Source of the DNA: Candidatus Latescibacterota bacterium
GTDB taxonomy: Bacteria > Latescibacterota > UBA2968
Direction of reading: 5' to 3'
Assembly (NCBI GenBank): GCA_965116885.1
Contig: OZ220741.1
Span: forward strand, 2,464,001-2,528,000
Length of the DNA stretch: 64,000 nucleotides
Below are positions 1 through 64,000 of the stretch, in pieces; positions within the stretch are counted from its first letter, which is position 1, and the number at the start of each line of letters is the position of its first letter. The position numbers and the translations under genes were made by a program. The notes beneath the pieces were generated by a model. The model did not search any database. It worked only from the letters and a program-made list of their open reading frames with translations, and had not been told where the DNA came from.

Positions 1-367
1 GGTGCAAGAGCCTTTGATTTTGTTTCACACGGATTCCATATCGCGCAAAATTGTGGATGAGCGATTTGGGGAAGCAGGTGTGTCTCCCGGCGTGGTGATG
101 GAGATGCGAAGTCCGGAGGCGATGCGAAAGCTGGTGGAGGTCGGTGTGGGGATTTCGTTTTTGCCTATGCTGACTGTGCAGGAGTCCCTAAGTGCCGGGG
201 CGTTAAAGGTGGTGGATGTGGAGGGCGTGGCATTTAGCCGCGAGGTCGGTGTGGCGTGGCGGCAAGGACGCTATTTTAGCGCGGCGATTCGGTATCTGAT
301 TGAGGCGATTTTTGGAGCATATCAAGGGCTGGAGATCTGGCACAAGAAGGTGGGGATTGCAAAATGA
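1..367 (+). CDS. LysR-family regulator, C-terminal substrate-binding domain (5' partial)
   Basis: EMRSPEAMRKLVEVGVGISFLP...REVGVAWRQGRYFSAA resembles the LysR effector domain; runs off the window edge. Confidence 0.85.
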   Translation, partial: VQEPLILFHTDSISRKIVDERFGEAGVSPGVVMEMRSPEAMRKLVEVGVGISFLPMLTVQESLSAGALKVVDVEGVAFSREVGVAWRQGRYFSAAIRYLIEAIFGAYQGLEIWHKKVGIAK

Positions 368-372
368 GTACG

Positions 373-1542
373 CTAAAACTTGAATATTTTGCGTTCGGTT
401 TGTTCAAGGGTTTGTTCGATGAGGGGGGCGAGGTCGAGCGTGGATTCGATTTCGCGGACTTTTTCCAAATTGGCGCGCGTTTCGGGGTGTTTGGGGACAA
501 AGACAGAACAACAATCTTCGTAGGGTTCAATGGAGATTTGATATGTGCCAATGCGCCGGGCCTCGTTGATGATTTCTTCTTTGTTGTCACCGGCTAATGG
601 TCGCAAGATAGGCAGCGGGATAACATCTTCGATGACGCGCATGTTCGACAGGGTTTGCGAGGCGACCTGTCCGACGTTTTCGCCTGTGACGAGTGCCTGG
701 GCATTGACTTTTTGGGCTATGGCTTCTGCAATGAGAAGCATGGCGCGGCGGTAGAGAATGACGCGGTAGCTCGCAGGTGCTCGCATCATTATATGGCGTT
801 GAATTTCGACGAATGGCACCAGGTACAGGTCCGACACGTATTGATGCCGGGTGAGGAGTTGCACGAGGTCTTCGGTGTTGCGCTGGGAGTTGCGATTGGT
901 ATAGGGCTGGCTGTGAAAATGCACATAAGTCAATTTGACGCCGCGTTTCATAATTTTGTAAGAAGCTACGGGTGAGTCAATGCCCGAGGAGATGAGGCTT
1001 ACTGCGCGTTCATTGGATCCGACGGGCAAACCCCCTGGTGCCGAAATTTTTTCGGCGTAGATAAATATGCGTTGTGGGGCAATTTCAATAAAGCAGGTGA
1101 GGTCTGGATTGTCCATCAGGACGCGGGCACCCGACAGGGTTTGAATATGCTTGCCCACATCCCGATTGATCTGGTCCGAATTGAGGGGAAAGGTTTTGTC
1201 GCCGCGTCTGGTGACAATTTTGAAGGATTGAAAGTCGGTTTTTTGTGCAAGTGCCCAGGCTGTTTCTCGAATGGCTTCGATATTGCGTTTGGCGACCACT
1301 GCTTCGGAAAAGTTGGCGATGCCAAAGACTGTTGAGAGTCGTTCTCGGATTACATCTATCGGCGATTCTGAGGTGAGTGCGAGCATCATGCGGCCCGATA
1401 GACGTTCGAGCTTTCCGCAGGGTACGTCTTTGAGTGCGCGGTTGATGTTGGTCATCAGACGCCGTTCAAATTTGCCCCGATTTTTGCCTTTGAGGCCAAT
1501 TTCGTGATAGTGTATGAGTATGAAGCGGTCGTTGGTCGTCAT
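373..1542 (-). CDS. thiI: tRNA 4-thiouridine synthase ThiI
   Basis: HYHEIGLKGKNR N-terminus, THUMP domain, PP-loop SSGIDSPVA, SQTLSN, ILRPL, EDCC. Confidence 0.95.
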   Translation of the reverse strand: MTTNDRFILIHYHEIGLKGKNRGKFERRLMTNINRALKDVPCGKLERLSGRMMLALTSESPIDVIRERLSTVFGIANFSEAVVAKRNIEAIRETAWALAQKTDFQSFKIVTRRGDKTFPLNSDQINRDVGKHIQTLSGARVLMDNPDLTCFIEIAPQRIFIYAEKISAPGGLPVGSNERAVSLISSGIDSPVASYKIMKRGVKLTYVHFHSQPYTNRNSQRNTEDLVQLLTRHQYVSDLYLVPFVEIQRHIMMRAPASYRVILYRRAMLLIAEAIAQKVNAQALVTGENVGQVASQTLSNMRVIEDVIPLPILRPLAGDNKEEIINEARRIGTYQISIEPYEDCCSVFVPKHPETRANLEKVREIESTLDLAPLIEQTLEQTERKIFKF

Positions 1543-3122
1543 GAGATGGGTTGGGGATTAAGGGATAAATCGCGCTGGAGTATAACGAGGGTTATATCGT
1601 CGGTGCGCCGCGCGTTGCCAATAAAGGCTTTGATATTGGCGACGAGGTCGGCAATCAGGTCTGTGGGTGTCCGATCTATGGATGCGCGTTCGAGACAACG
1701 GACAAATCGGTCGTCGTCAAAGAAGTTGCGTTTGGCATTTTGGGCTTCGACAACACCGTCGGAGTAGAGCACAAGGCGATCACCGGGTGCGAGTGTTAAA
1801 TGTTCAACGCGATAGGGCGTTTGGGGGCGTACAAGTGCCGGAATGCCAAGGGGATATCCCGCGAGGTCGATAAATTGAGATCGGTTGGAAAGATGGATCG
1901 GTGGACAGTGTCCTGCACTTGCAAGCGTGACTTCGCCGGTGGGTACGTCGAGCACAGCGATGCAGCATGTGATAAATGTAGTCTGGTCAATCTGACCTTC
2001 CAGTGAGTCATTAAGACCGTCGAGAATATCGGCTGGCGCAACGCGATTTTGACATTCATAGCGGAGCATTTCATTGAAACGCACGGCGGTCACGGCTGCT
2101 TCCATGGCTTTGCCAGAGACATCGGCAACGACGATGCCGAGTTTTGTTTTGTCTTCATCCAACCAGCGGTACGTATAGTAATCCCCGCCGACGCTGTTGG
2201 CGGGAATACAGGTTCCGTCGATTGCAAAACCAGGCAGGTCGGGACTGGATTGTGGCAATAGACCCATTTGCATGTCGTGCGCTGTTTGCAATTCGTCGCG
2301 CATTTCCGAAAATTGTTGTTTGTAGCTCTCCCACTGTCGCGCTTCTTCGCAAAGGGTCTGGTTGTAGGCCGATGCAAAAATTCCGAGGGCGAGGGGTTGA
2401 AAGAGGACGAAGACACAGAGTTGGGCTAAGGCATTGTCGGTGATGCTGTCGGTGAGAGCGACTGAGCCTGCAAGAATTCCGAGCGCGGTGAGTATAAGCG
2501 CGCAGTGGCGAAAAAAGCCGTAGCGTTCTACAGCTTTGCGACTTTCGACATAGGCTTCATCGATGTGTACCCCCCGGTCTGCTGCCAGAAGATAGATATA
2601 GAAGCATTTGACAACAAAAATGAGGCCGGGTAAAAATAAGAGGCAAGCTGCCGGAATGACGGCATAATAAATAATATTTTTGTCTTCTAAGAATCTTCCA
2701 ATGTTTTCTGGTGCAGTGGGGATATCCCAGGTCGTTTCCCGAGCGACGACCTGTTTGAATGCATTGAGCAGGAATGCAAAGAAATCACTGTTCACAAAAA
2801 CCAGCGCCACAATGAGGGCGAAGCCGAGAATAAAAAACAGGAAGATAAAAATGTTCATCGAAAAAAAACGGACGAAACGAATGATCTGCCCAAATAGATC
2901 TCGCATATGGGGTTTTGCTCCTTGCTGCGCGCGCAAGATCATGATGGCAAAGCCAGCATATAAGCTGCCCAGGAGCAAAGTGCCCGATACCGCACTCAGG
3001 AGTATTGCCAAGAATGAAGCGAGGAACAAAAGGGGCAGGTGACTTGCCCAGGAAGATATGCTGTCGTTGAGACAGCGAAGGTATTGGAGATTTGCCCGAA
3101 CGGGGATATCGAGAGGAGCCAT
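1539..3122 (-). CDS. Membrane-bound PP2C/SpoIIE (RsbU-like) phosphatase
   Basis: Multi-TM N-terminus, coiled coil, VGGDYY, ADVSGK, YSDGVVEA, DDITLV motifs. Confidence 0.9.
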   Translation of the reverse strand: MAPLDIPVRANLQYLRCLNDSISSWASHLPLLFLASFLAILLSAVSGTLLLGSLYAGFAIMILRAQQGAKPHMRDLFGQIIRFVRFFSMNIFIFLFFILGFALIVALVFVNSDFFAFLLNAFKQVVARETTWDIPTAPENIGRFLEDKNIIYYAVIPAACLLFLPGLIFVVKCFYIYLLAADRGVHIDEAYVESRKAVERYGFFRHCALILTALGILAGSVALTDSITDNALAQLCVFVLFQPLALGIFASAYNQTLCEEARQWESYKQQFSEMRDELQTAHDMQMGLLPQSSPDLPGFAIDGTCIPANSVGGDYYTYRWLDEDKTKLGIVVADVSGKAMEAAVTAVRFNEMLRYECQNRVAPADILDGLNDSLEGQIDQTTFITCCIAVLDVPTGEVTLASAGHCPPIHLSNRSQFIDLAGYPLGIPALVRPQTPYRVEHLTLAPGDRLVLYSDGVVEAQNAKRNFFDDDRFVRCLERASIDRTPTDLIADLVANIKAFIGNARRTDDITLVILQRDLSLNPQPIS

Positions 3123-3127
3123 AGCAA

Positions 3128-4537
3128 TCAGGGTTTTTCTTTGTTGAGTTTGTATTTGCGGTACAGGTGGCGAAATTGGTCGTAGCTGAGTTTGAGTTGT
3201 TTGGCGGCTTCGCGCTGGTTCCAGGAGACTTTATCGAGAATGCGCCGCAATAGACTCAGTTCAAAGGATTGCACTTGTGATTCAAAGCCGTCGTTTAATT
3301 CGGGTGATTGGGGCACCTGTTGAGAAACTTCGGGTGGCAGATCGCCGGATTCAATCTCAGTTCCACGGGCGACACAGGCTGCGCGTTCGGCTGCAAATTT
3401 GAGTTCGCGCACGTTGCCCGGCCAGCGATATGTCATCAGGCGTTCTGTTGCCGCATCGGAAAAATCGCGTTTTTGAAGGCCCGGTACTTCCTCGACGATT
3501 TGCGCGACAAAATAATCGGCTAATGCGGGAATGTCTTCTCGGCGTTCGCGCAATGGGGGCATGTGCAAGACTTCAAAACGCAATCTGTCGTAGAGGTCCT
3601 GGCGGAATCGGCCTTCGGCAATTTCCGTTTCGAGATTGGTATTCGTGGCGGCAATAACGCGCACGTCGATAAAGATGGGTGTCGCGCTGCCCACGCGCTG
3701 GATTTCGCTATATTCTATGGCGCGCAATACGTTTTGTTGAAATTCGGGGGTGGTGTTGCCGATTTCATCGAGAAACAGGGTGCCGCCACTCGCGGCTTCA
3801 AATTTGCCCGTGCGGGCTTCTGTCGCGCCCGTATATGCCCCTTTTTCGTGTCCAAAGAGTTCACTTTCGAGCAATTGGTCGGCAATGGCGGCGCAATTGA
3901 CTTTGACAAAAGGACGGTCTTTGCGGTCACTGCCATAGTGGATGGCAGCGGCGACGAGTTCTTTGCCCGTTCCGGGTTCGCCCGTGATGAGCGCGGGCCG
4001 GGGGATGGGGGCTACGGTTTGCGCTCGCTGGAGAATTTGCTGGAGTTTGGGGCTGGAGCCGATGATTTGATAACGCTTGCCAAATTCGTCTCGGTAGAAT
4101 TGGTTTTCGCGCCCCAGGTCCTGAACTTCGGCTCGCAGTTGGGCGTTTTCTCTGAGTGCTTGATACACGCGGTCGAGTTTTTCAAGGCTGAGTTCGATCT
4201 TGTCTTCGATATAAAAGTCTTTTTCAATAAAGTCTGTTGCGCCCAATCGCAATGCAGCCACGGCAGTATCTATTGTGCCCTGGCCGGTGAGCATAATGAC
4301 GGGCAGGGCGGGGACCGCTTCGAGCATTTGCGGTAAAATTTCGAGGCCGTCGGGTTCATTGGGGCCGTAATCGAGGTCGAGAATGGCCAGACTAATCTGA
4401 TCGGGATACTGTTTGAGATGTGCCAGAGCTTCGCGCCCGGTCGAAAAGGCATGGACAGTGCGCGTGTCGTCTCGCAGGCTTCGAATTAGCATGTCGAGGA
4501 CTTCTATCTGGTCGTCAGCAACGATAATTTCGGTCAT
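3128..4537 (-). CDS. Sigma-54 enhancer-binding response regulator (REC-AAA+-HTH), PspF-like
   Basis: REC (ADD, LDLD, MLTG, DFIEK); [54 protein letters not shown] resembles the PspF C-terminus. Confidence 0.92.
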
Positions 4538-4559
4538 GGGAGCAATATTGAAAAGGGTC

Positions 4560-5822
4560 TTATTGAATAAATTCTTCTGCTATAGGATCGCGTGAGGTGT
4601 CGGGAACGCTGTGTTGCAGACCAATGCTGTCTTGTTGTGTTGAGACTTCAAAATCGACGGGCAGGTCAATGCGGAAAACCGCACCTGCGCCCGGGCGGCT
4701 GATTACGCGCAGTGTGCCGCGGTGTGCCGCTGCAATGCGAGAGCAGATACTCAGCCCATATCCATTGCCCCTTTCCCGCGTTGAAAATCCGGGGTCAAAT
4801 ATACGGGTTTGCAAATTTTCGGGAATGCCGGGACCATTGTCTTCTACTTCAATATATACCGAACTGCGCTCTGTATCAGCGCCGACCTGTACTGTTACCA
4901 CGCCATTGTCTTCAACGGCTTCGATGGCGTTGAGGGTCAGGTTTGTGACGGCTTCAGATAGCATGCCTGCATCCGCTTTTACCTGAGGTACATGAGGTTC
5001 GGCTGCAAATGTGAGCTCTTTTTGCCCTGCTCGTGCAGAGAGTTTGTGGGTCATTTTTTCAATGAGTTGGGGCACATCGACCAGCGCGGGGTTCATGGTG
5101 TCTTGTTTCATAGATCGCAAATAGGCAACCCACTGGTTGTAGATGTGTTCTTGTTCGTGCGCGATGTCTTTAAGATCATCCAGGCCGTGTGTATCTGGCG
5201 GTACATTGCGTATGGCGCGGCGCATTCGGCTGCCGGAGAGGCCCATCAGATTTTTGATGCGGTGGCCGTGCGTGTAGAGGCTTTCATAGACCTGGGCGCG
5301 GCCCAGGTCTATGAGTTCGAGAGAGAGCCGCGCGAGAATACCCGGTGCTCTAACACCAAATTCTTCGGTGATGCTTTCGTATTCGCGTTCCATTTGCGTT
5401 GAACTCATGTGGTGAAAGAGCAATCGAGCGAGATTACCATAGGGCAGCATGTAATCGGGTTCGAGGTGTATGGCGATTTTAAACTCGCCAAGTGCCGATA
5501 AAATTTGCCCATTTTGCATGAGCAAAACGCCCAGGTTGTTGTGCCCGGGCGCGAAGAGTGGATCGGCTTCTAAACCCCGGCGATAAATGGGAATCGCGCG
5601 AGATGCGTTTTCCGGAAAGTCATCGAGCAGGCTACCCAATAAAAAACAGACGCGGTCAATGAGGGCTTGTTCACCACCCCGGTTATCGACAGACAAAATG
5701 TATTCGAGGTGTTCAACCGCTTTTTTGTAGTCGTCTGAACCCGGTGTTGCCCCGCGAGCGTGTTGTAGGGCCGTTTGGAAACGGGATTCTATGTCCGGGG
5801 CTATGTTCAGGGTGTTGGTCAT
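4560..5822 (-). CDS. Soluble TPR-containing sensor histidine kinase
   Basis: TPRs (HNNLGVLLMQNGQ, YGNLARL); H-box HRIKNLM; NLTLNAIEA, EDNGPGIP, IFDPGFST, GNGYGL. Start moved to MTNTLN to avoid overlap with flotillin. Confidence 0.88.
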   Translation of the reverse strand: MTNTLNIAPDIESRFQTALQHARGATPGSDDYKKAVEHLEYILSVDNRGGEQALIDRVCFLLGSLLDDFPENASRAIPIYRRGLEADPLFAPGHNNLGVLLMQNGQILSALGEFKIAIHLEPDYMLPYGNLARLLFHHMSSTQMEREYESITEEFGVRAPGILARLSLELIDLGRAQVYESLYTHGHRIKNLMGLSGSRMRRAIRNVPPDTHGLDDLKDIAHEQEHIYNQWVAYLRSMKQDTMNPALVDVPQLIEKMTHKLSARAGQKELTFAAEPHVPQVKADAGMLSEAVTNLTLNAIEAVEDNGVVTVQVGADTERSSVYIEVEDNGPGIPENLQTRIFDPGFSTRERGNGYGLSICSRIAAAHRGTLRVISRPGAGAVFRIDLPVDFEVSTQQDSIGLQHSVPDTSRDPIAEEFIQ

Positions 5823-5844
5823 AGCAGTACTTGTGCGTTGTCGC

Positions 5845-7365
5845 CTACGCCTCTGCGTCTTCTGTGGTATCGGGTTTGTCATTTTCCCCGGACGTTTGTT
5901 CGCCGTTCATTTTGCCCAAAAATTCGGGTAATTCAAGCCCTGCCAGACGCGCCAGATCGTGCATGGGCGGTATGGCACCCATGAGGCGTTGTCCCAGGTT
6001 GGACATGCCACTGTCGCCATTGCCGCTATCCCAGACCATTACTTTGTCGATGGGCAGGTTGCTAATGGCCTCTGCCTGGATGTTGGCGACTTCGGTGAGG
6101 CGTTCGATGATCAGGAAGGCCGCTGCAGCTTGATCGTTGCTGCCACAGGCTTCAACGAGTTGTCTGTATCCTTCGGCTTTCGCGTTGAGAATGGCCTGAG
6201 TCCCCTCAGCTTCTGCCTGTTTTTGTGCGAGAATGGCTGCGGCTTCACCTTCGGCAATAAGCCGTCGCTGTTCTTTTTCGGCTTCTGCTTGAACGACCTG
6301 GCGCTGTTTTTCGGCTTCTGCCTGAACGACGATTTCTGCCCGCAAACGCGCTTCTTCGCGCAGTGCTCGGGCTTCTTCGGCTGCTTTTTCCGCGGTTTCC
6401 TGGGCGACGCGAATGGCACCGTCGGCACCTTTGGCCGCTTCTTCTGCTTTTCGGCGCGCTTCTTCTTCTGCAACGCGTTGCTGTGCGCGATAGCCCGCTG
6501 TTTTTGCTTCGGCTTCTGTTTCTGACTGTACGGCTTCTGCTTCGAGAGCGGCGACATTTTGGCGTTTGTCTCGCCCTGCCTCGGCTTCGCCAATTTCTGC
6601 TTCTGATTCGAGTGCGGCGACCTGTCGTCGTCTGTTTCGCGCGGCTTCGGCTTCGCCCACTTCGGCTTCTGATTCGGCTGCGGCGACGTCCCGACGGCGG
6701 TCGCGTGCGCGTTCGGCCACGCCGACCTGTCCGTGTCGCTCTTGCTCGGCCACGTCGATAGATGCCTGGTTCACGGCTTCAGCGGCAGCTTTTTGGCCGA
6801 TGGCTTTGATGTAGCCGCTTTCGTCGTCGAGGTCTTTGATGTTGACATTGATAACGGCCAGACCAATTTTTTCCATTTCAGTGGAGACGGCATCATTAAC
6901 TTTGGTCATGAATGCCTGTCGGTCCTGATTGATTTCTTCAATTTTCATGGTTGCAATGACTGCGCGCATCTGGCCGAGGATGATGTCCTGTGCCTGGCTC
7001 TGAATTTGATCGCGGGACAGGCCCAGGAGGCGGATGGCTGCGTTTTGCATGACGCCGGGCTGATTGGAGATGGCTGCTGTGACTGTGGTGGGCACGGATA
7101 CGCGGATGTTTTCCTGTGATAGCGCGTTGTCCAGGTCGATGGGTACGACAAAGGGTTCGAGGTCGAGGTACTCGTAATCCTGCAAAAGGGGCAGGACAAA
7201 TGCTGCGCCGCCGTGTACACATTTTGCGGCTGTGCCACCTCCTGTTTTGCCGTAGATGACGAGAATTTTGTTGGATGGACAGCGCTTGTAACGCGAGATA
7301 AATGTGAGGAACAGCAATAATACAACGGCTGATAGGAGTACGGTGAGAATGAATTCGGTGGGCAT
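5845..7365 (-). CDS. Flotillin / SPFH-domain protein (YqiK/FloT-like)
   Basis: N-terminal TM, RYKRCPSNKILVIYG, SPFH domain, long AE-rich coiled coil with 22-aa repeats. Confidence 0.93.
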   Translation of the reverse strand: MPTEFILTVLLSAVVLLLFLTFISRYKRCPSNKILVIYGKTGGGTAAKCVHGGAAFVLPLLQDYEYLDLEPFVVPIDLDNALSQENIRVSVPTTVTAAISNQPGVMQNAAIRLLGLSRDQIQSQAQDIILGQMRAVIATMKIEEINQDRQAFMTKVNDAVSTEMEKIGLAVINVNIKDLDDESGYIKAIGQKAAAEAVNQASIDVAEQERHGQVGVAERARDRRRDVAAAESEAEVGEAEAARNRRRQVAALESEAEIGEAEAGRDKRQNVAALEAEAVQSETEAEAKTAGYRAQQRVAEEEARRKAEEAAKGADGAIRVAQETAEKAAEEARALREEARLRAEIVVQAEAEKQRQVVQAEAEKEQRRLIAEGEAAAILAQKQAEAEGTQAILNAKAEGYRQLVEACGSNDQAAAAFLIIERLTEVANIQAEAISNLPIDKVMVWDSGNGDSGMSNLGQRLMGAIPPMHDLARLAGLELPEFLGKMNGEQTSGENDKPDTTEDAEA

Positions 7366-7386
7366 AGGACCTCCCTTGGTTCAGGA

Positions 7387-7986
7387 TTAAATGGGTTCGA
7401 CTTCAACAGTGGTTATGTCGAGTGTTCGCAATACGCGCACCGGCGTTTTGTTCTGGATGGGCAGCCCGTCTTTGCTGCGCGCAGAGATGTAGTTGACAGC
7501 CCCGCTTTCCATTACGCGGATTTGACCAGCGCCATTTTCGGGGATGTCGATATAGACTTCGCCTTCATTGCCGATGCAGGATGATAGGTTTCGGTTATGC
7601 GATTCGGAGAGTTGTTGCACTTTGTAGAAGAAGTACGCAACCAGGACCATCCCCGCGCCGCCCCATACGAGGCCGCGTAGAACCGACTCTTCGATTGAGA
7701 GGCCCAGGTCGAGGTAGAGTGCGCCTGCCCATCCAAAGAGCATGCCAAAGGCGATCACAGAGCGCAGTGAGAGCAGTTGAAAGGTTGCGACACCGTGATC
7801 ATAAGGACTATTATCGACATCTGGTCCTGCATCGTTGGCATTGAAGTCGTCGGCAAGGCCATCTGCGGAATCGCCCAGGCCGATGAGTGTTGTGATAAAT
7901 TGCCAGAGAAACAAAAGGGTGAAGAAGACAGCGCAGCCATAGAATGCCTGATTGAGAGGCGCGAGTTCTGACCACCATGCCTGCAT
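7387..7986 (-). CDS. NfeD-like membrane protein (YqiJ/YuaF-like), flotillin partner
   Basis: TM helices, LLSLRSVIAF, C-terminal OB fold (IGNEGEVYIDIP...GQIRV); GGAGG RBS before MQAWW. Confidence 0.88.
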   Translation of the reverse strand: MQAWWSELAPLNQAFYGCAVFFTLLFLWQFITTLIGLGDSADGLADDFNANDAGPDVDNSPYDHGVATFQLLSLRSVIAFGMLFGWAGALYLDLGLSIEESVLRGLVWGGAGMVLVAYFFYKVQQLSESHNRNLSSCIGNEGEVYIDIPENGAGQIRVMESGAVNYISARSKDGLPIQNKTPVRVLRTLDITTVEVEPI

Positions 7987-8121
7987 AATTAACCTCCAGA
8001 AATCGATTGCGCGTTTTATCAACTACTTTGGGCAGAGAAGTAGGAAACTGCGACGCGTGAACCTGTTATTCCTAAATTTGTCCATGAGAGAGGCGAAAAG
8101 CAAGGGTTATTTCTTATCCGG

Positions 8122-8712
8122 TCATCCGGGTTGTAAACCGAGTTTGCGAAATTCGCTTTTGAGTTGGCGACGGGCGCGGCACAGCCATGTTTTGACGGTT
8201 CCAAGTGGAACGCGAAGCGCCTGTGTGATTTCTTCGTAAGACCAGTCCATGACGTAGCGCAACCACATGGCTTTGCGATAGCGTTCGGGTAAGTTTTGAA
8301 TGCTTTTGTGGACCAATTGTATGCGTTCGCGTTTTTCGACTATTTGGTCTGGTAGCGCGCCGGGTATGAGGTCGCGGATGACGTTGCGAACGACTTCGGG
8401 GTCTTCGGTTTGATAGACCCAGTTTTGCCGAACTTGTTGCGAGCGCAGGTGCGAGCGATAGACGTTGAGGGCAATTTGCGTGAGCCAGGTCGAAAATGCT
8501 GCCTGGCCTTTGAATGTGTGAAGCGAGCGATAGGCGCGGAAAAATGTGTCTTGCATCAGGTCGTCAATGGTATCGCGGTCCGAAATGCGCTGTGCGAGGG
8601 TGCCGTAGATCTGGTTCTGGTATTTGTGGTAGAGTTTTTCAAAGGCTCGGCTGTCGCCCGAGAGGGATGCGCGAATCAGATTTTGATCCTGTGTTTTCAC
8701 TTTTTTCTCCAT
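8122..8712 (-). CDS. ECF sigma-70 factor (SigW/RpoE-like)
   Basis: GDSRAFEKLY, DLMQDTFFRAY, AFSTWLTQIALN, SYEEI..LGTVKTWLCRAR. Confidence 0.93.
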   Translation of the reverse strand: MEKKVKTQDQNLIRASLSGDSRAFEKLYHKYQNQIYGTLAQRISDRDTIDDLMQDTFFRAYRSLHTFKGQAAFSTWLTQIALNVYRSHLRSQQVRQNWVYQTEDPEVVRNVIRDLIPGALPDQIVEKRERIQLVHKSIQNLPERYRKAMWLRYVMDWSYEEITQALRVPLGTVKTWLCRARRQLKSEFRKLGLQPG

Positions 8713-8770
8713 TCGTTAAGATAATTCGTTTATTACTATTCTCTTGTTTGTAACAAGACGGATTTTTCCG

Positions 8771-8941
8771 TCAGTCTCTTTTGATCAAGCGATAACCGAT
8801 CATAATACATATAACGGCGATGGCGAGTTTGAGCAGGAGAAAGAGTAGCCCAAATAGAGAGCCGATGAGCGGGAAGAGAACCTGGATGGCGATAATGCCA
8901 CCGATGATGATGAGTACGATGCCGATGAGTTTTGCCAACAT
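8771..8941 (-). CDS. 56-aa two-TM small membrane protein (absent from ORF track)
   Basis: Hand translation MLAKLIGIVLIIIGGIIAIQVLFPLIGSLFGLLFLLLKLAIAVICIMIGYRLIKRD*; AAAGGA RBS; fills the operon gap. Confidence 0.8.
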   Translation of the reverse strand: MLAKLIGIVLIIIGGIIAIQVLFPLIGSLFGLLFLLLKLAIAVICIMIGYRLIKRD

Positions 8942-8972
8942 GAGGTGTCCTTTTTATTTGTGAGGTTGTCCG

Positions 8973-9332
8973 TCATTCCGAGATGGTTTGCGGAGGTGAA
9001 AGTGACTTAACGGGCGAGCGGCTTTCGAGACGCTCGAGTTTGTCGTCGTTGGTGATGACGATATCTTGAAGGTCGATGAGGCGTTTTTCAAGTTCTTTCA
9101 CGCGTTTTGATAGTTTTTCAGACAGGTTGTTGTTTTTTGTCGATTTGTTTCTTTTTTTATTTTCTGACTCAAATGCGAATACGAGGGCGACAATGGTAAT
9201 GATAGCCATGGCAACCCAGGCCGCCGCCAGGATGAGGCCACCTCCAAATGTTGGGTTTTCAATATAGGCAATTGTACCGCCTGCAAGAATAATTAGACTG
9301 ATACCAACCGTGAGTGAGAGAAAGATGCGCAT
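8973..9332 (-). CDS. PspB-like membrane protein with cytoplasmic coiled coil (paralogue 3)
   Basis: Two TM segments plus RVKELEKRLIDLQDIVITNDDKL; GGGAGG RBS. Confidence 0.7.
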   Translation of the reverse strand: MRIFLSLTVGISLIILAGGTIAYIENPTFGGGLILAAAWVAMAIITIVALVFAFESENKKRNKSTKNNNLSEKLSKRVKELEKRLIDLQDIVITNDDKLERLESRSPVKSLSPPQTISE

Positions 9333-9355
9333 GGTGCCCTCCCTGTTAGTTTAAG

Positions 9356-9589
9356 TTAGCGAGAAATAGGCGATCGCTCGAATTTTTCGTCAATGGTGAT
9401 GAGGATGTCCTGAATGTCCGTGAGTCTGCGGTCGAGTTCGTCCATTCTCTCATTCAAGCGTTTTTCCGCATCGCTGGGGATAGATCCTTTTGTGCGGCGG
9501 TCAATGTATTTGTGTACTGCTGATGCAATGGCTCCTACAATGATGATCAGCAATATGCCACCCATAGTGACACCAATAACATTAGTCAT
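9356..9589 (-). CDS. PspB-like single-TM coiled-coil protein (paralogue 2)
   Basis: TM plus RMDELDRRLTDIQDILITIDEK; AGGAGG RBS. Confidence 0.72.
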   Translation of the reverse strand: MTNVIGVTMGGILLIIIVGAIASAVHKYIDRRTKGSIPSDAEKRLNERMDELDRRLTDIQDILITIDEKFERSPISR

Positions 9590-9600
9590 GTTACCCCTCC

Positions 9601-9801
9601 TTATTTTCTGCTGAGTTTTTCGTCAATGGTGATCATGACGTCCTGAATGTCTGTGAGCCTGCGGTCGAGTTCGTCCATTCGTTCATTCAAGCGTTCTTCT
9701 GCATCGCTGGGGATTGAGCCTTTGGTGCGGCGATCGACGTATTTGTGTACCGCTGATGCGAGAATGATTATCGCTACCATGATTCCAATTTCAAACATCA
9801 T
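9601..9801 (-). CDS. PspB-like single-TM coiled-coil protein (paralogue 1)
   Basis: TM plus RMDELDRRLTDIQDVMITIDEK; near-duplicate of 9356..9589; GGGAGG RBS. Confidence 0.72.
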   Translation of the reverse strand: MMFEIGIMVAIIILASAVHKYVDRRTKGSIPSDAEERLNERMDELDRRLTDIQDVMITIDEKLSRK

Positions 9802-9822
9802 TTGTTTGCCCTCCCATACACA

Positions 9823-10494
9823 TTAGAGTTCATCCACGGGTCTCGCGCGGTGTTTTTCATCCCAGTGTTCGATTTCCGGAAAATGGTAAACGACGAGTCC
9901 CGAATCTGAGATTCGCATTTCCGCATGACCACTTATGGTTAATTCTCGCAGGATTTCTTCGGTTTTTTCAACTGTTATTCTGGTGTCCATAGCAGTTTCT
10001 GTCACGGTGAGGCTGCCCCCTTTATCCCGGGCGAGACGGAGTATGCGGTGCTGGTTTTTGGCATGTGCTTTTTTGTCTCCCGATCTTTTGACCTTGCGAC
10101 CTGCCCACCATATAATCTGAGAGATGATGATTAGCACGAGGCCGCCACTGAGTTCTTCGTGCATGAATGGGTTTGTGCCATCGACCCAGGGAGGATATTG
10201 TATCACTACCATGAGTACGAGCATGAGGCCGCTAAATCCCATAAGTGCAGCCATTCCTATTAAACCATAAGCGAAGAGATAACGCATGGCACAACTCCCA
10301 TCGGTGGCGAGGTCAGAGAGGCGGTCGGGCACGCGCTTGAATGAATTGGTTGCACTTTGGAAATCACTGCTCGCAGTGTGAACGCGCGCCTCCCAGTTTC
10401 CCCTCCATTTCTTTTTTATTTTTCGCTCCGCATCGTTGACCGCGCGGTCAATTTTGCTGGCGATTTCATCGGCGAGTTTTTCCAGGTCACGCAT
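9823..10494 (-). CDS. Membrane protein: N-terminal coiled coil, 2 TM, C-terminal winged-helix-like domain
   Basis: Overlaps pspA stop; C-terminal ILRLARDKGGSLTVTE..TEEILREL..GHAEMRISDSGLVVYHFP. Confidence 0.75.
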   Translation of the reverse strand: MRDLEKLADEIASKIDRAVNDAERKIKKKWRGNWEARVHTASSDFQSATNSFKRVPDRLSDLATDGSCAMRYLFAYGLIGMAALMGFSGLMLVLMVVIQYPPWVDGTNPFMHEELSGGLVLIIISQIIWWAGRKVKRSGDKKAHAKNQHRILRLARDKGGSLTVTETAMDTRITVEKTEEILRELTISGHAEMRISDSGLVVYHFPEIEHWDEKHRARPVDEL

Positions 10495-11164
10495 CTTTTT
10501 GTCCCATTTTCTTTTTTAGTGCACTGAGTTCGTCTTCTACTGTGCTTTTGCGCTCGAGTTTGGAGAATTCTTCTTCCAGAGAGGGGTCAGCACTCGCCAT
10601 TTCTTGATGGGCTTCGGCTTCGGCTTCTTCGGTTTCGATGCGCTGGCGGAATCGTTCAAAGCTCGAAAATGCGTCTTCACCCACTCCCGAGAGGCCCCTG
10701 GCGATTTGCTTGCGGGCTTCGGCTGCACGACGTCGGGCAATTAGAGTGCCCTGGCGGGTGCGGGCTTCGTCGAGTTTGGCTTTGAGTTGGGTGAGTTGTT
10801 GTTTGAGTTGGGACGAGGTTTTACGGCTTTCTTCGAGGGCGACTTCGAGGTCGTGTGTGGCTTCCTGATTTGCAGCTTTGCGTTCGAGGGCGCGGCGGGC
10901 AAGGTCGTCTTCGCCGGCTTCAACGGCTAATTCGGCTTTTTTTTGCCAGGCTTCTATTTGATCTTGTTTTTCGAGATATTGTCTTTCCAGGCGTTTTTCG
11001 TTGGCTACAGCCGTGCCAACCGAAGCAGTGGCTTTATTGACGGCTTCTTCCATTTCCAGAATCATCTGGCGGATCATTTTTTCCGGGTCTTCTGCGCGGG
11101 TAATCAGGTCGTTGACGTTGGCTTTGACGATGTCGGCCATTCTGTAAAAAATTCCGCGTGCCAT
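10487..11164 (-). CDS. pspA: PspA/IM30 (bacterial ESCRT-III) family protein
   Basis: GIFYRMADIVKANVNDLITRAEDPEKMIRQMILEM, GEDDLARRALERK, SLEEEFSKLE, VEDELSALKKKM. Confidence 0.96.
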   Translation of the reverse strand: MARGIFYRMADIVKANVNDLITRAEDPEKMIRQMILEMEEAVNKATASVGTAVANEKRLERQYLEKQDQIEAWQKKAELAVEAGEDDLARRALERKAANQEATHDLEVALEESRKTSSQLKQQLTQLKAKLDEARTRQGTLIARRRAAEARKQIARGLSGVGEDAFSSFERFRQRIETEEAEAEAHQEMASADPSLEEEFSKLERKSTVEDELSALKKKMGQKDA

Positions 11165-11232
11165 GATCTGCTCCTTTCACAGGGTGATACATTTATGGGA
11201 TTCTGATGTTTTTTGTTGTCGCACTCTTTTTA

Positions 11233-11248
11233 TGCAAAGTCTATGCCA
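11233..11248 (-). promoter_or_regulatory. Sigma-54 -24/-12 promoter of pspA operon
   Basis: Minus strand TGGCATAGACTTTGCA = GG-N10-GC, ~70 nt upstream of pspA ATG. Confidence 0.88.
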
Positions 11249-11322
11249 GGAGTGCGATGAGGTGTTAAGTGTTGTTTTTCATACACATAGATATTTTTTG
11301 AAATAGGATAGGTCGATAAAGT

Positions 11323-11359
11323 TGGTGAAAATTGCCATGTGTTCTGGCGAAAGAGACCA
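11323..11359. promoter_or_regulatory. Two PspF-type upstream activator boxes
   Basis: TGGTGAAAATTGCCA (11323-37) and TGGCGAAAGAGACCA (11345-59): TGG-N9-CCA, 22 bp apart, about -100 to -136. Confidence 0.65.
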
Positions 11360-11492
11360 AATTTTCCATTTTTGATCGGATATTTTTAGAGGGTCACATC
11401 TTGTCTTTTTTTTCTAAAAGGTCTATTATCTATCGGTTTGTCGCAAGTTGGTCTCAAATACCATCACTTTCACTCTATACACTGAATTTTTT

Positions 11493-12944
11493 ATGTTTCG
11501 ATATATCCGACTGTTTTTGTTTGCCTGGTTATTTTTATCTTGTGCGGCACATGCGCCTGCTTTAACAGAGACTTATGTGGTGCAAAGAGGGGATTCTCTG
11601 TGGGAAATTGCCGATCAATTTTCCATGAGTGTGACTGAACTTAAGCGGAGCAATGGGTTGAGATCGCATCACATTTATCCGGGACAAAGACTGCTCATTC
11701 GCTCACAAAGGCTTCCCACGCGCTCTTCCAGTGGGGTAGAATACGTGGTGAGAAGGGGAGATTCGCTTTCTAAAATCGCCGCGCGATATTCTATGAGTGT
11801 GACCGAACTGAAGCGGCTTAATGGGTTGAGGTCGAATAATATTTATCCCGGACAAAGGCTTCGCACCCGCTCTGCAGTGCAACCGTCTCGCTTCCGCCCA
11901 TCTTCTGGCTACGTAGAAATGGACTATGTGGTGAGAAGGGGGGATACGCTTTCTAAAATTGCCGCACAATATTCTATGGGCCTGACCGAACTGAAGCGGA
12001 GCAATGGTATCCGATCAGATCGCATTCATGTGGGCCAGAGGTTAAAGATACGGACTCGGTTAACAAAGATCGCGATGGATAATGGGCCGTATTATTTTTC
12101 TCGTCCCAAAGCTGCTGTGCAACGCAGTCGGAGATATCGAGAAGTGCCCCCCAAAAAGCCGATTGAAGATTATAGGAGTGCCCGAAATTTGATGGGTGTG
12201 TTCAATGCAAGTATTAATTCTGATATGCGTCGAGATGGCAGATCATTGAATGGCTGGCGCATTGTGCTCGACCCGGGGCACGGTGGACGCGATCCGGGTG
12301 CTATTGTTTCCAATTTAGATGGCAATAATCGTTCGGTTTATGTGGTCGAAGACGAATTTGTTTACGATATCGCGTTGCGTTTGTACCAAAAACTGAGGCT
12401 TGCAGGTGCCGAGGTGGAGATGACGGTGATTAGTCCAAATCATCTCATTCGAGAAAATAATCCGCCTTCGAGGACGTTTGTACACGAACAAAACGAAGTC
12501 TATAACGATGCAAGCGCCAACAGAAGAAATAGTTTTTCAGTGCGTCCGGGGCTTGATAATATTGTACAAAGAGTAAAAATAGCCAACCGTTTCTTTGCAA
12601 GGCGCGGGAAGACTCTGTTTATATCGCTGCATGCAGACAACACACCCAATCGTCCAAAGGGTCCGCTGGTTATTTATTGGAGCAGGCGCGGGAAGATCGA
12701 TTCGCGGTCCCGGGCATTTGCGCGGATTATGGAAAGGGCACTCGATCTGCCAGATGTGCCCGCTCAAATTGGGGGGCGCAATCTGGCGGTGTTGCGAGGC
12801 AATCTGGCGCAGGCAGAAATTTTGGTGGAGATACGCAATGTACATCATAAGGGCGAAGCATGGGCATTGCGGTCCCACAAGATGCGCGACTCCGATGCGG
12901 ATCGCATTTTTCGCGGGATCTTAAATTACGCGAAGAGGTATTAG
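11493..12944 (+). CDS. LysM (x3) N-acetylmuramoyl-L-alanine amidase (Amidase_3), possible lipoprotein
   Basis: Three YVV(Q/R)RGD LysM repeats; IVLDPGHGGRDPGA, FISLHAD, ILVEI; FLSC lipobox-like. Confidence 0.9.
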   Translation: MFRYIRLFLFAWLFLSCAAHAPALTETYVVQRGDSLWEIADQFSMSVTELKRSNGLRSHHIYPGQRLLIRSQRLPTRSSSGVEYVVRRGDSLSKIAARYSMSVTELKRLNGLRSNNIYPGQRLRTRSAVQPSRFRPSSGYVEMDYVVRRGDTLSKIAAQYSMGLTELKRSNGIRSDRIHVGQRLKIRTRLTKIAMDNGPYYFSRPKAAVQRSRRYREVPPKKPIEDYRSARNLMGVFNASINSDMRRDGRSLNGWRIVLDPGHGGRDPGAIVSNLDGNNRSVYVVEDEFVYDIALRLYQKLRLAGAEVEMTVISPNHLIRENNPPSRTFVHEQNEVYNDASANRRNSFSVRPGLDNIVQRVKIANRFFARRGKTLFISLHADNTPNRPKGPLVIYWSRRGKIDSRSRAFARIMERALDLPDVPAQIGGRNLAVLRGNLAQAEILVEIRNVHHKGEAWALRSHKMRDSDADRIFRGILNYAKRY

Positions 12945-12947
12945 GTA

Positions 12948-15134
12948 TTACGGACAAAATCGCTTTAAGCGCAGGGCATTGGTGACAACGGAGACAGAAG
13001 AGAGGGCCATAGCAGCGGCAGCGAGCATGGGACCGCCCAGGGGATTGAGCAGGCCCAGGGCAGCAATGGGAATGAGAAGGGTGTTGTAGGCAAATGCCCA
13101 GAAGAGATTTTGGCGAATGATGCGCATGGTTTGCCGCGATAGCCGAATAGATGTGGCTATGGCCGATAGGTTGCCCGACATGAGGATCATGCCCGCGCTT
13201 TCTATGGCAATGTCTGTGCCCGAACTCAGGGCGATGCCGACGTCGGCCTGGGCGAGTGCGGGTGCGTCGTTGATGCCGTCGCCAACCATGCCCACGTTTA
13301 TATTTTTGTTTTGGAGTTGCGCGATTTTTTTGGCTTTGTCCTGGGGCAGAACTTCGGCAATGACCTGATCGATGTTGAGCTGTTGTCCAATGGCTTTGGC
13401 CGTGCGTGCGTTGTCGCCTGTCACGAGGGAGATTTCAAGGTCCAGATGCTGGAGGTCACGAACGGCTTGGGCGGCGTCGGCTTTCAGGTTGTCTGAAATG
13501 GCGATGAGGCCCGCAGGCTGATCATTGACGGTGATGAATACGGCGGTTTTGCCCTCGGCTTCGAGTTTTTCAACCGGATATTTTGCGCGGTCAGATATGG
13601 TGCGTGGGTTGCCGAGCACGATGCGCTGTCCGTCAATTGTAGCGGCGACGCCAACGCCGGGTATGGCTTCAAAATCTGTGGTTGGGTGCAGGGAGAGGCT
13701 GGCTTCTTGTGCGGCGCGAACAATGGCTTCGCCAAGGGGGTGTTCCGATCCTTTTTCTGCAGAGGCTGCGAGTTTGAGTATGTGGTCGGGATGGTAATTT
13801 TCTGCGGGGATAATATCGGTGACAGTGGGTTTACCTTCTGTTAGCGTGCCTGTTTTGTCCAGGACAATGGCATTGAGGCGGTGTGCATTTTCGAGCACAT
13901 CGCCTCCTTTTATGAGGATGCCGAGTTGCGCGCCCCGTCCTGTGCCGACTGCGATGGCAGTGGGTGTGGCCAATCCCATTGCACAAGGGCATGCGATGAT
14001 GAGGACGACTACGGCATTGATGAGGGCGGTTTCGATCCCAGAGCCAAAAATCCACCACAGGGTACAGGTCAGCAGGGCGATAACGAAGATTATCGGGACA
14101 AAGATGCTGGCGACGCGGTCGGCGAGGTGTTGTATGGGTGCTTTGGACCCCTGCGCTTGTCGCACGAGATCGATGATTTGAGACAAGACGGTATCGGCGC
14201 CGATCTGTGTTGCTATGAAGATAAAACTGCCGGTTGTGTTGCGCGTGCCGCCTATGACTTTGTCGCCTTGTTGTTTGTCAACGGGTAGGGCTTCACCTGT
14301 GAGCATGGATTCGTCAATTGTAGATTGCCCATTTTGTATGAGGCCATCGACCGGGATATTTTCGCCGGGACGTACGCGAATGTGGTCGCCGACCTGGATA
14401 TGTTCAATGGGCGTTTCAACATCCCGACCGTTGCGGACGATGTGGGCGGTTTTCGGGCGCAAGTCGAGGAGTTTTCGGATGGCGGAGGATGTTTGGCCTC
14501 TGGCGCGCGTTTCGAGCAGGCGACCGAGCAAGACAAGGGTAATGATCATGGCTGAGGTGTCGAAGTAGGTCTGGATATTCTGCGTGCCGAGTGGGATAAA
14601 GGTTACCGCGGCGCTGTAAAAGTAAGCGGCGAGGGTTCCCGCAGCTATCAGGCTGTTCATGTCGGCTGAGCGATGGCGCAGTGCAGCCCAGGCCCCTTTG
14701 AGAAAACGCCAGCCACAGAAGAATTGTACCGGTGTGGTCAATGCAAAGAGCAATATGTGAATGTGATGTGGGGGGATGTTCGCGCCCCACAGAGTGCGGG
14801 TCATGCCGGTTGCCATGATGAGTGCAGAGAGGATCGCGGCGACTGTGAATAGAGATCGCAACTTGCCATATTCGATTGTGCGTCCGGTCTGTTCGGCGTC
14901 TTCGGAAATGTGAGGAGAGGCTTCGTAGCCGGCATTGGAGACGGCATTTACAAGTGTGTCTATCAGGACGGCTTTGTGGTGAACCGTGGCCTGATGGGTG
15001 GCAAAGTTGACCTGGGCATCTGCGACGCCGGGGATGGTTTTGAGGGCATCTTCAACCCGCGCCACACATGCGGCACAACTCATGCCTTCGATGGAGAGGG
15101 TCTGGGTTTGCATGGGGTGTTCGGTTTTTGTCAT
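12948..15134 (-). CDS. copA: Copper-translocating P1B-type ATPase
   Basis: [37 protein letters not shown]. Confidence 0.95.
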
Positions 15135-15154
15135 GGGTAGTGGTGAATGCTATT

Positions 15155-16273
15155 TTATTTGAGGTTTTCGGGGTTTAGTCCTTTGAGGTCCTCTACGACA
15201 AAACGCCCGTTTTTGCGAATGCACTCGTCGTCGAAGTAGATTTTTCCACCGCCGTATTCGGGGGTTTGGATGAAGACCATGTCCCAGTGTACGGCAGAGC
15301 GGTTGCCGTTGTCGGCGTCATCGGGATAGGCATTTCCGGGTGTAAAGTGGAATGATCCCGATATTTTTTCGTCGAAGAGAATATCGAGCATAGGCGATGT
15401 GATGTAGGGGTTGAATGCGATGGCAAATTCGCCAATATAACGCGCGCCTTCATCGGTGTTGAGAATGTCGTTGAGTTTGGCAGTATTGTTCGAGGTCGCG
15501 TCGATGATTTTGCCCGCTTGAAAGGTCAGTTTGATATCTGAGAATGTCGTACCGCGATAGATGGTGGGGACGTTGAAATGGATGTGACCGTTTACAGAGT
15601 CTTTAACCGGCGCGGTGAAACACTCGCCATCGGGGATGTTGCGAAGTCCCGTACACGGTCTGACGGGTATGTCTTTGATGCTAAAGGATAGATCGGTATC
15701 GATTCCTGTGATGCGTACGCGGTCGGTTTGTTCCATGCGTTTTTTAAGGGGGGCGACCGCTTCGGCCATTTTGCCATAGTCGAGCGTGCAGACGTCAAAA
15801 TAAAAATCTTCAAATGCTTCAGTACTTTGTTGCGCCTGTTGTGCCATAGAAGGCGTGGGCCATCGCAAGACCACCCATTTTGTGTGCGGTACGCGGATGG
15901 CAAAGTGCACGGGTTTGAGCCAGTGTTTTTCGTAGATATCCATCGCGGTGCTGGATACATCTGATAATTCTGAGATGTTGCGGCTGCCGCGCAGACCGAT
16001 GTAGGCCTGTACGCGCTTCATTCGGTAGGCTTCATAATCGCCTGCTTGTTGCATGGTGGCGATATCGCCTGCATGGATGAGTTCGCGTTGGATGCGATTG
16101 TTTTTTATGGATATTAGGGGAATACCGCCAACTTCGCGCACTTTGCGAATGAGTGCAATGATCATGTCTTCGGGCATGTCATAGCCTTGGATGAGGACGG
16201 TTTCGCCCGCTTGTAATTTTGTGGAATGGCGAATTAGGACATCGGCGAGTTTTTCAAGGCGAGGGTCTTGCAT
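15155..16273 (-). CDS. Aminopeptidase M29 (AmpS/AmpT family)
   Basis: MQDPRLEKLADVL after GAGGAGA RBS; NIPDGECFTAP, GEFAI, LFDEKI, SAVHWDMV. Confidence 0.92.
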   Translation of the reverse strand: MQDPRLEKLADVLIRHSTKLQAGETVLIQGYDMPEDMIIALIRKVREVGGIPLISIKNNRIQRELIHAGDIATMQQAGDYEAYRMKRVQAYIGLRGSRNISELSDVSSTAMDIYEKHWLKPVHFAIRVPHTKWVVLRWPTPSMAQQAQQSTEAFEDFYFDVCTLDYGKMAEAVAPLKKRMEQTDRVRITGIDTDLSFSIKDIPVRPCTGLRNIPDGECFTAPVKDSVNGHIHFNVPTIYRGTTFSDIKLTFQAGKIIDATSNNTAKLNDILNTDEGARYIGEFAIAFNPYITSPMLDILFDEKISGSFHFTPGNAYPDDADNGNRSAVHWDMVFIQTPEYGGGKIYFDDECIRKNGRFVVEDLKGLNPENLK

Positions 16274-16366
16274 GAGGTCTCCTCGGGATGATTGCGGTTG
16301 ATGTTGATATAAAAATAACATATGATGTGTTTGTAAGCCATTATTAAAATACAACAGGTAGATCAC

Positions 16367-17140
16367 ATGAAATTCAGACCGTGTATTGATTTGAAAGATG
16401 GCCGGGTTGTTCAAATCGTGGGGGGTACGTTGCGCGATGGGGATGTCCAGCGCGCGGTGACCAATTTTGAGACCGAGCGTTCTCCTGCGGATTATGCCCG
16501 GCTGTATCGCGAGGACGGATTTTGGGGCGGCCATGTGATTGCGCTTGGGCCGGGCAATGAAGCGGCGGCGTTGGAGGCTCTGGCGGCGTTTCCCGGGGGT
16601 CTGCATCTGGGTGGGGGTATCACGCCGCACAATGCGGAAAAATTTTTGCGCGCGGGCGCGAGCCATGTGATTGTGACGTCTTATGTTTTCCGCGATGGGC
16701 AAATCGATATGACGCGATTGGATGAGATGATACGGGCTGTGGGTAGGGAGCGTTTGGTTCTGGATTTGAGTTGTCGAAAGCGCGGTGATGATTATGTTGT
16801 TGTAACGGATCGCTGGCAAAGATTTACGGATGTGACTGTCGGCGAGGAGATATTGGGCGCGTTGGCCGGTTATTGTGCTGAGTTTTTGGTGCACGGGGTT
16901 GATGTAGAGGGCAAACGCGCAGGTGTAGAAGAACCTCTGGTGGAAATGCTGGGCAGGTGGTCACCCGTGCCGGTAACTTATGCAGGTGGGGTGCGAGAGC
17001 TATCGGATTTGCACCGCGTCAATGTGCTGGGTCAGGGACGGGTGGATCTGACTATTGGCAGTGCGCTGGATATTTTTGGGGGCGATGTGGCATATCGAGA
17101 TGTTGTAGCCTGGATGAGAAGTGTGAAGGAAGAAGTGTGA
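16367..17140 (+). CDS. hisA: ProFAR isomerase, eukaryotic (His6)-type HisA
   Basis: FRPCIDL..G.V.QIVGGTL, GGHVIALG, LVLDLSCR, EFLVHGVDVEG, DLTIGSALDIFGG. Confidence 0.9.
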   Translation: MKFRPCIDLKDGRVVQIVGGTLRDGDVQRAVTNFETERSPADYARLYREDGFWGGHVIALGPGNEAAALEALAAFPGGLHLGGGITPHNAEKFLRAGASHVIVTSYVFRDGQIDMTRLDEMIRAVGRERLVLDLSCRKRGDDYVVVTDRWQRFTDVTVGEEILGALAGYCAEFLVHGVDVEGKRAGVEEPLVEMLGRWSPVPVTYAGGVRELSDLHRVNVLGQGRVDLTIGSALDIFGGDVAYRDVVAWMRSVKEEV

Positions 17141-17149
17141 AGTGTGAAT

Positions 17150-17205
17150 GTAGGGGCGAAAAATCTTTCGCCCGTTGTTGTAGGGGCAATCCCTCGTGGT
17201 TGCCT
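17150..17205 (+). repeat. Two GTAG-type REP-like palindromes
   Basis: GTAG-GGGCGAAA-AATC-TTTCGCCC and GTAG-GGGCAATCCCTCGTGGTTGCC in the hisA-thiL spacer. Confidence 0.7.
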
Positions 17206-17233
17206 GCTTTTGTAAGATACAGGAAGAAGTGCG

Positions 17234-18226
17234 ATGGATCGGTTTAAGGATATCGGAGAGTTCGGTTTTATTGATCGCATTGCCGCGCACGCACAGCGCA
17301 GTCGGGTTCTGTGTGGGATTGGGGATGATTGCGCTGTTATGGCTGCCGGGCAGGCGCGCGTGCGATTGGTGACGGTTGATGCGATGGTTGAGGGTGTACA
17401 CTTTGTACCACAGGCACCGCCAGAAGGCGTGGGGTACAAATTACTGGCTGCGAGTTTGTCCGATGTGGCTGCTATGGGCGGGAAACCAACGGATGCGGTT
17501 GTGGCGGTTAGCGCGTCGGGTGATTGTGATGCGGGATATGTCGAGCGAATTTACAACGGGCTTTTTGCCTGTGCCGATCGGTTTGGTGTGGCTGTTGTGG
17601 GTGGTGATACAACGCGCACGTCTGGTGCGCTGGTTTTGAGTTTGACGCTTACGGGTGAGATGGTGCGAGATCAGGTGTGTTATCGGTCTGGCGCACAAGT
17701 GGGTGATGTGGTCTATGTATCGGGGACGCTGGGCGATGCTGCAGGTGGTTTGGGGGTGGTATTGGGTGACGTGGATCTGTCGGGTAAGGTGCAGACAGCG
17801 TTGTTACAAAGGCATTATCGACCCGAGCCGCGGTTGGATTTGGGACAGGCGTTGGCGGAAACAGGTGCGGTGACCGCGATGATCGATGTGTCGGATGGGT
17901 TGGCTTCGGATTTGAGCCATATTTGCCGGCAAAGTGGCGTGTCGGCTGTGATTCGAGCCGCGGCGATTCCCTTGTCGCGGGCGGTTGTAAAATTTTGTGA
18001 AGTGAGTGGTGAAGAGAAATTGGATCTCGCACTCACTGGCGGGGAAGATTTCGAGTTGCTATTTTCTGTGTCACACACACAGGTCGATAAGGTCGAGGCA
18101 TTGGGGTATTCGATTTGTCGCATTGGCGAGATTGTGGCTGGCGATGGCTATGTGATGATAGAAGATGAGAATGGAAAGCGCGTGCCATTAGAACAACTGG
18201 GTTATGATCATTTTGGAGGGGAGTAG
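17234..18226 (+). CDS. thiL: Thiamine-monophosphate kinase
   Basis: GEFGFID, GIGDDCA, SLSDVAAMGG, GGDT, MIDVSDGL, GGEDFELLF. Confidence 0.95.
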   Translation: MDRFKDIGEFGFIDRIAAHAQRSRVLCGIGDDCAVMAAGQARVRLVTVDAMVEGVHFVPQAPPEGVGYKLLAASLSDVAAMGGKPTDAVVAVSASGDCDAGYVERIYNGLFACADRFGVAVVGGDTTRTSGALVLSLTLTGEMVRDQVCYRSGAQVGDVVYVSGTLGDAAGGLGVVLGDVDLSGKVQTALLQRHYRPEPRLDLGQALAETGAVTAMIDVSDGLASDLSHICRQSGVSAVIRAAAIPLSRAVVKFCEVSGEEKLDLALTGGEDFELLFSVSHTQVDKVEALGYSICRIGEIVAGDGYVMIEDENGKRVPLEQLGYDHFGGE

Positions 18227-18241
18227 CCAGGAAGGTGACCG

Positions 18242-18586
18242 CTAATTGTTGACCGCTACACGTTGTCGCTGGCGTTTTTTTTCTGAGCGCTGGCGTTTTT
18301 TTTCAAGGCGTTTTTCGATTGAAGATCGGTTGGGGCGGGTTTTAATACGCGGTTTGCGCTTTTTGTTGCGCTCGTTCAGGCGGTTTTGTAAACGCTCGAG
18401 GGCGAGTTGTTTGTTGCGGTGTTGTGAGCGGTGTTCTGTGGCGATGGCAGTAATACCTGTGGGTATGTGGATTGCGCGCACGGCGGTTTCAACTTTGTTG
18501 CGATGTTGGCCGCCGGGGCCAGACCCGCGCATGGTTTGAAATCGAACATCCTTCAGGAGCGCGTTGTTGTCGGTGTTTTTAGACAT
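18242..18586 (-). CDS. Small GGQ peptidyl-tRNA hydrolase (RF-1 domain, ArfB-like basic tail)
   Basis: RGSGPGGQHRNK, HIPTG, RSQHRNK, basic tail RLEKKRQRSEKK. Confidence 0.85.
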   Translation of the reverse strand: MSKNTDNNALLKDVRFQTMRGSGPGGQHRNKVETAVRAIHIPTGITAIATEHRSQHRNKQLALERLQNRLNERNKKRKPRIKTRPNRSSIEKRLEKKRQRSEKKRQRQRVAVNN

Positions 18587-18604
18587 TTTGAATTATAAAA
18601 AAAT

Positions 18605-18659
18605 AGCGGTCAGTTTTTAATGATCACCCATGAGACGCGATGGCACAAAACTGACCGCT
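18605..18659. terminator. 13-bp inverted repeat, probable terminator downstream of S1 gene
   Basis: AGCGGTCAGTTTT...AAAACTGACCGCT with a long loop. Confidence 0.5.
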
Positions 18660-18672
18660 GAATTTTAATAGC

Positions 18673-19950
18673 TCAGGCCAGTCCTGCACGACGAAGGGCG
18701 TCGGCCATGGCATTGTCGCTTTGAGACTCTTGCGTTTGCTTGGATTTGAATGCGGCCATGTCCTCAATTTCGGCCGTTTGTCTATCTTGTTCTTCAATGG
18801 CGCGCATCGAAAGTGAGATGCGTTTTTTATCCGAATCGATTTCGCGGATCAAGGCTTTGACTTTTTGACCACTCGAAACGACTTCGTTGGGGTTTGAGAT
18901 GCGTTTCCCCGAAACGAACTGCGAGATGTGGATCAGCCCCTCAATACCGGGTTCAATTTCGACAAAGGCACCAAAATTTTGGATTGAAACGACTTTGCCG
19001 GTGATGATGCTGCCCGATTGGTAGCGCTCTGCTACCGTATCCCAGGGATCTTTTTCCAGTGCTTTGATGGAGAGCGATATGCGCTCATTTTTTTTTCCCA
19101 GATTTTTGAGGCCGATTATTTTGACGCGCACTTCTTCGCCTTTTTTTAAGACACTGCGCGGATTTTCTACGCGGGTGTGGCTGATTTCCGAGACGTGTAC
19201 CAGGCCTTCAACGCCTCCGAGGTCAACAAAAGAGCCGAAGCGTTCTATGCGTGTAATGGTTCCCGTTCTTTCTTCACCTTCCGAGAGTTGCTGGCGCATC
19301 TCGTCGGCTTTTTTGCGGTTTTCTTCTTCCAGATAAGCGCGGCGTGAAACGACGACATTGTTGCGTCCCCGCAGTTCAACAATTTTGAAGTTGTGGGTTT
19401 GGCCTGCATACGAAGCCGGGTCGTCGCAATATCCCGTGTCGATTTGCGACATGGGGCAGAATGCGCGAAGGCCGCCGATATTTACCACAAGGCCTCCGGT
19501 GTTGAAGCCAGTGACTTTGCCGGCGATGGGCATGTCGTTTTGATGTGCTTGACGCAGGAGTTGACGGCTGGAAACGCGCAGCGAAAATGCCAGGCGTATT
19601 TCGCCATCGGTGTTGGCGACGAAGGCTTCGATGGTATCGCCAGTTTTATATTTTAATTCGCCCGATTCGTCGCGCAGTTCTTGAATGTCTATTGATCCTT
19701 CACTGCGTCCTCCAAAGTCGATAAATGCTGTGGAGTCACCGATTTCGCGGATGGTTCCGGTGATTTTATCGCCAGTAGAGACTTCGCGGTAATTTTGCTT
19801 ATCGCTTTCTTCGAGCAGTGTGGCAAATTCGGTATCAGGTGTGTCTTCAGCGTATTTTTTGTCGAGTTCTTCGACAGTGGGCGCGTCGTCTGAAGGGGCA
19901 TTGGCTGGTGTATCGCCAGCCGTTTCGCGTGTTGTTTCGGGGGTGCTCAT
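18673..19950 (-). CDS. S1 RNA-binding protein (four S1 domains, short RpsA-like)
   Basis: AFIDFGGRSEG, RAFCPMSQID, FGSFVDLGGVEGLVHVSEIS, FGAFVEIEPGIEGLIHIS; tail NAMADALRRA. Confidence 0.88.
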   Translation of the reverse strand: MSTPETTRETAGDTPANAPSDDAPTVEELDKKYAEDTPDTEFATLLEESDKQNYREVSTGDKITGTIREIGDSTAFIDFGGRSEGSIDIQELRDESGELKYKTGDTIEAFVANTDGEIRLAFSLRVSSRQLLRQAHQNDMPIAGKVTGFNTGGLVVNIGGLRAFCPMSQIDTGYCDDPASYAGQTHNFKIVELRGRNNVVVSRRAYLEEENRKKADEMRQQLSEGEERTGTITRIERFGSFVDLGGVEGLVHVSEISHTRVENPRSVLKKGEEVRVKIIGLKNLGKKNERISLSIKALEKDPWDTVAERYQSGSIITGKVVSIQNFGAFVEIEPGIEGLIHISQFVSGKRISNPNEVVSSGQKVKALIREIDSDKKRISLSMRAIEEQDRQTAEIEDMAAFKSKQTQESQSDNAMADALRRAGLA

Positions 19951-20148
19951 AGTTTGTGACCTGTGGAATTGTTTTTGAGGGACGGGGGTTATTAGGCAGA
20001 ACAAATAATCTATAAAGGATACTGAAAATAAGCAACCAAATTTTCCTCCTCAGGCGGGCGTTTAAATTCACCCCGGTCTTATATCTGCCTTAAAAAAGTG
20101 ACATTTTGATCTGTGTGATGTGTTAAAAAATAAAGCGATGGATTGTTT

Positions 20149-20616
20149 ATGAATGTCGAATTGTTATATCAAAAATACGGTCCCATGGTGTTGCGGCGAT
20201 GCCGGCGGTTGTTGCGAGATGAAGATTGCGCCATGGATGCGATGCAGGATGTGTTTGTGCGGGTATTGCAACGCGGAGATCGTTTGAAAGCGATCTATCC
20301 GTCGAGTTTGCTGTATCGCATTGCGACCAATGTGTGTTTGAATCGCATTCGTGACCAGCGGCTCGATCTGCCGGGCGATGAGGTGTTGATGCATATTGCG
20401 GGGATGGAAGATCCAGAACCTCGATTGGATGCCCGGGCGATGCTGGACCGGCTTTTTGCGCGACATAGAGATTCGACGCGAACAATTGCGGTTTTGCATT
20501 TTGTGGATGGGTTAACATTGGCGGAAGTTGCTCAAGAAGTGGGGATGTCGGTTTCTGGGGTGCGAAAGCGGTTGCGGGGGTTGCGAGAATCGCTGGAGAA
20601 GTTGGAGGAGCTATGA
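20149..20616 (+). CDS. ECF sigma-70 factor
   Basis: LYQKYGPMVLRRCRRLL, DAMQDVF, LYRIATNVCLN, GLTLAEVAQEVGMS. Confidence 0.92.
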   Translation: MNVELLYQKYGPMVLRRCRRLLRDEDCAMDAMQDVFVRVLQRGDRLKAIYPSSLLYRIATNVCLNRIRDQRLDLPGDEVLMHIAGMEDPEPRLDARAMLDRLFARHRDSTRTIAVLHFVDGLTLAEVAQEVGMSVSGVRKRLRGLRESLEKLEEL

Positions 20617-21371
20617 CGAGACAATGCGGTGATTGGGAACTGGAGCGTTTTCGACTGGGTGAATTGCCAGAAGAAGAAATGGAAGCTATTCAAAGGGCGC
20701 TGGATGCGGATCCAGATTTGAGGACGCGTTTGGAGGCATTGGAAGGGTCAGATCGGGAAATTCACATGTCCTATCCGGCTGATTGGGTGGCGCAGCAGGT
20801 GGCGCGGCGTTTGCAGAGACGAGAGGTGCCGAGTATATCGCGGTTCGATCCGCGTTTTGCATTGGTCGCTGTGATTTTGCTGGCCGCTGTTTTTGCGATC
20901 TATTTGCCGGGGCCTGAAGTGCCGCCGACCTGGGATCGAAAAGGTGTGGATGGCATTCGGTTAAAAGGCGTAAAGCCGGATTTGTTGTTGTATCGAAAAA
21001 GGGCGTCTGAGGTTGAACAATTGGCGGATAGCAGTGTGGCTTATGCGGGTGATTTAATTCAGATTTTTTATCGCGCAGCGGGCAAGCCTTTTGGGGTGAT
21101 TGTGTCTGTGGATGGGCGCGGTACTGTGACGCGGCATTTGCCCGCTTCGGGAACAAGTGCCGTGCGGTTGATACAGGGCGATCCCGTGCCGCTGGATTAT
21201 TCTTATGAACTGGATGATGCCCCGAAGTGGGAACGGTTTTATTTTTTGACAGCAGATGCGTCTTTTGATGTGCGCGATGTGACACAAGCGGCAAAGGAAG
21301 GGCTCGATTCATTGCGGGTGGGAAGAGAATTTGAGCAGTTTGCCATTACGCTTTACAAAGGGGGCAGGTGA
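20613..21371 (+). CDS. Single-TM anti-sigma factor with extracytoplasmic DUF4384-like domain
   Basis: ATGA overlap with sigma; LERFRLGELP anti-sigma-type N-terminus, TM, RLKG, GDLIQIFY, VSVDGRG, YELDDAP. Confidence 0.8.
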   Translation: MTRQCGDWELERFRLGELPEEEMEAIQRALDADPDLRTRLEALEGSDREIHMSYPADWVAQQVARRLQRREVPSISRFDPRFALVAVILLAAVFAIYLPGPEVPPTWDRKGVDGIRLKGVKPDLLLYRKRASEVEQLADSSVAYAGDLIQIFYRAAGKPFGVIVSVDGRGTVTRHLPASGTSAVRLIQGDPVPLDYSYELDDAPKWERFYFLTADASFDVRDVTQAAKEGLDSLRVGREFEQFAITLYKGGR

Positions 21372-22933
21372 TGTTGCGCCGATGGACAGTACTGTTGGGG
21401 ATCGGTCTGCTGTTATGTGCTCAGGGAATTGAGGCATCACAAGTTGTGCGGCGTTTTGTGTTGGCGGCTGGTGCAAATTTTGGTGGGGAGAAACGCACGC
21501 CTCTGCGTTATGCCGTATCGGATGCAAAACATTTTGCTCGTGTTTTAAAGATGATGGGTGGGGTTGAATCTGAGGATCAATTTTTGTTGGCCGAGCCGAG
21601 TTTGGAAAATTTTAAACGGGTTTTGGTGGATTTGCAAACCCGGGTCATAAAAGCATCCCAATCGTCGAGTCGCATCGAAGTTGTCCTGTATTATTCCGGG
21701 CATGCCGATGAAAATGGGTTGCTGTTGGGAGAAGATCGGTTGACCTATCGCGCTTTGCGAGATGCAATGAATAGCGTTCAGGCGGATGTGCATATTACTG
21801 TGCTCGATGCGTGTGCTTCGGGTGCTATTACGCGCCTGAAAGGCGGGCAAAGGCAAAAAGCCTTTATGGTCGATACGTCGTCGGATATGCGGGGGTATGC
21901 GTTTTTGACTTCGAGTTCCGAAAATGAGGCTGCACAAGAATCGGATCGCATTCGCGGGTCGTTTTTCACGCATTATCTGGTGTCTGGCTTGCGGGGGGCA
22001 GCAGATGTGACTGGTGATGGTAAGGTGACACTCAGCGAAGCGTATGCGTTTGCATTTCGCAATACGCTGAAGCGAACGGAAAAAACTCAGGGAGGGGCAC
22101 AGCATCCGGCTTATGATATTAAGATGACGGGTACAGGTGATGTGGTGATGACCGATGTGCGAGAGACGTCGGCGAGTTTGATTTTGTCAGATGAGTTGAA
22201 TGGCCGATTTTTTGTGCGTAATTCGCAGGAGCAACTGGTGGCAGAGTTGGACAAGTCCGCCGGGCAAACGCTCGAGTTGGGATTAGAACCCGAGGTTTAT
22301 GACGTTCATTTTGAACAGCGAACGCAATTGTTGCATTCAAAGGTCGCTTTAAAAAGGGGTGAGCGGTTTTTGCTTGAGAATCGGCATTTTCGCTCTCAAG
22401 TGCGCGAAAAAACCACGAGCCGAGGGCCTGCGTTGAGGAAGCCAGCGACCGGGACATCTGCCCGCTATCCACACAGACTATCCGGCAGATGGCGTCTTGA
22501 ACGCAGTAGGGGTGCCTGGCAACTGGGGGATGATAGCAAAGCCTGGATTTTTGGATTCTGGCCCACGGAACATGTTTCGATCAACTATTCTCGTTCGGGA
22601 TTTTCGGTTGCTGACGATACAAAAACGGGTGTGTCATCGGAACTGGTCAGTCTGCGTATTTATATGCCTTTGAATATGTGGCGTTCACCTTTGCGCCCTT
22701 ATGCCGAAGGAGGCGTCGGTCGATACACGGGTAAAGTATTGGATGAGAATGTCGATGAAGTGAATGGGTTGTATTGGGGTGGTGGACTGGATGTGCCGTT
22801 TATGAAGTTTTTTGTTCTGGGTGGACGCATAGGCTATAACCGGTTTGTCGAGCCTTTTGCTGTGCCGGTGGATGGGCAAACGGATTATAGTGGAATGGAG
22901 TACAGCGTGGGGTTGGGGTTGTTGTTATTCTGA
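21368..22933 (+). CDS. Exported caspase-family (C14) protease with C-terminal outer-membrane beta-barrel
   Basis: Signal peptide; LRYAVSDA, YYSGHA (His), LDACASG (Cys), GSFFTHYL; amphipathic strands ending ...GLGLLLF. Confidence 0.85.
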   Translation: MMLRRWTVLLGIGLLLCAQGIEASQVVRRFVLAAGANFGGEKRTPLRYAVSDAKHFARVLKMMGGVESEDQFLLAEPSLENFKRVLVDLQTRVIKASQSSSRIEVVLYYSGHADENGLLLGEDRLTYRALRDAMNSVQADVHITVLDACASGAITRLKGGQRQKAFMVDTSSDMRGYAFLTSSSENEAAQESDRIRGSFFTHYLVSGLRGAADVTGDGKVTLSEAYAFAFRNTLKRTEKTQGGAQHPAYDIKMTGTGDVVMTDVRETSASLILSDELNGRFFVRNSQEQLVAELDKSAGQTLELGLEPEVYDVHFEQRTQLLHSKVALKRGERFLLENRHFRSQVREKTTSRGPALRKPATGTSARYPHRLSGRWRLERSRGAWQLGDDSKAWIFGFWPTEHVSINYSRSGFSVADDTKTGVSSELVSLRIYMPLNMWRSPLRPYAEGGVGRYTGKVLDENVDEVNGLYWGGGLDVPFMKFFVLGGRIGYNRFVEPFAVPVDGQTDYSGMEYSVGLGLLLF

Positions 22934-22945
22934 TTGGAGGGGAAT

Positions 22946-24625
22946 ATGTGCCGAATGATTTTGTACGCGATTGTCATTTGTTTTTTCATTTCTGAAATTG
23001 CGAATGCACAAGAAGATATGTCCAGTCATTTGGGTTATGTAGAGGTTGAATCACTGGATGTGTTCGAGGCCAGGAATGTCACTGTGGATGTGTCTATTGG
23101 ACAGTTGATGTTGAAGCAGGTCGCTGAAAAGGTCAGGAGTAAAAATGAAAAAGTCTGCGAAGCCTTATCAGATCTGAAGCTGGTGCGCGTGCATACTCTG
23201 TCGGTTGGTGAGATTGCAATGCGTATGGACAAAATTGTGCGATATTTAGATGCGATGGGTTGGGAGATAACCGTTCAGTCGTGGAAGAAACACGAGCGCG
23301 TATCGATATATTTCCAGAAGGAAGCGGATGATATTATTGGCCTGTTTGCAATGGTCCATGATCGCAAGGCTGGCACTTTAACGCTGGTCAATGTGGTTGG
23401 CGTTATTCAAGTTGATGAAATGGGAACTGTTGGTCGAGAATTAGAGGTGGAGGCGTTTGGTCGCATTGCTCGTTTATTGCCCGGATATAAACCGCCTGTC
23501 TCCCACATAGCACACCACCGCCTGGGTTCCTGGAAGGCGCATATTCCCCCATTTTCGAATATTTGGCGCGTTGATCACGAAGATTTTTTGGTGCGTTACA
23601 ATCGCGTGGATGGCGTTTTTATTGGCTGGCGCTTGCCATTGAAATATCGCTCCTCGCGCGGGGTGGCACACTATGGCGAAGTGGGGTATGGGTTTGGGAG
23701 TGATCGATGGGATTATCAGGCGGGTGCGGAGTTTTTTTCTTTTTCTGGTGCGTCAAAGGACAACATCGCTGGGCTGGGTTTTGAACTTCACGGGTTGACA
23801 AATACGCAAGATAATTGGCGAATTGATGAGATAGAAAATTCGATTTTTGCCTTTTTGTTGCGGCGCGATTTTAGAGACTATTATCGTCGGGAGGGTGCCA
23901 GTACTTATATTTTTCGGGATTTTGACCGGATGGTAGAGGTTCGGGCACAAGTGGGTGTAGATGTTTTTGAATCGATGCCCAATAGCATTTCCTGGAATCT
24001 ATTTGGCGATCGATGGGGCAGTCGAATGAATTTTCGGCCCAATCCAGAGATTGAGGCCGGGCAAATGCGGGGTGTAATGGGTACACTACAGTTAGATAGT
24101 CGTGCGAGCCGAAGGTCTCGACAGGGATGGCGTTTAATGGCACAGGCTGAGAAGGCAGGTGGTATTTTGGGTGGCGATTTTGATTTTGAACGCTATATCC
24201 TGGATGTGCGCCGCTATCAGTATGCGGGACGTGGAACCCAATTGAATTTGCGCGTTCGCGCGGGTACCGGACGAGGACATGTGCCCGTGCAATTTCTCTA
24301 TCGTCTCGGGGGTCCTTCTTCGCTTAGGGGTTATGGATTGAATGCTTATGAGGGAGATCGCATGGTGTTGTTTAATGCGATTTATTGGGTTGATGGCGAA
24401 GCGCATTTTAGGGATGATTGGCCTCTGGATGATGTTGGCATCGGTGTGTTTTTTGATGCGGGTAAGGCGTGGTTTTCAGATTGGGAGCCTGTTGGTACAC
24501 GGGTTGTGACGAGCGCGGGGTTTGGATTAAAGACCGATAATTTGCGCGTGTTTTTTGCCCGTCCGCTGGATGCGAATGATCCGGTTGATTGGCGGGTTTG
24601 GGTACGGTTTCGGCGGGCTTTTTAG
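22946..24625 (+). CDS. DUF4252-like domain fused to Omp85/BamA-like beta-barrel
   Basis: Signal peptide; LKLVRV..GWE..TLVNVVG; RYNRVDG, LGGPSSLRGY, FFDAGKAW; C-terminal Phe. Confidence 0.72.
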   Translation: MCRMILYAIVICFFISEIANAQEDMSSHLGYVEVESLDVFEARNVTVDVSIGQLMLKQVAEKVRSKNEKVCEALSDLKLVRVHTLSVGEIAMRMDKIVRYLDAMGWEITVQSWKKHERVSIYFQKEADDIIGLFAMVHDRKAGTLTLVNVVGVIQVDEMGTVGRELEVEAFGRIARLLPGYKPPVSHIAHHRLGSWKAHIPPFSNIWRVDHEDFLVRYNRVDGVFIGWRLPLKYRSSRGVAHYGEVGYGFGSDRWDYQAGAEFFSFSGASKDNIAGLGFELHGLTNTQDNWRIDEIENSIFAFLLRRDFRDYYRREGASTYIFRDFDRMVEVRAQVGVDVFESMPNSISWNLFGDRWGSRMNFRPNPEIEAGQMRGVMGTLQLDSRASRRSRQGWRLMAQAEKAGGILGGDFDFERYILDVRRYQYAGRGTQLNLRVRAGTGRGHVPVQFLYRLGGPSSLRGYGLNAYEGDRMVLFNAIYWVDGEAHFRDDWPLDDVGIGVFFDAGKAWFSDWEPVGTRVVTSAGFGLKTDNLRVFFARPLDANDPVDWRVWVRFRRAF

Positions 24626-24669
24626 ATTATAGCACCAATGATGAGAGAAGTCCAAAGGAGGAAGACGCA

Positions 24670-24887
24670 ATGTTTGGTCGCGTTTTGGCTCTTATGATGG
24701 TACTCAGATTGCGTTTGTTTCTGAGCGTGGAGATAATGATGTGATCTATGTGATGAATGCCGATGGCAGCAATCCTATCCAATTGACGCAGAATTATCGC
24801 GATATTGACTATCTCGCCTGGTCCTCTGATGGCTCTGAGATTATCATTTTTTTAGATCGCGATGATGATGACTATGATGACGATTGA
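24670..24887 (+). pseudogene. Remnant of TolB/PD40 beta-propeller gene
   Basis: GGAGG RBS + ATG (MFGRVL...) out of frame with YDGTQIAFVSERGDNDVIYVMNADGSNPIQLT..LAWSSDGSEII*. Confidence 0.7.
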
Positions 24888-25132
24888 TGCCTCATTGGTG
24901 GATACCGGCCAAAGTAAGGTATGAGATGTAGGGGCGCGCTTTTGGAAAGTGGAACGGATCGCATTTTTGAGACAGCGATTGAGATTTTGGTAAAAAAATG
25001 AAAGGAGGAATCAGCTCTCTCTGAAATTCTTCTTCATTCTCGTTGCATCCGCAGTTAAATGTTATTACAATTTGTTGAATTTTCAGATCGTTAAAATATT
25101 TTACTGCACCGCGACAAGAGGGGAAGGAAAAC

Positions 25133-25555
25133 ATGTCACAAAATAATTCTGCTATTGCACCAGAACTCGTCAACCAATTTGTCCAGGATGCCCACGGTGA
25201 CTTCGACAGTGTAAAAAAGCTGCTTGAGAAAGAACCGGCACTCGTCAATTCTTCCTGGGATTGGGGCGGCGGCGACTGGGAAACAGGACTGGGCGCGGCA
25301 GCACACATGGGTCGCAAGGACATTGCCGAGTTTTTGCTGAACAAGGGCGTGCGTATCGATTTGTTTGCGGCGGCCATGCTGGGCAAGCTCGAAATCGTAC
25401 AGGCGGTGGTGAACGACAATCCAGCGGTTGTAAATGAAAAGGGACCACACGGGATCCCGCTGATGATCCATGCCAAAAAGGGAGGCAAGGAAGCCGCAGA
25501 AGTTGTGAAGTTTCTGCAGTCTGTTGGCAATTCGGTCAAGAAAATGAATCGTTAA
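25133..25555 (+). CDS. Small ankyrin-repeat protein
   Basis: AHGDFDSVKKLLE, DWETGLGAAAHMGRKDIAEFLL, AAAMLGKLEIV, GPHGIPL. Confidence 0.85.
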   Translation: MSQNNSAIAPELVNQFVQDAHGDFDSVKKLLEKEPALVNSSWDWGGGDWETGLGAAAHMGRKDIAEFLLNKGVRIDLFAAAMLGKLEIVQAVVNDNPAVVNEKGPHGIPLMIHAKKGGKEAAEVVKFLQSVGNSVKKMNR

Positions 25556-26651
25556 TCAGGCGGCGGACGACTTCGGCGGGGTCGCCAGTGAGGGCGAGGA
25601 GGTCCATTTGTCGTTGTGCCCAGGTGGGTTGGTGAGCCATGTCGAGGACGTGTTTGAGATAGGATACGCAATTGAGTTGTTCGGCCATGGGGAGCAGTTT
25701 TTCGACGAGTTCCTCGGTTATTTGTGGGACTGATTTGAGGTCGTGAGAGGTGGAATCGACCAGTTGTGCATCAATGCCGTATCGGGAGGCGTGCCATTTG
25801 TTTTGACGGATGAGCATGGGGTGGCTGTCGTGTTGATAGATCCCCTGATCGATTTCGTCGGACAGATTGCAAATTAAACACTGTACGAGTGCGACCAATC
25901 CCAATGTGTCTTCAAGAGTGCCGGGGATGTCGCAAATGCGGACTTCAACGGTGCCAAATGCGTGGTGCGGACGCACGTCCCACCAGATTTCTCGGATGGA
26001 TTCGATATAGCCAGTGTCGATGAGGTGGTTGATTAGCCAGACATATTCACTCCAGTTGCGCATTAAGGGGGGTAGCCCAGCAGTGGGGAGGCCCTCCATT
26101 ACTTTTGATCGCCAGGAGTGCAAGCCCGTGACCCGCCCCTCCCAGAATGGGCTGTTACAAGAAAGTGCCAGCAAGACGGGCAAATAGCGCAGTATTCGGT
26201 CGCAGATCATTATGGCTTTGTCACCGCTGTTGACGCCTACGTGTACGTGGAGGCCAAATGTGACCAGTTGTCGGGCGGTGTCCTGGAGCAGGTTGACGAG
26301 GCCCATATATCGATCATTGGGTGTGATTTTTTGTTCGCGCCAGGTGGAAAATGGGTGCGTGCCGGACCAGTAGAGTTGGACATTCTCGGCGGCCGCTACG
26401 CTGGATAGTGTCTGGAGTTTGGGCTTGAGATCGGCTTCTACATGGCTGACACTTTCACATATATCGGTGTTGATTTCGACATAACACTGCATTAGTTCGG
26501 GCTTGATTTTGTCGGCATATTCGTCGGGAATGCGATTGAGTATCGCGGCGTTTTTGCTGCACAAAGCCATGGTGTTGGCATCGACCAGAGCCAGTTCTAT
26601 TTCCACGCCGAGGGTGGGTTGAATACTGGGATTAAATTCAAGTCGGGTCAT
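25536..26651 (-). CDS. YbdK-family carboxylate-amine ligase (GCS2)
   Basis: TLGVEIEL, ELMQCYVEINT, GTHPF, FGLHVHVG, WWDVRP, GTVEVRICD. Confidence 0.92.
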   Translation of the reverse strand: MTRLEFNPSIQPTLGVEIELALVDANTMALCSKNAAILNRIPDEYADKIKPELMQCYVEINTDICESVSHVEADLKPKLQTLSSVAAAENVQLYWSGTHPFSTWREQKITPNDRYMGLVNLLQDTARQLVTFGLHVHVGVNSGDKAIMICDRILRYLPVLLALSCNSPFWEGRVTGLHSWRSKVMEGLPTAGLPPLMRNWSEYVWLINHLIDTGYIESIREIWWDVRPHHAFGTVEVRICDIPGTLEDTLGLVALVQCLICNLSDEIDQGIYQHDSHPMLIRQNKWHASRYGIDAQLVDSTSHDLKSVPQITEELVEKLLPMAEQLNCVSYLKHVLDMAHQPTWAQRQMDLLALTGDPAEVVRRLINDSFS

Positions 26652-27858
26652 GGCAGTCTCCGTTCTTTTTTCGCGAGGGATCGAAATAGTTGACGACGCT
26701 GCGCGCGAGTATTTTGGCACCTATGACCAGGGCGCGTTCATCAATGTCGAAGTCGGGTGCATGCAAGGGCGGGGCACTTCCCCGGGGGGGCATGCACCCC
26801 AGGCGAAACAGGCTGCCGGGCACATGGTCGAGATAATTGGCAAAGTCTTCGCCTCCCATGCTCGGTCTGGCGATGGTTTGAACGTGTGTTTGGCCCAATA
26901 GATCAATGGCATTTTGGCGGATCAGTTCGGTGAGTGCGGGGTCGTTATTGACCGATGAGGGGCCGGTGAGAAAGCGGACATCGATTTCTGTGTCGGTGAG
27001 ATTGGCCATGCCATTGGCAATCTTGAGAATGTGGTCCATGGCATGGGCTTGAGAACTGCCACTGAGGGTGCGAAGGGTGCCTCGAAGCAGAGCCTGGGCG
27101 GGTATGACGTTGGGATTTTCGCCCGCAGAGATATGCCCAATTGATATGACAATCGGGTCGTAGGTATCTACATTGCGAGGCAATGATTGATAAAGTGCTG
27201 TGATGACCTGAGCGGCAGCGACGATGGGGTCTCGCGTTTCCAGGGGGCGAGCGGCATGTCCGCCCCGGCCCTGGATGCAAATTTCTATTTCGGCACAATT
27301 GGCTGTGAGCACGCCCTTGCGTATGCCCACAGTGCCTGCTGGACGCGAGGGATCGAGGTGAAGGCTGAGCAGGCCACAGACGTTTTTGAGAGCACCAAAG
27401 GCGATCATGTCTTTGGCGCCCTGGTTGGTTTCTTCAGCAGGTTGAAAGATGGCGCGCCAGTGTACAGGCCAGGGCAATACCCGGTCGCATTCCAGAAGGC
27501 CCAGAACAGCACCGAGTACTGTGGCTGTATGACCATCGTGTCCGCAGGCGTGCATCACGCCCGGTACGCGACTGCGGTAGGGCGCATTTTTGGCATCTTG
27601 TATGCGAAGTGCGTCAATGTCGGCTCGCAGGCCTATACGCGTGTTTTTCGATGTATTGTCGGCTATGACGCCACAGCCTCTGGGACCCGTCTTTACATGG
27701 CATCCGGTTTGTTGTAACAATTTGACGAGATAGTGCGTGGTTTCCACTTCGCGACCGCTGGGTTCGGGATACATGTGCAGATCGCGGCGGACGCGTACAA
27801 TTTTTTTGCGTTGTGCGTCAATGGCACGGTCGAGTTTTTGTGTCCAGGTGTTGGGCAT
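26638..27858 (-). CDS. M20D amidohydrolase
   Basis: RRDLHMYPE, LRADIDAL, MHACGHDGH, FQPAEE, GGHAARP, MGGEDF. Confidence 0.93.
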   Translation of the reverse strand: MPNTWTQKLDRAIDAQRKKIVRVRRDLHMYPEPSGREVETTHYLVKLLQQTGCHVKTGPRGCGVIADNTSKNTRIGLRADIDALRIQDAKNAPYRSRVPGVMHACGHDGHTATVLGAVLGLLECDRVLPWPVHWRAIFQPAEETNQGAKDMIAFGALKNVCGLLSLHLDPSRPAGTVGIRKGVLTANCAEIEICIQGRGGHAARPLETRDPIVAAAQVITALYQSLPRNVDTYDPIVISIGHISAGENPNVIPAQALLRGTLRTLSGSSQAHAMDHILKIANGMANLTDTEIDVRFLTGPSSVNNDPALTELIRQNAIDLLGQTHVQTIARPSMGGEDFANYLDHVPGSLFRLGCMPPRGSAPPLHAPDFDIDERALVIGAKILARSVVNYFDPSRKKNGDCHDPT

Positions 27859-28023
27859 GCTCCTAAAAATACTGATAATTTTTTTTTGCGCTATAAATTG
27901 TTTTAAGTGGTTAACAGGCTCCTGGATACCTGTTTTCTCTTGACTTCCTGTTGTGTATGGTTGAAATTAGGTCGTCATTTTTGTAGTAATAGATAACCGT
28001 AGATTATTTCTAAGGAGCGTGTT

Positions 28024-28257
28024 ATGTGGCGACGACAAGAAGCAAATCGCGATTTTTTTTGGATTGGAGTCGTAGTTGGCCTTGCTGCTGTTGGCCTCGC
28101 CGTTGTGGGATTTTTGCTGGGAACGGAAATGGGGCGAAATACGCGCACGAGATTGGGACAGACCGTTCAGCGCGTGCGTAGCCGTATCAATGGTTCGGCA
28201 GAATCCAATGGCTCAACAGAATCCAAGGAGTCACCTGCTGAAGAATATATAGATTAA
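28024..28257 (+). CDS. Small membrane-anchored protein (YtxH-like)
   Basis: AAGGAG RBS; FWIGVVVG TM then GRNTRTRL. Confidence 0.65.
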   Translation: MWRRQEANRDFFWIGVVVGLAAVGLAVVGFLLGTEMGRNTRTRLGQTVQRVRSRINGSAESNGSTESKESPAEEYID

Positions 28258-28318
28258 AAAGAATCCCGGGTGTGTTTCTGGATTGAACTGCCCGAGTGGT
28301 TAACCGATAAGAGGTGAG

Positions 28319-28362
28319 ACGCAAGAAGTAAAACGCGAGGGCGTTTTACTTCTTGCGTTTTT
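28319..28362 (+). terminator. Intrinsic terminator
   Basis: ACGCAAGAAGTAAAACGC-GAGG-GCGTTTTACTTCTTGCGT followed by TTTT. Confidence 0.8.
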
Positions 28363-28366
28363 ATAT

Positions 28367-28870
28367 GTGATGAATTTGCTTTATAAACCCGATGGATATC
28401 CCATTTATGCCGTTGTGGAAAATGTTCGTTCACTGTTTAATGTGGGCGCGATTTTTCGCTCGGCAGATGGGGTTAATGCATCGGGGGTTTATTTAACGGG
28501 ATTTACAGGATGTCCCCCGCGCAAGGAGATCAGTCGCGTGGCGTTGGGCGCAGAAGAGACGGTGCCCTGGTATTATGAACGGGATACGGCAAAGCTGATC
28601 GGCGATTTGCGCTCGCAAGGTGTACAGGTGGTTGCATTAGAGCAAACGCCAGATAGTGTCGATTTTCGAACTTTTTGCTATCGCTGGCCGGTGGCTGTGG
28701 TCTTGGGCCATGAAGTGACGGGTGTGCGTCCTGAGACACTGTGTTTGTGCGATAGCGTTGTTCACATTCCGATGTTGGGAACAAAAGTGTCTCTAAATGT
28801 GTCTGTAGCTACAGGGGTTATGCTTTATGAATTGTTGTCCGTTTTTGAGAGACAACGAGATAGGGTGTGA
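28367..28870 (+). CDS. SpoU/TrmH RNA methyltransferase
   Basis: NVRSLFNVGAIFRSAD, VLGHEVTGV, IPMLGTKVSLNVSVA. Confidence 0.92.
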   Translation: MMNLLYKPDGYPIYAVVENVRSLFNVGAIFRSADGVNASGVYLTGFTGCPPRKEISRVALGAEETVPWYYERDTAKLIGDLRSQGVQVVALEQTPDSVDFRTFCYRWPVAVVLGHEVTGVRPETLCLCDSVVHIPMLGTKVSLNVSVATGVMLYELLSVFERQRDRV

Positions 28871-28953
28871 TATACTTGGTTTGGCCGGGACTGGGCGGCG
28901 GGCTGACAACGTGGTATAACTGGCTGCTGACTACTGAGAAAGGACGTATCCCG

Positions 28954-30156
28954 ATGAGTTTACGCTTTTGCGCTGTGCTTTGTATACTTGTGGTCTTGAA
29001 CGGGGAAGAGCTGCGGGCTGAAACGAGCGTGTTTTGGGTGGCCAATGGTCCTATGGCATCGGATTTTGATGGCGATAGCGAGGTGACGTTTTCCGATTTT
29101 TTGCATTTTATCAATAATTTTAATGTGAATTCAGAGGATGAGAGCTATGATCCTCGCACGGATTTGAATGAGGACGGGGTCACGAATTTTAACGATTTTT
29201 TGGTATTTAGTTCTTCTTATGGTCAAGCGCAGACGCCTGCAGAATTGAGCGGAGATCGATATATTATTTATGTGGCGGATGTAGATGATAGTTCGGTTAT
29301 AGCACTGGATTCCGATTCACACCTGATACTCGATTATATGCCCTACCGCGGTCCGGGTGGGGTGATAGTATCTGAGGATCAGCAGTCGATTTATGTGGCG
29401 GAGGTGTTTGGGTTTTTCAAGATGGACACGCGCCATGAGGTGGAGTTTAGCGTGCCTGTTGAATCTCGGGGTAAAGCGGTGCTGAGCCTTGATCAGACGC
29501 GGGCGTATGTGGCTGATCAGGTACAGGACCTGGTTCGGGTGGTGGATGTGGTGAATGGCGTTACCACAGATTCTATCCTGGTGGGAAATCGACCAATTGA
29601 CGTCGCGCTCTCGCCCGATGGCACAAAGTTGTATGTGGTAAATCAAACCGATCGAAATGTGGAGGTCGTTGATTTGGAAACGATGACGGTTACGGCGAGG
29701 ATGGTTATCGGTGATATTCCTTTAGAGATTTCGATTACGCAGGATGGCGCGCGCGCTTATGTGACAAATTGGAGTCGCGGTGTGATTTCTGTTTTAGATC
29801 TCAATACCAATCAGGTGGTGGGTGCGATTCAGATTGATCAGGAGGGTTCGTTTGGCGCAGAGTTTTCTCCCGATAAAAAATTATTATATGTGAGCGCAGT
29901 GGGCGTGTTATTGGAAATTGATGTAGAGCACAATTTGATTGTTCGCACATTGCGATTGGGGAATGATTCGACGGTGCTCGGGGTTTCGCCCGATGGCTCT
30001 CGGGCTTATGTTGCAACGCTTGTGCAACAGGCTGGGGGACCGGGACTTACGGTGGTGGATTTGGATGAATGGAGGATTCTCGGACGGATACGGGGGTTCT
30101 TTTTCCCGAGGCAGATCGCGTTTCGGACTGTGCCGAGGAGCATGGGCTCTCAGTGA
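28954..30156 (+). CDS. Exported dockerin/EF-hand-like + YVTN beta-propeller protein
   Basis: DFDGDSEVTFSDFL and DLNEDGVTNFNDFL; SPDGTKLYVVN, AYVTN repeats. Confidence 0.85.
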   Translation: MSLRFCAVLCILVVLNGEELRAETSVFWVANGPMASDFDGDSEVTFSDFLHFINNFNVNSEDESYDPRTDLNEDGVTNFNDFLVFSSSYGQAQTPAELSGDRYIIYVADVDDSSVIALDSDSHLILDYMPYRGPGGVIVSEDQQSIYVAEVFGFFKMDTRHEVEFSVPVESRGKAVLSLDQTRAYVADQVQDLVRVVDVVNGVTTDSILVGNRPIDVALSPDGTKLYVVNQTDRNVEVVDLETMTVTARMVIGDIPLEISITQDGARAYVTNWSRGVISVLDLNTNQVVGAIQIDQEGSFGAEFSPDKKLLYVSAVGVLLEIDVEHNLIVRTLRLGNDSTVLGVSPDGSRAYVATLVQQAGGPGLTVVDLDEWRILGRIRGFFFPRQIAFRTVPRSMGSQ

Positions 30157-30184
30157 GGTGAGCCTGCAGTTTGATCTATTGGAG

Positions 30185-30211
30185 AAAGCGGCCTTAATGG
30201 TCGCTTTTTTT
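30185..30211 (+). terminator. Intrinsic terminator
   Basis: AAAGCGGCC-TTAAT-GGTCGCTTT followed by T-run. Confidence 0.6.
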
Positions 30212-30901
30212 ATTTGGTAGCAATAGGTCGAGACATTCTGTCATGAGGATATTGATGCGTTCAAACTCGCGTTGATTTTTGAGTATTTCGCAGGCGGGCT
30301 GAATATAGGGCGCATCGACGATTTCGTGCCCACAGTGATCGATCAATGCCCGGGCAGCGTCGGGCGTTGTTTCCAAATGGAATTGCAATGCGAGGATCTG
30401 ATCGCCTACCGAGAATGCCTGATGCTTACAGGCATGGCTTTTGGCGAGATGGGTCGCGCCAGCGGGGAGGTCATAAGTATCGCCATGCCAGTGAAAGACT
30501 TTGCCAGCATTGGAGAGTACCTTTCCTATTGAACCGCTGGGCACCGTTCGTACGCCCTCAATGGGAAACCAGCCGATTTCTTTGTGGTCATTGGGATAGA
30601 CTTTTGCACCGAGTACTTCGGCTATGAGTTGGGCACCCAGGCAGACGCCGAGTATATGTGTACCGGCGTCTATTGCCTGTTTCAAAAATTCCTTCTCTCG
30701 TATGAGCCAGGGATAGTCGCGTTCGTCATAGACGCCCATGGGTCCCCCCAGGACGGCCAATAGGTCAATTTCATCGGCTGATGGCAATGCCTCGTCGGCA
30801 AAGAGGCGCGTGCGCGAAATTTGAATGCGATGCGTTTTTGCCCAGGAAGCAATGCTGCCGAGGCCCTCGAATGGCACATGCTGGAGATAGTGTAATTTCA
30901 T
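30194..30901 (-). CDS. Class I glutamine amidotransferase-like protein
   Basis: LQHVPFEGLG, LGGPMGVYD, GVCLGAQL, WHGDT, LQFHLE. Confidence 0.92.
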   Translation of the reverse strand: MKLHYLQHVPFEGLGSIASWAKTHRIQISRTRLFADEALPSADEIDLLAVLGGPMGVYDERDYPWLIREKEFLKQAIDAGTHILGVCLGAQLIAEVLGAKVYPNDHKEIGWFPIEGVRTVPSGSIGKVLSNAGKVFHWHGDTYDLPAGATHLAKSHACKHQAFSVGDQILALQFHLETTPDAARALIDHCGHEIVDAPYIQPACEILKNQREFERINILMTECLDLLLPNKKSDH

Positions 30902-30905
30902 GATT

Positions 30906-31904
30906 TTAAGAAATGTCAACGGGTTGTTGCGTTCTGATGGACTCGTAGATGGCGTCCATTGTTTTCATATTGCCAATGCTGTTTTCGGGCGGGATGCGGT
31001 GCGGTTGCCCGGTTTCGAGGCAATCGCACAGATGGTGGAGTTGGTTCAGGAATTGAAAGACGGGTTCAAATTCATGGGTTTCAACGCCATCGCGGGTGTG
31101 AACTTCAAGGGTCGTGGGCTGGTTTTCGTTGTTCCAGGCGCGTTCTGTTCGCAACATGCCATCGGTGCCCGAGATTTCAAAATATTGTGAGGAGGCCATT
31201 TTGAAGCTAAAGGTGAGTTGTGCGGTGATATGATTGGGAAATTCGTAGATGGCGATAATTGTTTCATCCACTTCTCGACCAAATTCTCCCGTGGCATAGA
31301 CGCGGATGGGGTCGGCGTTGGCTATGAAGCGGGCGTGATGGGTGTTGTAACACCCCAGGTCATAGACTGCGCCACCGCCTTTTTCTTTGTTGAAACGCCA
31401 GTTGAGTTCGGGTTTTCGGCGGTCGTCTGAAACGCCCGTGCAAAAGGTGCTGCGAATATTGCTCAGGGTTCCGATTTGTCCACTGTCGAGAATTTCTTTG
31501 GTTTTGAGATGTAAGGGGTGATGGCGAAATTTGAAGGCTTCGGCGAGGAGGATATTGTTGGCTTTGGCGCAGGCGACCATTTCCCGGCATTCTGCAGCGG
31601 TTTGTGTGATGGGTTTTTCACAAAGGATGGCGCGGACTTTTTGCGATTTTGCGATTTGATTGCTCAGGCTGGCGTGATAGCGGCCCCAGGTGCAGATGAT
31701 GGCGATGTCGAGGTTTTCATTGTCGAGCATCAGGTCGAGATCGGTATAACCTTTGCGGACGTCAAATTCGCCGCGGTATCTCTCAACTGCTTCGGGCAAG
31801 ACATCGCAGACGGCGACGATTTCTGCGCGGTCAGATTGTGCAGCCGCCCGGCCATGAGCACGCGAGATACCGCCAGCACCGACAATTCCAATGCGATAGG
31901 ACAT
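30906..31904 (-). CDS. Gfo/Idh/MocA oxidoreductase
   Basis: GIVGAGGIS, LCEKP, GGGAVYDLGCY. Confidence 0.92.
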   Translation of the reverse strand: MSYRIGIVGAGGISRAHGRAAAQSDRAEIVAVCDVLPEAVERYRGEFDVRKGYTDLDLMLDNENLDIAIICTWGRYHASLSNQIAKSQKVRAILCEKPITQTAAECREMVACAKANNILLAEAFKFRHHPLHLKTKEILDSGQIGTLSNIRSTFCTGVSDDRRKPELNWRFNKEKGGGAVYDLGCYNTHHARFIANADPIRVYATGEFGREVDETIIAIYEFPNHITAQLTFSFKMASSQYFEISGTDGMLRTERAWNNENQPTTLEVHTRDGVETHEFEPVFQFLNQLHHLCDCLETGQPHRIPPENSIGNMKTMDAIYESIRTQQPVDIS

Positions 31905-31930
31905 GTAAAACTCCTGAAAAATAAAATACC

Positions 31931-32545
31931 TCAGGCCAGTGCATCCAATATATGTCGCGCAACAGATTCAGCCAGTTCAGCAGAGCCTTCTTTTGAAAAG
32001 TGTACATTGGCGGGGAGTTGTATATCGTCAAGGCGTTCCATAGCATAGGTATAGAGGTCATGTGTGGGAATGCCGTGTGCAGCCATGACTTTTTGTGCGA
32101 TGGCGTTGTATTCAACTTCGTCGCCGGGTTTGCGGATGGACGCGCCTTCGGGAACCGGTGTGGTGGCGCACCAGATCAGTTTGGCACCGGTTTGTGCGAG
32201 GCGTTTGACCAGGGTGTCGAGGTTTTGTTCGTATTGGTCGGCAGGCACCTGGTGTTGGCCCTGTGGGGGATCGACGCGCTCACCCTGTTCTGTCATATAG
32301 ACGATGTCGTGTAAGCCCCAGTTGAAGTGGATGGCATCCCAGGAATCGTCACCGAGCCAGTTTTCGATTTCTTCTATGCCGCGCTTTGTCGGGCCGCAGT
32401 TGGTGAGCGGGCGGTGGAGATTGGCTTTGCCTTTGAGCAGTTCGCGCACGGGCACGGTATAGCCAATGGAGATGGAGTCCCCAATGATCAATACGCGAGG
32501 AAGTCCGGGGTCGTCTTCAATGGGTTCGAATGCTGGGTTATTCAC
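31931..32545 (-). CDS. SGNH/GDSL hydrolase
   Basis: IIGDSIS, FNWGLHD, NVHF. Confidence 0.9.
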
Positions 32546-33280
32546 GTGGTTCTCCTTTGAGTGACGTCGAATAGTGATCGAGGATCATGTCAAGGGCGAG
32601 GAGGTGTACTTTAGCTCGTCTATCCATAGGCCAGTTGGATGATGTTTCAGTGATCATGACGTGGTCGGCATGATGGATATAGACATAAGAAGTAAAACCG
32701 CTTTCACCCCAGGCGGGATCGACTTGCAAGACGCCCTCTGCGAGTGGGATATCGGTTTCACCGGTATCCGCATCCAGGGGGCCAATTTTTTTGCCCGGTG
32801 CGCGATGGCTGGCGCCAACCACGCGCTATCGCGTTTGCCTTCGTAAAAATAAGTACCTGTTGCGTCGTAATCTTCGTGCATGTCGAGGAAGACGTCAAAA
32901 CGATATCCCGCAATCTGCTGTTTGACAAGGGTGGATTCGGGAACTTCGTTTTTGAAAGCGCGATTGATGTCTTCACCCTGGATATTTTCTCGCTGGTTGT
33001 TGATGTATCCAGAAGGGTTGACACAGGGTAGAACGATGACGTGAAAGCGCTGGATTATATCTTCGATATCGCGTTCGAAAAATTGAAGGATGGCTTCGAC
33101 CCCCGCGGGTTCATCGCCGTGTACACCTGCCGAGAGGAGAATATTCGGTTTTGATGGCGCAGGTTTGCCAATTGTGAGACAATGAAAAGCATAACCGTGA
33201 ACATGGCCAATGATGCGATGGGCAATGTCGGGGTGCGCGATATTTTTTAAACGGTTTTCAAAAGTGGTGTAGTCTGGCAT
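32538..33280 (-). pseudogene. M14/AstE-like metallopeptidase split by a -1 frameshift
   Basis: AGVHGDEPAG, NPSG, RENIQGEDINR, DMHED in 32654..33280; C-terminal part (ITETSS..RAKVHLLAL) in frame 32538..32822; junction at A7 run 32786-32792. Confidence 0.75.
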
Positions 33281-33323
33281 GGGATTAATCGGACTATCTC
33301 ATATGAATGGGTTTTTTCAGTGC

Positions 33324-34982
33324 TTATGCGTTGTGCCATGCGTCTTCCCAGGGTGTACCTTCGAGCGATTCTGCGGCGATATCCTGGGGATCGCGTTTGA
33401 GCACTTGTTCTTTATATTTTTTGATGCTCAATTTGTCGGGTGATAAGGAGGTTTCTTTGCTGATGGCGCGGGTAAAGGCTTCGGCAAAGGTTTCGATGCT
33501 GTCTTTTTCATCATCGGGCAAGCGTTTGGGCCAGGGGCCGTCGTTGAGGATGACCGTGCGGCATTCTTCTTCTGTGGGAATGCGGGCTGGACCGGGATAC
33601 GAGCGCAGCCTGTCGCTGTCAAGCGGATCACTCAGGCCGTGTTGTCGTTCCCAGGCGGTGATTTGATTGCGAAATTTTGATGCCAGTGCGGGGTGTTCGG
33701 CGATGAGGTTGTGCTGTTCGTGTGGATCGTTTTCAAGGTCGTAGAGTTCTTCGATTCCGCCGTGGGCAAAGAAGGCGTATTTGTGTTTCTGGTTGCGCGC
33801 TGAAATCCAGCGTCTTTTGCCCTTGCTGTAGTCTATAATCGCGGATTCTCGAGGCAGGGACAGGCCTCCACCTGTTGCGCCCAGGAGATTTGCCCCCGGC
33901 AATGGACCGCGTTCTTCTGGATACTGGAGGTCGAGTTCTTCAATGAGGGTGGGAAAGAAGTCGAGCAGGCTGACGAGGTCATCGCATTGTTGTCCTGCTC
34001 GCGTTTTGCCGGGCCAGCGGAGGAGATATGGAATGCGCACGGAGGATTCATAAGGGCAGTTTTTTTGCGAAAGGCCGTGTTCGCCCATCATTTCACCGTG
34101 GTCTGAGACAAAGAGGATGACAGTGTTATCGGATAGGCCGAGGGTTTCGAGTTCATTCAAAATGCGACCGATGCCGTCGTCAACATGGGAGATGAGGCCA
34201 TAGTAGAGGGCGCGCAGGCGGCGCAGGCGGTCGGGGTCGCGGTGAGCACCGTCCAGACGTCCTCGGCTGCCGTAAAAATTGGGGGGCAGGGTTTCGATAG
34301 GGCGGTCGGCAAAGGATGGGAGGGGCATATCGGCGGGGTCGTACATGTCGTCGTACGGTTCGCAGGGTGCAAAGGGCGGATGCGGCGATATCCAGGAACT
34401 CCACAGGAAAAAGGGTTGATTGGTGCGGTAGCGCGTGTGTTCGCGGAGAAAGTCAATGGACCGGTCGGCGACCCAGGTATTTTTGTGGTGTTCAACGGGT
34501 ATGCCGCAGGTTTGGGGCTGGAAGAAGAGCAGATCGCGGATGCCTTTGGGAAAACGGGTGCGGACGCCGTTTTCTCGCAGATAGCGGAGGTAGTCGTCAT
34601 CGACCCGGTGATCGATGCATTCTTCCATTGTGAGGAGATTTCGGAAGCCGTAGTGCCGACCGCGAAAGTGCATCTTTCCAATGCCCTGCGTCCAGTACCC
34701 GGCGCGCAGAAGAAGCGTCATGATGGTGGGGAGTTCGGGTAAGGGCCCAGGTAGCGCGCTGTTGTCTGTCCAGTGGTGTCGGGACATTCTGTGACCGGTG
34801 ATAAAACTCATGCGCGCGGCAACGCAGACGGGAGTAGGTGTGACTGCCTGCGCAAAGCGAATACCTGAACTGGCGAGTGCATCGAGGTTGGGCGTGCGGA
34901 TTGTTGTATTTCCAGCGCAGCCCATGGCATCTGCGCGCTGCTGGTCGGTCATGAGGACGAGAATATTGGGGCGATCTGGCAT
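33324..34982 (-). CDS. Cys-type sulfatase
   Basis: PNILVLMTDQQR, TPNLD, CVAAR, GKMH, SDHGE. Confidence 0.92.
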   Translation of the reverse strand: MPDRPNILVLMTDQQRADAMGCAGNTTIRTPNLDALASSGIRFAQAVTPTPVCVAARMSFITGHRMSRHHWTDNSALPGPLPELPTIMTLLLRAGYWTQGIGKMHFRGRHYGFRNLLTMEECIDHRVDDDYLRYLRENGVRTRFPKGIRDLLFFQPQTCGIPVEHHKNTWVADRSIDFLREHTRYRTNQPFFLWSSWISPHPPFAPCEPYDDMYDPADMPLPSFADRPIETLPPNFYGSRGRLDGAHRDPDRLRRLRALYYGLISHVDDGIGRILNELETLGLSDNTVILFVSDHGEMMGEHGLSQKNCPYESSVRIPYLLRWPGKTRAGQQCDDLVSLLDFFPTLIEELDLQYPEERGPLPGANLLGATGGGLSLPRESAIIDYSKGKRRWISARNQKHKYAFFAHGGIEELYDLENDPHEQHNLIAEHPALASKFRNQITAWERQHGLSDPLDSDRLRSYPGPARIPTEEECRTVILNDGPWPKRLPDDEKDSIETFAEAFTRAISKETSLSPDKLSIKKYKEQVLKRDPQDIAAESLEGTPWEDAWHNA

Positions 34983-34993
34983 GGTGTTTGATA

Positions 34994-36490
<1,497 letters not shown>

Positions 36491-36546
36491 CTATAGTAAA
36501 GTCGAGAAAGTCGATGAGGATTATTTTTCCCCTTCAGATAGAATAC

Positions 36547-36581
36547 AAAAATCCCCTTGACGCAGACACATCAAGGGGATT
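36547..36581 (-). terminator. Intrinsic terminator within guaB leader
   Basis: Minus strand AATCCCCTTGA-N10-TCAAGGGGATT followed by TTT. Confidence 0.8.
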
Positions 36582-36679
36582 CAAGCGGTAGGCACAGTTA
36601 CACACTCCGCTCCGAGGCCTGGCGGAGGTGTAAACCGCCGTTTTTTTAGGCAACAATAAGTGTAAAGCCTCTGGTACAT
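36581..36679 (-). CDS. 32-aa leader peptide / small ORF upstream of guaB
   Basis: GGAGA RBS, ATG; MYQRLYTYCCLKKRRFTPPPGLGAECVTVPTA*; stop abuts terminator stem. Confidence 0.55.
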   Translation of the reverse strand: MYQRLYTYCCLKKRRFTPPPGLGAECVTVPTA

Positions 36680-36710
36680 GATCTTCTCCAAAACGCGACT
36701 ATATTTGTCA

Positions 36711-36739
36711 AATATACCGCTTCTCTTTTATTCTGTCAA
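36711..36739 (-). promoter_or_regulatory. Sigma-70 promoter for guaB leader
   Basis: Minus strand TTGACA-N17-TATATT. Confidence 0.8.
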
Positions 36740-36978
36740 TATGTGTGAAATAGATTTTGTTCACAAGGGTCTCTGGAAAAGGGGTTGACACCGGTCTTTA
36801 CGGCTTATATTTTTTATTTTTATTCACTCGCACTTCTAAATATTGCCGTTGATTGATTAGTTGTTTTTACTTTTTGAGACCGGGATAATTAACACTTCTC
36901 ATAACGCATTGTTGCAGTGTTGGATATACCGGGAACTATACTGATTTATATTTCGTTTAATTTGAAGCGGATTTTGGC

Positions 36979-37007
36979 TTGACAGGGTTTTTTTCATTCA
37001 TTAGATT
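36979..37007 (+). promoter_or_regulatory. Sigma-70 promoter for TPR-exbBD-tonB operon
   Basis: TTGACA-N17-TAGATT. Confidence 0.6.
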
Positions 37008-37126
37008 CTTCAGCCCTGCTACCTGTAATCGCATTATTTTGTGGTGTGGGTTATATATTGTTATTAACATGGAAGCGGCTTGTCTAAACTAAGTGTCGTT
37101 TTCTGCCGAATTTTTACCACAATATT

Positions 37127-38338
37127 ATGGAGATTGGGATCATGATTTTAGATTTGAAATTCCGATCTGGTTTTTTGGCTGTGCTGTGCGGTTTTTTTGT
37201 TTTGAGTACTGCGTCTCTTTGTTTTGCCGAAGAAGGCGAGACCGAGATGACACAGGCGGATTCTATCAAGAGGGCCGGTCAACATTTGGGTTGGGGTGAT
37301 CGGTATCTCAAGAGTGGGCAATACGAAGACGCCGAAACACAGTTGTTCAAATCCTGGGGGTTTAATCCCAGAAGAGGAGCAACGGCTCGACGCCTGGGCA
37401 AATTGTATAATGAAACAGAAAAATATGAGGATGCTATTCAGTGGTATCAAAAAGCCATTGAACTTGAACCCAAGAGCAAGTTCACCAAGGGGGCACATTT
37501 TGCCTTGGCTGGTATCTATATTATACAGGAACAGCCCGAGAACGCTATTGGGCATTATGAAGCGTTGCTGGCATTTAACCTCGAGTCAGAGGAAAAAATT
37601 AAATACTATCATGCGCTGGTCAGTTTGAATGTTGAAACTGGAGAATATGAAAAAGCATTGGATTATGCCAAAAAGTGGGGTGAATTGGCTCCTGATGATC
37701 CCGAAGTGCGGGATATGATTGGTAAATTGCATCTGCGAACAGGTGGCGAGGACGAAGCTCTGGCCGAAATGGAGAAAGTTCTGGAGATAAATCCCGATGA
37801 TTACGCTACACTGGAAAAATTGGCGGGTATGTATGAGCGAAGAGGCGATGATGATAAAGCCTTTGATGCCTTTGAAAAATTATATCAAAATGATGATTCG
37901 AGTGTTTTCTTTTTGGAAGAGACCATTAAATTGGGCAAGATGGTGGGAAAACCCAGAAGTTGGGTTGTCAACCGGCTTGAAAAATTACATGCCCTGCGGC
38001 CCGACAATCCGGGGGTGATCGAAGAACTGGCCGAGTTGACCGGGAGCCTCAAGTGGGTCAATAAAGGACTGAAACAAGATCCCCAAAATGGCAGGTACCC
38101 CTATATGATGGGGAATCATTATTCTAACAGGTGGGAAAATTCAAGTGCAAAACAGGATTCGATCAATGCCTTGATATGGTATAGAAGGGCGTTGAAAGAT
38201 CCGATGTGGAAAGGCAATGCCAACGCAATGATCCAAACACTTGATCCACCCCTGACCGAAGAAGAGAAGAAGCGTCGAGAATTTTTTGAAGATAGTAAAA
38301 AGAAAAAGGAGGAGGTGGAAACAGAAGGTAAGAAGTAG
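37127..38338 (+). CDS. Exported TPR-repeat protein
   Basis: Signal peptide; multiple TPRs (LGKLY..AIQWYQKAIELEP). Confidence 0.85.
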   Translation: MEIGIMILDLKFRSGFLAVLCGFFVLSTASLCFAEEGETEMTQADSIKRAGQHLGWGDRYLKSGQYEDAETQLFKSWGFNPRRGATARRLGKLYNETEKYEDAIQWYQKAIELEPKSKFTKGAHFALAGIYIIQEQPENAIGHYEALLAFNLESEEKIKYYHALVSLNVETGEYEKALDYAKKWGELAPDDPEVRDMIGKLHLRTGGEDEALAEMEKVLEINPDDYATLEKLAGMYERRGDDDKAFDAFEKLYQNDDSSVFFLEETIKLGKMVGKPRSWVVNRLEKLHALRPDNPGVIEELAELTGSLKWVNKGLKQDPQNGRYPYMMGNHYSNRWENSSAKQDSINALIWYRRALKDPMWKGNANAMIQTLDPPLTEEEKKRREFFEDSKKKKEEVETEGKK

Positions 38339-38408
38339 AAGGTTCTATGTTGTTAATCCATTTTTTTTAATTCACACGCAATTCATAACCTAACCTGGGA
38401 GATGTGGC

Positions 38409-39029
38409 ATGGTTGATCTTTTTATTAAAGGCGGAAACTTTATGTATCCGTTGCTGGTGATGTTATTTTTTGGTGTTGTGGTGATGATTGAGCGCTTTTA
38501 TACGCTTTTTAAGGCACATATCAATGCCAAAGAGTTTATGGTAGAGCTTCAGGATGCCCTCAAGCAAAATGGGCCAGAAGGTGCTGCCGAGTTGTGTTCC
38601 AATACGCGCGGCCCGGTCGCCACGGTGCTGCATGCAGGGCTGTTGCGTTTAGATCGCGGTATTGAGCATGTGGAAAAATCGATTGAGGAATCTGGCGCTA
38701 TCGAAATGGCTTTCCTCGAGCGTGGTCTCGTGTGGCTTTCCACTGTCGCAAACCTCGCACCTCTTGTCGGTTTCCTGGGTACCGTGTCGGGTATGATCCG
38801 GGCGTTTAACGATATTGCCGCTGCTGGCGATGTTGATCCCAGTGTTGTGGCTGGCGGTATTTCTGAAGCGTTGATTACAACAGCTTCGGGCCTGGTGGTT
38901 GCTATTCCGGTACAGGCTGCATACAACTTCTTCCTGTCAAAAATTGACAAGATCATCATCGATCTCCAGGAAAGTTCCAATCAATTTGTCGATGACCTGA
39001 TTCAATTGGGCTACGGCAAGGAGGACTAA
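38409..39029 (+). CDS. exbB: MotA/TolQ/ExbB proton channel
   Basis: LAPLVGFLGTVSGMIRAF, GISEALITTASGL. Confidence 0.92.
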   Translation: MVDLFIKGGNFMYPLLVMLFFGVVVMIERFYTLFKAHINAKEFMVELQDALKQNGPEGAAELCSNTRGPVATVLHAGLLRLDRGIEHVEKSIEESGAIEMAFLERGLVWLSTVANLAPLVGFLGTVSGMIRAFNDIAAAGDVDPSVVAGGISEALITTASGLVVAIPVQAAYNFFLSKIDKIIIDLQESSNQFVDDLIQLGYGKED

Positions 39030-39032
39030 GAC

Positions 39033-39437
39033 ATGGCCCTTCAGCGACGCGAAAAATCTTCACCTGAAATCCCCACCGGATCTATGGCAGATATCGTGTT
39101 TTTGTTGCTGGTATTTTTCCTGGTGACAACCACGATGAACCAGGATAAGGGTATTGGTATGCATTTGCCCCCGGCTGGCGAGTCCAAGAAAATCCAGAAG
39201 AAAAATATTTGCAACGTCTGGGTCAATGTCAATGGGGATATTCTCATCAATTTGGAACAAGGTGTACCGCTGAATATGCTTCGAGCAGATATTGAGCAGC
39301 GATTGGCGCAAAATGAGAAGCTGATCGTTTCATTAAAGGCCGACGAAGAAACGCCCTATGAGAAATTTATCGATGTGCTCGACGAGATTAAATTGTCAGG
39401 GGCAGATAAAATTTCGCTCGCCTCGCCCAGTGAGTGA
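39033..39437 (+). CDS. exbD: ExbD/TolR protein
   Basis: SMADIVFLLLVFFLVTT, LKADEETPY. Confidence 0.9.
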   Translation: MALQRREKSSPEIPTGSMADIVFLLLVFFLVTTTMNQDKGIGMHLPPAGESKKIQKKNICNVWVNVNGDILINLEQGVPLNMLRADIEQRLAQNEKLIVSLKADEETPYEKFIDVLDEIKLSGADKISLASPSE

Positions 39438-39452
39438 GTTCAGGAGGTTTTC

Positions 39453-39860
39453 ATGAATTTTAAGAAAAAGGGTGGTGTCTCGCACAGCATTCCTACCGGG
39501 TCTATGGCCGACATTACTTTTTTGCTGCTCATTTTCTTTATGGTTTCTACGGTTTTTGTCCGCTACCGCGTGACGGGCATTATTATGCCCAAGGCCGAAA
39601 AAATCGAAGAACTCAAGAAGCGTCGTCACATCAACTATTTATGGGTTTCTGCTGATCGCAAAATCTATATTGACGACAAGTTGGCGAATCTCGATCAAGT
39701 AGCCGGGATTTTTTACGATCGCCGCGTCAGAGATCCCCGTATGGTTGTGTCACTCAAATGTGACTATCGCGCGCCTTATGGATTGATCAGCAGAGTGATG
39801 GAAGAATTGCGCGAGGCCGATGCGCTGCGCATTAACTTTGCGACTAACCGAGAGGGGTAA
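39453..39860 (+). CDS. exbD: ExbD/TolR protein (second copy)
   Basis: SMADITFLLLIFFMVST. Confidence 0.9.
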   Translation: MNFKKKGGVSHSIPTGSMADITFLLLIFFMVSTVFVRYRVTGIIMPKAEKIEELKKRRHINYLWVSADRKIYIDDKLANLDQVAGIFYDRRVRDPRMVVSLKCDYRAPYGLISRVMEELREADALRINFATNREG

Positions 39861-39863
39861 GCT

Positions 39864-40511
39864 ATGGCAATGATTCGGGGAAAAGCACCAGAAGCCGATT
39901 TGCGACGAAGGTATAATAAGGTTTTTGGATATTGCACGTTGATCACGTTTGTCCTGCATACCGCCGTGGCTGTGATTTTTCCAACTTTTGACGCCTCTGC
40001 GAGTGATCGCAAGAAGAAACAGATTATCATTGAAAATGTGGATATTCCAGAAACCCGGCAGATAAAACGTCCGCCACCGCCACCGCGGCCTGCTGTGCCA
40101 ATTGAGACAGAGAGCGACGATGTGCCCGACGATGTGACTATTGAGAGCACAGATCTCGATTTTGACGATGCAATGGTCGATATGCCACCGCCACCGCCGC
40201 CAGGTTCACAAGAGGAAGAAGAAGAAATTTTCGAGTTTTTCATGGTTGAACAAAAACCAAAAGTCATAAAGCAGGTAAACCCGAAATATCCGGAAATCGC
40301 CCGCAAAGCCGGGTTGACTGGAAAAGTGTTTTTGAAGTTTTTGGTTGATAAGAGCGGGCGGGTAAGCAATGTGTCCGTACTTAGAGGTCAAGAAATTTTC
40401 CGGCAAGCAGCGATTGATGCCGTTTTGCAATTCAGGTTTGAACCAGCCCAGCAAAATGACAAGCCGGTTTCTGTATGGATGACACAGCCGATGTCTTTCC
40501 GTCTGAATTGA
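39864..40511 (+). CDS. tonB: TonB energy transducer
   Basis: TM with His, Pro-rich linker, PKYPEIARKAG..GKV..FEPA TonB-C domain. Confidence 0.9.
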   Translation: MAMIRGKAPEADLRRRYNKVFGYCTLITFVLHTAVAVIFPTFDASASDRKKKQIIIENVDIPETRQIKRPPPPPRPAVPIETESDDVPDDVTIESTDLDFDDAMVDMPPPPPPGSQEEEEEIFEFFMVEQKPKVIKQVNPKYPEIARKAGLTGKVFLKFLVDKSGRVSNVSVLRGQEIFRQAAIDAVLQFRFEPAQQNDKPVSVWMTQPMSFRLN

Positions 40512-40529
40512 GGTAGTAATTTTATGATT

Positions 40530-40566
40530 AAAAGGCCATTGTACAGGATGTACAATGGCCTTTTTT
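40530..40566 (+). terminator. Intrinsic terminator
   Basis: AAAGGCCATTGTACA-GGA-TGTACAATGGCCTTTTTT. Confidence 0.85.
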
Positions 40567-40674
40567 GTGTAAATATGTAAACAATACTTGACATATACGC
40601 CGAAATTTTACAATATATATTGCCTAATCCGAATTTTAAGTCTTTGTAAAGGTTCAAAATAGAGGAGATTTTCC

Positions 40675-41871
40675 ATGTACATGCGTTCCTTCTTTGCGAT
40701 GCTTTCATTGTCTGTGCTGATGGCTGGTTCTGCCCTCGCACAGGGAGTGAGCCCCGAATCGGCTGAAAAGTACAATGCCGGACAGGAATTATTCAAGAAA
40801 CGACAGTTTCAAAGAGCACTCGCATCCTTTGAAGAGGCTGTAAAGCTCGATGCCAAAAACGCGCAGGCATATCGCGCGATGGGCACGACGTACAAAAAGC
40901 TGCGCAATTATTCAAAGGCCATCGAAGCTTATCAAATGGCGACTTCAGTTAAGTCTGATTACGCAGCTGCTTATTTTGAAATGGGCGAATTGCAATTTCA
41001 GACCAAAGACTATAAAGGCGCCCAGGCCAGCATACAAAAGGTGCTGGCTACGGATCCCAGCTTTGAAGCAGATAAAACACGGAAGATATTGAAGAACGCC
41101 TATCTTCAAGAGGGCACCACATTGTTCAGGCGGCGCAATTACAAGGATGCTGCGGCTCAATATGAAAATGCCACGCAAATCGACCCTTCGGATGCGACCG
41201 TATTTTACTATTTGGGATTGGCACATAAAAGTGCGCGCAGTGTGAATGCCGCACGCGAAGCGCTTGAGACTGCTATTGAACTGAATCCGAACTATGGCAA
41301 AGCACATCGCGTCTTGGGCGATATCTTCAGGGCGACAGGAAAAAATAGCAGTGCAGCAAGGGCGTACTTAAATGCGATTAAGGCCGATGCAAAAGATACG
41401 AGGTCTCGTCTGAATTTAGCAATAGTCTATCAGGCGATGAAGCAAAATAGCAAAGCGATTTCCGTGCTTTCAAAAGCGGCACAGGTTGACCCCAAAAGTG
41501 CAACGGTTCACACAGCACTTGGCAAAGCCTATTCAGATTCCAGACAATACACAAATGCTGTTGCTTCCTACAAAAGGGCACTGGGCATTAAGAGTACTCC
41601 CGAGGTGAATTATCGGATAGCTGAACCCTATTTTGGACTCAAGCAATACCAAAATGCGATCAGGCACGCCAATAAAGCCGTGTCTTCGTCTAAATGGAGA
41701 GTGCCTGCCAATGTCATTCTGGGCGATTGTTATCGCGAGCTTGGCCAAAAAGAAAGAGCAATATCGCACTACAAAAAAGGGGCCACTGATCGCCGATACA
41801 AGAAATACGCCGAAGACCAGATTGATCGCATTCTCAATCCAATGGGCGGTGGAGAAGAAGAGGCACAGTAA
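40675..41871 (+). CDS. Exported TPR-repeat protein
   Basis: Signal peptide (..ALAQ), tandem TPRs across the protein. Confidence 0.9.
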   Translation: MYMRSFFAMLSLSVLMAGSALAQGVSPESAEKYNAGQELFKKRQFQRALASFEEAVKLDAKNAQAYRAMGTTYKKLRNYSKAIEAYQMATSVKSDYAAAYFEMGELQFQTKDYKGAQASIQKVLATDPSFEADKTRKILKNAYLQEGTTLFRRRNYKDAAAQYENATQIDPSDATVFYYLGLAHKSARSVNAAREALETAIELNPNYGKAHRVLGDIFRATGKNSSAARAYLNAIKADAKDTRSRLNLAIVYQAMKQNSKAISVLSKAAQVDPKSATVHTALGKAYSDSRQYTNAVASYKRALGIKSTPEVNYRIAEPYFGLKQYQNAIRHANKAVSSSKWRVPANVILGDCYRELGQKERAISHYKKGATDRRYKKYAEDQIDRILNPMGGGEEEAQ

Positions 41872-41897
41872 GCAGTGCAGTGATTTGTGTTAAGAAT

Positions 41898-41928
41898 AAA
41901 AAGGGACTCTTTGTGAGTCCCTTTTTTT
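41898..41928 (+). terminator. Intrinsic terminator
   Basis: AAAAAGGGACTC-TTTGT-GAGTCCCTTTTTTT. Confidence 0.85.
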
Positions 41929-41947
41929 GTAGGAGATATCTCCTTTT

Positions 41948-43099
41948 GTGAAAAAAGATACTTTTTTGTATGTCAGTGCCTTTTTAATGGATGGCTGTTT
42001 TTCTCTTGTGGGCATTTGCGTTCCATTATACGCCCTGCAATTCGGTGCGACTTATGACGATCTCGGGCACATCAATGCCTGGGGTGCACTGGCTTATACT
42101 CTGACCAGTCTTGTGTCGGGACGTCTTGCAGATCGCCTGGGTTATCGCCAGATTATGAGAATTGGAAGTTTTTGTCTTTTTCTGACATTTGTGGGATATA
42201 TCGGTGTCAATCGCATCTGGCATTTTATTTTGCTTTCCGTGCTTTCTGCTGTTGCTATTGCACATTATTGGCCTCCGATGCAAGCCTATCTTGGGCGTGG
42301 AAAATCGCGAGACAGGCTGTTACCCGCGTTGGGGCGATTCAATGTGGCATGGACACTGGGTGTGTTTGTTGGACCAGCCGCAGGTGGTGTGTTGTTCGCA
42401 TTCCACCCTTTTAGCGGATTTATTCTGGGTGGTTTTTTGGTCGTTTTGTTATTTGCCGGTTTGCTCGTTGTTCCGATTGTGGAATCGGAGCCTGATGTTG
42501 TAAATAGACGGTCGGTTGCCGCAACGTCGGGACATTTTTTACCGCTTGCATTGCTGGCTAATTTTGCAACGTTTTTTGTGATTGGGCTTATACGTGCGCT
42601 CTTTCCAAAGTTGGCGACGGATCTCGGCATTTCACCGGATTTGCTGGGGTTTTTGCTCGCGCTGATCGCTTTGACCCAACTTGCGGTTTTTTATTTTATG
42701 TCGCGGACAGATCGATGGCAATTTCGCCTGTCACCCATTATTTTTGCTCAGCTTTTGGCCGCTTTTGGCCTCGGTTTGATCGGGATAGGTACAAGGCCGA
42801 TTGCTTTTGCATGTGGTTTTTTGCTGTTGGGTGTGCTGATTGGGGTGACGTTTACAGCGAGTATTTTTTACAGTTTGTACGCCGAAGGGCCTGGAGGCCG
42901 TCGCACGGGTATTCACGAAGCGATTGTGGGGAGTGGATTTTTATTTGGTCCGCTTCTCGGCGGTCTTGTTGCCGAGCATTTTAATGCGCGATTGCCCTAT
43001 TTGATGGGTAGTATGGTTATTCTGGTGACGATAGGTATTCAGTTGTTTGTCCATAAAATGAAAGCTCCCCGCAGCTTTGCGCCACAGGCGGGCGACTAA
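41948..43099 (+). CDS. MFS transporter
   Basis: Multi-TM; motif A GRLADRLGYR; GPLLGG. Confidence 0.9.
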   Translation: MKKDTFLYVSAFLMDGCFSLVGICVPLYALQFGATYDDLGHINAWGALAYTLTSLVSGRLADRLGYRQIMRIGSFCLFLTFVGYIGVNRIWHFILLSVLSAVAIAHYWPPMQAYLGRGKSRDRLLPALGRFNVAWTLGVFVGPAAGGVLFAFHPFSGFILGGFLVVLLFAGLLVVPIVESEPDVVNRRSVAATSGHFLPLALLANFATFFVIGLIRALFPKLATDLGISPDLLGFLLALIALTQLAVFYFMSRTDRWQFRLSPIIFAQLLAAFGLGLIGIGTRPIAFACGFLLLGVLIGVTFTASIFYSLYAEGPGGRRTGIHEAIVGSGFLFGPLLGGLVAEHFNARLPYLMGSMVILVTIGIQLFVHKMKAPRSFAPQAGD

Positions 43100-43118
43100 T
43101 TTTCAATTTGTGTGGAGG

Positions 43119-43769
43119 ATGAATTTGAAAAAGCGTTTTAGTAAAGCCGAGAAAGCCGAAAGAATTGCCGAGATTTTGGATGAGTTATATCCCGATCCCG
43201 AAGGGTCGCTGAGACACGGGAGTGCTTATACTCTGCTGGTTGCGGTGTTGTTGTCGGCGCAGTGTACCGATGTGCGGGTCAATCAGGTGACGCCGGTTTT
43301 ATTTGCCAGGGCAGATACGCCAGAGAAGATGGTTGCGCTGTCGGTTGAAGAAATTGAGAGTATTATCCGTCCGTGCGGATTGGCACCTCGAAAAGCGCAG
43401 GCGATTTTTGATTTGTCTTGCATTTTACTGGATAAACACGATGGCGAGGTGCCCCAATCTTATGAAGATTTGGAAGCATTGCCCGGCGTGGGACACAAGA
43501 CGGCGTCGGTGGTGATGGCTCAGGCTTTTGGCGTGCCGGCATTTCCCGTGGATACGCATATTCACCGTCTCGCCTATCGATGGGGATTGTCCAGTGGCAA
43601 AAATGTGGTGCAGACCGAACGCGATTTGAAACGCATTTTTCCCGCGGAAATTTGGAATAAGCTGCATTTGCAGATTATTTTTTTTGGACGAGAATATTGC
43701 CCGGCGAGAGGCCATGATCTCCATCAATGTCGCATTTGTAGTGTGTATGGACGCAGGAGTTTATTGTGA
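43119..43769 (+). CDS. nth: Endonuclease III
   Basis: LLVAVLLSAQCTD, LPGVGHKTA (HhH), VDTHIHR. Confidence 0.93.
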   Translation: MNLKKRFSKAEKAERIAEILDELYPDPEGSLRHGSAYTLLVAVLLSAQCTDVRVNQVTPVLFARADTPEKMVALSVEEIESIIRPCGLAPRKAQAIFDLSCILLDKHDGEVPQSYEDLEALPGVGHKTASVVMAQAFGVPAFPVDTHIHRLAYRWGLSSGKNVVQTERDLKRIFPAEIWNKLHLQIIFFGREYCPARGHDLHQCRICSVYGRRSLL

Positions 43770-43785
43770 AAGATTGGAGGTGGAA

Positions 43786-44925
43786 GTGAAGATTCGAGCG
43801 ATTTCGATTTCGATTTTTGAGTTGCCTGCCAATACGGGTCGGTTTCGGATGGAACAAACCGGTCAGGGTGCCCGCAAGCGATGGGCAAAGCGGGGTACGG
43901 GTAAGTCGGCAGAGCATATACACGTTTTGCATGTGAAGACCGACGAAGACATCGAAGGGGTGTGTACGGTAGGGGATGCGCGGTACACGACGATGCGTTC
44001 TGAAGATCTGGAGCAATTGCGGTTGCTGGCGATTGGCGAAGATCCATTTGATCGCGAGCGGCTCGCTCAAAAATTACACAAAGCAACGCGCGGCATGTTC
44101 ACGCGCCCTGGATGGTTTGGTGCTTTTGACAATTGTTTGTGGGATATTGCCGGCAAGGTTGCGGAGCTGCCTGTTCACAGTTTGATTGGTCGGGCGCGGT
44201 CTTGTTGTGCGGCTTATTACAATTTTAGAAGTGGGTCACAAGAGGAGGCTGTAGCCGATGCAAAAAAGGCAGTGGATATGGGATTTTTGGCTGTAAAGGA
44301 TCACTTTGGGGGTACGGCAGATGAAAATATCGCGTGTTTTCACGCTGTGCGCGATGCGGTTGGAGATGATGTCGATATTTTGCACGATGCCGCAGGATGT
44401 GATTATACGTTGCAAGATGCGATTCGGGTGGGTAAGACTCTGGAGGCGTTGCGGTTTGGTTGGTTTGAAGAGCCTTTGGCAGATCGAGATCAAAAGAGCT
44501 TGCAGCGTTTGTGCGATGCGCTGGATATTCCCATTTTGGCTCCTGAGACTTTGATGCACGATGTGGATTTGAGCGCGCAATGGATTATTTCTGGGGCAAC
44601 CGATGCCCTGCGCGCCAATGCGCGGCTGGGGACAACTCCGACGTTGAAGTTGGCACATTTGGTGGAGATGCACGGTGCAAATATTGAATTTAATGGACCG
44701 GGTGGGTTGTTTGGGCTGGTGCATGCACATCTGGTTTGTGCCATATCGAATACGAGTTATTACGAGTTTTTCCCCGGGGGATCCCGGGATGTGCGCGGTC
44801 GGGAGATTGGGTTGCTCAATCCACCATTGCCCGAGAATGGCCATATTACACCGCCCAATGATCCCGGATGGGGTGCCGAATGGGATTGGGAATTTTTTGA
44901 GAAGAAGCGGATTGGAGAGTTGTAA
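43786..44925 (+). CDS. Mandelate racemase/enolase-superfamily enzyme
   Basis: DNCLWDIAGK, VKDH, LHDA, WFEEP, APE. Confidence 0.85.
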   Translation: MKIRAISISIFELPANTGRFRMEQTGQGARKRWAKRGTGKSAEHIHVLHVKTDEDIEGVCTVGDARYTTMRSEDLEQLRLLAIGEDPFDRERLAQKLHKATRGMFTRPGWFGAFDNCLWDIAGKVAELPVHSLIGRARSCCAAYYNFRSGSQEEAVADAKKAVDMGFLAVKDHFGGTADENIACFHAVRDAVGDDVDILHDAAGCDYTLQDAIRVGKTLEALRFGWFEEPLADRDQKSLQRLCDALDIPILAPETLMHDVDLSAQWIISGATDALRANARLGTTPTLKLAHLVEMHGANIEFNGPGGLFGLVHAHLVCAISNTSYYEFFPGGSRDVRGREIGLLNPPLPENGHITPPNDPGWGAEWDWEFFEKKRIGEL

Positions 44926-44950
44926 AAAGCGACAACTGAAAGGAGATTTT

Positions 44951-46195
44951 ATGGCTTCTGATAAACCAAATATTATTCTGATTTTATCCGATGATTTGGG
45001 ATATGAATGCCTGGGGTGTTATGGGGGGGAATCGTATCAGACTCCCGTGCTGGATGGTTTGAGCAAGGAGGGGATGCGTTTTGACCATGCGTATGTCCTG
45101 CCGTTGTGTACGCCAACGCGGTTACAGTTGATGACGGGTAAATACAATTTTCGCAATTGGCGAGCTTTTGGGGTGATGGATCCGCAGGAGCGCACTTTTG
45201 GACATTTGATGAAAGCGGCTGGCTATAAGACGTGTATTTCGGGCAAATGGCAAATGTATAGCTATAATCCGCCGGATTTTGAACCCGAGTGGCGCGGCAA
45301 GGGGCAATTGGCGGAAGATTCGGGTTTTGACGAGTATTGTTTGTGGCATACGGAACACACGGAGGATAAGGGGTCGCGATATGCCGATCCGGTGATTCAA
45401 CAAAATGGGGCGTATTTGGAGGATACAGAGGGTAAGTACGGTCCGGATATTTATACGGCTTATATTTGCGATTATATCGAGCGACATAAGGACGATCCGT
45501 TTTTTGTTTATTATCCCATGGCGCTGACACACGGTCCGTTTGAACCCACGCCCCATAGCCAAATATGGTCTGAAAACCGACACGATAGCGGGGTGAAGTA
45601 TTTTAAAGATATGGTTGAGTATATGGATGTGGTGATTGGGCGAATTGTGGATAAATTGGATGAGCTTGGGCTTAGAGAGAATACTTTGCTTTTGTTTATT
45701 GGCGATAATGGGTCGCCCCGTCAGGTGACTTCTATGATCAATGGTCGCGAGTTCCAGGGGGGAAAAGGTCTTTCGACGGATGCGGGTACACGGGTGCCAT
45801 TTGTTGCGAGTTGGCCGGGTGCGATTCCACCGGGGTCTGTTTGTGATGATTTGATCGATTGTAGCGATTTTGTGCCCACTATGATGGATATGGCTGGTAT
45901 TTCTTTGCCCGAGGACGATGTGTTTGATGGGGTATCATTTTTGCCGCAGTTAAAGGGTGAGACGGGAACGCCGCGCGAGTGGATTTTTGCCCATCACGAT
46001 CCTTTGCCCGGATGGGGTAAGGAGGGTTACTATTTAAAGCGATGGGCACAGGATAAACGCTGGAAACTCTACGATACAGGCGATTTGTACGATGTGGTAG
46101 CAGATGAGTTGGAAGAGCATCCGGTCGTCGATGGCGGTGCAGACGCAGAGGCAGCGCGACGAAAATTGCAGCCCGTGCTGGATCGGATGAAGTAG
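44951..46195 (+). CDS. Cys-type sulfatase (arylsulfatase-like)
   Basis: AGGAG RBS; PNIILILSDDLG, CTPTR, GKW, GDNG. Confidence 0.92.
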   Translation: MASDKPNIILILSDDLGYECLGCYGGESYQTPVLDGLSKEGMRFDHAYVLPLCTPTRLQLMTGKYNFRNWRAFGVMDPQERTFGHLMKAAGYKTCISGKWQMYSYNPPDFEPEWRGKGQLAEDSGFDEYCLWHTEHTEDKGSRYADPVIQQNGAYLEDTEGKYGPDIYTAYICDYIERHKDDPFFVYYPMALTHGPFEPTPHSQIWSENRHDSGVKYFKDMVEYMDVVIGRIVDKLDELGLRENTLLLFIGDNGSPRQVTSMINGREFQGGKGLSTDAGTRVPFVASWPGAIPPGSVCDDLIDCSDFVPTMMDMAGISLPEDDVFDGVSFLPQLKGETGTPREWIFAHHDPLPGWGKEGYYLKRWAQDKRWKLYDTGDLYDVVADELEEHPVVDGGADAEAARRKLQPVLDRMK

Positions 46196-46287
46196 CAGGT
46201 GTGTTGCACATTTTGTTCTGTGGAATAAGGCTATTGTGAACATATCGTTCAACACCCGCCTGCTCTGATATAGTATAAGTTTTTTTA

Positions 46288-46331
46288 TAACAATAAGTTA
46301 TTGCTCCAAGCGGTTCTGGCACGCTCCTTGC
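46288..46331 (+). promoter_or_regulatory. Sigma-54 promoter with IHF-like site upstream of comM/yifB
   Basis: TGGCACGCTCCTTGC (46317-31, GG-N10-GC); TAACAATAAGTTA (46288-300), one mismatch to WATCAANNNNTTR. Confidence 0.75.
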
Positions 46332-46381
46332 CTGATTCTATTGCTTCTTTTAGTGGGTTCCTTTCAGGCAAGGAGGTTTTG

Positions 46382-47920
46382 ATGACTGCGCGTGTGTTGA
46401 GTTGTGCAATACTGGGTATTGATGCGTATATCGTGCATATTGAGGCGGATATTTCGCGTCGGCTTCCCTCATTTTCAGTGGTGGGTTTGCCCGATAGTGC
46501 TGTGAAGGAGAGCCGGGATCGGGTGATGGCTGCGATTAAAAATGCCGGGCGAACATTTCCAACTAACCGGATTACGGTGAATTTGGCACCGGCAGATATC
46601 CGAAAGGAAGGCTCGGCATTCGATTTGCCGATTGCGATAGGCATTATTGCCGCGATGGGCGATTCAATTTCACCCGAGAAGCTGTCGCAATATCTCATTT
46701 TGGGTGAGTTGGCTTTAGATGGCACGGTGCGACCCGTGCGCGGGGTGCTGTCAATGGCTGTGGAAGCCAAAAAGGCGGGCTTAAAAGGGTTGCTCGTTCC
46801 TGTGGAGAATGCGCGAGAGGCGGCGATTACAGGCGGGTTAGATGTTTTGCCGGTATGCGATTTGAGTGAGGCACTGGATTTTTTCGAGGGGTATTGCGAT
46901 ATCATGCCCTTTGAAATCGATAGTAAGGCGATTTTTCGGCGGGCGCGGATGCATCGGGTGGATTTTAAGGATGTGCGCGGGCAAGAGCATGCAAAGCGCG
47001 CGCTGGAGGTGGCGGCGGCAGGCGCGCATAACGCAATTCTCATGGGGCCTCCCGGATCGGGTAAGACGATGCTCGCCAGGAGATTGCCGACTATTTTACC
47101 CGATCTGACGCTGGATGAGGCTCTGCAGACGACAAAAATTCACTCGGTGGCGGGGTTGTTGACGCCCGATACGGCACTCGTGGCAGTAAGGCCGTTTCGC
47201 TCGCCGCATCACACGATTTCAGATGCGGGGTTGATCGGTGGCGGTCCCTATCCCCGACCAGGAGAGGTGTCGCTGGCACATCACGGGGTGCTGTTTTTGG
47301 ATGAGCTTCCCGAGTTTAAGAAACAGGTTTTGGAATCTCTTCGACAACCTGTTGAGGACAGTTTTGTGACGATTGCCCGCGCGGCGATGTCGCTTTCGTA
47401 TCCCGCGCAGTTTATGCTCGTTTGCGCCATGAATCCGTGTCCGTGCGGGTATTTGGGCGATCCACACCACGAGTGTATTTGCTCGCCACCTGTGGTCCAG
47501 CGCTATGTCAATCGGATCTCGGGACCGCTGATGGATCGCATTGATATTCACGTAGAAGCCCCGGCCGTGCAGTATGAAGAATTGGCCAATGAACCGGCTG
47601 GCGAGTCTTCAGCAGCGGTTCGCAAGCGCGTGCAAAGCGCGCGGCAAATACAGTTGGAACGGTTTGCGGATTATAGCGATTTGTTTAGCAACGCGCACAT
47701 GGGGTCGCGAGAGATTCGGATGTTTTGTAAAATAGATGATAGGAGCGAGGAGTTGTTGCGGATGGCGATTACGCGATTGGGGCTGTCGGCGCGGGCCTAT
47801 GATCGCATTCTGAAGGCGAGCCGCACAATAGCAGACCTGGAAGGCGAAGAGGATATCCAATCGCGCCACGTTGCCGAGGCGATTCAATACCGTAGTCTGG
47901 ATAGAAGATTGTGGGAGTAA
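46382..47920 (+). CDS. comM: YifB/ComM Mg-chelatase-like AAA+ ATPase
   Basis: VGLPD, ESRDRV, NLAPAD, GPPGSGKT, PFRSPHH, LFLDELPEF, NPCPCG, SGPLMDRID. Confidence 0.95.
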   Translation: MTARVLSCAILGIDAYIVHIEADISRRLPSFSVVGLPDSAVKESRDRVMAAIKNAGRTFPTNRITVNLAPADIRKEGSAFDLPIAIGIIAAMGDSISPEKLSQYLILGELALDGTVRPVRGVLSMAVEAKKAGLKGLLVPVENAREAAITGGLDVLPVCDLSEALDFFEGYCDIMPFEIDSKAIFRRARMHRVDFKDVRGQEHAKRALEVAAAGAHNAILMGPPGSGKTMLARRLPTILPDLTLDEALQTTKIHSVAGLLTPDTALVAVRPFRSPHHTISDAGLIGGGPYPRPGEVSLAHHGVLFLDELPEFKKQVLESLRQPVEDSFVTIARAAMSLSYPAQFMLVCAMNPCPCGYLGDPHHECICSPPVVQRYVNRISGPLMDRIDIHVEAPAVQYEELANEPAGESSAAVRKRVQSARQIQLERFADYSDLFSNAHMGSREIRMFCKIDDRSEELLRMAITRLGLSARAYDRILKASRTIADLEGEEDIQSRHVAEAIQYRSLDRRLWE

Positions 47921-47928
47921 TATCACAA

Positions 47929-47957
47929 TTGTAAAACGATGTCCAGGACGGTATATT
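47929..47957 (+). promoter_or_regulatory. Sigma-70 promoter with palindromic operator (TA-type)
   Basis: TTGTAA-N17-TATATT with GTCC-A-GGAC in the spacer. Confidence 0.5.
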
Positions 47958-47999
47958 ATGACATTCCTCGAAACAGTTGAGCAGGAGTATCCAAAATGA
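47958..47999 (+). pseudogene. Internally deleted RelE/HigB-type toxin remnant
   Basis: MTFLETVEQEYPK*; stop overlaps antitoxin start (ATGA). Confidence 0.55.
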
Positions 48000-48337
48000 A
48001 AAAAGAACTGTTTGATGATTTACTCCAAAGTGTGCGTGAGGGAGGTGCTATTATGCGTGGTGAGATGACACCGAGTCGTGTATTTGATTTTACGCCATTG
48101 GATGTCAAAGCTGTTCGCGAAAAGCTCAATAAGTCTCAACATGAATTTGCACTCCTGATGGGTGTGAGTACGTCAACGCTACAAGATTGGGAAAAAGAGT
48201 GTTGCATTCCCCAGGGCTCTGCCCGTGCAGTATTAAAAATTGTGGAAAAGAATCCCAAAGAGTTTGCCGAGGTATTAGAGGTGTGCAAAAAATCTCTTGC
48301 AGGGGATCGTCAGGACTCGTCCAGTCAACAGGATTAA
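47996..48337 (+). CDS. XRE-family HTH protein (HigA/NadS-like antitoxin)
   Basis: ELFDDLLQSVREG, DVKAVREKLNKSQHEFALLMGVSTSTLQDWE, PQGSARAVL. Confidence 0.85.
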   Translation: MKKELFDDLLQSVREGGAIMRGEMTPSRVFDFTPLDVKAVREKLNKSQHEFALLMGVSTSTLQDWEKECCIPQGSARAVLKIVEKNPKEFAEVLEVCKKSLAGDRQDSSSQQD

Positions 48338-48366
48338 GTTCATCCTGAATTGGCGGATCTCAAAAC

Positions 48367-48403
48367 AAAAAGCGGAGCATTGACAAGTGCTTCGCTTTTT
48401 TTT
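48367..48403 (+). terminator. Intrinsic terminator
   Basis: AAAAAGCGGAGCAT..GTGCTTCGCTTTTTTTT. Confidence 0.7.
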
Positions 48404-48414
48404 AGGCTTGCAAT

Positions 48415-50583
48415 ATGAAACGCGATGCAAAAAAAATTGTGATACCAGGTATTAAGGGCGAGGTGTGCATTCAGCGGATGGCGCATGGGTTTCCGCATAT
48501 TTCGGCGCAGGATGAAGGGGACCGGTATTATGGTTTGGGTTATGCACATGGCCGGGATAGGCAGATGCATATGTGGTTGCTGAAGCTCATCGGGCGCGGG
48601 AATGCGTCGGTATATTTGAAAGCGGATGACGAGTTGATTGAGGTAGATCGGTTTATGCGCTGGCTCGATATAGCGGGCGATGCGGATCGGGAAGCGCGGC
48701 ATTTGTCACCTGATGTACAAGTGATTTTGGATGCGTATTGCAAGGGGGTGAATCAGGCGGTTCGCGCGACGGGAACGCCTTTTGAATTTAAGTTGATGGG
48801 GTATCGACCAGATGATTGGACGCCGGCAGATGCACTGCTGATGGTCAAGCTGATCGGGTTTGTGGGGCTTTCGCAGATGCAGGGCGATATGGAGAAGTTG
48901 ATTGTTCAGTTGATTCAAAAGGGTCTGGATACGGAGCGTTTGAAGGCGCTTTTTCCGGCGATTCGGGATGATGTATCGGAAGAGTATATAGATTTGATAA
49001 AGAAGGTGCATCTGGTGCGTCCGATGATTCCATCATCTGTTGTGTGGCGCGATTTGTTGCCCGATTTTTCCGCGAGCAATAATTGGGCTGTGCGTCCGTC
49101 AAAGACGGCATCTGGATGGGGAATGATGTGCGGGGATCCGCATCTGCAATTGCAATTGCCTTCGGTTTGGTATCTGGCAGTGCTGTCTGGCGATCAGGAC
49201 TATTTGATGGGTGCGACGCTGCCGGGGTTGCCGGTTGTGGCTATGGGACGGTCATCCCATCTGTCGTGGGCAGCGACCTATGGTACTGCCGATGTGTGTG
49301 ATTATTTTGTGGAGGAGGTGAAGGATGGGAGGTACAGATGCGGGGATAAATGGGTGCCTCTGCGCGTGCGAGAAGAGGTTATTCGGCCTAAGAAGCGGGA
49401 TCCGATAGGGTTGCGCGTTTGCGAGACAGAGCGCGGTTTGCTGGAGGGCGAGGTTGAGGAGGATGGGTATTATTTGTGTTATGCGTGGACGGGTAAGCAG
49501 CAAAAGGGGACGGGGGCGGATTCGCTGGATTGTGTTTTGAGGATTACAAGATCAAAAGGCGTTGAAGAGGCACGGAATTATTTTGCGGGGTTGACGTTTG
49601 CGCCGTTTAATTGGGTGTTTGCAGATCGGGCGGGGAATATTGGATATCAACTCGGCGGGCTGGTGCCCAAACAACCCGAAGGTTCATCGGGTTTGCTTCC
49701 GTTTTTGGGTTGGGATAAGAAACAGAATTGGGATGGGATGGTCGATCCGATATTGTATCCACGCGCGATGAATCCCGAATGCGATTTTATTGTGACGGCA
49801 AATCAGGATCTCAATTTTATGGGGCAGACTGAGCCGATGAAGTTGTCGATTTCGTCTTATCGCGCGGATCGGATCTGTGAGTTGTTGCGGGAGAAGGATG
49901 ATTTGACAGTAGAGGATATGAAGCGGATTCACTGCGATCTCTACGCGCTTCAGGCCCGGGAGTTTATGGCAGTTATACGTCCGTTGTTACGAGAAACGGA
50001 AAATGGGGAGTTATTGCGGGAATGGGATTTGTGTTATGATGCGGATTCTCTGGGTGCGACGCTTTTTGAGCGCGTTTATCGCGAACTGGTTTTGCTCGTT
50101 TTTGGGGATAATGGTTTGGGGCGCGAGATGGTGACGTTTTTGCTGGATGGTACGACGCTGTTCAGTGTCGTGCATGGATATTTTGATCGCATTCTTTTGA
50201 GCGAGGCGTCGGTCTGGTTTGGAGATGAGTCGCGCGAAGCTCTGTATCAAATGGCGATTGAGCGCGGATTAAGGGAGAAAGCCGTGCCGCACGGCGAAGT
50301 GAGTAAGGTTTATATTGAGCATCTTTTTTTCAGGGGGAAGTTGCCGCGGTTTTTGGGGTTTGATTATTCGCTTGCAAATACTGGGAGTCGGTCAACGGTT
50401 TCTCAGGCCGGTGTGTTCAAAGGTGGCGCGCTTGCACCCACTTTTCGAATGATTTGCGATTTTGGGGAGGATGTGCTACACGCAAATGTCGCGGGCGGTG
50501 CTTCAGATCGCCGTTTTTCCAAATTCTATACGTCGGGGTTGGATGCGTGGGCGCAAGGTGAGTACGAGGTGTTAGGACCATAA
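48415..50583 (+). CDS. Penicillin acylase-family Ntn hydrolase (S45)
   Basis: GFPHI, GYAHGRDR, SNNW nucleophile, DPHL, VTANQ, YRADRI; no signal peptide. Confidence 0.92.
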   Translation: MKRDAKKIVIPGIKGEVCIQRMAHGFPHISAQDEGDRYYGLGYAHGRDRQMHMWLLKLIGRGNASVYLKADDELIEVDRFMRWLDIAGDADREARHLSPDVQVILDAYCKGVNQAVRATGTPFEFKLMGYRPDDWTPADALLMVKLIGFVGLSQMQGDMEKLIVQLIQKGLDTERLKALFPAIRDDVSEEYIDLIKKVHLVRPMIPSSVVWRDLLPDFSASNNWAVRPSKTASGWGMMCGDPHLQLQLPSVWYLAVLSGDQDYLMGATLPGLPVVAMGRSSHLSWAATYGTADVCDYFVEEVKDGRYRCGDKWVPLRVREEVIRPKKRDPIGLRVCETERGLLEGEVEEDGYYLCYAWTGKQQKGTGADSLDCVLRITRSKGVEEARNYFAGLTFAPFNWVFADRAGNIGYQLGGLVPKQPEGSSGLLPFLGWDKKQNWDGMVDPILYPRAMNPECDFIVTANQDLNFMGQTEPMKLSISSYRADRICELLREKDDLTVEDMKRIHCDLYALQAREFMAVIRPLLRETENGELLREWDLCYDADSLGATLFERVYRELVLLVFGDNGLGREMVTFLLDGTTLFSVVHGYFDRILLSEASVWFGDESREALYQMAIERGLREKAVPHGEVSKVYIEHLFFRGKLPRFLGFDYSLANTGSRSTVSQAGVFKGGALAPTFRMICDFGEDVLHANVAGGASDRRFSKFYTSGLDAWAQGEYEVLGP

Positions 50584-50594
50584 AGGGCTGACCG

Positions 50595-51968
50595 CTAACG
50601 GGTTGCTCTGTTAATGCCTTTGATTTTTTGGTTTGCTTTGGCGCGCTGGTCGATTTCTTCGGGGGTGACGATGTTGTGGAGATCGGCGCGGAGGTCGGAG
50701 AGGATGTCGGCACAGGTGGGATCGCCGGCGCGATTCTCGGTTTCGTCGGGGTCGTTGGCGACATTGAATAATTGGTCCGGCAGGCCGACGTAGTGGATGT
50801 ATTTCCAGTCGCCTTTTTTGATCATGAAGCCGCCATTTAGCGCGCCCTGGGCGTGGTATTCGCTGAAGATGGGGCGGTCGGGAAAGGGATGACCGCTGAT
50901 GGCGGGCAGGAGGCTGCTGCCGGGTAAGGGCGCGGGGTCTTGTTCGGCGAGGTCGAGAAGGGTGGGGAGGATGTCGATGAGGTTGGCTCCCGCGGCGATG
51001 CGCTGGTTGCCCTCGGCGTTTGGGTGGCGAATGATCATGGGGACGCGCACGGCGTGTTCGTAGAAACATTGTTTTTGCCATATACCGTGGTGTCCGCCCA
51101 TTTCGCCGTGGTCGCTGACGTATATGACGACGGTGTTGTCGCGCAAGGGGGAGTTATCGACTATGTCGAGCAGGCGGCCGATGAGGTCGTCGGTAAAAGA
51201 GATGAGGCCGTAGTAAGACGCGGTTGCGGTGGTGGAGATGGCGTCGGGCAAGGGGTCTTCGTTGCGCAGCCAATGGCGGAGTTGCTGGATGGAAGGGTGC
51301 TGGGTGTCGCAGGGTTCGGTTCTCGTTTGTGGCAAGATGACGCGGTCGGGGTAGTAGCGGTCGAAGTATTCTTGCGGGCACAGGAGGGGAAAGTGGGGGT
51401 TCATGAAGCCGGTGTAGAGGAAGAAGGGATGGTCGGCGTATTGTGCGCGGGATTTGAGGAAGCGTTCTGAGAGATCGGCGGCTGTGCTGTCGTAGTGGAT
51501 TTGCCAGTTTTCTCCGGGACCGCATTCGGTGACGTGGCTGTTGCTGCCGCGCCGGTTTTCGGGCGTGCGCGAGGGGGCACCCATATTCCAGTGTTTCCAT
51601 TTTTCTGCGTCGTCCATGAGGCGCACGCCAAAGCCGTGCAGGCGTTCGGGACCTATGAAGTGGGTGCGGCCGCAGGCTGCGGTTTCGTAGCCCGCGGCTT
51701 CGAGGTAGCTGCCCATTGTGGGGATTGTACCCGCGAGAGGCGAGCCGTTGTCATAGGTGCCGATTTGGTGGACGTATTGTCCGGTCATAAAGGACATACG
51801 CGCCGGTACGCATATCGGGCAGGCGGTATAGGCGTTGTCAAAGGTGGTGCCTTCGGATGCGAGGCGGTCCATGTGTGGCGTTTCGATATGGGGGTGACCG
51901 TAACAGCCGGTGACTGCGGGGTCGTGTTCGTCGCTCATGATGAGCAAGATGTTGGGTCGCTGGTTCAT
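50595..51968 (-). CDS. Cys-type sulfatase (choline-sulfatase-like)
   Basis: PNILLIMSDEH, CVPAR, SDHGE, WQKQCFYE. Confidence 0.92.
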   Translation of the reverse strand: MNQRPNILLIMSDEHDPAVTGCYGHPHIETPHMDRLASEGTTFDNAYTACPICVPARMSFMTGQYVHQIGTYDNGSPLAGTIPTMGSYLEAAGYETAACGRTHFIGPERLHGFGVRLMDDAEKWKHWNMGAPSRTPENRRGSNSHVTECGPGENWQIHYDSTAADLSERFLKSRAQYADHPFFLYTGFMNPHFPLLCPQEYFDRYYPDRVILPQTRTEPCDTQHPSIQQLRHWLRNEDPLPDAISTTATASYYGLISFTDDLIGRLLDIVDNSPLRDNTVVIYVSDHGEMGGHHGIWQKQCFYEHAVRVPMIIRHPNAEGNQRIAAGANLIDILPTLLDLAEQDPAPLPGSSLLPAISGHPFPDRPIFSEYHAQGALNGGFMIKKGDWKYIHYVGLPDQLFNVANDPDETENRAGDPTCADILSDLRADLHNIVTPEEIDQRAKANQKIKGINRATR

Positions 51969-51969
51969 G

Positions 51970-52020
51970 CTAATATCTTCCTGTGCGTTTGGGGCCGGGG
52001 TCGGCGCAAATAACGGTATC
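51970..52020 (-). repeat. Degenerate duplicate of the 3' end of sulfatase 52816..54246
   Basis: Encodes DTVICADPGPKRTGRY* vs HTVVCADPGPERIGRY* at 52816-52866; 40/48 nt identical by hand alignment. Confidence 0.85.
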
Positions 52021-52025
52021 TCAAG

Positions 52026-52793
52026 TCAGGCCTGGTACAGGCTCTCTGTCGGGATGTCGGTGATCATTGCGTGGCCAGGGGTGTAGGATATCATGAATGG
52101 GAGCCTGGCCTGTTCGGCGACAATGCGGGGTGTGATGCCGCAAGCCCAATACAAGCGGTCCGTTCCTTCGGGTACTTCAAACGGGTGACCGTCCATGTTG
52201 ACGTTCAGTTCTTCAATGCCGAGTTCGTCCGCATTGTTTTTTCCGATTGGGGCGCCGTGACACGCGGGGAAGTGGCTGGTGAATTCCCATATATCGTCGA
52301 TCACGGCCGGATCGAATGAGCGGATGGTGACGGCCATGTTGCCCGAGAAGGGTCCGACTGTTTTGCACGGGAGCGATGTGAGTTGGATGGTCGGTCCGAA
52401 TGCTGCGGGGTAGCCTTTCTCGGCCAGGAGGCCGTCGAAGGAGACGCTCGATCCGATCAGGAAGGTAACGGTTCGGTCGTCGAACAGATCTACGATGTCC
52501 TGCCGGCGTTCGGTGACTTCGCCATCGCGTACGATGTCGTATGACCCCAGGTCGGTTCGGATGTCGAGGGCGCGCGCATACTCGGGGCAGTCCGTTTGGC
52601 CGGGTTCCATTTTAGCGATCAGCGGGCAGGGTTTTGGGTTGGCGCGACAGAATGCCTCGAAATCGTCGGCGTAGTCTATGTCCAGAAAGGCGACGTTGAC
52701 ACACAGGTAGCCGGGAAGGGCTCGGGATGCGAAACCTTCGAGTTCGTTGGCTCTGCAAGCGAGTCTGACGTCTAACGGTGTTTTGAATTTCAT
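52026..52793 (-). CDS. DUF1445 / D-glutamate cyclase-family protein
   Basis: FCRANPKPCPL, DIRTD, FLIGSSVSF, HGAP, WACGITP, PGHAMITD. Confidence 0.88.
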   Translation of the reverse strand: MKFKTPLDVRLACRANELEGFASRALPGYLCVNVAFLDIDYADDFEAFCRANPKPCPLIAKMEPGQTDCPEYARALDIRTDLGSYDIVRDGEVTERRQDIVDLFDDRTVTFLIGSSVSFDGLLAEKGYPAAFGPTIQLTSLPCKTVGPFSGNMAVTIRSFDPAVIDDIWEFTSHFPACHGAPIGKNNADELGIEELNVNMDGHPFEVPEGTDRLYWACGITPRIVAEQARLPFMISYTPGHAMITDIPTESLYQA

Positions 52794-52815
52794 GTTGCGA
52801 TCTCCATTGAAACGC

Positions 52816-54246
52816 TTAATACCTTCCTATGCGTTCGGGACCGGGGTCGGCGCATACCACGGTGTGGTCGAAGTTTTGTTTTATGAGTTGGTATTTCAGG
52901 TCTGTGTGGGATGGGTCTTCCCAGAGGTTGTGAAATTCATCGGGGTCTTCTTGCAGGTCGTAGAGCTCGCCGTAGTCTTCGTTGTGATAGACGACGAGTT
53001 TGTAGCGGTTGTTGCGCAACATGGTCGCCCAACAGGGTGTGTGTTTTTCAGAGGCGTGTGGGGCGAATTTATCGACGACGTCGTAGTATTCACAGCGCAC
53101 AAATTCGTGGTGCGCGTCCCCGGGATCTTCGCCCGTGAGTATGGGGGTGAGGGATTTGCCGTGTGTCCATTCGAGAGGGATGCCGGCGAGGTCGGCGAGG
53201 GTGGGCGCAATGTCTAAGAGCGCGGTGAGGCCGTCTGCGCGTTGGCCCTGGAGAAAGGTGCCGGGCCACGAGATGATGAGGGGAACCCGCACGAGGGCTT
53301 CGTAGAAACGGCAGCCTTTGCCGGTGAGGCCGTGATCGCCGAGCATTTCGCCGTGGTCGCTCGTGAAGATGACCACGGTGTTTTCGCGTTGGCCCGTGCG
53401 CTCAAGTGCATTGAGCATGCGACCGACGTTTTCGTCGATGAGTGCGATCATGCCGTAGTAAGACGCTTTGTTGTGCTGTTCGCGGTCGCCGGGTGGGTTG
53501 CCTTCTTTGTCTGCGAAAAAGCGTTTGAGCCGCGTTTGTGTTTGCAGGTCGCTTTCGCAAAATAGCGGCGGTGGCAAGTCGGCGGGATTGTATTTGTGCG
53601 TGTCGGGGGCGTCAAAAGGTCCGTGCGGGTCAAAGGGGTTGACGCTCATGAGATAGGGGCCGTCGTGGGGGGATTCGATAAATTCAATGGCGCGGTCCGC
53701 ACACCAGGTGGTCTGGTGGTGTTGGGGATTCATGTCGGGGCGATAGTTGCCGTATGTGCCGTCTTTTTTTGTTTGAAAGACGTCGCCGAGGTCTATGCCC
53801 TGTTCGGTGAGCCAGTCGGTGTACTGGTTGCCGTTTCCGATACCCTGATTGTGTGAGTGGCTATACCAGAATTTGCGATACCCGTCGTCAACGCGTTGTT
53901 CTTCGCCGTTCCAGGCAGAGGCGAGGTGGAGTTTGCCCGATAAACCGCAATCGTATCCGGCATCTGCGAGGCGTTTGGTGATGAGTTGTACGCGTTCATT
54001 TGCCGGGAAATAGGCATTGCCATTGCGATTGCCGTGTACGGTGCTGGGATAAAGCCCGGTGAGAAAGCTGGAGCGACTGGGCGTGCATATCGCGCTCTGG
54101 CAGTGGGCATGTGTGAATGCTACGCCTTCGGCGCAGAGGCGGTCGAGGTTGGGTGTCTGGATGTGTTCATTGCCGAGGGCATGGATGGTGTCATAGCGTT
54201 GTTGATCTGTGCAGATCCAGAGGATGTTGGGGCGTTTTGATGTCAA
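52816..54246 (-). CDS. Cys-type sulfatase
   Basis: TTG start after GGAGA; PNILWICTDQQR, CTPSR, GKLH, SDHGE. Confidence 0.92.
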   Translation of the reverse strand: MTSKRPNILWICTDQQRYDTIHALGNEHIQTPNLDRLCAEGVAFTHAHCQSAICTPSRSSFLTGLYPSTVHGNRNGNAYFPANERVQLITKRLADAGYDCGLSGKLHLASAWNGEEQRVDDGYRKFWYSHSHNQGIGNGNQYTDWLTEQGIDLGDVFQTKKDGTYGNYRPDMNPQHHQTTWCADRAIEFIESPHDGPYLMSVNPFDPHGPFDAPDTHKYNPADLPPPLFCESDLQTQTRLKRFFADKEGNPPGDREQHNKASYYGMIALIDENVGRMLNALERTGQRENTVVIFTSDHGEMLGDHGLTGKGCRFYEALVRVPLIISWPGTFLQGQRADGLTALLDIAPTLADLAGIPLEWTHGKSLTPILTGEDPGDAHHEFVRCEYYDVVDKFAPHASEKHTPCWATMLRNNRYKLVVYHNEDYGELYDLQEDPDEFHNLWEDPSHTDLKYQLIKQNFDHTVVCADPGPERIGRY

Positions 54247-54257
54247 TGGTGGTCTCC

Positions 54258-55679
54258 TCAATCGCGCGCGCCTCTGATAACGCGGCCGTTTTCGGTCCAG
54301 TGATCGCGGTAAAAGGTAATGGGTTCAAAGGTGTCGTTTAGTGCGTCCATGCGCGTCCGAATCTGGTCGCGGTAATGCTGGGTTGTTCTGGCATGGTCAG
54401 GGCTGCTGGCGAGGTTGTGCAATTGCAGGGGGTCTTCGCGGTGATTGTAGAGGGATTCTCCATGTTTTTCAATGGCATAGGTGTATTGTTTGTCGCGCAG
54501 AGCACGCCATTCAAAGCCATCGTCCCAATCGACACTGGGGCCCATGCCCTGTAAGAATGCGGATTCGGGTTCATCTCCATGCTGACCAAGTGCGCAATGG
54601 GAAAGGTCAAATCCATCGATACCATTGGGGATATCGACGTTTAAGAGTGAGAGTAGCGTGGGCATGATATCGGGCGTGTTGAGACAGGCATCGCTTTCGG
54701 ATTTGGGCGCGATGCGATTGGGCCAGCGCATGAGAAAGGGGACGCGAGCGGCTTCTTCATAGTAGATGTTTTTCTGAACGCGACCGTGTGCGCCAAACAT
54801 TTCGCCGTGGTCTGACGTGAAGACGACGAGGGTGTCGTGCGCGAGGTTAAATCTGTCTATCGCGTCTAATATTCGGCCCACGTTCCAGTCGAGGTTGGCA
54901 GTCATAGCGGCATAGATTCGCTGCCATTCAACGAGGTTGGGTTTGACGGATTTCATCCACCAATCGCGGTCGAACCATGCATGCCAGTATTCTCCCGATC
55001 CGTCCCGGTAATTTGGCGGCAGGTCAAAGGCCATGTCTTTGAAGTGCATACCCCATTCTTCGGGGACGTTGTCCCAGTTCCAGGGCTGATGAGGTGTGCC
55101 ATAAGAGACGAAGAGGGCGAAGGGTTCTGGATTTTCGCGCGCGTTTTCGAGATAGGAGATGGCGAGGTCGGTCATGGCATCGGGTTCATAGGCCTGGATG
55201 TCGATGCGTTCAAATTTGTCTTCGTAATAAAATCCCTTGTAATAGCTGTGGTTGAAGTTGTAGGCTGCCCAATAGTGGTCAAATCCCAGTCGGTGCGGGC
55301 CTGGGGGCACGAATTGATTGGCGGGATTCTTGTGAAAATCTCCGGCCTGTTTATAAACTTTGCCTTCGGTTGCGTAAATGTGCCATTTGCCGATGTAGGC
55401 ACAATTCGTGCCGTTCTGCGTCAATGTGCCGGCAAGCGTTGGCAGATCGGTGCGGGCGCCCAATTCGTTCATGACGTAGCCATTGGTGGTGGGATAACAG
55501 CCCGTAAAGAGGGATGCGCGATGCGGGCTGCACACGGGATAGACCGAGGTGGCGTTGACAAAGTTGATGCCTTCAGATGATAGGCGGTCGATATTGGGGG
55601 TGCGGGCGCGGTTGTCACCCATATAGCCACAGGATTGCGGGCGGAGTTGATCGGCGAAGATGTATAGAAGGTTAGACAC
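54258..55679 (-). CDS. Cys-type sulfatase
   Basis: NLLYIFADQLR, CSPHR, GKWH, SDHGE. Confidence 0.92.
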   Translation of the reverse strand: MSNLLYIFADQLRPQSCGYMGDNRARTPNIDRLSSEGINFVNATSVYPVCSPHRASLFTGCYPTTNGYVMNELGARTDLPTLAGTLTQNGTNCAYIGKWHIYATEGKVYKQAGDFHKNPANQFVPPGPHRLGFDHYWAAYNFNHSYYKGFYYEDKFERIDIQAYEPDAMTDLAISYLENARENPEPFALFVSYGTPHQPWNWDNVPEEWGMHFKDMAFDLPPNYRDGSGEYWHAWFDRDWWMKSVKPNLVEWQRIYAAMTANLDWNVGRILDAIDRFNLAHDTLVVFTSDHGEMFGAHGRVQKNIYYEEAARVPFLMRWPNRIAPKSESDACLNTPDIMPTLLSLLNVDIPNGIDGFDLSHCALGQHGDEPESAFLQGMGPSVDWDDGFEWRALRDKQYTYAIEKHGESLYNHREDPLQLHNLASSPDHARTTQHYRDQIRTRMDALNDTFEPITFYRDHWTENGRVIRGARD

Positions 55680-55682
55680 AGA

Positions 55683-56519
55683 TTACGCGCTTTCGTGTTC
55701 TGCCCGCATGGCGTTGAAGAAGCGCACATCAATGCGCGCCAGGTCAATTACGGTTTCTATGGGTTCACCGCTGTATTCGCTGTGGAAACTCACGGGGCCT
55801 TCAAAGTTTAATCGATCCAGTGTTTTTACGACTGCGGGCCAATCGCCAAATCCCTGTCCCAGTCGCATTGTTCCACCTGTGGGCGTCCCCTGTACAGTGC
55901 GTCCCAGAGGTCGCTGGCGAATCAGGTCTTTAAATGCCAGGACTGAGAGATATTCGCGCACGATATCCAGCGCCATTTCTATGGGTTCGCCACATATCGA
56001 CAGGTGTCCCGGGTCGGAAAATACGCCGATGTGTTCGGGGTTGAATCCCTTGACCACGTTCATGACGGCACACGAATTTAATCCCATCGATTTGCCCGAA
56101 TGGTTGTGTACTACGGTTTTTACACCGTGTTTTTCCGACAATTTCTCAAAGCTTTCCATCCAGCCCCGGATTTCATCCAACTGATCCCAGTAGTGTTTGG
56201 CATCCGACCAGTGCCAGTAGCCCAGTTTTACGTGCGCTACGCCGGCTTCGCCCAGCGCGCCGTAATAACGCTCGGCGTAATCGATGTCCGGGCGGCTAAA
56301 ATCGCCGGGGGCTGTTACGAGTGGAATGCACAGGCCCGCGGCTTCAAACTGTTTGGCGGCTTCGGGCAGTGCTTTGTCGATATTGTCTGGATTTACCGGA
56401 TATCCCTCTCGCACACATAAATCCGCGCCCTGTACGCCTACCGATTGGAGAGATTCGATGATTTCGGAAACGTCCAGGCCTTCGAGGTGTTTTGTGAACA
56501 TGATGTAGGTGAGCTTCAT
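55683..56519 (-). CDS. Sugar-phosphate isomerase/epimerase (AP endonuclease 2 TIM barrel)
   Basis: ADLCVR, HNHSG, DPGH, KD, SFHSEY. Confidence 0.85.
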   Translation of the reverse strand: MKLTYIMFTKHLEGLDVSEIIESLQSVGVQGADLCVREGYPVNPDNIDKALPEAAKQFEAAGLCIPLVTAPGDFSRPDIDYAERYYGALGEAGVAHVKLGYWHWSDAKHYWDQLDEIRGWMESFEKLSEKHGVKTVVHNHSGKSMGLNSCAVMNVVKGFNPEHIGVFSDPGHLSICGEPIEMALDIVREYLSVLAFKDLIRQRPLGRTVQGTPTGGTMRLGQGFGDWPAVVKTLDRLNFEGPVSFHSEYSGEPIETVIDLARIDVRFFNAMRAEHESA

Positions 56520-56734
56520 TTTTTTCCTTTCTCTGGTTTATTGTTTGCATTTGTGAGCACTTCAGGATACGCAATTATGTACCTAAAATCAATGGCGAGT
56601 TGAAAGCTCAAATCTTGACAAGCTGTGAAAAATGTATATGTTGTCGTCAAATTGTTGTGAAAAATGACGACAGGGTAGTCAAAAAACACGGTTTCGCATA
56701 TTTCAGCATCCCGGTACAGAGGTCGTAAAAGGCT

Positions 56735-59700
56735 ATGAAACTCAGTCGCTTTGCCATTTTTAAACCCATCAGTACGATTATGATCGCACTTAGTCTTGTG
56801 GTGATGGGTTTTATTTCACTGTTCAAGTTGCCGCTCGAATATTTGCCCAGCGTGACGTTTCCGGTCCTTTTTGTGTCTATCCGGTATCCCTCTTCGTCCC
56901 CAGAGGAAATCGAACGGTTTATCACGCGCCCAATTGAAGAGATATTGGGCACTATGCCCGGCATTGAAAGTATGGGATCCACATCTAATGAGTCTTCTTC
57001 GACTATTCGTCTGGAATTTGCAATGGATGCGGATATGGATCTCGTCGGTATTCATTTGCGCGATAGGCTCGATCAGGTTCGCGCAGATTTGCCCGATGAC
57101 GTGGATTATATTGGGATTAAAAGTTTTGATACCGAAGATATTCCGGCTCTCGAATATACTGTTTCGTGGCTCGGTGAAGATCCCGAAGATCTCTTCGTGG
57201 TTTATAACCAGCGCCTGTTGCCGCGATTGCAACGGCTCGATGGTGTGGCAAGTGTTGAATTAAGAGGGTTACAGCAAAAAGATCTCCTCGTCGAGGTCAA
57301 TCAGAGCGCTATGACAGCGCACAAACTGGATTTTCGCACCATCAATCGCGCGCTTCGCAGAAATAATATCAATATCTCGGCGGGTTATGTCACCGATGGC
57401 GACAGGCGATTTGCCGTGCGAAGTGTGGGCGAGTTTGAGACCGTTGACCAGATTCGCAACTTGCCCATTCGCGCCAGTCTGACGCTGGCCGATGTTGCAT
57501 CGGTTACTTACGATTATCCCCCTGCTCGTCGATTTGATCGCCTCGATGGCATACCTTCTCTTTATCTTTCTGTGCATAAGTCTTCAACGGCAAATATGGT
57601 CGATGTTTGCAAGCGTGCTCGCGAAGAACTCGTCCGCATCAACGAGGAGGTTGGCAAAGATAATCTTCGAATGCTTCTGGTTCGAGACCAGTCAACTGCT
57701 GTTATTGCCAGTATAACCAGCCTCAGCCAATCGGCGATTATGGGTGGTCTCTTGGCCGTTATTGCCATCTTTATTTTTCTTCGCAACTTCCGCAGTACGC
57801 TCATCATTGGCTCCGCCATTCCAATTAGCGCGCTCACGGTGTTTCTCATGATGTATTTTTTGCGGCAATGGGGCACTGATATCACCTTGAACTTGATTTC
57901 GATGATGGGGCTGATGGTCGCTATTGGGATGCTGGTGGATCCCGCTGTTGTGGCTCTGGAGAATATTTTTCGCAAATGTTTTGATGAAGGTCAGAGTGCA
58001 ACACAGGCAGCGCTTGAGGGCAGTGAGGAAATTGGTCTCCCGGTTCTGGCTGCTACGCTTACTACTGTGTGCGTATTTGTTCCGGTCATTTTTGTGACTG
58101 ATTCGAGTACTTCGCTCTTTATGCGGCAATTCTCTGTGACAGTAGTCGTGTCTGTTATTGCATCTTTTTGTGTCGCGCTTTCCCTGATCCCTTTGGCTGC
58201 ATCTCACGCCTTCAATGAAGGGGGAAAGACGCTTGATCGCATTCTCAAAAGTATTTTGGTGCTCGCAATAAGTGTCGGGGTGGGCGCGTATGTATATTAT
58301 ACGGATTTCAGCAAAATTGATTACGCTGGTTTGTGGGACGCAATTTCGAGTACTATCGCTGCTCTGCCTTTGTTTGCCAAAATTGGTTTTCCTACGATAA
58401 TAGCACTGACGCTTTTTTTGTATTTCCGTTACCGCGCCATTGGTGCCAGAGCACTGTACGCGAGGGTGGTTGCCAATACTTTGCACTATCGCTGGGCAAC
58501 GCTATCCGTTGCGTGCGTTCTTCTCTTTTTGGGCAATCACATCTACGGCAAAATAGAACAAGCACCCTTCCGCTATCAACCCACACGCGCGATCAGGCTG
58601 ACAGTGGAGATGCCGCGCACGTACGATTTGGAGCAGGCGAGTAATACTTTCAAAATAGCCGAAGATATACTCATTCCACTGAAAGAAGAACTCGACATAG
58701 AGGCCATTGCAACGAAGTTTAATACGGGTAATCGCCAGGGAAAGAGAAATGCACTTTTGACCATTTATCTCACGCCTGCAGAAGAGAGTAAGTTGACGAC
58801 AGACGAGGTTCAGCACAGGATCATCGCGCTTCTTCCAAAGGATATTCCCGGTGTGCGTTTCAGATCTCGCGGGGGCAAGTCAGGCGGGACTGCGGGGGTG
58901 GGCGTTGAACTCAAAGGGCGAAAGCAGGAAATTCTGGAGGTTCTGGCCGAGGATATTGAAATGAGTATGCAGGGGATGCCCGGCGTTCACGAGATCGAAA
59001 CCAGCCTTGAGACGGGTATGGAAGAGATTCGCGTGGTTGTAAATCGCGAACGGGCGCAGCGGTATGGCATTTCTCCGCGCGATATTGCCACTAATATTGC
59101 TTCGGCACTCGGGTCTCGCGGGGCTTCACACTTCAAAACACCCGAGGGGGAGATCGATATTACCGTTCAACTCCGCGAAGAAGATCGCGCTACTCTCGAG
59201 CAGATCAAAACAACGGAGTTTGAAAGCGATAAGGGCGGGATGGTCACTTTCTCGAGTCTGGCGGATTTCAATCTCATACAAGGACCCAATGCCATCTCCC
59301 GCGAGGACCGCATGCCCACGCTAACTGTTTTTGCCAATACAGAACAAAAAGCAGTGTTCAGCGTGGGGCAGATTATGAAAGCGCGTATGGAAGATGTGCC
59401 CTTGCCCAAAGGATATACCTATCAGATGGACCGCCGCTTCAAGTCTATGGATGCAGAACAGGATCAAGATTTTGAGACGATGATTTTCGCGTTGATTCTC
59501 ATTTATATTATTATGGCTTCGCTCTTTGAATCCTATGTGCATCCGCTCACCATTATGTTCTGCATTTTCTTCGCGTTCATCGGCGTGGCACTCGGTCTCT
59601 ACACTTTCAAGATCGCTATGGATAGCAATGCCAAATACGGCCTTCTCGTGCTTTTTGGTATTGTGGTGAATAATGGCATTGTTCTGGTCGATCATATCAA

Positions 59701-60004
59701 CAGATACCGAAAACAGGGACTTATTCGCCGCGATGCCATTATCCGCGGTGGGCAAGATCGCCTGCGTCCGATTATGATGACTGCCACTACTACTATCATT
59801 GGTCTGATGCCACTTGTCATTCCGATGCTTTTTGGCCATGCCGAAGGCACAGCCCGCCGCTGGGGTCCCATCGGTCTGGTCGTTGTATCGGGATTGTCTA
59901 TTTCAACCATTCTGACGCTTGTTCTCCTGCCTACGATGTATTCCCTGATGGATGACCTCTCCCAATTTGCCAGGCGCGTTGTCGCGGTGGCGCGTGCGCG
60001 ATAG
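56735..60004 (+). CDS. AcrB/AcrD/AcrF-family RND permease
   Basis: SPEEIERFITRPIEE, AIPIS, LNLISMMGL, GIVVNNGIVLVD, RLRPIMMT. Confidence 0.93.
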   Translation: MKLSRFAIFKPISTIMIALSLVVMGFISLFKLPLEYLPSVTFPVLFVSIRYPSSSPEEIERFITRPIEEILGTMPGIESMGSTSNESSSTIRLEFAMDADMDLVGIHLRDRLDQVRADLPDDVDYIGIKSFDTEDIPALEYTVSWLGEDPEDLFVVYNQRLLPRLQRLDGVASVELRGLQQKDLLVEVNQSAMTAHKLDFRTINRALRRNNINISAGYVTDGDRRFAVRSVGEFETVDQIRNLPIRASLTLADVASVTYDYPPARRFDRLDGIPSLYLSVHKSSTANMVDVCKRAREELVRINEEVGKDNLRMLLVRDQSTAVIASITSLSQSAIMGGLLAVIAIFIFLRNFRSTLIIGSAIPISALTVFLMMYFLRQWGTDITLNLISMMGLMVAIGMLVDPAVVALENIFRKCFDEGQSATQAALEGSEEIGLPVLAATLTTVCVFVPVIFVTDSSTSLFMRQFSVTVVVSVIASFCVALSLIPLAASHAFNEGGKTLDRILKSILVLAISVGVGAYVYYTDFSKIDYAGLWDAISSTIAALPLFAKIGFPTIIALTLFLYFRYRAIGARALYARVVANTLHYRWATLSVACVLLFLGNHIYGKIEQAPFRYQPTRAIRLTVEMPRTYDLEQASNTFKIAEDILIPLKEELDIEAIATKFNTGNRQGKRNALLTIYLTPAEESKLTTDEVQHRIIALLPKDIPGVRFRSRGGKSGGTAGVGVELKGRKQEILEVLAEDIEMSMQGMPGVHEIETSLETGMEEIRVVVNRERAQRYGISPRDIATNIASALGSRGASHFKTPEGEIDITVQLREEDRATLEQIKTTEFESDKGGMVTFSSLADFNLIQGPNAISREDRMPTLTVFANTEQKAVFSVGQIMKARMEDVPLPKGYTYQMDRRFKSMDAEQDQDFETMIFALILIYIIMASLFESYVHPLTIMFCIFFAFIGVALGLYTFKIAMDSNAKYGLLVLFGIVVNNGIVLVDHINRYRKQGLIRRDAIIRGGQDRLRPIMMTATTTIIGLMPLVIPMLFGHAEGTARRWGPIGLVVVSGLSISTILTLVLLPTMYSLMDDLSQFARRVVAVARAR

Positions 60005-60012
60005 GATCGCGG

Positions 60013-61992
60013 ATGATAAAAGTGACTTCGAAGAGCACTGTTCTATCAAAAGTGACGCGGCGGTCGCTTGTAATCGGTCTGGTCATGGCGGCATGGGTCA
60101 ATTTTTGGCCCGTGTACGCGAGTCTGGTGCTGCATTCCACGCGCGCTGACCACGCGCATTTGTCCGTGGCTCTGCTCATTCCGTATTTGTTTTTGCTGGT
60201 GGGCAATCTGTTTCTGGGACGGCGCAGTTTGTCGCCATCTGAGTTGCTGGTCGTGTGTTGCATAGGGATAGTGGCTGCGTGTATGCAGGGGGAGTGGTTG
60301 TCGAATTATTTTCTCGAAGCGCTTACTATGCCGCACTATTTTGCGTCGGCAGAGAATCGGTGGGGCGAGTTGTTGTTGCCTCATTTGCCGGGGTGGGCTG
60401 TGGTAAATGATCGCACGGCTGTGACGCATTTTTATGAGGGTCTCCCGCCCGGGGAAGGGTTTCCGTGGCGTTTGTGGATTGCCCCGCTGTTCTGGTGGGG
60501 CACTTTTTTGGGTGCTATACTGGGTGTTAATCTCTGTTTGAGCGTGATTTTGCGAAAGCAGTGGATGGCACACGAGCGGTTGGCTTTTCCCGTGGCACGC
60601 GCGCTTTTGGAACTGACGGGTGTTTCTGGGACGCGCGGTACGCTTTCCTCTCTGGTGCGGTCGCGTTTTTTTCTGGTGGGGTTTGCGGTCACCTTTCTGC
60701 TTATTTGCTGGTTTATGCTCACCTGGTTTTATGTGGCTGTGCCGCCGCCACCCATTTTGAGTGGAAATTTTGCGTCTAAATTGTTGCCACTTGCGCGGGG
60801 TTTTCCGCCTTTTCAGTTGCGGTTCAGTATTTTGACACTGGTGTTTGGCTATTTCACAAATCTGGAAGTGCTGTTTTCAATCTGGTTTTTTCACTTGCTG
60901 GCTATTGTGCAGGCGGGGGTGTTTAATCGCTTTGGTCTGGAAGTGGGGAGTGTGGATCCGTGGGGGTCTTTTCACGCGGCGGTGGGGTGGCAGAGTTTTG
61001 GGGGGATGATCGTCTTTGTGGGCTGGGGCATGTGGATTGCGCGGTCGCATTTGCGGGATGTTTTTCGCAAAGCGTTCTGGGGCGATGATCGCGTGGATGA
61101 TACAGGGGAATTGATGTCTTATCGAACCTCTGTGTGGATGATGCTGGGCTGTTCTGTATATCTTTTGTTGTGGTTGAAAAGCGCGGGTATGGCCTGGGGA
61201 CCCATTTTGGCATTTTATTTTGCCACGCTGGTTTTGTATTTGGGATTGGCGCGGATTATGGTGGAGAGCGGGCTTATATTTTTGCGCGGGCCGATCACGG
61301 CACAGGCTTTTACCTGGCATTTGTTCGGCGTTTTGGGCATGGGGCCGGGCAGTGCGGTGATTTTGACGCTGACCAATGCGTTTGCCTGCGATGCCAAGAC
61401 GTTTGCGATGACGCCTATGGCGCATGTGCCCAGGTTGGGGATGGCGATAAATCGCAGGTTGCGCAAAGTGCTCGCGCCGGGCGTGATGTTGGGGGCGTTG
61501 ATTGGGGCTGTGACGGCGGTGGGGTTTATTTTGTATTACGGCTATTTCGTGATGGGGAGTTACAACTTTGGGACTGTGAGTTTTCGGGGGATTGGGGCGC
61601 TGAATCTGGCGGGATTTAACCAACTCGCTGTGGGGCGCATTCAAGCCGGGACTATGGGTACGAGTTGGGATCGCATCGGTTTTTTGGGGATTGGTGCCGC
61701 ATTTACGGGTTTGTTGTTTTTCTTGCGGTATCGGTTTCCGGGTTTTCCGCTTCATCCGATTGGATTTACGATTTCAGCTTCTGCACCGCTTCGCAATACG
61801 ACACTGACGATTTTTCTTGTTTGGGCTTTGAAGACGATTGTGTTGCGGCTTGGCGGATTGGAGCGCTATCGCAAGTTGACACCGCTTTTTCTGGGGATGA
61901 TGGTTGCTTATATGGCGGGCACGGCAATCGGTGTTGTTGTGGATTGGATCTGGTTCCGCGGACAGGGGCATATGATCCATGTCGCGTGGTGA
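60013..61992 (+). CDS. DUF6785/DUF6784-like polytopic membrane protein (putative transporter)
   Basis: LSPSELLVV, RKQWMAHERLAFP, SIWFF, FPLHPIG, PLFLG. Confidence 0.75.
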   Translation: MIKVTSKSTVLSKVTRRSLVIGLVMAAWVNFWPVYASLVLHSTRADHAHLSVALLIPYLFLLVGNLFLGRRSLSPSELLVVCCIGIVAACMQGEWLSNYFLEALTMPHYFASAENRWGELLLPHLPGWAVVNDRTAVTHFYEGLPPGEGFPWRLWIAPLFWWGTFLGAILGVNLCLSVILRKQWMAHERLAFPVARALLELTGVSGTRGTLSSLVRSRFFLVGFAVTFLLICWFMLTWFYVAVPPPPILSGNFASKLLPLARGFPPFQLRFSILTLVFGYFTNLEVLFSIWFFHLLAIVQAGVFNRFGLEVGSVDPWGSFHAAVGWQSFGGMIVFVGWGMWIARSHLRDVFRKAFWGDDRVDDTGELMSYRTSVWMMLGCSVYLLLWLKSAGMAWGPILAFYFATLVLYLGLARIMVESGLIFLRGPITAQAFTWHLFGVLGMGPGSAVILTLTNAFACDAKTFAMTPMAHVPRLGMAINRRLRKVLAPGVMLGALIGAVTAVGFILYYGYFVMGSYNFGTVSFRGIGALNLAGFNQLAVGRIQAGTMGTSWDRIGFLGIGAAFTGLLFFLRYRFPGFPLHPIGFTISASAPLRNTTLTIFLVWALKTIVLRLGGLERYRKLTPLFLGMMVAYMAGTAIGVVVDWIWFRGQGHMIHVAW

Positions 61993-61998
61993 GTGGGC

Positions 61999-62958
61999 CT
62001 ACTTTGCTCTTATCTGTCGGTACAGATTGGGGATTGTCTCCCGGTGGTCACCCTGAATATAATAGCTTTCGCCGCCGTCGCGCACTGTGCGAACGAGGAT
62101 GGTTTTGAAGGGACGGTAGTAGTAGCGGGGGTCGGTTTTGGGAGCTTCGGTGTCGAGGTCGTCGCCGAGGGGGATGAGGTCGAAGACTGCTGTGGTAAAT
62201 TTGGCGATGCTGCGACTTTCCTGGCGGGCGACATTGCGGGCCATGGCGAGGGCTTTGAGATAGACTTCGGGGCCCATGATGGCCGTGCCGATGTTGAGGA
62301 GGACGCCGCCTTCGAGGTGGGAGATGGATTCTGTGAAGATTAAGAAGTCGGTGTAGGTGCTTGCGCCAATTGCGGCACCGTCGCAGTTGGGGTGTTCGTG
62401 GACGATGTCATAACCGATGCTGACGTGTGTGGTGATGGGGATGTTGAGTCGGACTGCAGCGGCAAAAATGCTGATGTCTTTGTGTGGGTAATTGCTTTCG
62501 AGGATGTCGCGTCCGACCGCTTCGCCCAGTCCAATGCCTTTTTGCGCCGCTGTTTGGGCAATGAGGTTGAGGTCGCCGGTTTCGGTCCACAGTCCAAATT
62601 CTCCGGTGCGGATATATTTGCCCACGCTTTCGGTGGTTGCGCCGATGCGGGCAAATTCGTAGTCGTGTATGGCACAGGCGCCATTGCCCGCAATATGGGT
62701 GATGAGGCCGCGTTCCATCAGGTCGATGAGATAGCGCGCGGTGCCAGCGCGAATGACGTGTGCGCCGATCATGAAGATGACCGCGCGATTGTTTTGTCTG
62801 GCGCGTACTATTCGATCAGCGACAATGGGTAGGTTGGGGTTGTCGAAAGGTGGGATCGGCGCGTTGAGGGCGGGGATTTGATCGACTGTGAGGTCGTGTT
62901 CCCGCTGGTTGAGCGGGCGGAGTTTGAGTTTGGAGCGGTCGAAGGTTTTGTAGGGCAT
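61999..62958 (-). CDS. Deoxyhypusine-synthase-like fold protein
   Basis: MIGAHVIRAG, NGACAIHDYE, IGYDIVHEHP, GTAIMGPEVYLKAL, GDHRETIP. Confidence 0.7.
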   Translation of the reverse strand: MPYKTFDRSKLKLRPLNQREHDLTVDQIPALNAPIPPFDNPNLPIVADRIVRARQNNRAVIFMIGAHVIRAGTARYLIDLMERGLITHIAGNGACAIHDYEFARIGATTESVGKYIRTGEFGLWTETGDLNLIAQTAAQKGIGLGEAVGRDILESNYPHKDISIFAAAVRLNIPITTHVSIGYDIVHEHPNCDGAAIGASTYTDFLIFTESISHLEGGVLLNIGTAIMGPEVYLKALAMARNVARQESRSIAKFTTAVFDLIPLGDDLDTEAPKTDPRYYYRPFKTILVRTVRDGGESYYIQGDHRETIPNLYRQIRAK

Positions 62959-62969
62959 GTTAGGGATTT

Positions 62970-63692
62970 TTAGATGTATTGGTATTCTTTCATCGCGGGA
63001 TGCAAAAACTCAAAGTCATGGACGCCATCATCGGTTTTCCATCTGCCCACGGAATCGGGGCGTACGATTACTTTGCCCAATGGAAATCCGAGGAATGCCT
63101 CTAACCGAGCAAATGTCTCATCCTGATTTAATATCGCATCCTCAAATCGCACGGTGATACAGTGTTTGGGCACGGGCGTGGATTTCATGATTTCGTACTG
63201 ATACAACCAGGAAATCGCCCGTCGCTCGCGTATGTCATCTGTTTGCGGATATTGAATGTCGAAGTCGCGCAGATCATCTGTTTTGTGCCCACTCAAAATA
63301 CAATCGCGCGGGTCGCGCACCCAGTGAATATATTTGGCATCGGGAAACATGCGCACGATCCACGGATAGACCAGTGTGGTTTCGGGCAATTTCCATCCGT
63401 AGTTCTCATACCGGCTTCTGGGGGGCAGCACGTCTTGCAAATAGGTTTCGACGAGGTGGATAAATTCGGGATCGATGTCCATGGTGTGCAGGTCATCAAA
63501 ATCCCACGATAGATCGCCATTCCATTTCACGTATTTTGCCATTACGCGGCACGCATCGTACAGCGCCTGGGGAGGCATTTTATCGCCCGATGCATTGATC
63601 AAGCGTCCCATGTACATACCGCTGGCATAGAGCGTGTGCGAGATCAATCGCGTGCCCGAATGCCCACGTCCGATAACCGTGACTAACGACAA
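62970..63692 (-). CDS. Sulfotransferase family protein
   Basis: GRGHSGTR (5'-PSB), GWKLP, VRDPRDCILS (3'-PB), VRFED, SVGRWK. Confidence 0.88.
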   Translation of the reverse strand: MSLVTVIGRGHSGTRLISHTLYASGMYMGRLINASGDKMPPQALYDACRVMAKYVKWNGDLSWDFDDLHTMDIDPEFIHLVETYLQDVLPPRSRYENYGWKLPETTLVYPWIVRMFPDAKYIHWVRDPRDCILSGHKTDDLRDFDIQYPQTDDIRERRAISWLYQYEIMKSTPVPKHCITVRFEDAILNQDETFARLEAFLGFPLGKVIVRPDSVGRWKTDDGVHDFEFLHPAMKEYQYI

Positions 63693-63704
63693 GGTTCTAC
63701 CTCC

Positions 63705-64000
63705 TTATAGTTTTTCTTCAAACTCGTTTTTTATGCGAATTTTGTCGGCTGCATTTCCAAAGCCCAGGCTGAACCATCCGTCATAGCCCATGGCATTTAA
63801 GCGTTTGAAAAGCGCGTCAAAGTCGATTGTTCCTTCCCCTGGTACCAGGTGTATTTCATAATCGCCATTGTTATCATTGATGCGTACCTGGCCGATGTTA
63901 TCTACGCCAAAGGTATCGAGAAATCCACCCCAGCCCTCGGGTACGAGATGTCCGTGCGCGACGTTAAAAGCCCACTTGAAGTGATCGGATTGAATGGCGT
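63705..64000 (-). CDS. Sugar-phosphate isomerase/epimerase, C-terminal part (partial)
   Basis: Hand translation FNVAHGHLV..VRINDNNGDYEIHLVPGEGTIDF..GYDGWFSL..EEKL*. Confidence 0.8.
   Translation of the reverse strand, partial: AIQSDHFKWAFNVAHGHLVPEGWGGFLDTFGVDNIGQVRINDNNGDYEIHLVPGEGTIDFDALFKRLNAMGYDGWFSLGFGNAADKIRIKNEFEEKL

Follow-up and report, generated by a model that had tools for sequence, protein, structure and literature searches.

How is a pspA gene controlled when it shares a cluster with a histidine kinase, a receiver-bearing sigma-54 activator, an extracytoplasmic function (ECF) sigma factor and a flotillin? The window, the whole stretch of 64,000 nucleotides that was analysed, comes from an uncultured Latescibacterota bacterium and contains such a cluster. 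An earlier note had proposed that its 13 genes merge PspF-, SigW- and LiaRS-type control. From sequence comparison we consider it probable that the sigma-54 promoter of this Psp cluster is switched on by a soluble TPR kinase phosphorylating the receiver-bearing sister of PspF, and not by release of PspF from PspA.

Organization of the cluster

All 13 ORFs were found on the minus strand, co-oriented and at the coordinates of the earlier note (Table 1), with intergenic distances of −38 to +135 nt. Family matches above the Pfam cut-off were obtained for PspA_IM30, Sigma70_r2/r4_2 (ECF type), Band_7, HATPase_c with TPR_17, Response_reg with Sigma54_activat, SpoIIE and ThiI; PspC gave no Pfam domain match among the cluster proteins, as had been noted before. 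The core of the cluster comprises pspA, a membrane winged-helix protein, small coiled-coil-tailed membrane proteins, a 56-aa membrane protein, the soluble TPR histidine kinase and the receiver-bearing activator. Gene order was kept across the genus, and the full order was present in 16 of the 17 genus loci.

Strong terminators were not found between the genes on the minus strand. A hairpin 3' of the 56-aa gene was not taken as a terminator, because its conservation stops at the genus and it has no clear T run. A candidate housekeeping-type promoter was located 3' of the ECF gene in 10/20 loci against 0.5 expected, with a pattern fitted on the same sequences. Contigs assembled from RNA runs (4 of the 24 listed runs were examined) span the cluster genes and the divergent intergenic region alike and are thus uninformative on transcription, co-transcription and levels; the B3 region (8998-9356) was skipped in the contigs of 3 runs from one study.

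Table 1. Features of the cluster, in the direction of transcription (window coordinates)
Feature	Position	Strand	Remarks
Distal enhancer site, predicted activator-binding site	11345..11359	-	15-bp palindrome YGGY-N7-RCCR; 111 nt upstream of sigma-54 site
Proximal enhancer site, predicted	11323..11337	-	89 nt upstream of sigma-54 site
Sigma-54 (-24/-12) promoter	11233..11249	-	exact consensus match
pspA (PspA/IM30, ESCRT-III family), 225 aa, core	10487..11164	-	PF04012 159 bits vs cut-off 33.9
Membrane hairpin + C-terminal winged-helix protein, 223 aa, core in Latescibacterota	9823..10494	-	no Pfam family
B1, single-TM protein with shared C-terminal coiled-coil tail	9601..9801	-	
B2, paralogue of B1	9356..9589	-	74% identical to B1
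B3, two-TM protein, same tail as B1	8973..9332	-	missing in some strains
56-aa two-helix membrane protein	8771..8941	-	
ECF sigma factor, order-level addition	8122..8712	-	19/21 loci; 0/16 loci of sister order
Candidate internal housekeeping-type promoter	8075..8103	-	weak in this genome; pattern fitted on same sequences
NfeD/YuaF-like membrane protein, accessory	7387..7986	-	below Pfam cut-off
Flotillin (Band 7 + coiled coil), accessory	5845..7365	-	Band_7 above Pfam cut-off
Soluble TPR histidine kinase, H-[RQ]-x-K-N box (His207), core	4560..5882	-	probable start ATG 5822
Receiver-AAA-HTH sigma-54 activator, PspF clade, core	3128..4537	-	Asp54 intact, PspA-docking patch lost
Membrane SpoIIE/RsbU-type PP2C phosphatase, family-level neighbour	1539..3122	-	catalytic motifs intact
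thiI, tRNA 4-thiouridine synthase, trailing housekeeping gene	373..1542	-	TIGR00342 382 bits, above cut-off

Sigma-54 promoter and enhancer sites

The sigma-54 promoter that had been placed 5' of pspA was recovered as a consensus sequence 84 nt upstream of the start of pspA; the window contains 2 exact matches, this one included. A sigma-54 site was present in 34/46 pspA upstream regions. The enhancer motif, whose pattern was derived from these same sequences, occurred in 42/46 of the regions (9% in shuffles) and at least twice in 29/46; since the loci are kin, these counts and the locus counts below overstate independence. In the present locus the distal site lies 22 nt from the proximal one. 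The genome contains 114 AT-rich sigma-54-like sites; an enhancer site accompanies 4 of them and a tandem only 2, and both tandems precede pspA operons. The same motif, with one mismatch, was found in the upstream regions of E. coli pspA and pspG. One locus (G032) retains pspA with a sigma-54 site and a single enhancer site, and neither kinase nor activator is encoded there.

PspA and the membrane proteins

PspA scored under the TIGR02977 equivalog cut-off (181 vs 243). Regulators aside, it is the one component shared by the cores of both phyla in which the arrangement was found, Latescibacterota and Myxococcota. The winged-helix protein, matched in 100/153 genomes of the phylum, has its winged-helix fold at residues 142-206. 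Structural comparison with ESCRT-II chains gave Z 10.3 (rmsd 5.6, 77 aligned) and Z 9.9 (rmsd 1.8, 68 aligned), scores that tie with those of ArsR/MarR types and fall below a Z-alpha domain at 11.6; being indistinguishable from generic winged helices in this respect, the domain was not assigned to ESCRT-II. The ESM Atlas returned only unnamed clusters, under 0.9, for this protein.

The label 'PspB-like', given earlier to the three small genes, suits their architecture and fails on sequence: Pfam PspB was matched by 1/20 members, below the cut-off (E 0.045), and the profile of the coiled-coil tail, which gave E. coli PspB 7 bits, excluded identity with PspB. The tail also occurs in fusions with TM2 domains, with repeats and with single helices. 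The sole paralogue of the 56-aa protein follows the second enhancer-bearing pspA. Identity of this protein with PspG was rejected (its profile gave E. coli PspG −4.6 bits), and PspG was absent among the 25 listed of 33 families for 22 members of the 56-aa family. Toastrack (DUF2807) genes were inserted in the loci of two relatives.

The TPR histidine kinase

The start of the kinase was judged by lengths in relatives. The protein has no hydrophobic membrane segment (maximum 1.02), and its N-terminal TPRs are shortened in this genus. A TPR-DHp profile search of 50% representatives was swamped by long TPR proteins, with 3 full-length matches among the 150 listed.

The H-box is atypical, so the protein may act mainly as a phosphatase. 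The residue at H+1 was Arg or Gln in 52/52 kinases, the acidic residue of HisKA being absent, and Asn was present at H+4 in all 52; His-Glu was seen in every other H-box read among the kinases of this genome. In HisKA kinases the acidic H+1 is needed for autokinase activity and the Asn at H+4 serves phosphatase activity, and a bacteriophytochrome with a non-acidic H+1 works as a phosphatase (PMC8292422, from the part of that paper available). The chemistry might then be inverted: the TPR protein would hold the activator off until relieved under stress, and a small donor or a different kinase would supply the phosphoryl group. We regard this as unlikely: His207, both N-box asparagines and the G-box glycines were invariant in 41 aligned kinases from two phyla, as would be expected in an ATP-using kinase. 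Families with other H-box motifs are also known, namely HWE/HisKA2, which carry glutamate in place of the first N-box asparagine (PMC12148442), though this kinase was placed outside them, Asn314 being invariant in 41/41.

The receiver-bearing activator and PspF

The textbook case of a sigma-54 activator lacking a regulatory domain is PspF, which PspA controls in trans. The earlier note had called the activator PspF-related, and the trees agree: 10 PspFs and 25 receiver-bearing proteins formed an exclusive clade among 118 activators (AAA domain only, FastTree 1.0), with an SH-aLRT of 100 in IQ-TREE (56 of the 118 rows); the placement of PspF as nested in, versus sister to, the receiver family had a support of 65. 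The outgroup activators came from ten unrelated genomes, none with a PspF over the cut-off. Two PspF-type motifs were found in 10/10 PspFs, 25/25 receiver-family members and 0/83 other activators, and the activator shares a DNA-binding helix of the PspF type. It has a receiver, in which D8, D9, D54 and K106 were invariant in 13 aligned members, and it scored below the PspF equivalog TIGR02974 (342 bits vs a cut-off of 443.55). In a Desulfobacterota-centred sample (about 10 candidates scored per genome), 33/151 genomes gave matches at E<=1e-130, the best at 1e-138; 5 loci were placed in the tree, all as ordinary activators outside the clade. Among the matches listed in a plasmid search with E. 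coli PspF, only close enterobacterial copies occurred.

PspF variants at Y51, L52 and W56 escape inhibition by PspA (PMC3791423, as far as the available part goes). This YLW patch reads Y-G-K in the present activator, Tyr51 being retained and Leu52 and Trp56 lost, and W56 was found in 10/10 PspFs and 0/25 receiver-family members; the docking of PspA on PspF known from enterobacteria thus appears, from these residues, to have been lost here, not merged. PspA might still inhibit the activator via another surface, in addition to phosphorylation. Tyr51 is retained in most Latescibacterota members, the title of PMC6003685 announces evidence that PspF has a second PspA site, and PspA has a conserved 'EME' at the position of E. 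coli E37. That position presumably has a functional role. With Leu52 and Trp56 gone, and Tyr51 lost as well in the Myxococcota members, such dual control seems quite improbable.

Accessory genes

None of the 16 sister-order loci contained the ECF sigma factor, NfeD-flotillin, PP2C or thiI. The ECF protein scored 116 bits against 209 for SigW, below the SigW equivalog, and none of the 13 cluster proteins matched an anti-sigma family. With no recognisable anti-sigma neighbour and no ECF gene in the 16 sister-order loci, it is more plausibly read as an output of the circuit than as a SigW-like input. For nfeD, position and domain stand as previously called, and the Pfam match (E 0.011-0.013) is under the cut-off; its start is probably ATG 7986, by lengths in relatives. 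NfeD-flotillin occurred in 11/21 loci, and flotillin was not found by this query anywhere in three genomes (G021, G030, G051). The flotillin tree broadly tracks that of the kinase, a sign that the pair has long been in place. PP2C was also present in 11/21 loci, confined to family f1 and L072. Neither a STAS nor an anti-sigma partner was recognised in the cluster. PP2C and thiI are probably passengers. The genome encodes 3 further SpoIIE-type proteins.

These data bear on a single 13-gene transcript that would integrate the three types of control, with ECF and PP2C as inputs. Short gaps, the lack of a strong minus-strand terminator between genes, the full order within the genus and the flotillin tree are in its favour; the sister-order loci, the three genomes in which flotillin was not found, the missing anti-sigma and STAS partners, the candidate promoter 3' of the ECF gene and the additional SpoIIE-type proteins all count against it, and we hold it to be very improbable. 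What survives of the earlier proposal is that kinase, activator and pspA belong together; the merger of three logics does not, the PspA-docking patch being lost in the activator and the ECF, NfeD-flotillin, PP2C and thiI genes being variable additions. The 13-gene combination is a lineage-specific accretion around a conserved core.

Distribution of the kinase-activator pair

In 19/21 loci pspA was followed by the kinase and the activator (one more reaches the contig edge after the kinase), as it was in 16/16 loci of the sister order. In Myxococcota the pair adjoins pspA, nfeD and flotillin in a different gene order: the kinase is immediately 5' of the activator in 12/14 loci, and two pspA genes come next in 10/14. 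At two Myxococcota loci (L270, L273) kinase and activator are present and no pspA comes after them, and in two genomes (G347, G712) an activator of this type adjoins SPFH genes, without kinase or pspA in the fetched DNA; the pair is therefore not bound to pspA everywhere. That it controls something else and lies here by chance is nonetheless extremely improbable, although some Myxococcota and Verrucomicrobiota-group loci carry the activator without a nearby pspA, given the linkage in two phyla despite different gene order, the DNA-binding helix of PspF type and the confinement of enhancer tandems to pspA operons.

Proposed mechanism

Under control by phosphorylation, the reading preferred here, envelope damage would alter kinase activity. 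The activator, phosphorylated at Asp54, would bind both palindromes and open the sigma-54 promoters of this and the second pspA operon. PspA would polymerise at the membrane, with the winged-helix, coiled-coil-tail and 56-aa membrane proteins as putative recruiters. The co-induced ECF sigma factor could relay the signal to genes of a second tier, NfeD-flotillin, where present, may serve as a scaffold, and the candidate internal promoter would maintain basal kinase and activator. In the most speculative step, free PspA could bind the TPR region of the kinase and hold it off, so that feedback of the E. coli type would run via the kinase; we put the chance of this at somewhat under even.

On balance doubtful is an evolutionary extension, in which the kinase-controlled receiver-bearing activator would be the ancestral state of PspF and the free PspA pool would first have been reported to a soluble TPR kinase. 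Proteobacterial PspF would then have lost receiver and kinase and gained YLW, bringing PspA docking onto the activator, the membrane-anchored winged-helix protein would nucleate PspA as ESCRT-II nucleates ESCRT-III, and the sensor array would share one docking tail.

A sister lineage that keeps the receiver, with a soluble kinase and the same enhancer motif, offers a testable route to the evolution of PspF control and a new way to regulate a bacterial ESCRT-III protein. The core parts are all soluble or small, and a rebuild in E. coli is feasible.

Comparison with known systems

The B. subtilis SigW regulon includes PspA, flotillin and an NfeD-type protein; unlike in SigW control, the ECF factor here has no recognised anti-sigma. 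PspA is found with Band-7/FloT and NfeD/YuaF in Acidobacteriota (PMC9239133) and in CesT/Tir-PspA-flotillin-YqiJ operons (PMC11237479). As in those clusters all three are encoded together, but here the NfeD-flotillin pair is accessory and there is no CesT/Tir chaperone. An ECF factor expressed from a sigma-54 promoter recalls HrpR/S-sigma-54-HrpL of Pseudomonas syringae (PMC5263251, available part), whose function is unrelated; here the ECF gene lies inside the stress operon. The alphaproteobacterial pspF||pspABC locus of Erythrobacter litoralis, with its PspB-tailed arrays (Table S3 of PMC11237479), likewise has a variable membrane-protein array sharing one C-terminal tail beside pspA, whereas the tail here is a distinct motif below the PspB profile.

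Published precedents already exist for PspA together with flotillin/NfeD, for PspA beside two-component systems and for PspB arrays (PMC9239133, PMC11237479). Neither the identical 13-gene architecture nor the wiring of TPR kinase, receiver-bearing PspF-clade activator and pspA was found described in the literature searched, although the web tables that accompany PMC11237479 or the data deposited with PMC9239133 could list this neighbourhood. The main comparative survey excluded PspF and two-component systems from detailed analysis (PMC11237479), and this may be the reason that the wiring escaped notice.

With B. subtilis liaIH/LiaFSR and the actinobacterial pspA-pspAA operons (PMC11237479) the locus shares the genetic pairing of a PspA homologue with a two-component system, and the Toastrack genes of the two relatives are a further likeness; those systems have membrane-bound kinases and REC-HTH regulators, whereas here the kinase is a soluble TPR protein and the regulator a REC-AAA-HTH sigma-54 activator. 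With PspF/pspABCDE of E. coli K-12 it shares the sigma-54 promoter 5' of pspA, the activator clade and its DNA-binding helix, a matching enhancer palindrome, small TM and coiled-coil partners (by profile not PspB or PspG, and without PspC) and a two-promoter regulon, pspA and pspG in E. coli and two pspA operons here. Unlike E. coli PspF, the activator has a receiver, lacks the YLW patch, has a cognate TPR kinase and is encoded co-oriented downstream instead of divergently. The locus is best read as a Psp variant under two-component control, in which PspA may feed back through the kinase.

Gene calls and setting

The source genome comprises a single contig of 5.56 Mb; features are located in the table below. 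The thirteen co-oriented genes described in the earlier note were recovered as 13 ORFs with intergenic spacings of -38 to +135 nt, and an exact consensus was present for the sigma-54 promoter it had claimed. Searches of Pfam and NCBIfam confirmed the assignments of PspA, the ECF sigma factor, flotillin (Band 7/FloT), the kinase (TPR and HATPase_c), the activator (receiver and sigma-54 activator), PP2C (SpoIIE) and ThiI. NfeD scored under the cut-off, and no family reached it for the 223-aa gene, the 56-aa gene or any of the three small genes. The closest homologues of the kinase (81-97% identity) were found in Candidatus Latescibacterota, and the RNA runs best matching the stretch were sponge metagenomes. 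In most relatives belonging to the order, pspA and a divergent LysM-amidase gene, whose number of LysM repeats apparently varies, flank a single intergenic region.

Locations of the features discussed (unprefixed positions refer to the window)
Feature	Location	Strand	Remark
Window	C1:2464001-2528000		Source genome (G000)
Thirteen-gene cluster	11164 to 373	-	
Stretch passed over by RNA contigs (tail gene B3)	8998-9356		
Sigma-54 consensus of pspA	about 11234-11248		
Divergent LysM-amidase gene	11448-12944	+	
ECF sigma gene outside the cluster and the genes after it	20134-22933	+	Next come a probable anti-sigma gene and a gene that looks to us like one for a caspase-domain protein
Second exact sigma-54 consensus	46317-46331	+	Sole other one in the window; immediately 5' of a 512-aa gene presumably resembling ComM/YifB
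Second pspA operon (L003)	G000:C1:2285404-2286441		
Second pspA, with tandem-bearing promoter (G000:C1:2285404-2285440)	C1:2285579		
Third pspA (L002)	G000:C1:2681478-2683300		131-aa gene before it
Transposase-like genes (G021)	L039:13095-15668		
Second pspA and TM2-domain gene (G100)	L112:7354-8465		
Receiver-cyclase gene, Myxococcota	L264:14004-15068		
Activator-SPFH locus	L276:2389-5694		
Activator-SPFH locus	L282:9365-13104		

Conserved core and accessory genes

Synteny was conserved, the full order being found in 16/17 loci of the genus; the remaining locus was without PP2C, and the tail genes numbered 1 to 4 per locus. The set of relatives compared (n = 21) consisted of 20 of 60, picked for spread and contig extent, plus locus L072; L071 and L073 were removed as duplicates. 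pspA and the 56-aa gene were present in all 21 loci; 20 had the kinase, and 19 each had the activator (the contig of one ends before it), the ECF gene and the winged-helix gene. nfeD-flotillin was found in 11/21, PP2C adjoining the activator in 11/21, and thiI, within the fetched DNA, in 14/21. In one relative two transposase-like genes are inserted after the winged-helix gene, ahead of the tail genes, and in another the activator is directly followed by an additional pspA and by a gene with a TM2 domain.

All 16 pspA loci of the sister order (family f3) carried pspA, the winged-helix gene, kinase and activator in that order, with tail genes (14/16) and the 56-aa gene (9/16) between the winged-helix and kinase genes; ECF, nfeD, flotillin, PP2C and thiI were found in none of the 16. 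The winged-helix profile matched 100 of 153 genomes of the phylum; pspA was not found near four other weak matches in the sister-order search, nor detected near distantly homologous membrane proteins encoded on metagenome contigs (L148-L167). A search with the source flotillin found none in three relatives (G021, G030 and G051). Among flotillin-bearing loci the flotillin tree broadly matches the kinase tree, so that one gain and several losses would fit. The cluster thus consists of six core parts and of layers added later, and the earlier reading of a 13-gene merger overstated the unity of the accessory genes.

The activator and its relation to PspF

PspF was the top-ranked NCBIfam family for the activator, yet below the cut-off. 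When 118 activators were compared by AAA domain alone, ten true PspFs (E. coli and the 9 of 121 genomes above the cut-off in a Pseudomonadota sample) and 25 receiver-bearing proteins formed an exclusive clade. Its SH-aLRT value was 100 (IQ-TREE, 56 of the 118 rows); since the receiver family alone reached 65, PspF may be either sister to it or nested within it. Two PspF-type motifs, in the AAA domain and the recognition helix, occurred in 35/35 clade members and 0/83 other activators. The receiver residues of the activator are intact, and its sigma-54 contact loop reads GAYTGA, as in L072, against GAFTGA in the other members listed. The PspA-docking patch of PspF, Y51-L52-W56 (PMC3791423), reads Y-G-K in the source activator, and W56 was present in 10/10 PspFs vs 0/25 members of the receiver-bearing family.

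Promoter and enhancer

Two copies of a 15-bp palindrome (YGGY-N7-RCCR), 22 nt apart, lie 111 and 89 nt 5' of the sigma-54 site. With a short one left out, 46 regions upstream of pspA were compared: the palindrome was present in 42 (9% in shuffles) and in at least two copies in 29, and a sigma-54 site was found in 34. Because the pattern was derived from the same sequences, two held-out checks weigh more. Of the AT-rich sigma-54-like sites of the genome, 4/114 had the palindrome upstream and 2/114 the tandem, both of the latter being promoters of pspA genes, the source one and a second. In the other check, one-mismatch copies, as putative PspF sites, were found once each at E. coli pspA and pspG and also at four of the five proteobacterial pspF loci with a sigma-54 site (nine loci examined).

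The second pspA operon has the sigma-54 site and tandem enhancer, its pspA is followed by the sole paralogue of the 56-aa gene in the genome, and it is a predicted second member of the regulon. The genes after it resemble, as we read them, a channel-associated protein and a mechanosensitive channel. No sigma-54 match was found upstream of the third pspA.

Kinase

The kinase has no membrane segment, and its predicted structure (pLDDT 83) shows TPR helices together with a long DHp helix and a catalytic domain. In the majority of relatives the N-terminal TPR region is longer by about 110 residues. The H-box is H-[RQ]-[ILM]-K-N in 52/52 homologues. In HisKA kinases autokinase activity requires an acidic residue at H+1, and phosphatase activity uses Thr or Asn at H+4 (PMC8292422). 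HWE/HisKA2 kinases have Glu in place of the first N-box Asn (PMC12148442), and membership of that group was ruled out by the invariant Asn314. The protein may work chiefly as a phosphatase, or else as a kinase of unusual chemistry.

Membrane partners

The earlier description of three 'PspB-like' genes held in part: all three have a common C-terminal coiled-coil tail, but only one of 20 tail members touches the PspB profile, below the cut-off. Within the genome the tail occurs at the source locus only; in relatives it is joined to single helices, TM2 domains or repeat domains, and two relative loci have an inserted Toastrack gene. Erythrobacter offers a precedent for the layout, with its arrays of PspB-tailed genes (PMC11237479, supplement). 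In three RNA runs from a single study the contigs pass over B3, so the array differs between strains. The winged helix of the 223-aa protein spans residues 142-206; in structure comparison ESCRT-II chains scored no higher than ordinary regulators, and a link of PspA to winged-helix proteins in general had already been noted (PMC11188069).

ECF, PP2C and ThiI

No anti-sigma neighbour of the ECF gene was recognised; the 56-aa gene just before it also occurs elsewhere without an ECF. The ECF would act at a second tier, its own transcription starting at the sigma-54 promoter of the cluster, for which HrpL is a precedent (PMC5263251). Beyond the ECF stop codon, 10/20 loci have a sigma-70-like site (0.5 expected), with a pattern fitted to the same data and weak in the source genome; this candidate could keep the genes downstream of it expressed at a basal level. 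Some relatives leave no space for it, their ECF and kinase genes abutting. PP2C is intact and one of four SpoIIE-type proteins of the genome; none of the clustered genes was recognised as its partner. ThiI is a housekeeping enzyme.

Occurrence in other phyla

In a sample centred on a Myxococcaceae genome strong matches (E<=1e-168) were obtained in 15/201 genomes, and 14 loci were examined (13 of these and G347). In 12/14 the kinase gene lies immediately before that of the activator, and in 10/14 two pspA genes come next, with nfeD or flotillin downstream in at least 7/14; enhancer and sigma-54 sites are found there again. No winged-helix, tail or 56-aa gene was detected at these loci, and the one flotillin compared was 28% identical to that of the source. 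Several of the Myxococcota loci, L264 included, have a receiver-adenylate/guanylate cyclase gene between activator and pspA; a 250-aa gene lies between the second pspA and nfeD. Database names indicated one further member each in Planctomycetota and Haliangiales.

Kinase, activator and PspA are the minimum common to both phyla, and PspA is therefore the likeliest putative input to the kinase.

One of 121 genomes in a Verrucomicrobiota-centred sample had a match, an activator next to an SPFH gene, together with a sigma-54 site; kinase and pspA were not found in the 19 kb examined, and the activator tree does not include this member. At L276 and L282 neither kinase nor pspA was present, within the DNA retrieved, near the same type of activator, whose neighbours there are nfeD-flotillin or an SPFH gene. 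This suggests a wider tie between this activator lineage and SPFH proteins.

Comparison with known Psp systems

A PspF that bears a receiver and is paired with a TPR kinase was not found described in the full-text literature, coverage of which mostly excludes subscription journals, and no receiver-bearing PspF appears in the available portions of PMC3041696 or PMC7619361. Latescibacteria are unmentioned in the accessible parts of PMC11237479, which excluded PspF and two-component systems from its detailed analysis. Phylogeny, synteny and promoter motifs give good support to the proposed core wiring; the sensing step, like the chemistry of the kinase, is what we infer. The cluster is a genuine and conserved Psp variant with a linked kinase. 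Among known arrangements, Acidobacteriota have PspA alongside Band 7, FloT and NfeD, and actinobacteria have it alongside kinases (PMC9239133). It also occurs with flotillin and YuaF-type proteins, and with membrane-bound kinases and REC-HTH regulators; PspF variants with ACT/PAS domains are known as well (PMC11237479).

Follow-up and report, generated by a model that had tools for sequence, protein, structure and literature searches.

A receiver-bearing PspF-clade sigma-54 activator linked to a TPR histidine kinase and pspA in a Latescibacterota bacterium

Activator, kinase and pspA at the locus

The minus strand of positions 3128-4537 of the window (the whole 64,000-nt stretch of Candidatus Latescibacterota DNA analysed here) translates without stops into a protein of 469 residues (P0001), which translation, Pfam, tree and NCBIfam place as a sigma-54 activator of the PspF clade with the order REC-AAA+-HTH. 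The receiver, GAYTGA loop and HTH that had been read in this frame in the original prediction are thus present, as judged from translation and Pfam. The receiver domain covers residues 4-111 (4205-4528; Response_reg, E 5.5e-16) and carries D8, D9, D54, T84 and K106, a phospho-acceptor set invariant in 13/13 members of the activator family, which are 51-100% identical. It is followed by the AAA+ core for sigma-54 interaction (residues 158-321; 3575-4066; Sigma54_activat, E 1e-64), by an AAA_lid_14 domain (residues 330-412, E 1.4e-23) and, at the C-terminus, by an HTH (residues 418-467; 3137-3286) that bears the recognition-helix signature of the PspF clade according to BLASTP and alignment. Within the core, GEPGTGKE and the DE of LFLDEIG (Walker A/B) align with PspF in BLASTP, and the sigma-54 contact loop reads GAYTGA (residues 233-238; 3824-3841), as it does in 3 of 13 aligned family members (the query, P0013 and P0035), the other 10 having GAFTGA. 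GAYTGA is the natural, functional form in HrpS, according to excerpts of PMC3105312.

The receiver fold and the HTH helices are confident in the AlphaFold2 model of the activator, where the linker appears as one long helix running from the receiver to the AAA+ domain (residues 118-155; 4073-4186), modelled at a low pLDDT of 39-50. A PDB fold search with this model returned inactive-state NtrC1 (1ny5) and NtrC4 (3dzd) among the best full-length matches, that is, the generic fold of receiver-bearing bEBPs, by which subfamilies are not separable. The likeness to bEBPs of the NtrC1/NtrC4/DctD type (Aquifex NtrC1, PDB 1ny5 and 4l4u) thus comprises the REC-linker-AAA+-HTH architecture, a place among the best full-length matches in both sequence and structure, and the long helix between receiver and AAA+, which in NtrC1 holds the ATPase in an inactive dimer. 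Unlike those proteins, the activator has its AAA+ and HTH domains in the PspF clade rather than among generic REC-bEBPs, and its partner kinase is a soluble TPR protein instead of a membrane or PAS sensor.

The gene of that kinase lies directly upstream of the activator gene across a gap of 22 nt (4560-5822, minus strand). It encodes a soluble histidine kinase of 420 residues, counted from Met21 of the longest open frame (4560-5882), with TPR repeats at its N-terminus, an H-box His187 and a catalytic domain (Pfam TPR_17, HATPase_c). All 14 sequences of the kinase family keep H187, K190, N191, the N-box and the G-boxes unchanged, the nearest relatives measure 417-420 residues and cover 95% of the frame, and the best NCBIfam models are AtoS and ZraS. 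Pfam and the family alignment revealed neither a TM segment nor a small-molecule-binding domain, leaving the TPR repeats as the sole input module. The kinase family comprises at least 120 clusters at 90% identity, and the lists of activator and kinase relatives have 21 longest-contig sizes that are identical (14 for contigs of 20 kb or less), which favours linkage of the two genes. This kinase is the probable partner of the activator.

Also on the minus strand, pspA (10487-11164) encodes 225 residues with a full-length PspA_IM30 domain (Pfam E 1.4e-46; 159.3 bits, cutoff 33.9). Over 220 residues the product is 38% identical to E. coli PspA, and it scores 180.8 bits against TIGR02977, below the cutoff of 242.95. 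The gene has a sigma-54-type promoter: TGGCAT-N5-TTGCA at 11233-11248 (minus strand), 69 nt upstream of the ATG, which departs from the pattern at one position. Over the whole window such matches are not above chance (33 against 36.9 expected); among the six with one mismatch, this one alone is intergenic ahead of a same-strand gene, and no other sigma-54-type promoter lies between genes in the first 12 kb. No rpoN gene was found in the 64,000 nt. The imperfect palindrome at 11332-11350, inside the enhancer proposed at 11323-11359, is a candidate UAS; its centre falls some 118 nt ahead of the expected pspA start site, and its pattern, allowing up to one mismatch, occurs 4 times in the window against 1.09 expected. 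The palindrome is unlike the upstream repeat of E. coli psp, and no convincing inverted repeat, direct repeat or shared k-mer emerged when the window, a related locus (L003, see below) and the sequence upstream of E. coli psp were compared. With the E. coli sequence one 7-mer is shared, where about 6 are expected by our own estimate.

Behind pspA, the interval 8771-10494 (minus strand) holds the small or membrane frames o223 (9823-10494), o66 (9601-9801) and o77 (9356-9589), and further on o119 (8973-9332) and o56 (8771-8941). The paralogues o66 and o77 each combine a single TM segment with a coiled coil. A weak PspB match is seen in o119 (Pfam E 0.045, below cutoff), and o77 aligns with E. 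coli PspB over 15 residues (BLASTP E 0.022), a likeness that we take as a hint only. Directly after o56, a weak minus-strand hairpin (8757-8772; -10.3 kcal/mol, z -1.95) may be where transcription from pspA stops; the terminator scan picks it up on the plus strand only, and over positions 1-12000 that scan gave 15 sites against 16.5 expected from shuffled sequence, none of them on the minus strand in a gap. The activator gene is situated 6.6 kb and ten frames downstream of the pspA promoter, all on one strand, within a run from an NfeD-like gene (8022) to ThiI (373) where neighbouring genes are separated by 5-22 nt or slightly overlap; an ECF sigma gene, an NfeD-flotillin pair and a 170-nt gap with the hairpin intervene. 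Given this distance and the ECF sigma gene and NfeD-flotillin pair in between, other targets of the activator are therefore conceivable.

Clade membership and the PspA-docking residues

BLASTP aligns residues 157-464 of the activator with the whole of PspF from E. coli K-12 (RefSeq) at 42% identity. The original prediction held the protein to be PspF-like and not NtrC/AtoC-like, and the bEBP phylogeny agrees: in a maximum likelihood tree computed with IQ-TREE from 70 rows of the AAA+ core and lid, the query and E. coli PspF share one branch of 39 rows (support 100/100, length 0.39), outside which fall E. coli NtrC, AtoC, ZraR, GlrR, NorR, FhlA, PrpR and TyrR together with 23 generic rows. A quick tree of 71 rows gives the PspF-clade branch an SH-aLRT support of 100, and a clade joining the query family to NtrC/AtoC/ZraR/GlrR is rejected (delta lnL 160, p-AU 2.8e-6). 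The 39 clade rows comprise the query and 13 members of its family, 9 further representatives with a receiver, L002 and L003, 2 of 25 generic REC-bEBPs drawn at random, 11 proteins of about 320 residues that have no receiver, and E. coli PspF, the only experimentally studied PspF in the tree, which sits on a long branch (1.3). The relatives of the activator carry the labels Latescibacteria, Gemmatimonadota, Kofleriaceae or plain 'bacterium'.

Profile searches point the same way. With the receiver removed (residues 157-469), the best NCBIfam model is that of PspF, TIGR02974, at 344.2 bits, followed by NifA (328.7), NtrC (286.1) and AtoC (280.8), the protein remaining below both curated PspF cutoffs (344.2 against 443.55 for TIGR02974 and 283.3 against 529 for NF008622), for which E. 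coli PspF scores 541.0 and 678.6. The HTH signature, an NQ..AA stretch and then YDQFRH, can be read in 36 clade rows, that of E. coli PspF among them, and is poor or absent in the other three (rep_P0142, gen_P0153 and L003); in the alignment of 71 bEBPs it is absent from 9 other E. coli proteins and from the 23 generic non-clade rows. There are 26 receiver-bearing clade members besides the query, and the activator family amounts to at least 120 clusters at 90% identity: the REC-AAA+-HTH architecture is no one-off, but a natural form that is common within the PspF clade. The ML tree requires two changes of receiver gain or loss, and AU tests reject neither a single receiver-less clade (p-AU 0.41) nor a PspF placed outside the other 38 members (p-AU 0.50); the direction implied by a response 'rewired' from sequestration to phosphorelay, as it had been put, is thus unsupported.

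PspA docks on E. coli PspF through the 'YLW' residues Y51, L52 and W56, of which Tyr51 is described as the primary docking residue in the sections of PMC3791423 available to us. The counterpart of the W56 loop in the activator (residues 200-210; 3908-3940), located by BLASTP against E. coli PspF and by the alignment of 71 bEBPs, has Tyr201 for Y51, Gly202 for L52 and Lys206 for W56. In the BLASTP alignment W56 falls opposite Lys206 and the two HTH ends coincide, so that the E. coli strings given in the original prediction were right, and so was the replacement of Trp by Lys. That replacement is no sign of a loss of control by PspA, since among 39 sampled clade members Trp is found in E. coli PspF only, being absent in 38/38 others and in all 11 receiver-less ones. 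Therefore, Trp is not a feature of the clade and its absence does not track receiver gain; in this 39-member sample, the YLW patch defines enterobacterial PspF instead of the clade.

These residues bear on two accounts of how PspA might relate to the activator. In the first, which is that of the original prediction, sequestration by PspA has been lost, control is by phosphorelay only, and the activator amplifies its own transcription. The replacement of Trp56 and Leu52 and the intact receiver and kinase are in keeping with it, but Trp is equally missing from the receiver-less members, which have no alternative cis regulator, the primary docking residue Tyr51 is kept as Tyr201, and the complex prediction presented below points to a PspA still in the loop; we consider this account, taken with its self-amplification, quite improbable. 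In the second, direct inhibition of the activator by PspA would persist, using some surface outside the YLW patch, with the receiver as a second layer. The retained Tyr201 would suit it, as would the 11 receiver-less members that lack Trp and yet presumably need a trans regulator, a hint that PspA docking outside enteric bacteria may not need this residue; against it, in receiver-bearing bEBPs such as NtrC1 and DctD the receiver usually supplies control, and we give direct inhibition little credence.

Linkage in other lineages

Eighty further bEBP loci were compared, L002 and L003 plus 78 non-clade loci. Kinase, activator and pspA stand together in 3/3 clade loci examined (the window, L002 and L003), a count that rests on these three loci, and this grouping is found in 0/78 generic bEBP loci. 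PspA occurs within 10 kb only in L002 and L003 of the 80, and nearby in none of the 78. The same two are the only loci to score better with the clade HMM (+70.8 bits for L002, +73.9 for L003), the training set of which included both of them; the main bEBP of every other locus has -34 or lower, the least negative row, at -9, corresponding to a second, weaker frame. In L002 and L003 a full-length homologue of the TPR kinase is again directly upstream of the activator. Thus, the three genes are linked in three distant lineages. A search of genome contigs with the family alignment and two generic bEBP peptide patterns yielded at least 601 stretches, the best reaching 46% identity among the matches listed, none of which was a close relative, and tblastn of PspA against plasmids retrieved enterobacterial psp operons only, which are uninformative on the receiver-bearing form.

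Gene order is less constant than gene content. In L003 the activator gene and pspA are transcribed towards each other, and in L002 the activator gene precedes pspA, so its co-transcription with pspA is not conserved. This weighs against the positive feedback by read-through that had been envisaged for the window, where the single strand shared by all genes from pspA to the activator and the failure to find a strong minus-strand terminator would permit it, but where the 6.6 kb, ten frames, hairpin-bearing 170-nt gap and ECF sigma gene separating promoter and activator already speak against it. A GG-N10-GC match is present about 82 nt upstream of PspA1 in L003, and no sigma-54 match was seen near pspA in L002.

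The same comparison bears on whether pspA is the target at all. The two-component system could regulate its own NfeD-flotillin-kinase-activator operon or a distant target, its proximity to pspA reflecting only the clustering of envelope-stress genes. The tight packing of the activator in the NfeD-like to ThiI run would be expected in that case, and the intervening ECF sigma factor could serve pspA or flotillin. In Bacillus subtilis, the flotillin operon and a pspA paralogue are under the control of one ECF sigma factor. But the gaps 8023-8121 and 8713-8972 contain no sigma-54 match with up to two mismatches, and within the first 12 kb pspA alone has a sigma-54-type promoter in an intergenic region; furthermore, L002 and L003 have PspA but neither flotillin nor NfeD, and PspA is near none of the 78 non-clade loci. 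A target other than pspA hence seems unlikely to us.

Taken against E. coli PspF, the activator is of the same AAA+ clade, has the HTH signature and the same best NCBIfam model, and its gene is likewise linked to a pspA having a sigma-54-type promoter. It differs in the 156 residues of receiver and linker, which PspF, a protein regulated in trans, lacks altogether, in keeping one of the three YLW residues, in scoring below the curated PspF cutoffs, and in the position of its gene, which is next to a histidine kinase gene and 6.6 kb from pspA instead of divergent from it.

Proposed circuit and possible PspA feedback

Domains, clade membership, conserved phospho-acceptor and H-box residues, three-lineage linkage and the sigma-54-type promoter of pspA are shown by the analysis, and we infer from the whole the phosphotransfer, the enhancer site, the target promoter and the sign with which the receiver acts on the AAA+ domain (repressing or stimulating). 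With a probability of roughly 0.65, the product of 3128-4537 is a PspF-clade response regulator of a TPR-kinase two-component system that drives pspA via its sigma-54 promoter. The kinase would autophosphorylate on His187 and probably pass the phosphate to Asp54 of the receiver; phosphorylation would free the AAA+ domain from an inactive state held by receiver and linker; the activator hexamer would then bind the candidate enhancer upstream of pspA, and its GAYTGA loop would promote the opening of the promoter at 11233-11248, which would drive pspA and the small membrane proteins behind it.

Where PspA itself might enter this circuit is suggested by complex prediction. The TPR region of the kinase (residues 1-175; 5298-5822, minus strand), the predicted PspA dock, gave with full-length PspA a score of 0.61 (runs 0.65, 0.55 and 0.61), the best of three controls reaching 0.14. 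The pass mark separates solved complexes (116 of 157 reach it) from mismatched pairs (2 of 215), counts that apply only roughly here since custom alignments were used (14 rows for the kinase, 4 for PspA). The contacts of the runs agree to at least 96%, with a partner pLDDT of at least 77, and we know of no experimental structure of a TPR-PspA complex on which the model could have drawn. On the PspA side, the modelled interface consists of the helical hairpin (residues 8-10, 41-62 and 105-123) and falls inside the region equivalent to E. coli PspA(1-144), a fragment that contacts PspF according to the portions of PMC6003685 at hand. In the kinase, conservation is higher at the interface than over the remaining TPR region (0.71 against 0.57, permutation p 0.013), a weak test given that conserved TPR residues are partly structural; in PspA it is not (0.45 at the interface against 0.50 elsewhere, p 0.86, from only 4 sequences). 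Coiled coils and TPR grooves are, moreover, both prone to plausible-looking docking. This one prediction thus supports, and does not show, a binding of PspA to the TPR domain.

It is tempting to speculate, on these grounds, that the feedback by PspA has moved to the kinase and has not been lost, as the original prediction would have it. With PspA bound to the TPR domain rather than the activator, the kinase would stay inactive or act as a phosphatase until PspA is recruited to the stressed membrane, and the negative-feedback logic of Psp would survive one step upstream of its E. coli site. A prediction well above its controls, an interface in the PspA hairpin within the region that touches PspF in E. 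coli, TPR repeats as the only input module of the kinase and the conservation of the kinase interface all favour such a relocation, but it remains a prediction, with a PspA interface no better conserved than its surroundings and with the structural share of TPR conservation and the ease of such docking to be discounted; we regard it as a tentative proposal, with odds somewhat short of even.

Two-component control of a PspA-family effector has a precedent in the LiaFSR-LiaH system, which governs a PspA homologue of Bacillus subtilis (PMC9239133 and PMC11237479, as excerpted). The two systems differ in that LiaR is a REC-HTH protein acting on sigma-70-type promoters while the regulator here is a sigma-54 AAA+ activator, and in that LiaS is a membrane kinase checked by LiaF whereas the present kinase is soluble and has TPR repeats. 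NtrC-like activators beside psp genes can also carry cis regulatory domains of other kinds, as in the gammaproteobacterial PspF variants with N-terminal ACT and PAS domains described in the accessible part of Ravi et al. 2024 (PMC11237479); those, unlike the activator, have ligand-binding domains, no receiver and no described kinase. We found no description of the arrangement of receiver-bearing activator, TPR kinase and pspA in the literature covered, which included PMC11237479, PMC9239133 and PMC3041696: the word 'receiver' has 0 occurrences in the text of PMC3041696 as retrieved, and 'rec+ntrc' has 0 in the one supplement text of PMC11237479 that was searched.

What is understood of Psp regulation comes almost wholly from enteric bacteria, and the locus provides a concrete alternative circuit made of a receiver-bearing PspF-clade activator, a dedicated soluble TPR kinase and pspA, which suggests that the phage-shock response outside enteric bacteria is run by a two-component system. 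A still more general and rather doubtful reading is that the non-enteric PspF clade is mostly two-component, with PspA reporting membrane state to a TPR kinase, its hairpin docked on the TPR groove and released under membrane stress, and that E. coli PspF is the special case. If PspA does bind the kinase, the locus would show how a membrane-stress effector feeds back on a phosphorelay and would offer a route into how Psp signalling works outside Proteobacteria.

The receiver-bearing activator and its relation to PspF

Re-translation of the minus-strand ORF at 3128-4537 returned an open frame of 469 aa at matching coordinates, with all the features that the original prediction had read in it. 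In Pfam, residues 4-111 match a receiver, 158-321 a sigma-54 interaction AAA+ domain and 330-412 the AAA+ lid, and the sigma-54 contact loop reads GAYTGA, described as a natural variant in HrpS (PMC3105312). In BLASTP the activator is 42% identical to E. coli K-12 PspF (sequence from the RefSeq record) and covers all of it, PspF W56 corresponding to Lys206 and the HTH ends of both proteins being aligned. The AlphaFold2 model (13 family sequences; mean pLDDT 76.3, pTM 0.52) shows a confident receiver and AAA+ module, a single long helix of low confidence at 118-155 and, at the C-terminus, a DNA-binding domain made of helices (418-467).

The best NCBIfam model for the whole activator is PspF (TIGR02974, 341.9 bits), level with NtrC (340.5), whose model also scores the receiver. 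Once the receiver is removed PspF stands clearly ahead (344.2 bits, with NifA at 328.7, NorR at 309.6, NtrC at 286.1, AtoC at 280.8 and ZraR at 274.4), this score lying below the curated TIGR02974 cutoff of 443.55 (E. coli PspF, 541.0). Our tree was limited to the AAA+ core and lid (query residues 157-400) because the receiver or the HTH could otherwise drive the result. It included the query and 13 members of its family (51-95% identical), 9 more receiver-bearing representatives from a search of 1.84 billion proteins, the activators of two further loci (L002 and L003, see below), 11 proteins from a receiver-less family (~320 aa) reached via the protein entry P0260, several of them named 'psp operon transcriptional activator' by JGI, 10 sigma-54 activators (bEBPs) of E. 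coli K-12 and 25 generic REC-bEBPs drawn at random; RtcR was omitted from the careful tree because of its long branch (3.8). In the careful IQ-TREE analysis, the bootstrap convergence of which was incomplete (correlation 0.986), one branch of length 0.39 and 100/100 support unites E. coli PspF with the query family and with L002 and L003, together with all 9 representatives, all 11 short proteins and two of the 25 generic rows, to the exclusion of every other row; this group is called the clade below. The same grouping was recovered in a quick tree of all 71 rows, and forcing the query family together with E. coli NtrC, AtoC, ZraR and GlrR cost 160 log-likelihood units and was rejected (p-AU 2.8e-6). 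Judged from the alignment, the DNA-binding domain, which was excluded from the tree input, agrees with the AAA+ tree on the clade: of its 39 rows, 36, E. coli PspF among them, show a legible recognition-helix signature, which is poor or missing in the other three (rep_P0142, gen_P0153 and L003). Outside the clade the signature is absent, both from the 9 remaining E. coli bEBPs and from the 23 generic rows. Therefore, the activator groups with PspF and not with NtrC/AtoC, as originally proposed; a PspF-like descent is supported by these comparisons, the protein not being a PspF equivalog by the NCBI cutoff.

PspF variants with ACT and PAS domains have been reported by Ravi et al. 2024, in whose main text transcription factors fall outside the detailed analysis and in whose supplement the PspF contexts, in the part available, are all receiver-less (PMC11237479). 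Popp et al. 2022 refer to PspF as described only in Enterobacteriaceae (PMC9239133), and the word 'receiver' never occurs in the accessible text of Huvet et al. 2011 (PMC3041696). Full-text literature searches on PspF with a receiver, on PspF homologues and on PspA with TPR and histidine kinase did not retrieve the arrangement. The JGI automatic annotation gives the label 'PspF' to some receiver-bearing members, so such sequences are already in databases; as far as could be seen, these forms have not been discussed in print.

A TPR histidine kinase linked to the activator and to pspA

A histidine kinase gene lies directly upstream of the activator gene, with a gap of 22 nt, its product combining TPR repeats with a HATPase_c domain and having no TM segment. 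The longest kinase ORF is 4560-5882 (-); because the closest relatives (417-420 aa, covering 95% of this ORF) start at the second Met, it probably opens 20 codons too early and the true start would be Met21 (nt 5822), which abolishes an apparent 38-nt overlap with the flotillin gene. Across 14 aligned kinases, which share 28-84% identity with the query kinase, the H-box residues His187, Lys190 and Asn191, as well as the N-box and the G-boxes, are invariant, and the majority of the relatives are ~540 aa long, with extra TPR repeats. The best NCBIfam models are AtoS and ZraS, kinases of NtrC-family regulators.

A profile scan of genome contigs with generic bEBP motifs listed 80 loci at 36-46% identity, which we used as a control set. 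Among these listed loci, an HMM of the clade outscores a non-clade HMM on the activator of the best two only, L002 from a deltaproteobacterial MAG (+70.8 bits) and L003 from 'Candidatus Zipacnadia' (+73.9 bits); at all remaining loci the main activator scores -34 or lower. L002 and L003 belonged to the training set of the clade HMM, and the tree places both in the clade independently. A full-length homologue of the TPR kinase is encoded immediately upstream of the activator in both, and they are the only ones of the 80 listed with PspA within 10 kb. Kinase, activator and PspA occur together in 3/3 clade loci, the window included, PspA being near 0/78 listed non-clade loci. Gene order is unlike among the three: L002 has kinase, activator, PspA, a 138-aa ORF and an ECF sigma factor on one strand, and L003 has kinase and activator convergent with two tandem pspA genes. 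The L003 activator ORF (9950-12439, +) runs on to 829 aa with a garbled HTH region and, since pieces resembling the clade HTH appear in other frames, is likely frameshifted, by MAG assembly errors or decay. In addition, 21 longest-contig sizes are identical between the match lists of activator and kinase, 14 of them contigs of <=20 kb, which is hard to explain unless both genes share those contigs. The proposed phosphorelay control of the activator is well supported by anatomy and synteny.

The pspA gene series and its promoter

From pspA through the activator every gene lies on the minus strand. The series is headed by pspA (10487-11164), whose stop is overlapped by 8 nt by an ORF of 223 aa (o223, 9823-10494) whose product has a helical N-terminal part, two TM segments and, at the C-terminus, a small domain; it matched no family in Pfam or NCBIfam and might serve PspA as a membrane anchor or sensor. 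Three consecutive small proteins, o66 (9601-9801), o77 (9356-9589) and o119 (8973-9332), each carry a single TM segment at the N-terminus and resemble one another in their coiled-coil tails, the first two being close paralogues and o119 giving a weak match to Pfam PspB under the cutoff (E 0.045). Tandem PspB copies behind pspA are recorded for Erythrobacter in the supplement of PMC11237479. A nearly all-hydrophobic protein of 56 aa with two predicted TM segments (o56, 8771-8941) and the 6-bp hairpin directly after it (8757-8772; -10.3 kcal/mol, z -1.95) may close the pspA unit, with o56 as its final gene.

An ECF sigma factor gene (8122-8712) stands between pspA and the kinase-activator pair, and the ECF sigma factor of L002 (12740-13351, +), two genes after pspA, is 31% identical to it, which suggests a second, sigma-70-family layer of control on this envelope-stress island. 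The genes of an NfeD-like membrane protein (7387-8022; weak NfeD match, E 0.013), of a 506-aa flotillin (Band_7; 5845-7365) directly upstream of the kinase and of the kinase itself are separated by 21-22 nt, and the first two probably form one operon with the two-component genes. On the other side of the activator, also on the minus strand, a membrane-anchored PP2C/SpoIIE phosphatase gene (1539-3122) begins 5 nt past the activator stop codon and overlaps by 4 nt ThiI (373-1542), the last of the series. The NfeD-like protein, the flotillin and the phosphatase are absent from L002 and L003.

Divergent from pspA, across a common regulatory region of 283 nt, lies a gene for three LysM domains and an N-acetylmuramoyl-L-alanine amidase (11448-12944, +); a cell-wall hydrolase thus adjoins the membrane-stress operon. 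The 64-kb window also holds five sulfatase genes (33324-34982, 44675-46195, 50595-51968, 52816-54261 and 54258-55679), a TonB/ExbB set (38409-40511), TPR proteins and an AcrB-type pump; this gene content is typical of a polysaccharide-degrading environmental bacterium. An adjacent pair encoding a caspase-domain (Peptidase_C14) protein (21368-22933, +) and an Omp85/DUF4252 protein (22934-24625, +) is unrelated to the activator finding.

The 283-nt region contains a sigma-54-type promoter, TGGCAT-N5-TTGCA (11233-11248, -), 69 nt upstream of the pspA start codon. As matches to the sigma-54 pattern are not enriched across the window (33 observed vs 36.9 expected), the weight of this site rests on where it lies: of six matches with a single mismatch, no other is placed ahead of a gene. 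In L003 a GG-N10-GC match precedes the first pspA by ~82 nt, and L002 has no sigma-54 match near pspA; no rpoN gene is present in the 64-kb window. An imperfect palindrome (11332-11350), inside the segment proposed earlier as enhancer (11323-11359), lies ~118 nt upstream of the expected start site, a normal enhancer distance, and is a candidate only. It had also been suggested that positive feedback would arise if the activator were transcribed from the promoter it activates. The pspA promoter and the activator are 6.6 kb and ten ORFs apart, with the hairpin after o56 and then the separate ECF sigma gene between them; a terminator scan of positions 1-12000 gave nothing decisive. Activator and pspA are oriented differently to each other in each of the three loci, so autoregulation by read-through would be at best local, and the suggestion finds no support in this arrangement.

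PspA docking and a possible input to the kinase

In E. coli, PspA docks at the YLW patch of PspF (Y51, L52, W56), of which Y51 is described as the primary docking site (PMC3791423). The query has Tyr201, Gly202 and Lys206 at these positions, and the replacement of Trp by Lys had been taken as a sign of changed PspA control. The observation itself stands; within the 71-row alignment, however, the docking Trp occurs in E. coli PspF only, in 0/27 receiver-bearing and 0/11 receiver-less other clade members, and the Tyr-Leu pair is likewise unconserved. Since receiver-less members, without a cis regulator, also lack it, the Trp appears in this sample as an enterobacterial detail rather than a feature of the clade, and its loss as no marker of a changed mechanism. 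Therefore, the main plank of the proposed rewiring from PspA sequestration to phosphorelay falls. Its direction finds no support either: receiver state requires 2 changes on the ML tree, the AU test rejects neither one single clade of receiver-less proteins (p-AU 0.41) nor a placement of E. coli PspF outside the 38 remaining members, which is 1.49 log-likelihood units better (p-AU 0.50), and these trees are compatible with gain as well as with loss of the receiver.

The kinase is soluble and the TPR domain is its only input module, so it must get its signal from another protein, for which PspA is the obvious candidate. Complex prediction with kinase residues 1-175 and full-length PspA scored 0.61 (runs 0.65, 0.55 and 0.61), the best of three controls reaching 0.14; the pass mark, attained by 116/157 solved complexes and 2/215 mismatched pairs, is only roughly calibrated here, custom alignments having been used as input. 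The runs share at least 96% of contacts, with a partner pLDDT of at least 77, and the model supports, rather than shows, binding of PspA to the kinase TPR domain. The predicted interface involves kinase residues 81-90, 106-122 and 150-155, the most conserved TPR stretch, and PspA hairpin residues 8-10, 41-62 and 105-123. Conservation is higher at the interface than in the remaining region for the kinase (0.71 vs 0.57, p 0.013) and no higher for PspA (0.45 vs 0.50, p 0.86, four sequences only). We would give roughly one chance in three to the proposal, drawn from this model, that PspA acts on the kinase via its TPR domain. If it were true, the negative feedback of the Psp response would be retained, but exerted on the kinase.

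Follow-up and report, generated by a model that had tools for sequence, protein, structure and literature searches.

The window, by which we mean the whole stretch of 64,000 nucleotides that was analysed, carries on its minus strand a row of genes headed by pspA, which encodes the membrane-repair protein PspA. The subject of this study is the gene directly downstream of pspA, whose start lies inside the end of pspA; its product combines two transmembrane helices with a winged helix, and gene and product are referred to here as the winged-helix (wH) gene and the wH protein. The features of this gene row, listed from the upstream end, are the following:

11321..11361, minus strand: conserved upstream block with nested inverted-repeat character, candidate activator-binding site (UAS)
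11233..11248, minus strand: sigma-54-type promoter with the sequence TGGCAT-N5-TTGCA, 83 nt before the start of pspA
10487..11164, minus strand: pspA, 225 aa, matching PF04012 (E 1.4e-46) and TIGR02977 (E 2.9e-53, below the cutoff of this model)
10487..10494, minus strand: overlap of pspA and the wH gene, 8 nt, ATGCGTGA, with the wH start inside the pspA end
9823..10494, minus strand: the wH gene, ATG start, 223 aa, two transmembrane helices plus winged helix
8973..9801, minus strand: three tandem genes for small single-pass membrane proteins (66, 77 and 119 aa) with a common C-terminal helix motif
8771..8941, minus strand: hydrophobic protein of 56 aa
8122..8712, minus strand: ECF sigma factor (Sigma70_r2 and r4_2, E ~4e-16; TIGR02937 above cutoff)
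7387-8022, minus strand: NfeD-like protein (NfeD E 0.013, sub-threshold)
5845-7365, minus strand: flotillin/SPFH protein (Band_7, E 5.7e-28)
4560-5882, minus strand: histidine kinase with TPR and HATPase domains
3128-4537, minus strand: sigma-54 activator with a REC domain

The wH protein does not correspond to any family described in Pfam or NCBIfam, and no model of either collection is reached by the 223-aa protein of the window. A word-indexed search nevertheless retrieved 114 protein clusters that are 43-94% identical to it, the named ones being annotated as hypothetical protein in assemblies of Latescibacterota or Gemmatimonadota. Scanning genome contigs with the close-family alignment (A1) as the query yielded 45 syntenic loci, nearly all of them labelled Candidatus Latescibacterota; at one of these (L001), PspA is 100% and the wH protein 94% identical to those of the window, which places the window in that phylum. 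Given these clusters, these loci and a C-terminal domain modelled at a pLDDT of 89.6, the ORF at 9823..10494 is a genuine gene and not a chance ORF. It has no second winged-helix paralogue in the window or in the 45 loci, as judged by HMM search, and neither an Rfam family within the 64-kb window nor an ESM Atlas match at 0.9 or above was found. Supplements aside, we found no published description of a two-transmembrane, single-winged-helix family or of this Latescibacterota operon.

When the window proteins were matched to all ORFs of each locus, pspA was found directly upstream of the wH gene in 45 of 45, and the 8-nt junction, formed by the ATG of the wH gene and the TGA or TAA of pspA, is likewise present in all of them (in 43 loci by string, and in L025 and L045 from their ORF lists). 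The preliminary description of this DNA had noted that the gene overlaps the pspA stop, had claimed a genetic coupling to PspA and had proposed a census of pspA adjacency as a check; the 8 nt common to both ORFs and the unbroken adjacency bear this out, with the qualification that the 45 loci all come from one phylum, so that their synteny does not represent 45 independent observations. Over the same 30 loci, PspA is 71-100% identical and the wH protein drifts to 43-94%, with the pairing kept throughout. In several divergent loci (e.g., L028-L040), the ATG is not preceded by a Shine-Dalgarno-like run, which fits translation by re-initiation, and the arrangement of the two genes suggests that the wH gene is translationally coupled to pspA. 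Two loci show a damaged wH gene. At L025, its stop codon has been lost and the frame runs on. At L045, a deletion and a frameshift have left no more than a remnant of it beside pspA and the retained junction, so the wH protein would be dispensable there. Comparison of the wH-family and PspA alignments with hhalign found no similarity between them, and a complex prediction for PspA (A5) with the full-length wH protein (A6) gave a score of 0.01 (mark, 0.32), to be read as evidence neither way.

Upstream of pspA, the alignment of 12 upstream regions revealed a conserved TGGCAC-N5-TTGCA motif, which we take to be the sigma-54 consensus. This motif is situated 71-109 nt before pspA in 44 of the 45 loci, for a background of 0.034 per 300 nt, and the exception (L024) has merely 46 nt of upstream sequence present. 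The upstream block corresponds to conserved columns in the same alignment and is a candidate activator-binding site, as judged from its sequence; its nested palindrome was seen by eye and is absent from the output of the automated repeat search. Downstream of the wH gene, the order is small membrane proteins, the 56-aa protein, the ECF sigma factor, the NfeD-like protein, the flotillin, the kinase, the sigma-54 activator, and a SpoIIE-type phosphatase. The small single-pass proteins are found in most loci, in 1-4 copies, and the 56-aa protein is matched in 44 of 45, the stretch of L017 ending before it. Kinase genes are present in 40 of the 45 loci (the other five stretches end before the expected position), and the activator in 23 (elsewhere the sequence stretch ends first). 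Six loci are devoid of NfeD and flotillin, and there the kinase and the activator directly follow the sigma factor.

The classical Psp system is also expressed from a sigma-54-type promoter. The Latescibacterota operon shares with it a PspA encoded behind a -24/-12 promoter and a sigma-54 activator in the same gene row, although the activator differs from PspF, which is without REC control. PspB/PspC, LiaI and the mycobacterial PspM are small integral membrane proteins that are encoded beside pspA and bind or position PspA. The wH gene resembles PspB/PspC in its sigma-54-type promoter and in being a membrane protein gene next to pspA. Nevertheless, the wH protein matches neither the PspB (PF06667) nor the PspC models, and to our knowledge none of PspB, PspC, LiaI and PspM has a winged helix. 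The three small proteins of the window were also considered as PspB/PspC, since they give sub-threshold matches to PspB (E 0.045) and PspC (E 0.013); this assignment was rejected because 0 of 31 homologues match either one at E <= 0.05, and the likeness is therefore one of architecture only. An anti-sigma role of the wH protein towards the ECF sigma factor was considered as well and seems unlikely; no zinc-binding anti-sigma motif was seen in its sequence, and the wH gene does not lie beside the sigma gene. Apart from PspA, the operon encodes other possible ligands for a winged helix, namely the small membrane proteins, the flotillin and the NfeD-like protein, the TPR kinase and the ECF sigma factor.

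The wH protein itself can be divided into five segments:

10282..10494, minus strand: residues 1-71, N-terminal helix, predicted to be cytoplasmic, and conserved juxtamembrane motif with the invariant Cys68 (alignments A1/A6)
10096..10281, minus strand: residues 72-133, transmembrane hairpin with hydrophobic stretches at ~72-98 and 115-133
10054..10095, minus strand: residues 134-147, basic juxtamembrane linker after TM2
9880..10053, minus strand: residues 148-205, winged helix a1-b1-a2-a3-b2-b3, net acidic, pLDDT about 96
9826..9879, minus strand: residues 206-223, tail, conserved, comprising a short helix and an EK..A motif and ending in acidic residues

The first of these segments is specific to the PspA-linked subfamily and is missing in the wider family of ~150-aa proteins; its helix (residues 2-53) is modelled by AlphaFold at a pLDDT of 42-72, and the invariant cysteine of its juxtamembrane motif sits directly before TM1. 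The loop of the hairpin, predicted to be periplasmic, is short, acidic and free of Lys and Arg, and its length varies in the close family. Residues 135-147 of the linker carry a net charge of +4. Since this linker after TM2 is the sole basic stretch, the winged helix would lie in the cytoplasm, together with PspA, and by the positive-inside rule both ends of the protein are probably cytoplasmic. The full-length AlphaFold model has a mean pLDDT of 69, with helices at 2-53, 59-99 and 109-157 followed by a b-a-a-b-b arrangement and a last helix, and the model of residues 135-223, built on a 118-row alignment, reaches a mean of 89.6 and shows a canonical winged helix with a short C-terminal helix. 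The parts best conserved in the close family are the winged helix, the tail and the juxtamembrane cysteine motif; the tail is conserved in the wider family too, with helices modelled at domain residues 72-82. A membrane-anchored winged-helix protein had already been proposed in the preliminary description, and both halves of that proposal hold, the first by the two hydrophobic helices with a basic stretch after TM2, and the second by the confidently modelled fold, whose top Foldseek matches are all winged helices. The C-terminal stretch quoted there is indeed present at residues 149-206, but the protein continues for 17 residues beyond it.

Charge sets this winged helix apart from a DNA-binding one. 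Among 118 members, the winged helix plus tail is net negative in 90%, with a mean of -3.6; the share of members with a net negative charge is 69% for helix 3 and 86% for the wing. Such an acidic winged helix makes DNA binding unlikely, as far as can be judged from sequence. A basic recognition helix and a basic wing, as expected of MarR, ArsR or IclR regulators, are not the rule in this family, and none of the models that would indicate such membership is reached by the window protein.

As regards sequence relationships, the preliminary description had noted a resemblance to the winged helix of SNF8/Vps22, a subunit of ESCRT-II, and profile searches reproduced it. With a 118-row profile of the wider family (A4), human SNF8 (3cuq_A, 2zme_A) was the top match among PDB sequences (E 5.2e-5), the profile spanning residues 156-214 of 3cuq_A, which form its second winged helix (WH2), with one single-residue gap; the next winged helix in the list was SelB, at E 0.04. 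Two alignments composed differently from A4 again gave the WH2 of SNF8 as the best winged-helix match (E 6.2e-5 for profile A8 and E 1.8e-3 for profile A2). SNF8 was not found at E <= 10 with the close-family profile A1, and the yeast ESCRT-II chains, Vps25 and Vps36 were not found at E 10 with A4 or at E 1 with A2 and A8. A Foldseek preference for ESCRT-II, which had been named earlier as a check, did not emerge. Neither the full nor the domain model had a match in the PDB at E <= 0.001; the lists were headed by MarR, CadC, TFE, AspA, IclR, Z-alpha and BT2368, with ArsR also among the winged helices, and SNF8 ranked 37th (full model) and 41st (domain model). No other entry, however, superposed with a smaller rmsd than SNF8, for which it was 1.5 A over 60 columns at 27% identity. 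When the 118 members were compared with Pfam one by one, 7 matched EAP30 weakly (best E 0.0042), fewer than matched SelB-wing_1 (24 members), MarR_2 (17), EutK_C (15) or HTH_IclR (15). The window protein gave nothing at E <= 1 with EAP30 (PF04157) or with the ESCRT-II/Vps25 models.

The earlier idea of an ESCRT-II-like protein thus stands in part: among solved structures, the WH2 of SNF8 is the best winged-helix sequence match for three profiles, though not for the close-family one, whereas a structural preference for ESCRT-II is absent, the protein lies outside the EAP30 family, and the models contain one winged helix per protein (residues 148-205) as opposed to the two in tandem of ESCRT-II subunits. 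Makarova et al. (PMC10936438) assign the recruitment of ESCRT-III within ESCRT-II to Vps25, the subunit to which Vps22 attaches by its C-terminal domain. A likeness to the WH2 of Vps22 alone is therefore not enough to predict binding to ESCRT-III; what it indicates is a protein-binding winged helix and not an ESCRT-III binder.

Several known systems join a membrane protein or a winged helix to a member of the PspA family. The closest in concept is VIA1, which resides in the thylakoid membrane, is predicted to span it with three helices, and has two winged helices through which it binds VIPP1; mutations in its wing loops weaken VIPP1 binding and abolish its function, and an algal VIA1 mutant is complemented by cyanobacterial and plant orthologues (PMC13505992). 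Both VIA1 and the wH protein are membrane-embedded winged-helix proteins tied to a protein of the PspA/VIPP1 family (ESCRT-III superfamily), the tie of the wH protein coming from genomic evidence, and remote searches with both winged helices give a Snf8/Vps22-like signal, yeast Snf8 being reported among the top BackPhyre matches of VIA1 (bioRxiv 10.1101/2023.10.10.561251). However, as compared by published description and not by sequence, VIA1 has three predicted transmembrane helices together with an N- and a C-terminal winged helix, whereas the wH protein has two, a single C-terminal winged helix, a tail and an N-terminal helix. Furthermore, operon coupling is not part of the published description of VIA1, where binding to helix 1 of VIPP1 was tested by mutagenesis, while the wH gene overlaps pspA and its product would be the partner of a canonical PspA in a non-photosynthetic phylum. 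The available text of the review by Williams and Low contains the term VIA1 0 times (PMC7619361).

The likeness to ESCRT-II itself consists of a probably protein-binding winged helix encoded beside an ESCRT-III-family protein, together with the match to the WH2 of SNF8. ESCRT-II subunits are, however, soluble proteins with tandem winged helices assembled into a Y-shaped heterotetramer (PMC10936438), contrary to the single winged helix on a hairpin found here, and the two hydrophobic helices of the wH protein are at odds with a soluble subunit. The same source states that PspA genes often adjoin winged-helix genes in bacteria and archaea, and that the ESCRT system in its ancestral form probably included a winged-helix protein. 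It also reports archaeal winged-helix genes (e.g., arCOG11741) upstream of an ESCRT-III gene, a position read as a sign of interaction; these archaeal systems, compared by description and not by sequence, include Vps4 and differ in gene order and architecture. PspA partners listed by Ravi et al. (PMC11237479) include PadR-type wHTH regulators and the winged helix of Asgard ESCRT-II. Finally, in the sigma-W pspA operon of Bacillus subtilis, SamG/SamH recruit an SPFH protein, and it is this protein that brings in PspA (PMC13713150, PMC8581546). SamG/SamH (YdjG/YdjH) resemble the wH protein in being membrane proteins of a pspA operon that is part of an ECF-sigma stress regulon and also encodes an SPFH protein (PMC13713150), but SamG has a zinc finger and SamH a TPM domain, and the published descriptions on which this comparison is based mention a winged helix in neither.

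The explanation that we favour, and to which we would give an even chance of being correct, is that the wH protein is a membrane-embedded partner of PspA, made in step with it from a sigma-54 stress operon, with an acidic and probably protein-binding winged helix plus tail in the cytoplasm. According to this mechanism, the wH gene would occupy the second place in a psp-like operon for envelope stress that is driven by sigma-54, and its translation would probably take place by re-initiation at the pspA stop, which would keep the production of the wH protein in step with that of PspA. The protein would reside in the inner membrane, with its N-terminal helical region on the one hand and its winged helix and tail on the other, all cytoplasmic, joined by the transmembrane hairpin. 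The acidic winged helix would then be exposed on the cytoplasmic side of the membrane, as a site at which PspA could be received, held or released. By analogy, it may act on PspA much as VIA1 does on VIPP1 in cyanobacteria and chloroplasts; the parallel with the ESCRT-II winged helix and ESCRT-III is a looser one. A protein-binding role of this winged helix, with PspA as its ligand, is what we infer.

The recruitment of PspA to the membrane and the way in which it is switched on are known for only a few model bacteria. Moreover, the bacterial roots of the ESCRT-II/ESCRT-III partnership have been raised as a question in the literature (PMC10936438), with VIA1-VIPP1 as the first experimental case (PMC13505992). 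The locus presented here would be a second, simpler and genetically tighter case, consisting of one winged helix on a hairpin and a canonical pspA in a non-photosynthetic phylum, and, as its compact operon encodes its own regulators, the pair of PspA and wH protein is small enough for direct reconstitution. The VIA1-VIPP1 pair and the general neighbourhood of PspA and winged-helix genes are already in print; the novelty of the present case lies in its architecture, in a canonical PspA as partner, in the non-photosynthetic phylum and in the overlap of the genes.

An alternative explanation would make the wH protein a stress sensor or signal relay instead of an anchor. Its hairpin would respond to changes in the membrane, and its winged helix or acidic tail would contact the regulators of the operon, for instance the soluble TPR kinase acting on the sigma-54 activator; alternatively, PspA would serve as the go-between. 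A relay of this type has a classical counterpart in E. coli, where PspB/PspC free PspF from PspA. The sigma-54-type promoter present in 44 of 45 loci and a gene row ending in a TPR + HATPase kinase and a REC + sigma-54 activator would suit this role, and, since no hydrophobic segment was seen in the sequence of the kinase, an input from the membrane side would be needed. In addition, even the six loci free of NfeD and flotillin retain the kinase and the regulator together with pspA and the wH gene, and conservation extends to the tail and its acidic end; acidic C-terminal peptides are frequent ligands of TPR domains. However, members of the wider family, for which no link to a TPR kinase is known, have the conserved tail as well, and the tight overlap of the wH gene is with pspA, whereas the kinase gene lies 4-6 kb away. 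We consider the sensor role unlikely.

Slightly less likely still, in our view, is a scaffold role, in which the wH protein would hold together the small single-pass proteins, NfeD and flotillin and touch PspA only indirectly, in analogy to SamG/SamH in B. subtilis. Such a scaffold would find its components in the operon, which has a flotillin, an NfeD-like protein and 1-4 small membrane proteins, and it has the published precedent of Bacillus (PMC13713150; PMC8581546), but six loci keep pspA and the wH gene without NfeD and flotillin, and the gene overlap is, once again, with pspA. As for a membrane-tethered DNA-binding regulator of the MarR/ArsR type that would control the operon, it is hardly credible: even though DNA-binding winged helices (MarR, CadC, AspA, IclR and TFE) are the top Foldseek matches, MarR_2 and HTH_IclR are matched weakly by 17 and 15 of the 118 members, and 2 of 66 wider relatives score above the cutoff of a generic wHTH model, the acidity of helix 3 (69% of the 118), of the wing (86%) and of the winged helix plus tail (90%) speaks against it, as do the lack of a match of the window protein to curated DNA-binding families and the presence, in the operon itself, of a sigma-54 activator and an ECF sigma factor.

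Beyond the PspA-linked subfamily, the locus reveals a large, as yet unnamed family of winged helices anchored in the membrane. An exhaustive phmmer search of 1.84 billion representatives returned 521 proteins at E <= 0.001, of which 23 were found at <= 1e-10 and 7 at <= 1e-30. The description of this wider family rests on the best 150 of the 521, 66 of which were scanned against Pfam. Most of these proteins are ~130-180 aa long; they share the winged helix and the tail, have two hydrophobic helices and begin without the N-terminal 70 residues of the wH protein; the named members include Bacillaceae. Among the 66 relatives scanned, the winged helix had no Pfam model of its own, and domain fusions were found to TMEM43 (3 proteins), RDD (1), zinc ribbons (1) and DUF6232 (1). 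Profile A8 had no longer relatives among proteins of 799-2280 aa, a range outside which VIA1-like and EAP30-like proteins of 260-800 aa would fall.

We regard as quite improbable, though far-reaching, the proposal that this wider family with two transmembrane helices, a winged helix and a tail (at least 521 clusters) is the bacterial counterpart of the Vps22-type winged helix, a receptor fixed in the membrane that seeds or positions PspA (ESCRT-III) polymers where the membrane is damaged and of which VIA1 would be one branch. If this were true, the partnership between winged helix and ESCRT-III would predate the split of bacteria and archaea and would not be an archaeal invention. When plasmids and phages were searched by tblastn with six queries, one plasmid locus emerged, on the Nostoc plasmid AP018319.1. 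This is the sole wider-family neighbourhood that was read, and no pspA lies within 6 kb of the family member there; the encoded protein scores 68.6 bits against the family HMM and adjoins an SNase-like nuclease.

The sigma-54-type motif that precedes pspA is retained in 44 of the 45 related loci in which this gene lies directly upstream of the gene for the winged-helix (wH) protein, a protein with two transmembrane helices. In its loose form, the motif is matched 14 times in the whole window, against 3.1 matches expected from shuffles. The features of this gene row, in window coordinates, are the following:

11321-11361 (-), conserved upstream block in front of pspA
11233-11248 (-), sigma-54-type promoter in front of pspA
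10291-10293 (-), invariant Cys68 of the wH protein
9826-9879 (-), C-terminal tail of the wH protein, acidic and conserved
8973-9801 (-), small single-pass membrane proteins, three paralogues in tandem (66, 77 and 119 aa)
8122-8712 (-), ECF sigma factor, within the operon
5845-7365 (-), flotillin
1539-5882 (-), end of the gene row: histidine kinase with TPR repeats, REC and sigma-54 activator protein, and SpoIIE phosphatase

No recognisable anti-sigma gene adjoins the ECF sigma factor of the operon, and control of this sigma factor may be exerted through its transcription from the sigma-54 promoter. The end of the flotillin gene overlaps the start of the kinase gene by 38 nt, and no hydrophobic segment was seen in the TPR histidine kinase on reading of its sequence. 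The C-terminal half of the flotillin, as translated, contains a long repetitive stretch rich in Ala, Glu and Arg.

As an idea only, the operon's kinase (4560-5882 (-)) and the wH protein could form a candidate peptide-TPR pair, the kinase through its TPR domain and the wH protein through its acidic tail. Cys68 is located at the cytoplasmic edge of the first transmembrane helix, within a conserved motif that is restricted to the PspA-linked subfamily. The wider family to which this protein belongs is large and unnamed, sharing the two transmembrane helices, the winged helix and the tail, with 521 representatives at E <= 0.001 (the best 150 including proteins P0119-P0258); among the matches listed, some members carry TMEM43, RDD, zinc-ribbon or DUF6232 modules fused to the wH domain. 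The gene for one member, on a Nostoc plasmid (L046 5947-6372), adjoins a nuclease gene.

Two of the pspA-linked loci carry an altered wH gene. In L045 (5975-6200), it is reduced to a frameshifted remnant, with pspA and the 8-nt overlap at the junction retained, and in L025 (5956-6738) it has lost its stop codon, and the encoded protein is extended by about 30 residues.

All three small single-pass membrane proteins have a C-terminal helix motif in common, and their number ranges from about one to four copies depending on the locus. In one locus (L022), a TM2-domain protein occupies their position. Elsewhere in the window, 21368-24625 (+) encodes a Peptidase_C14 protein of the caspase family and, after it, an Omp85/DUF4252 protein.
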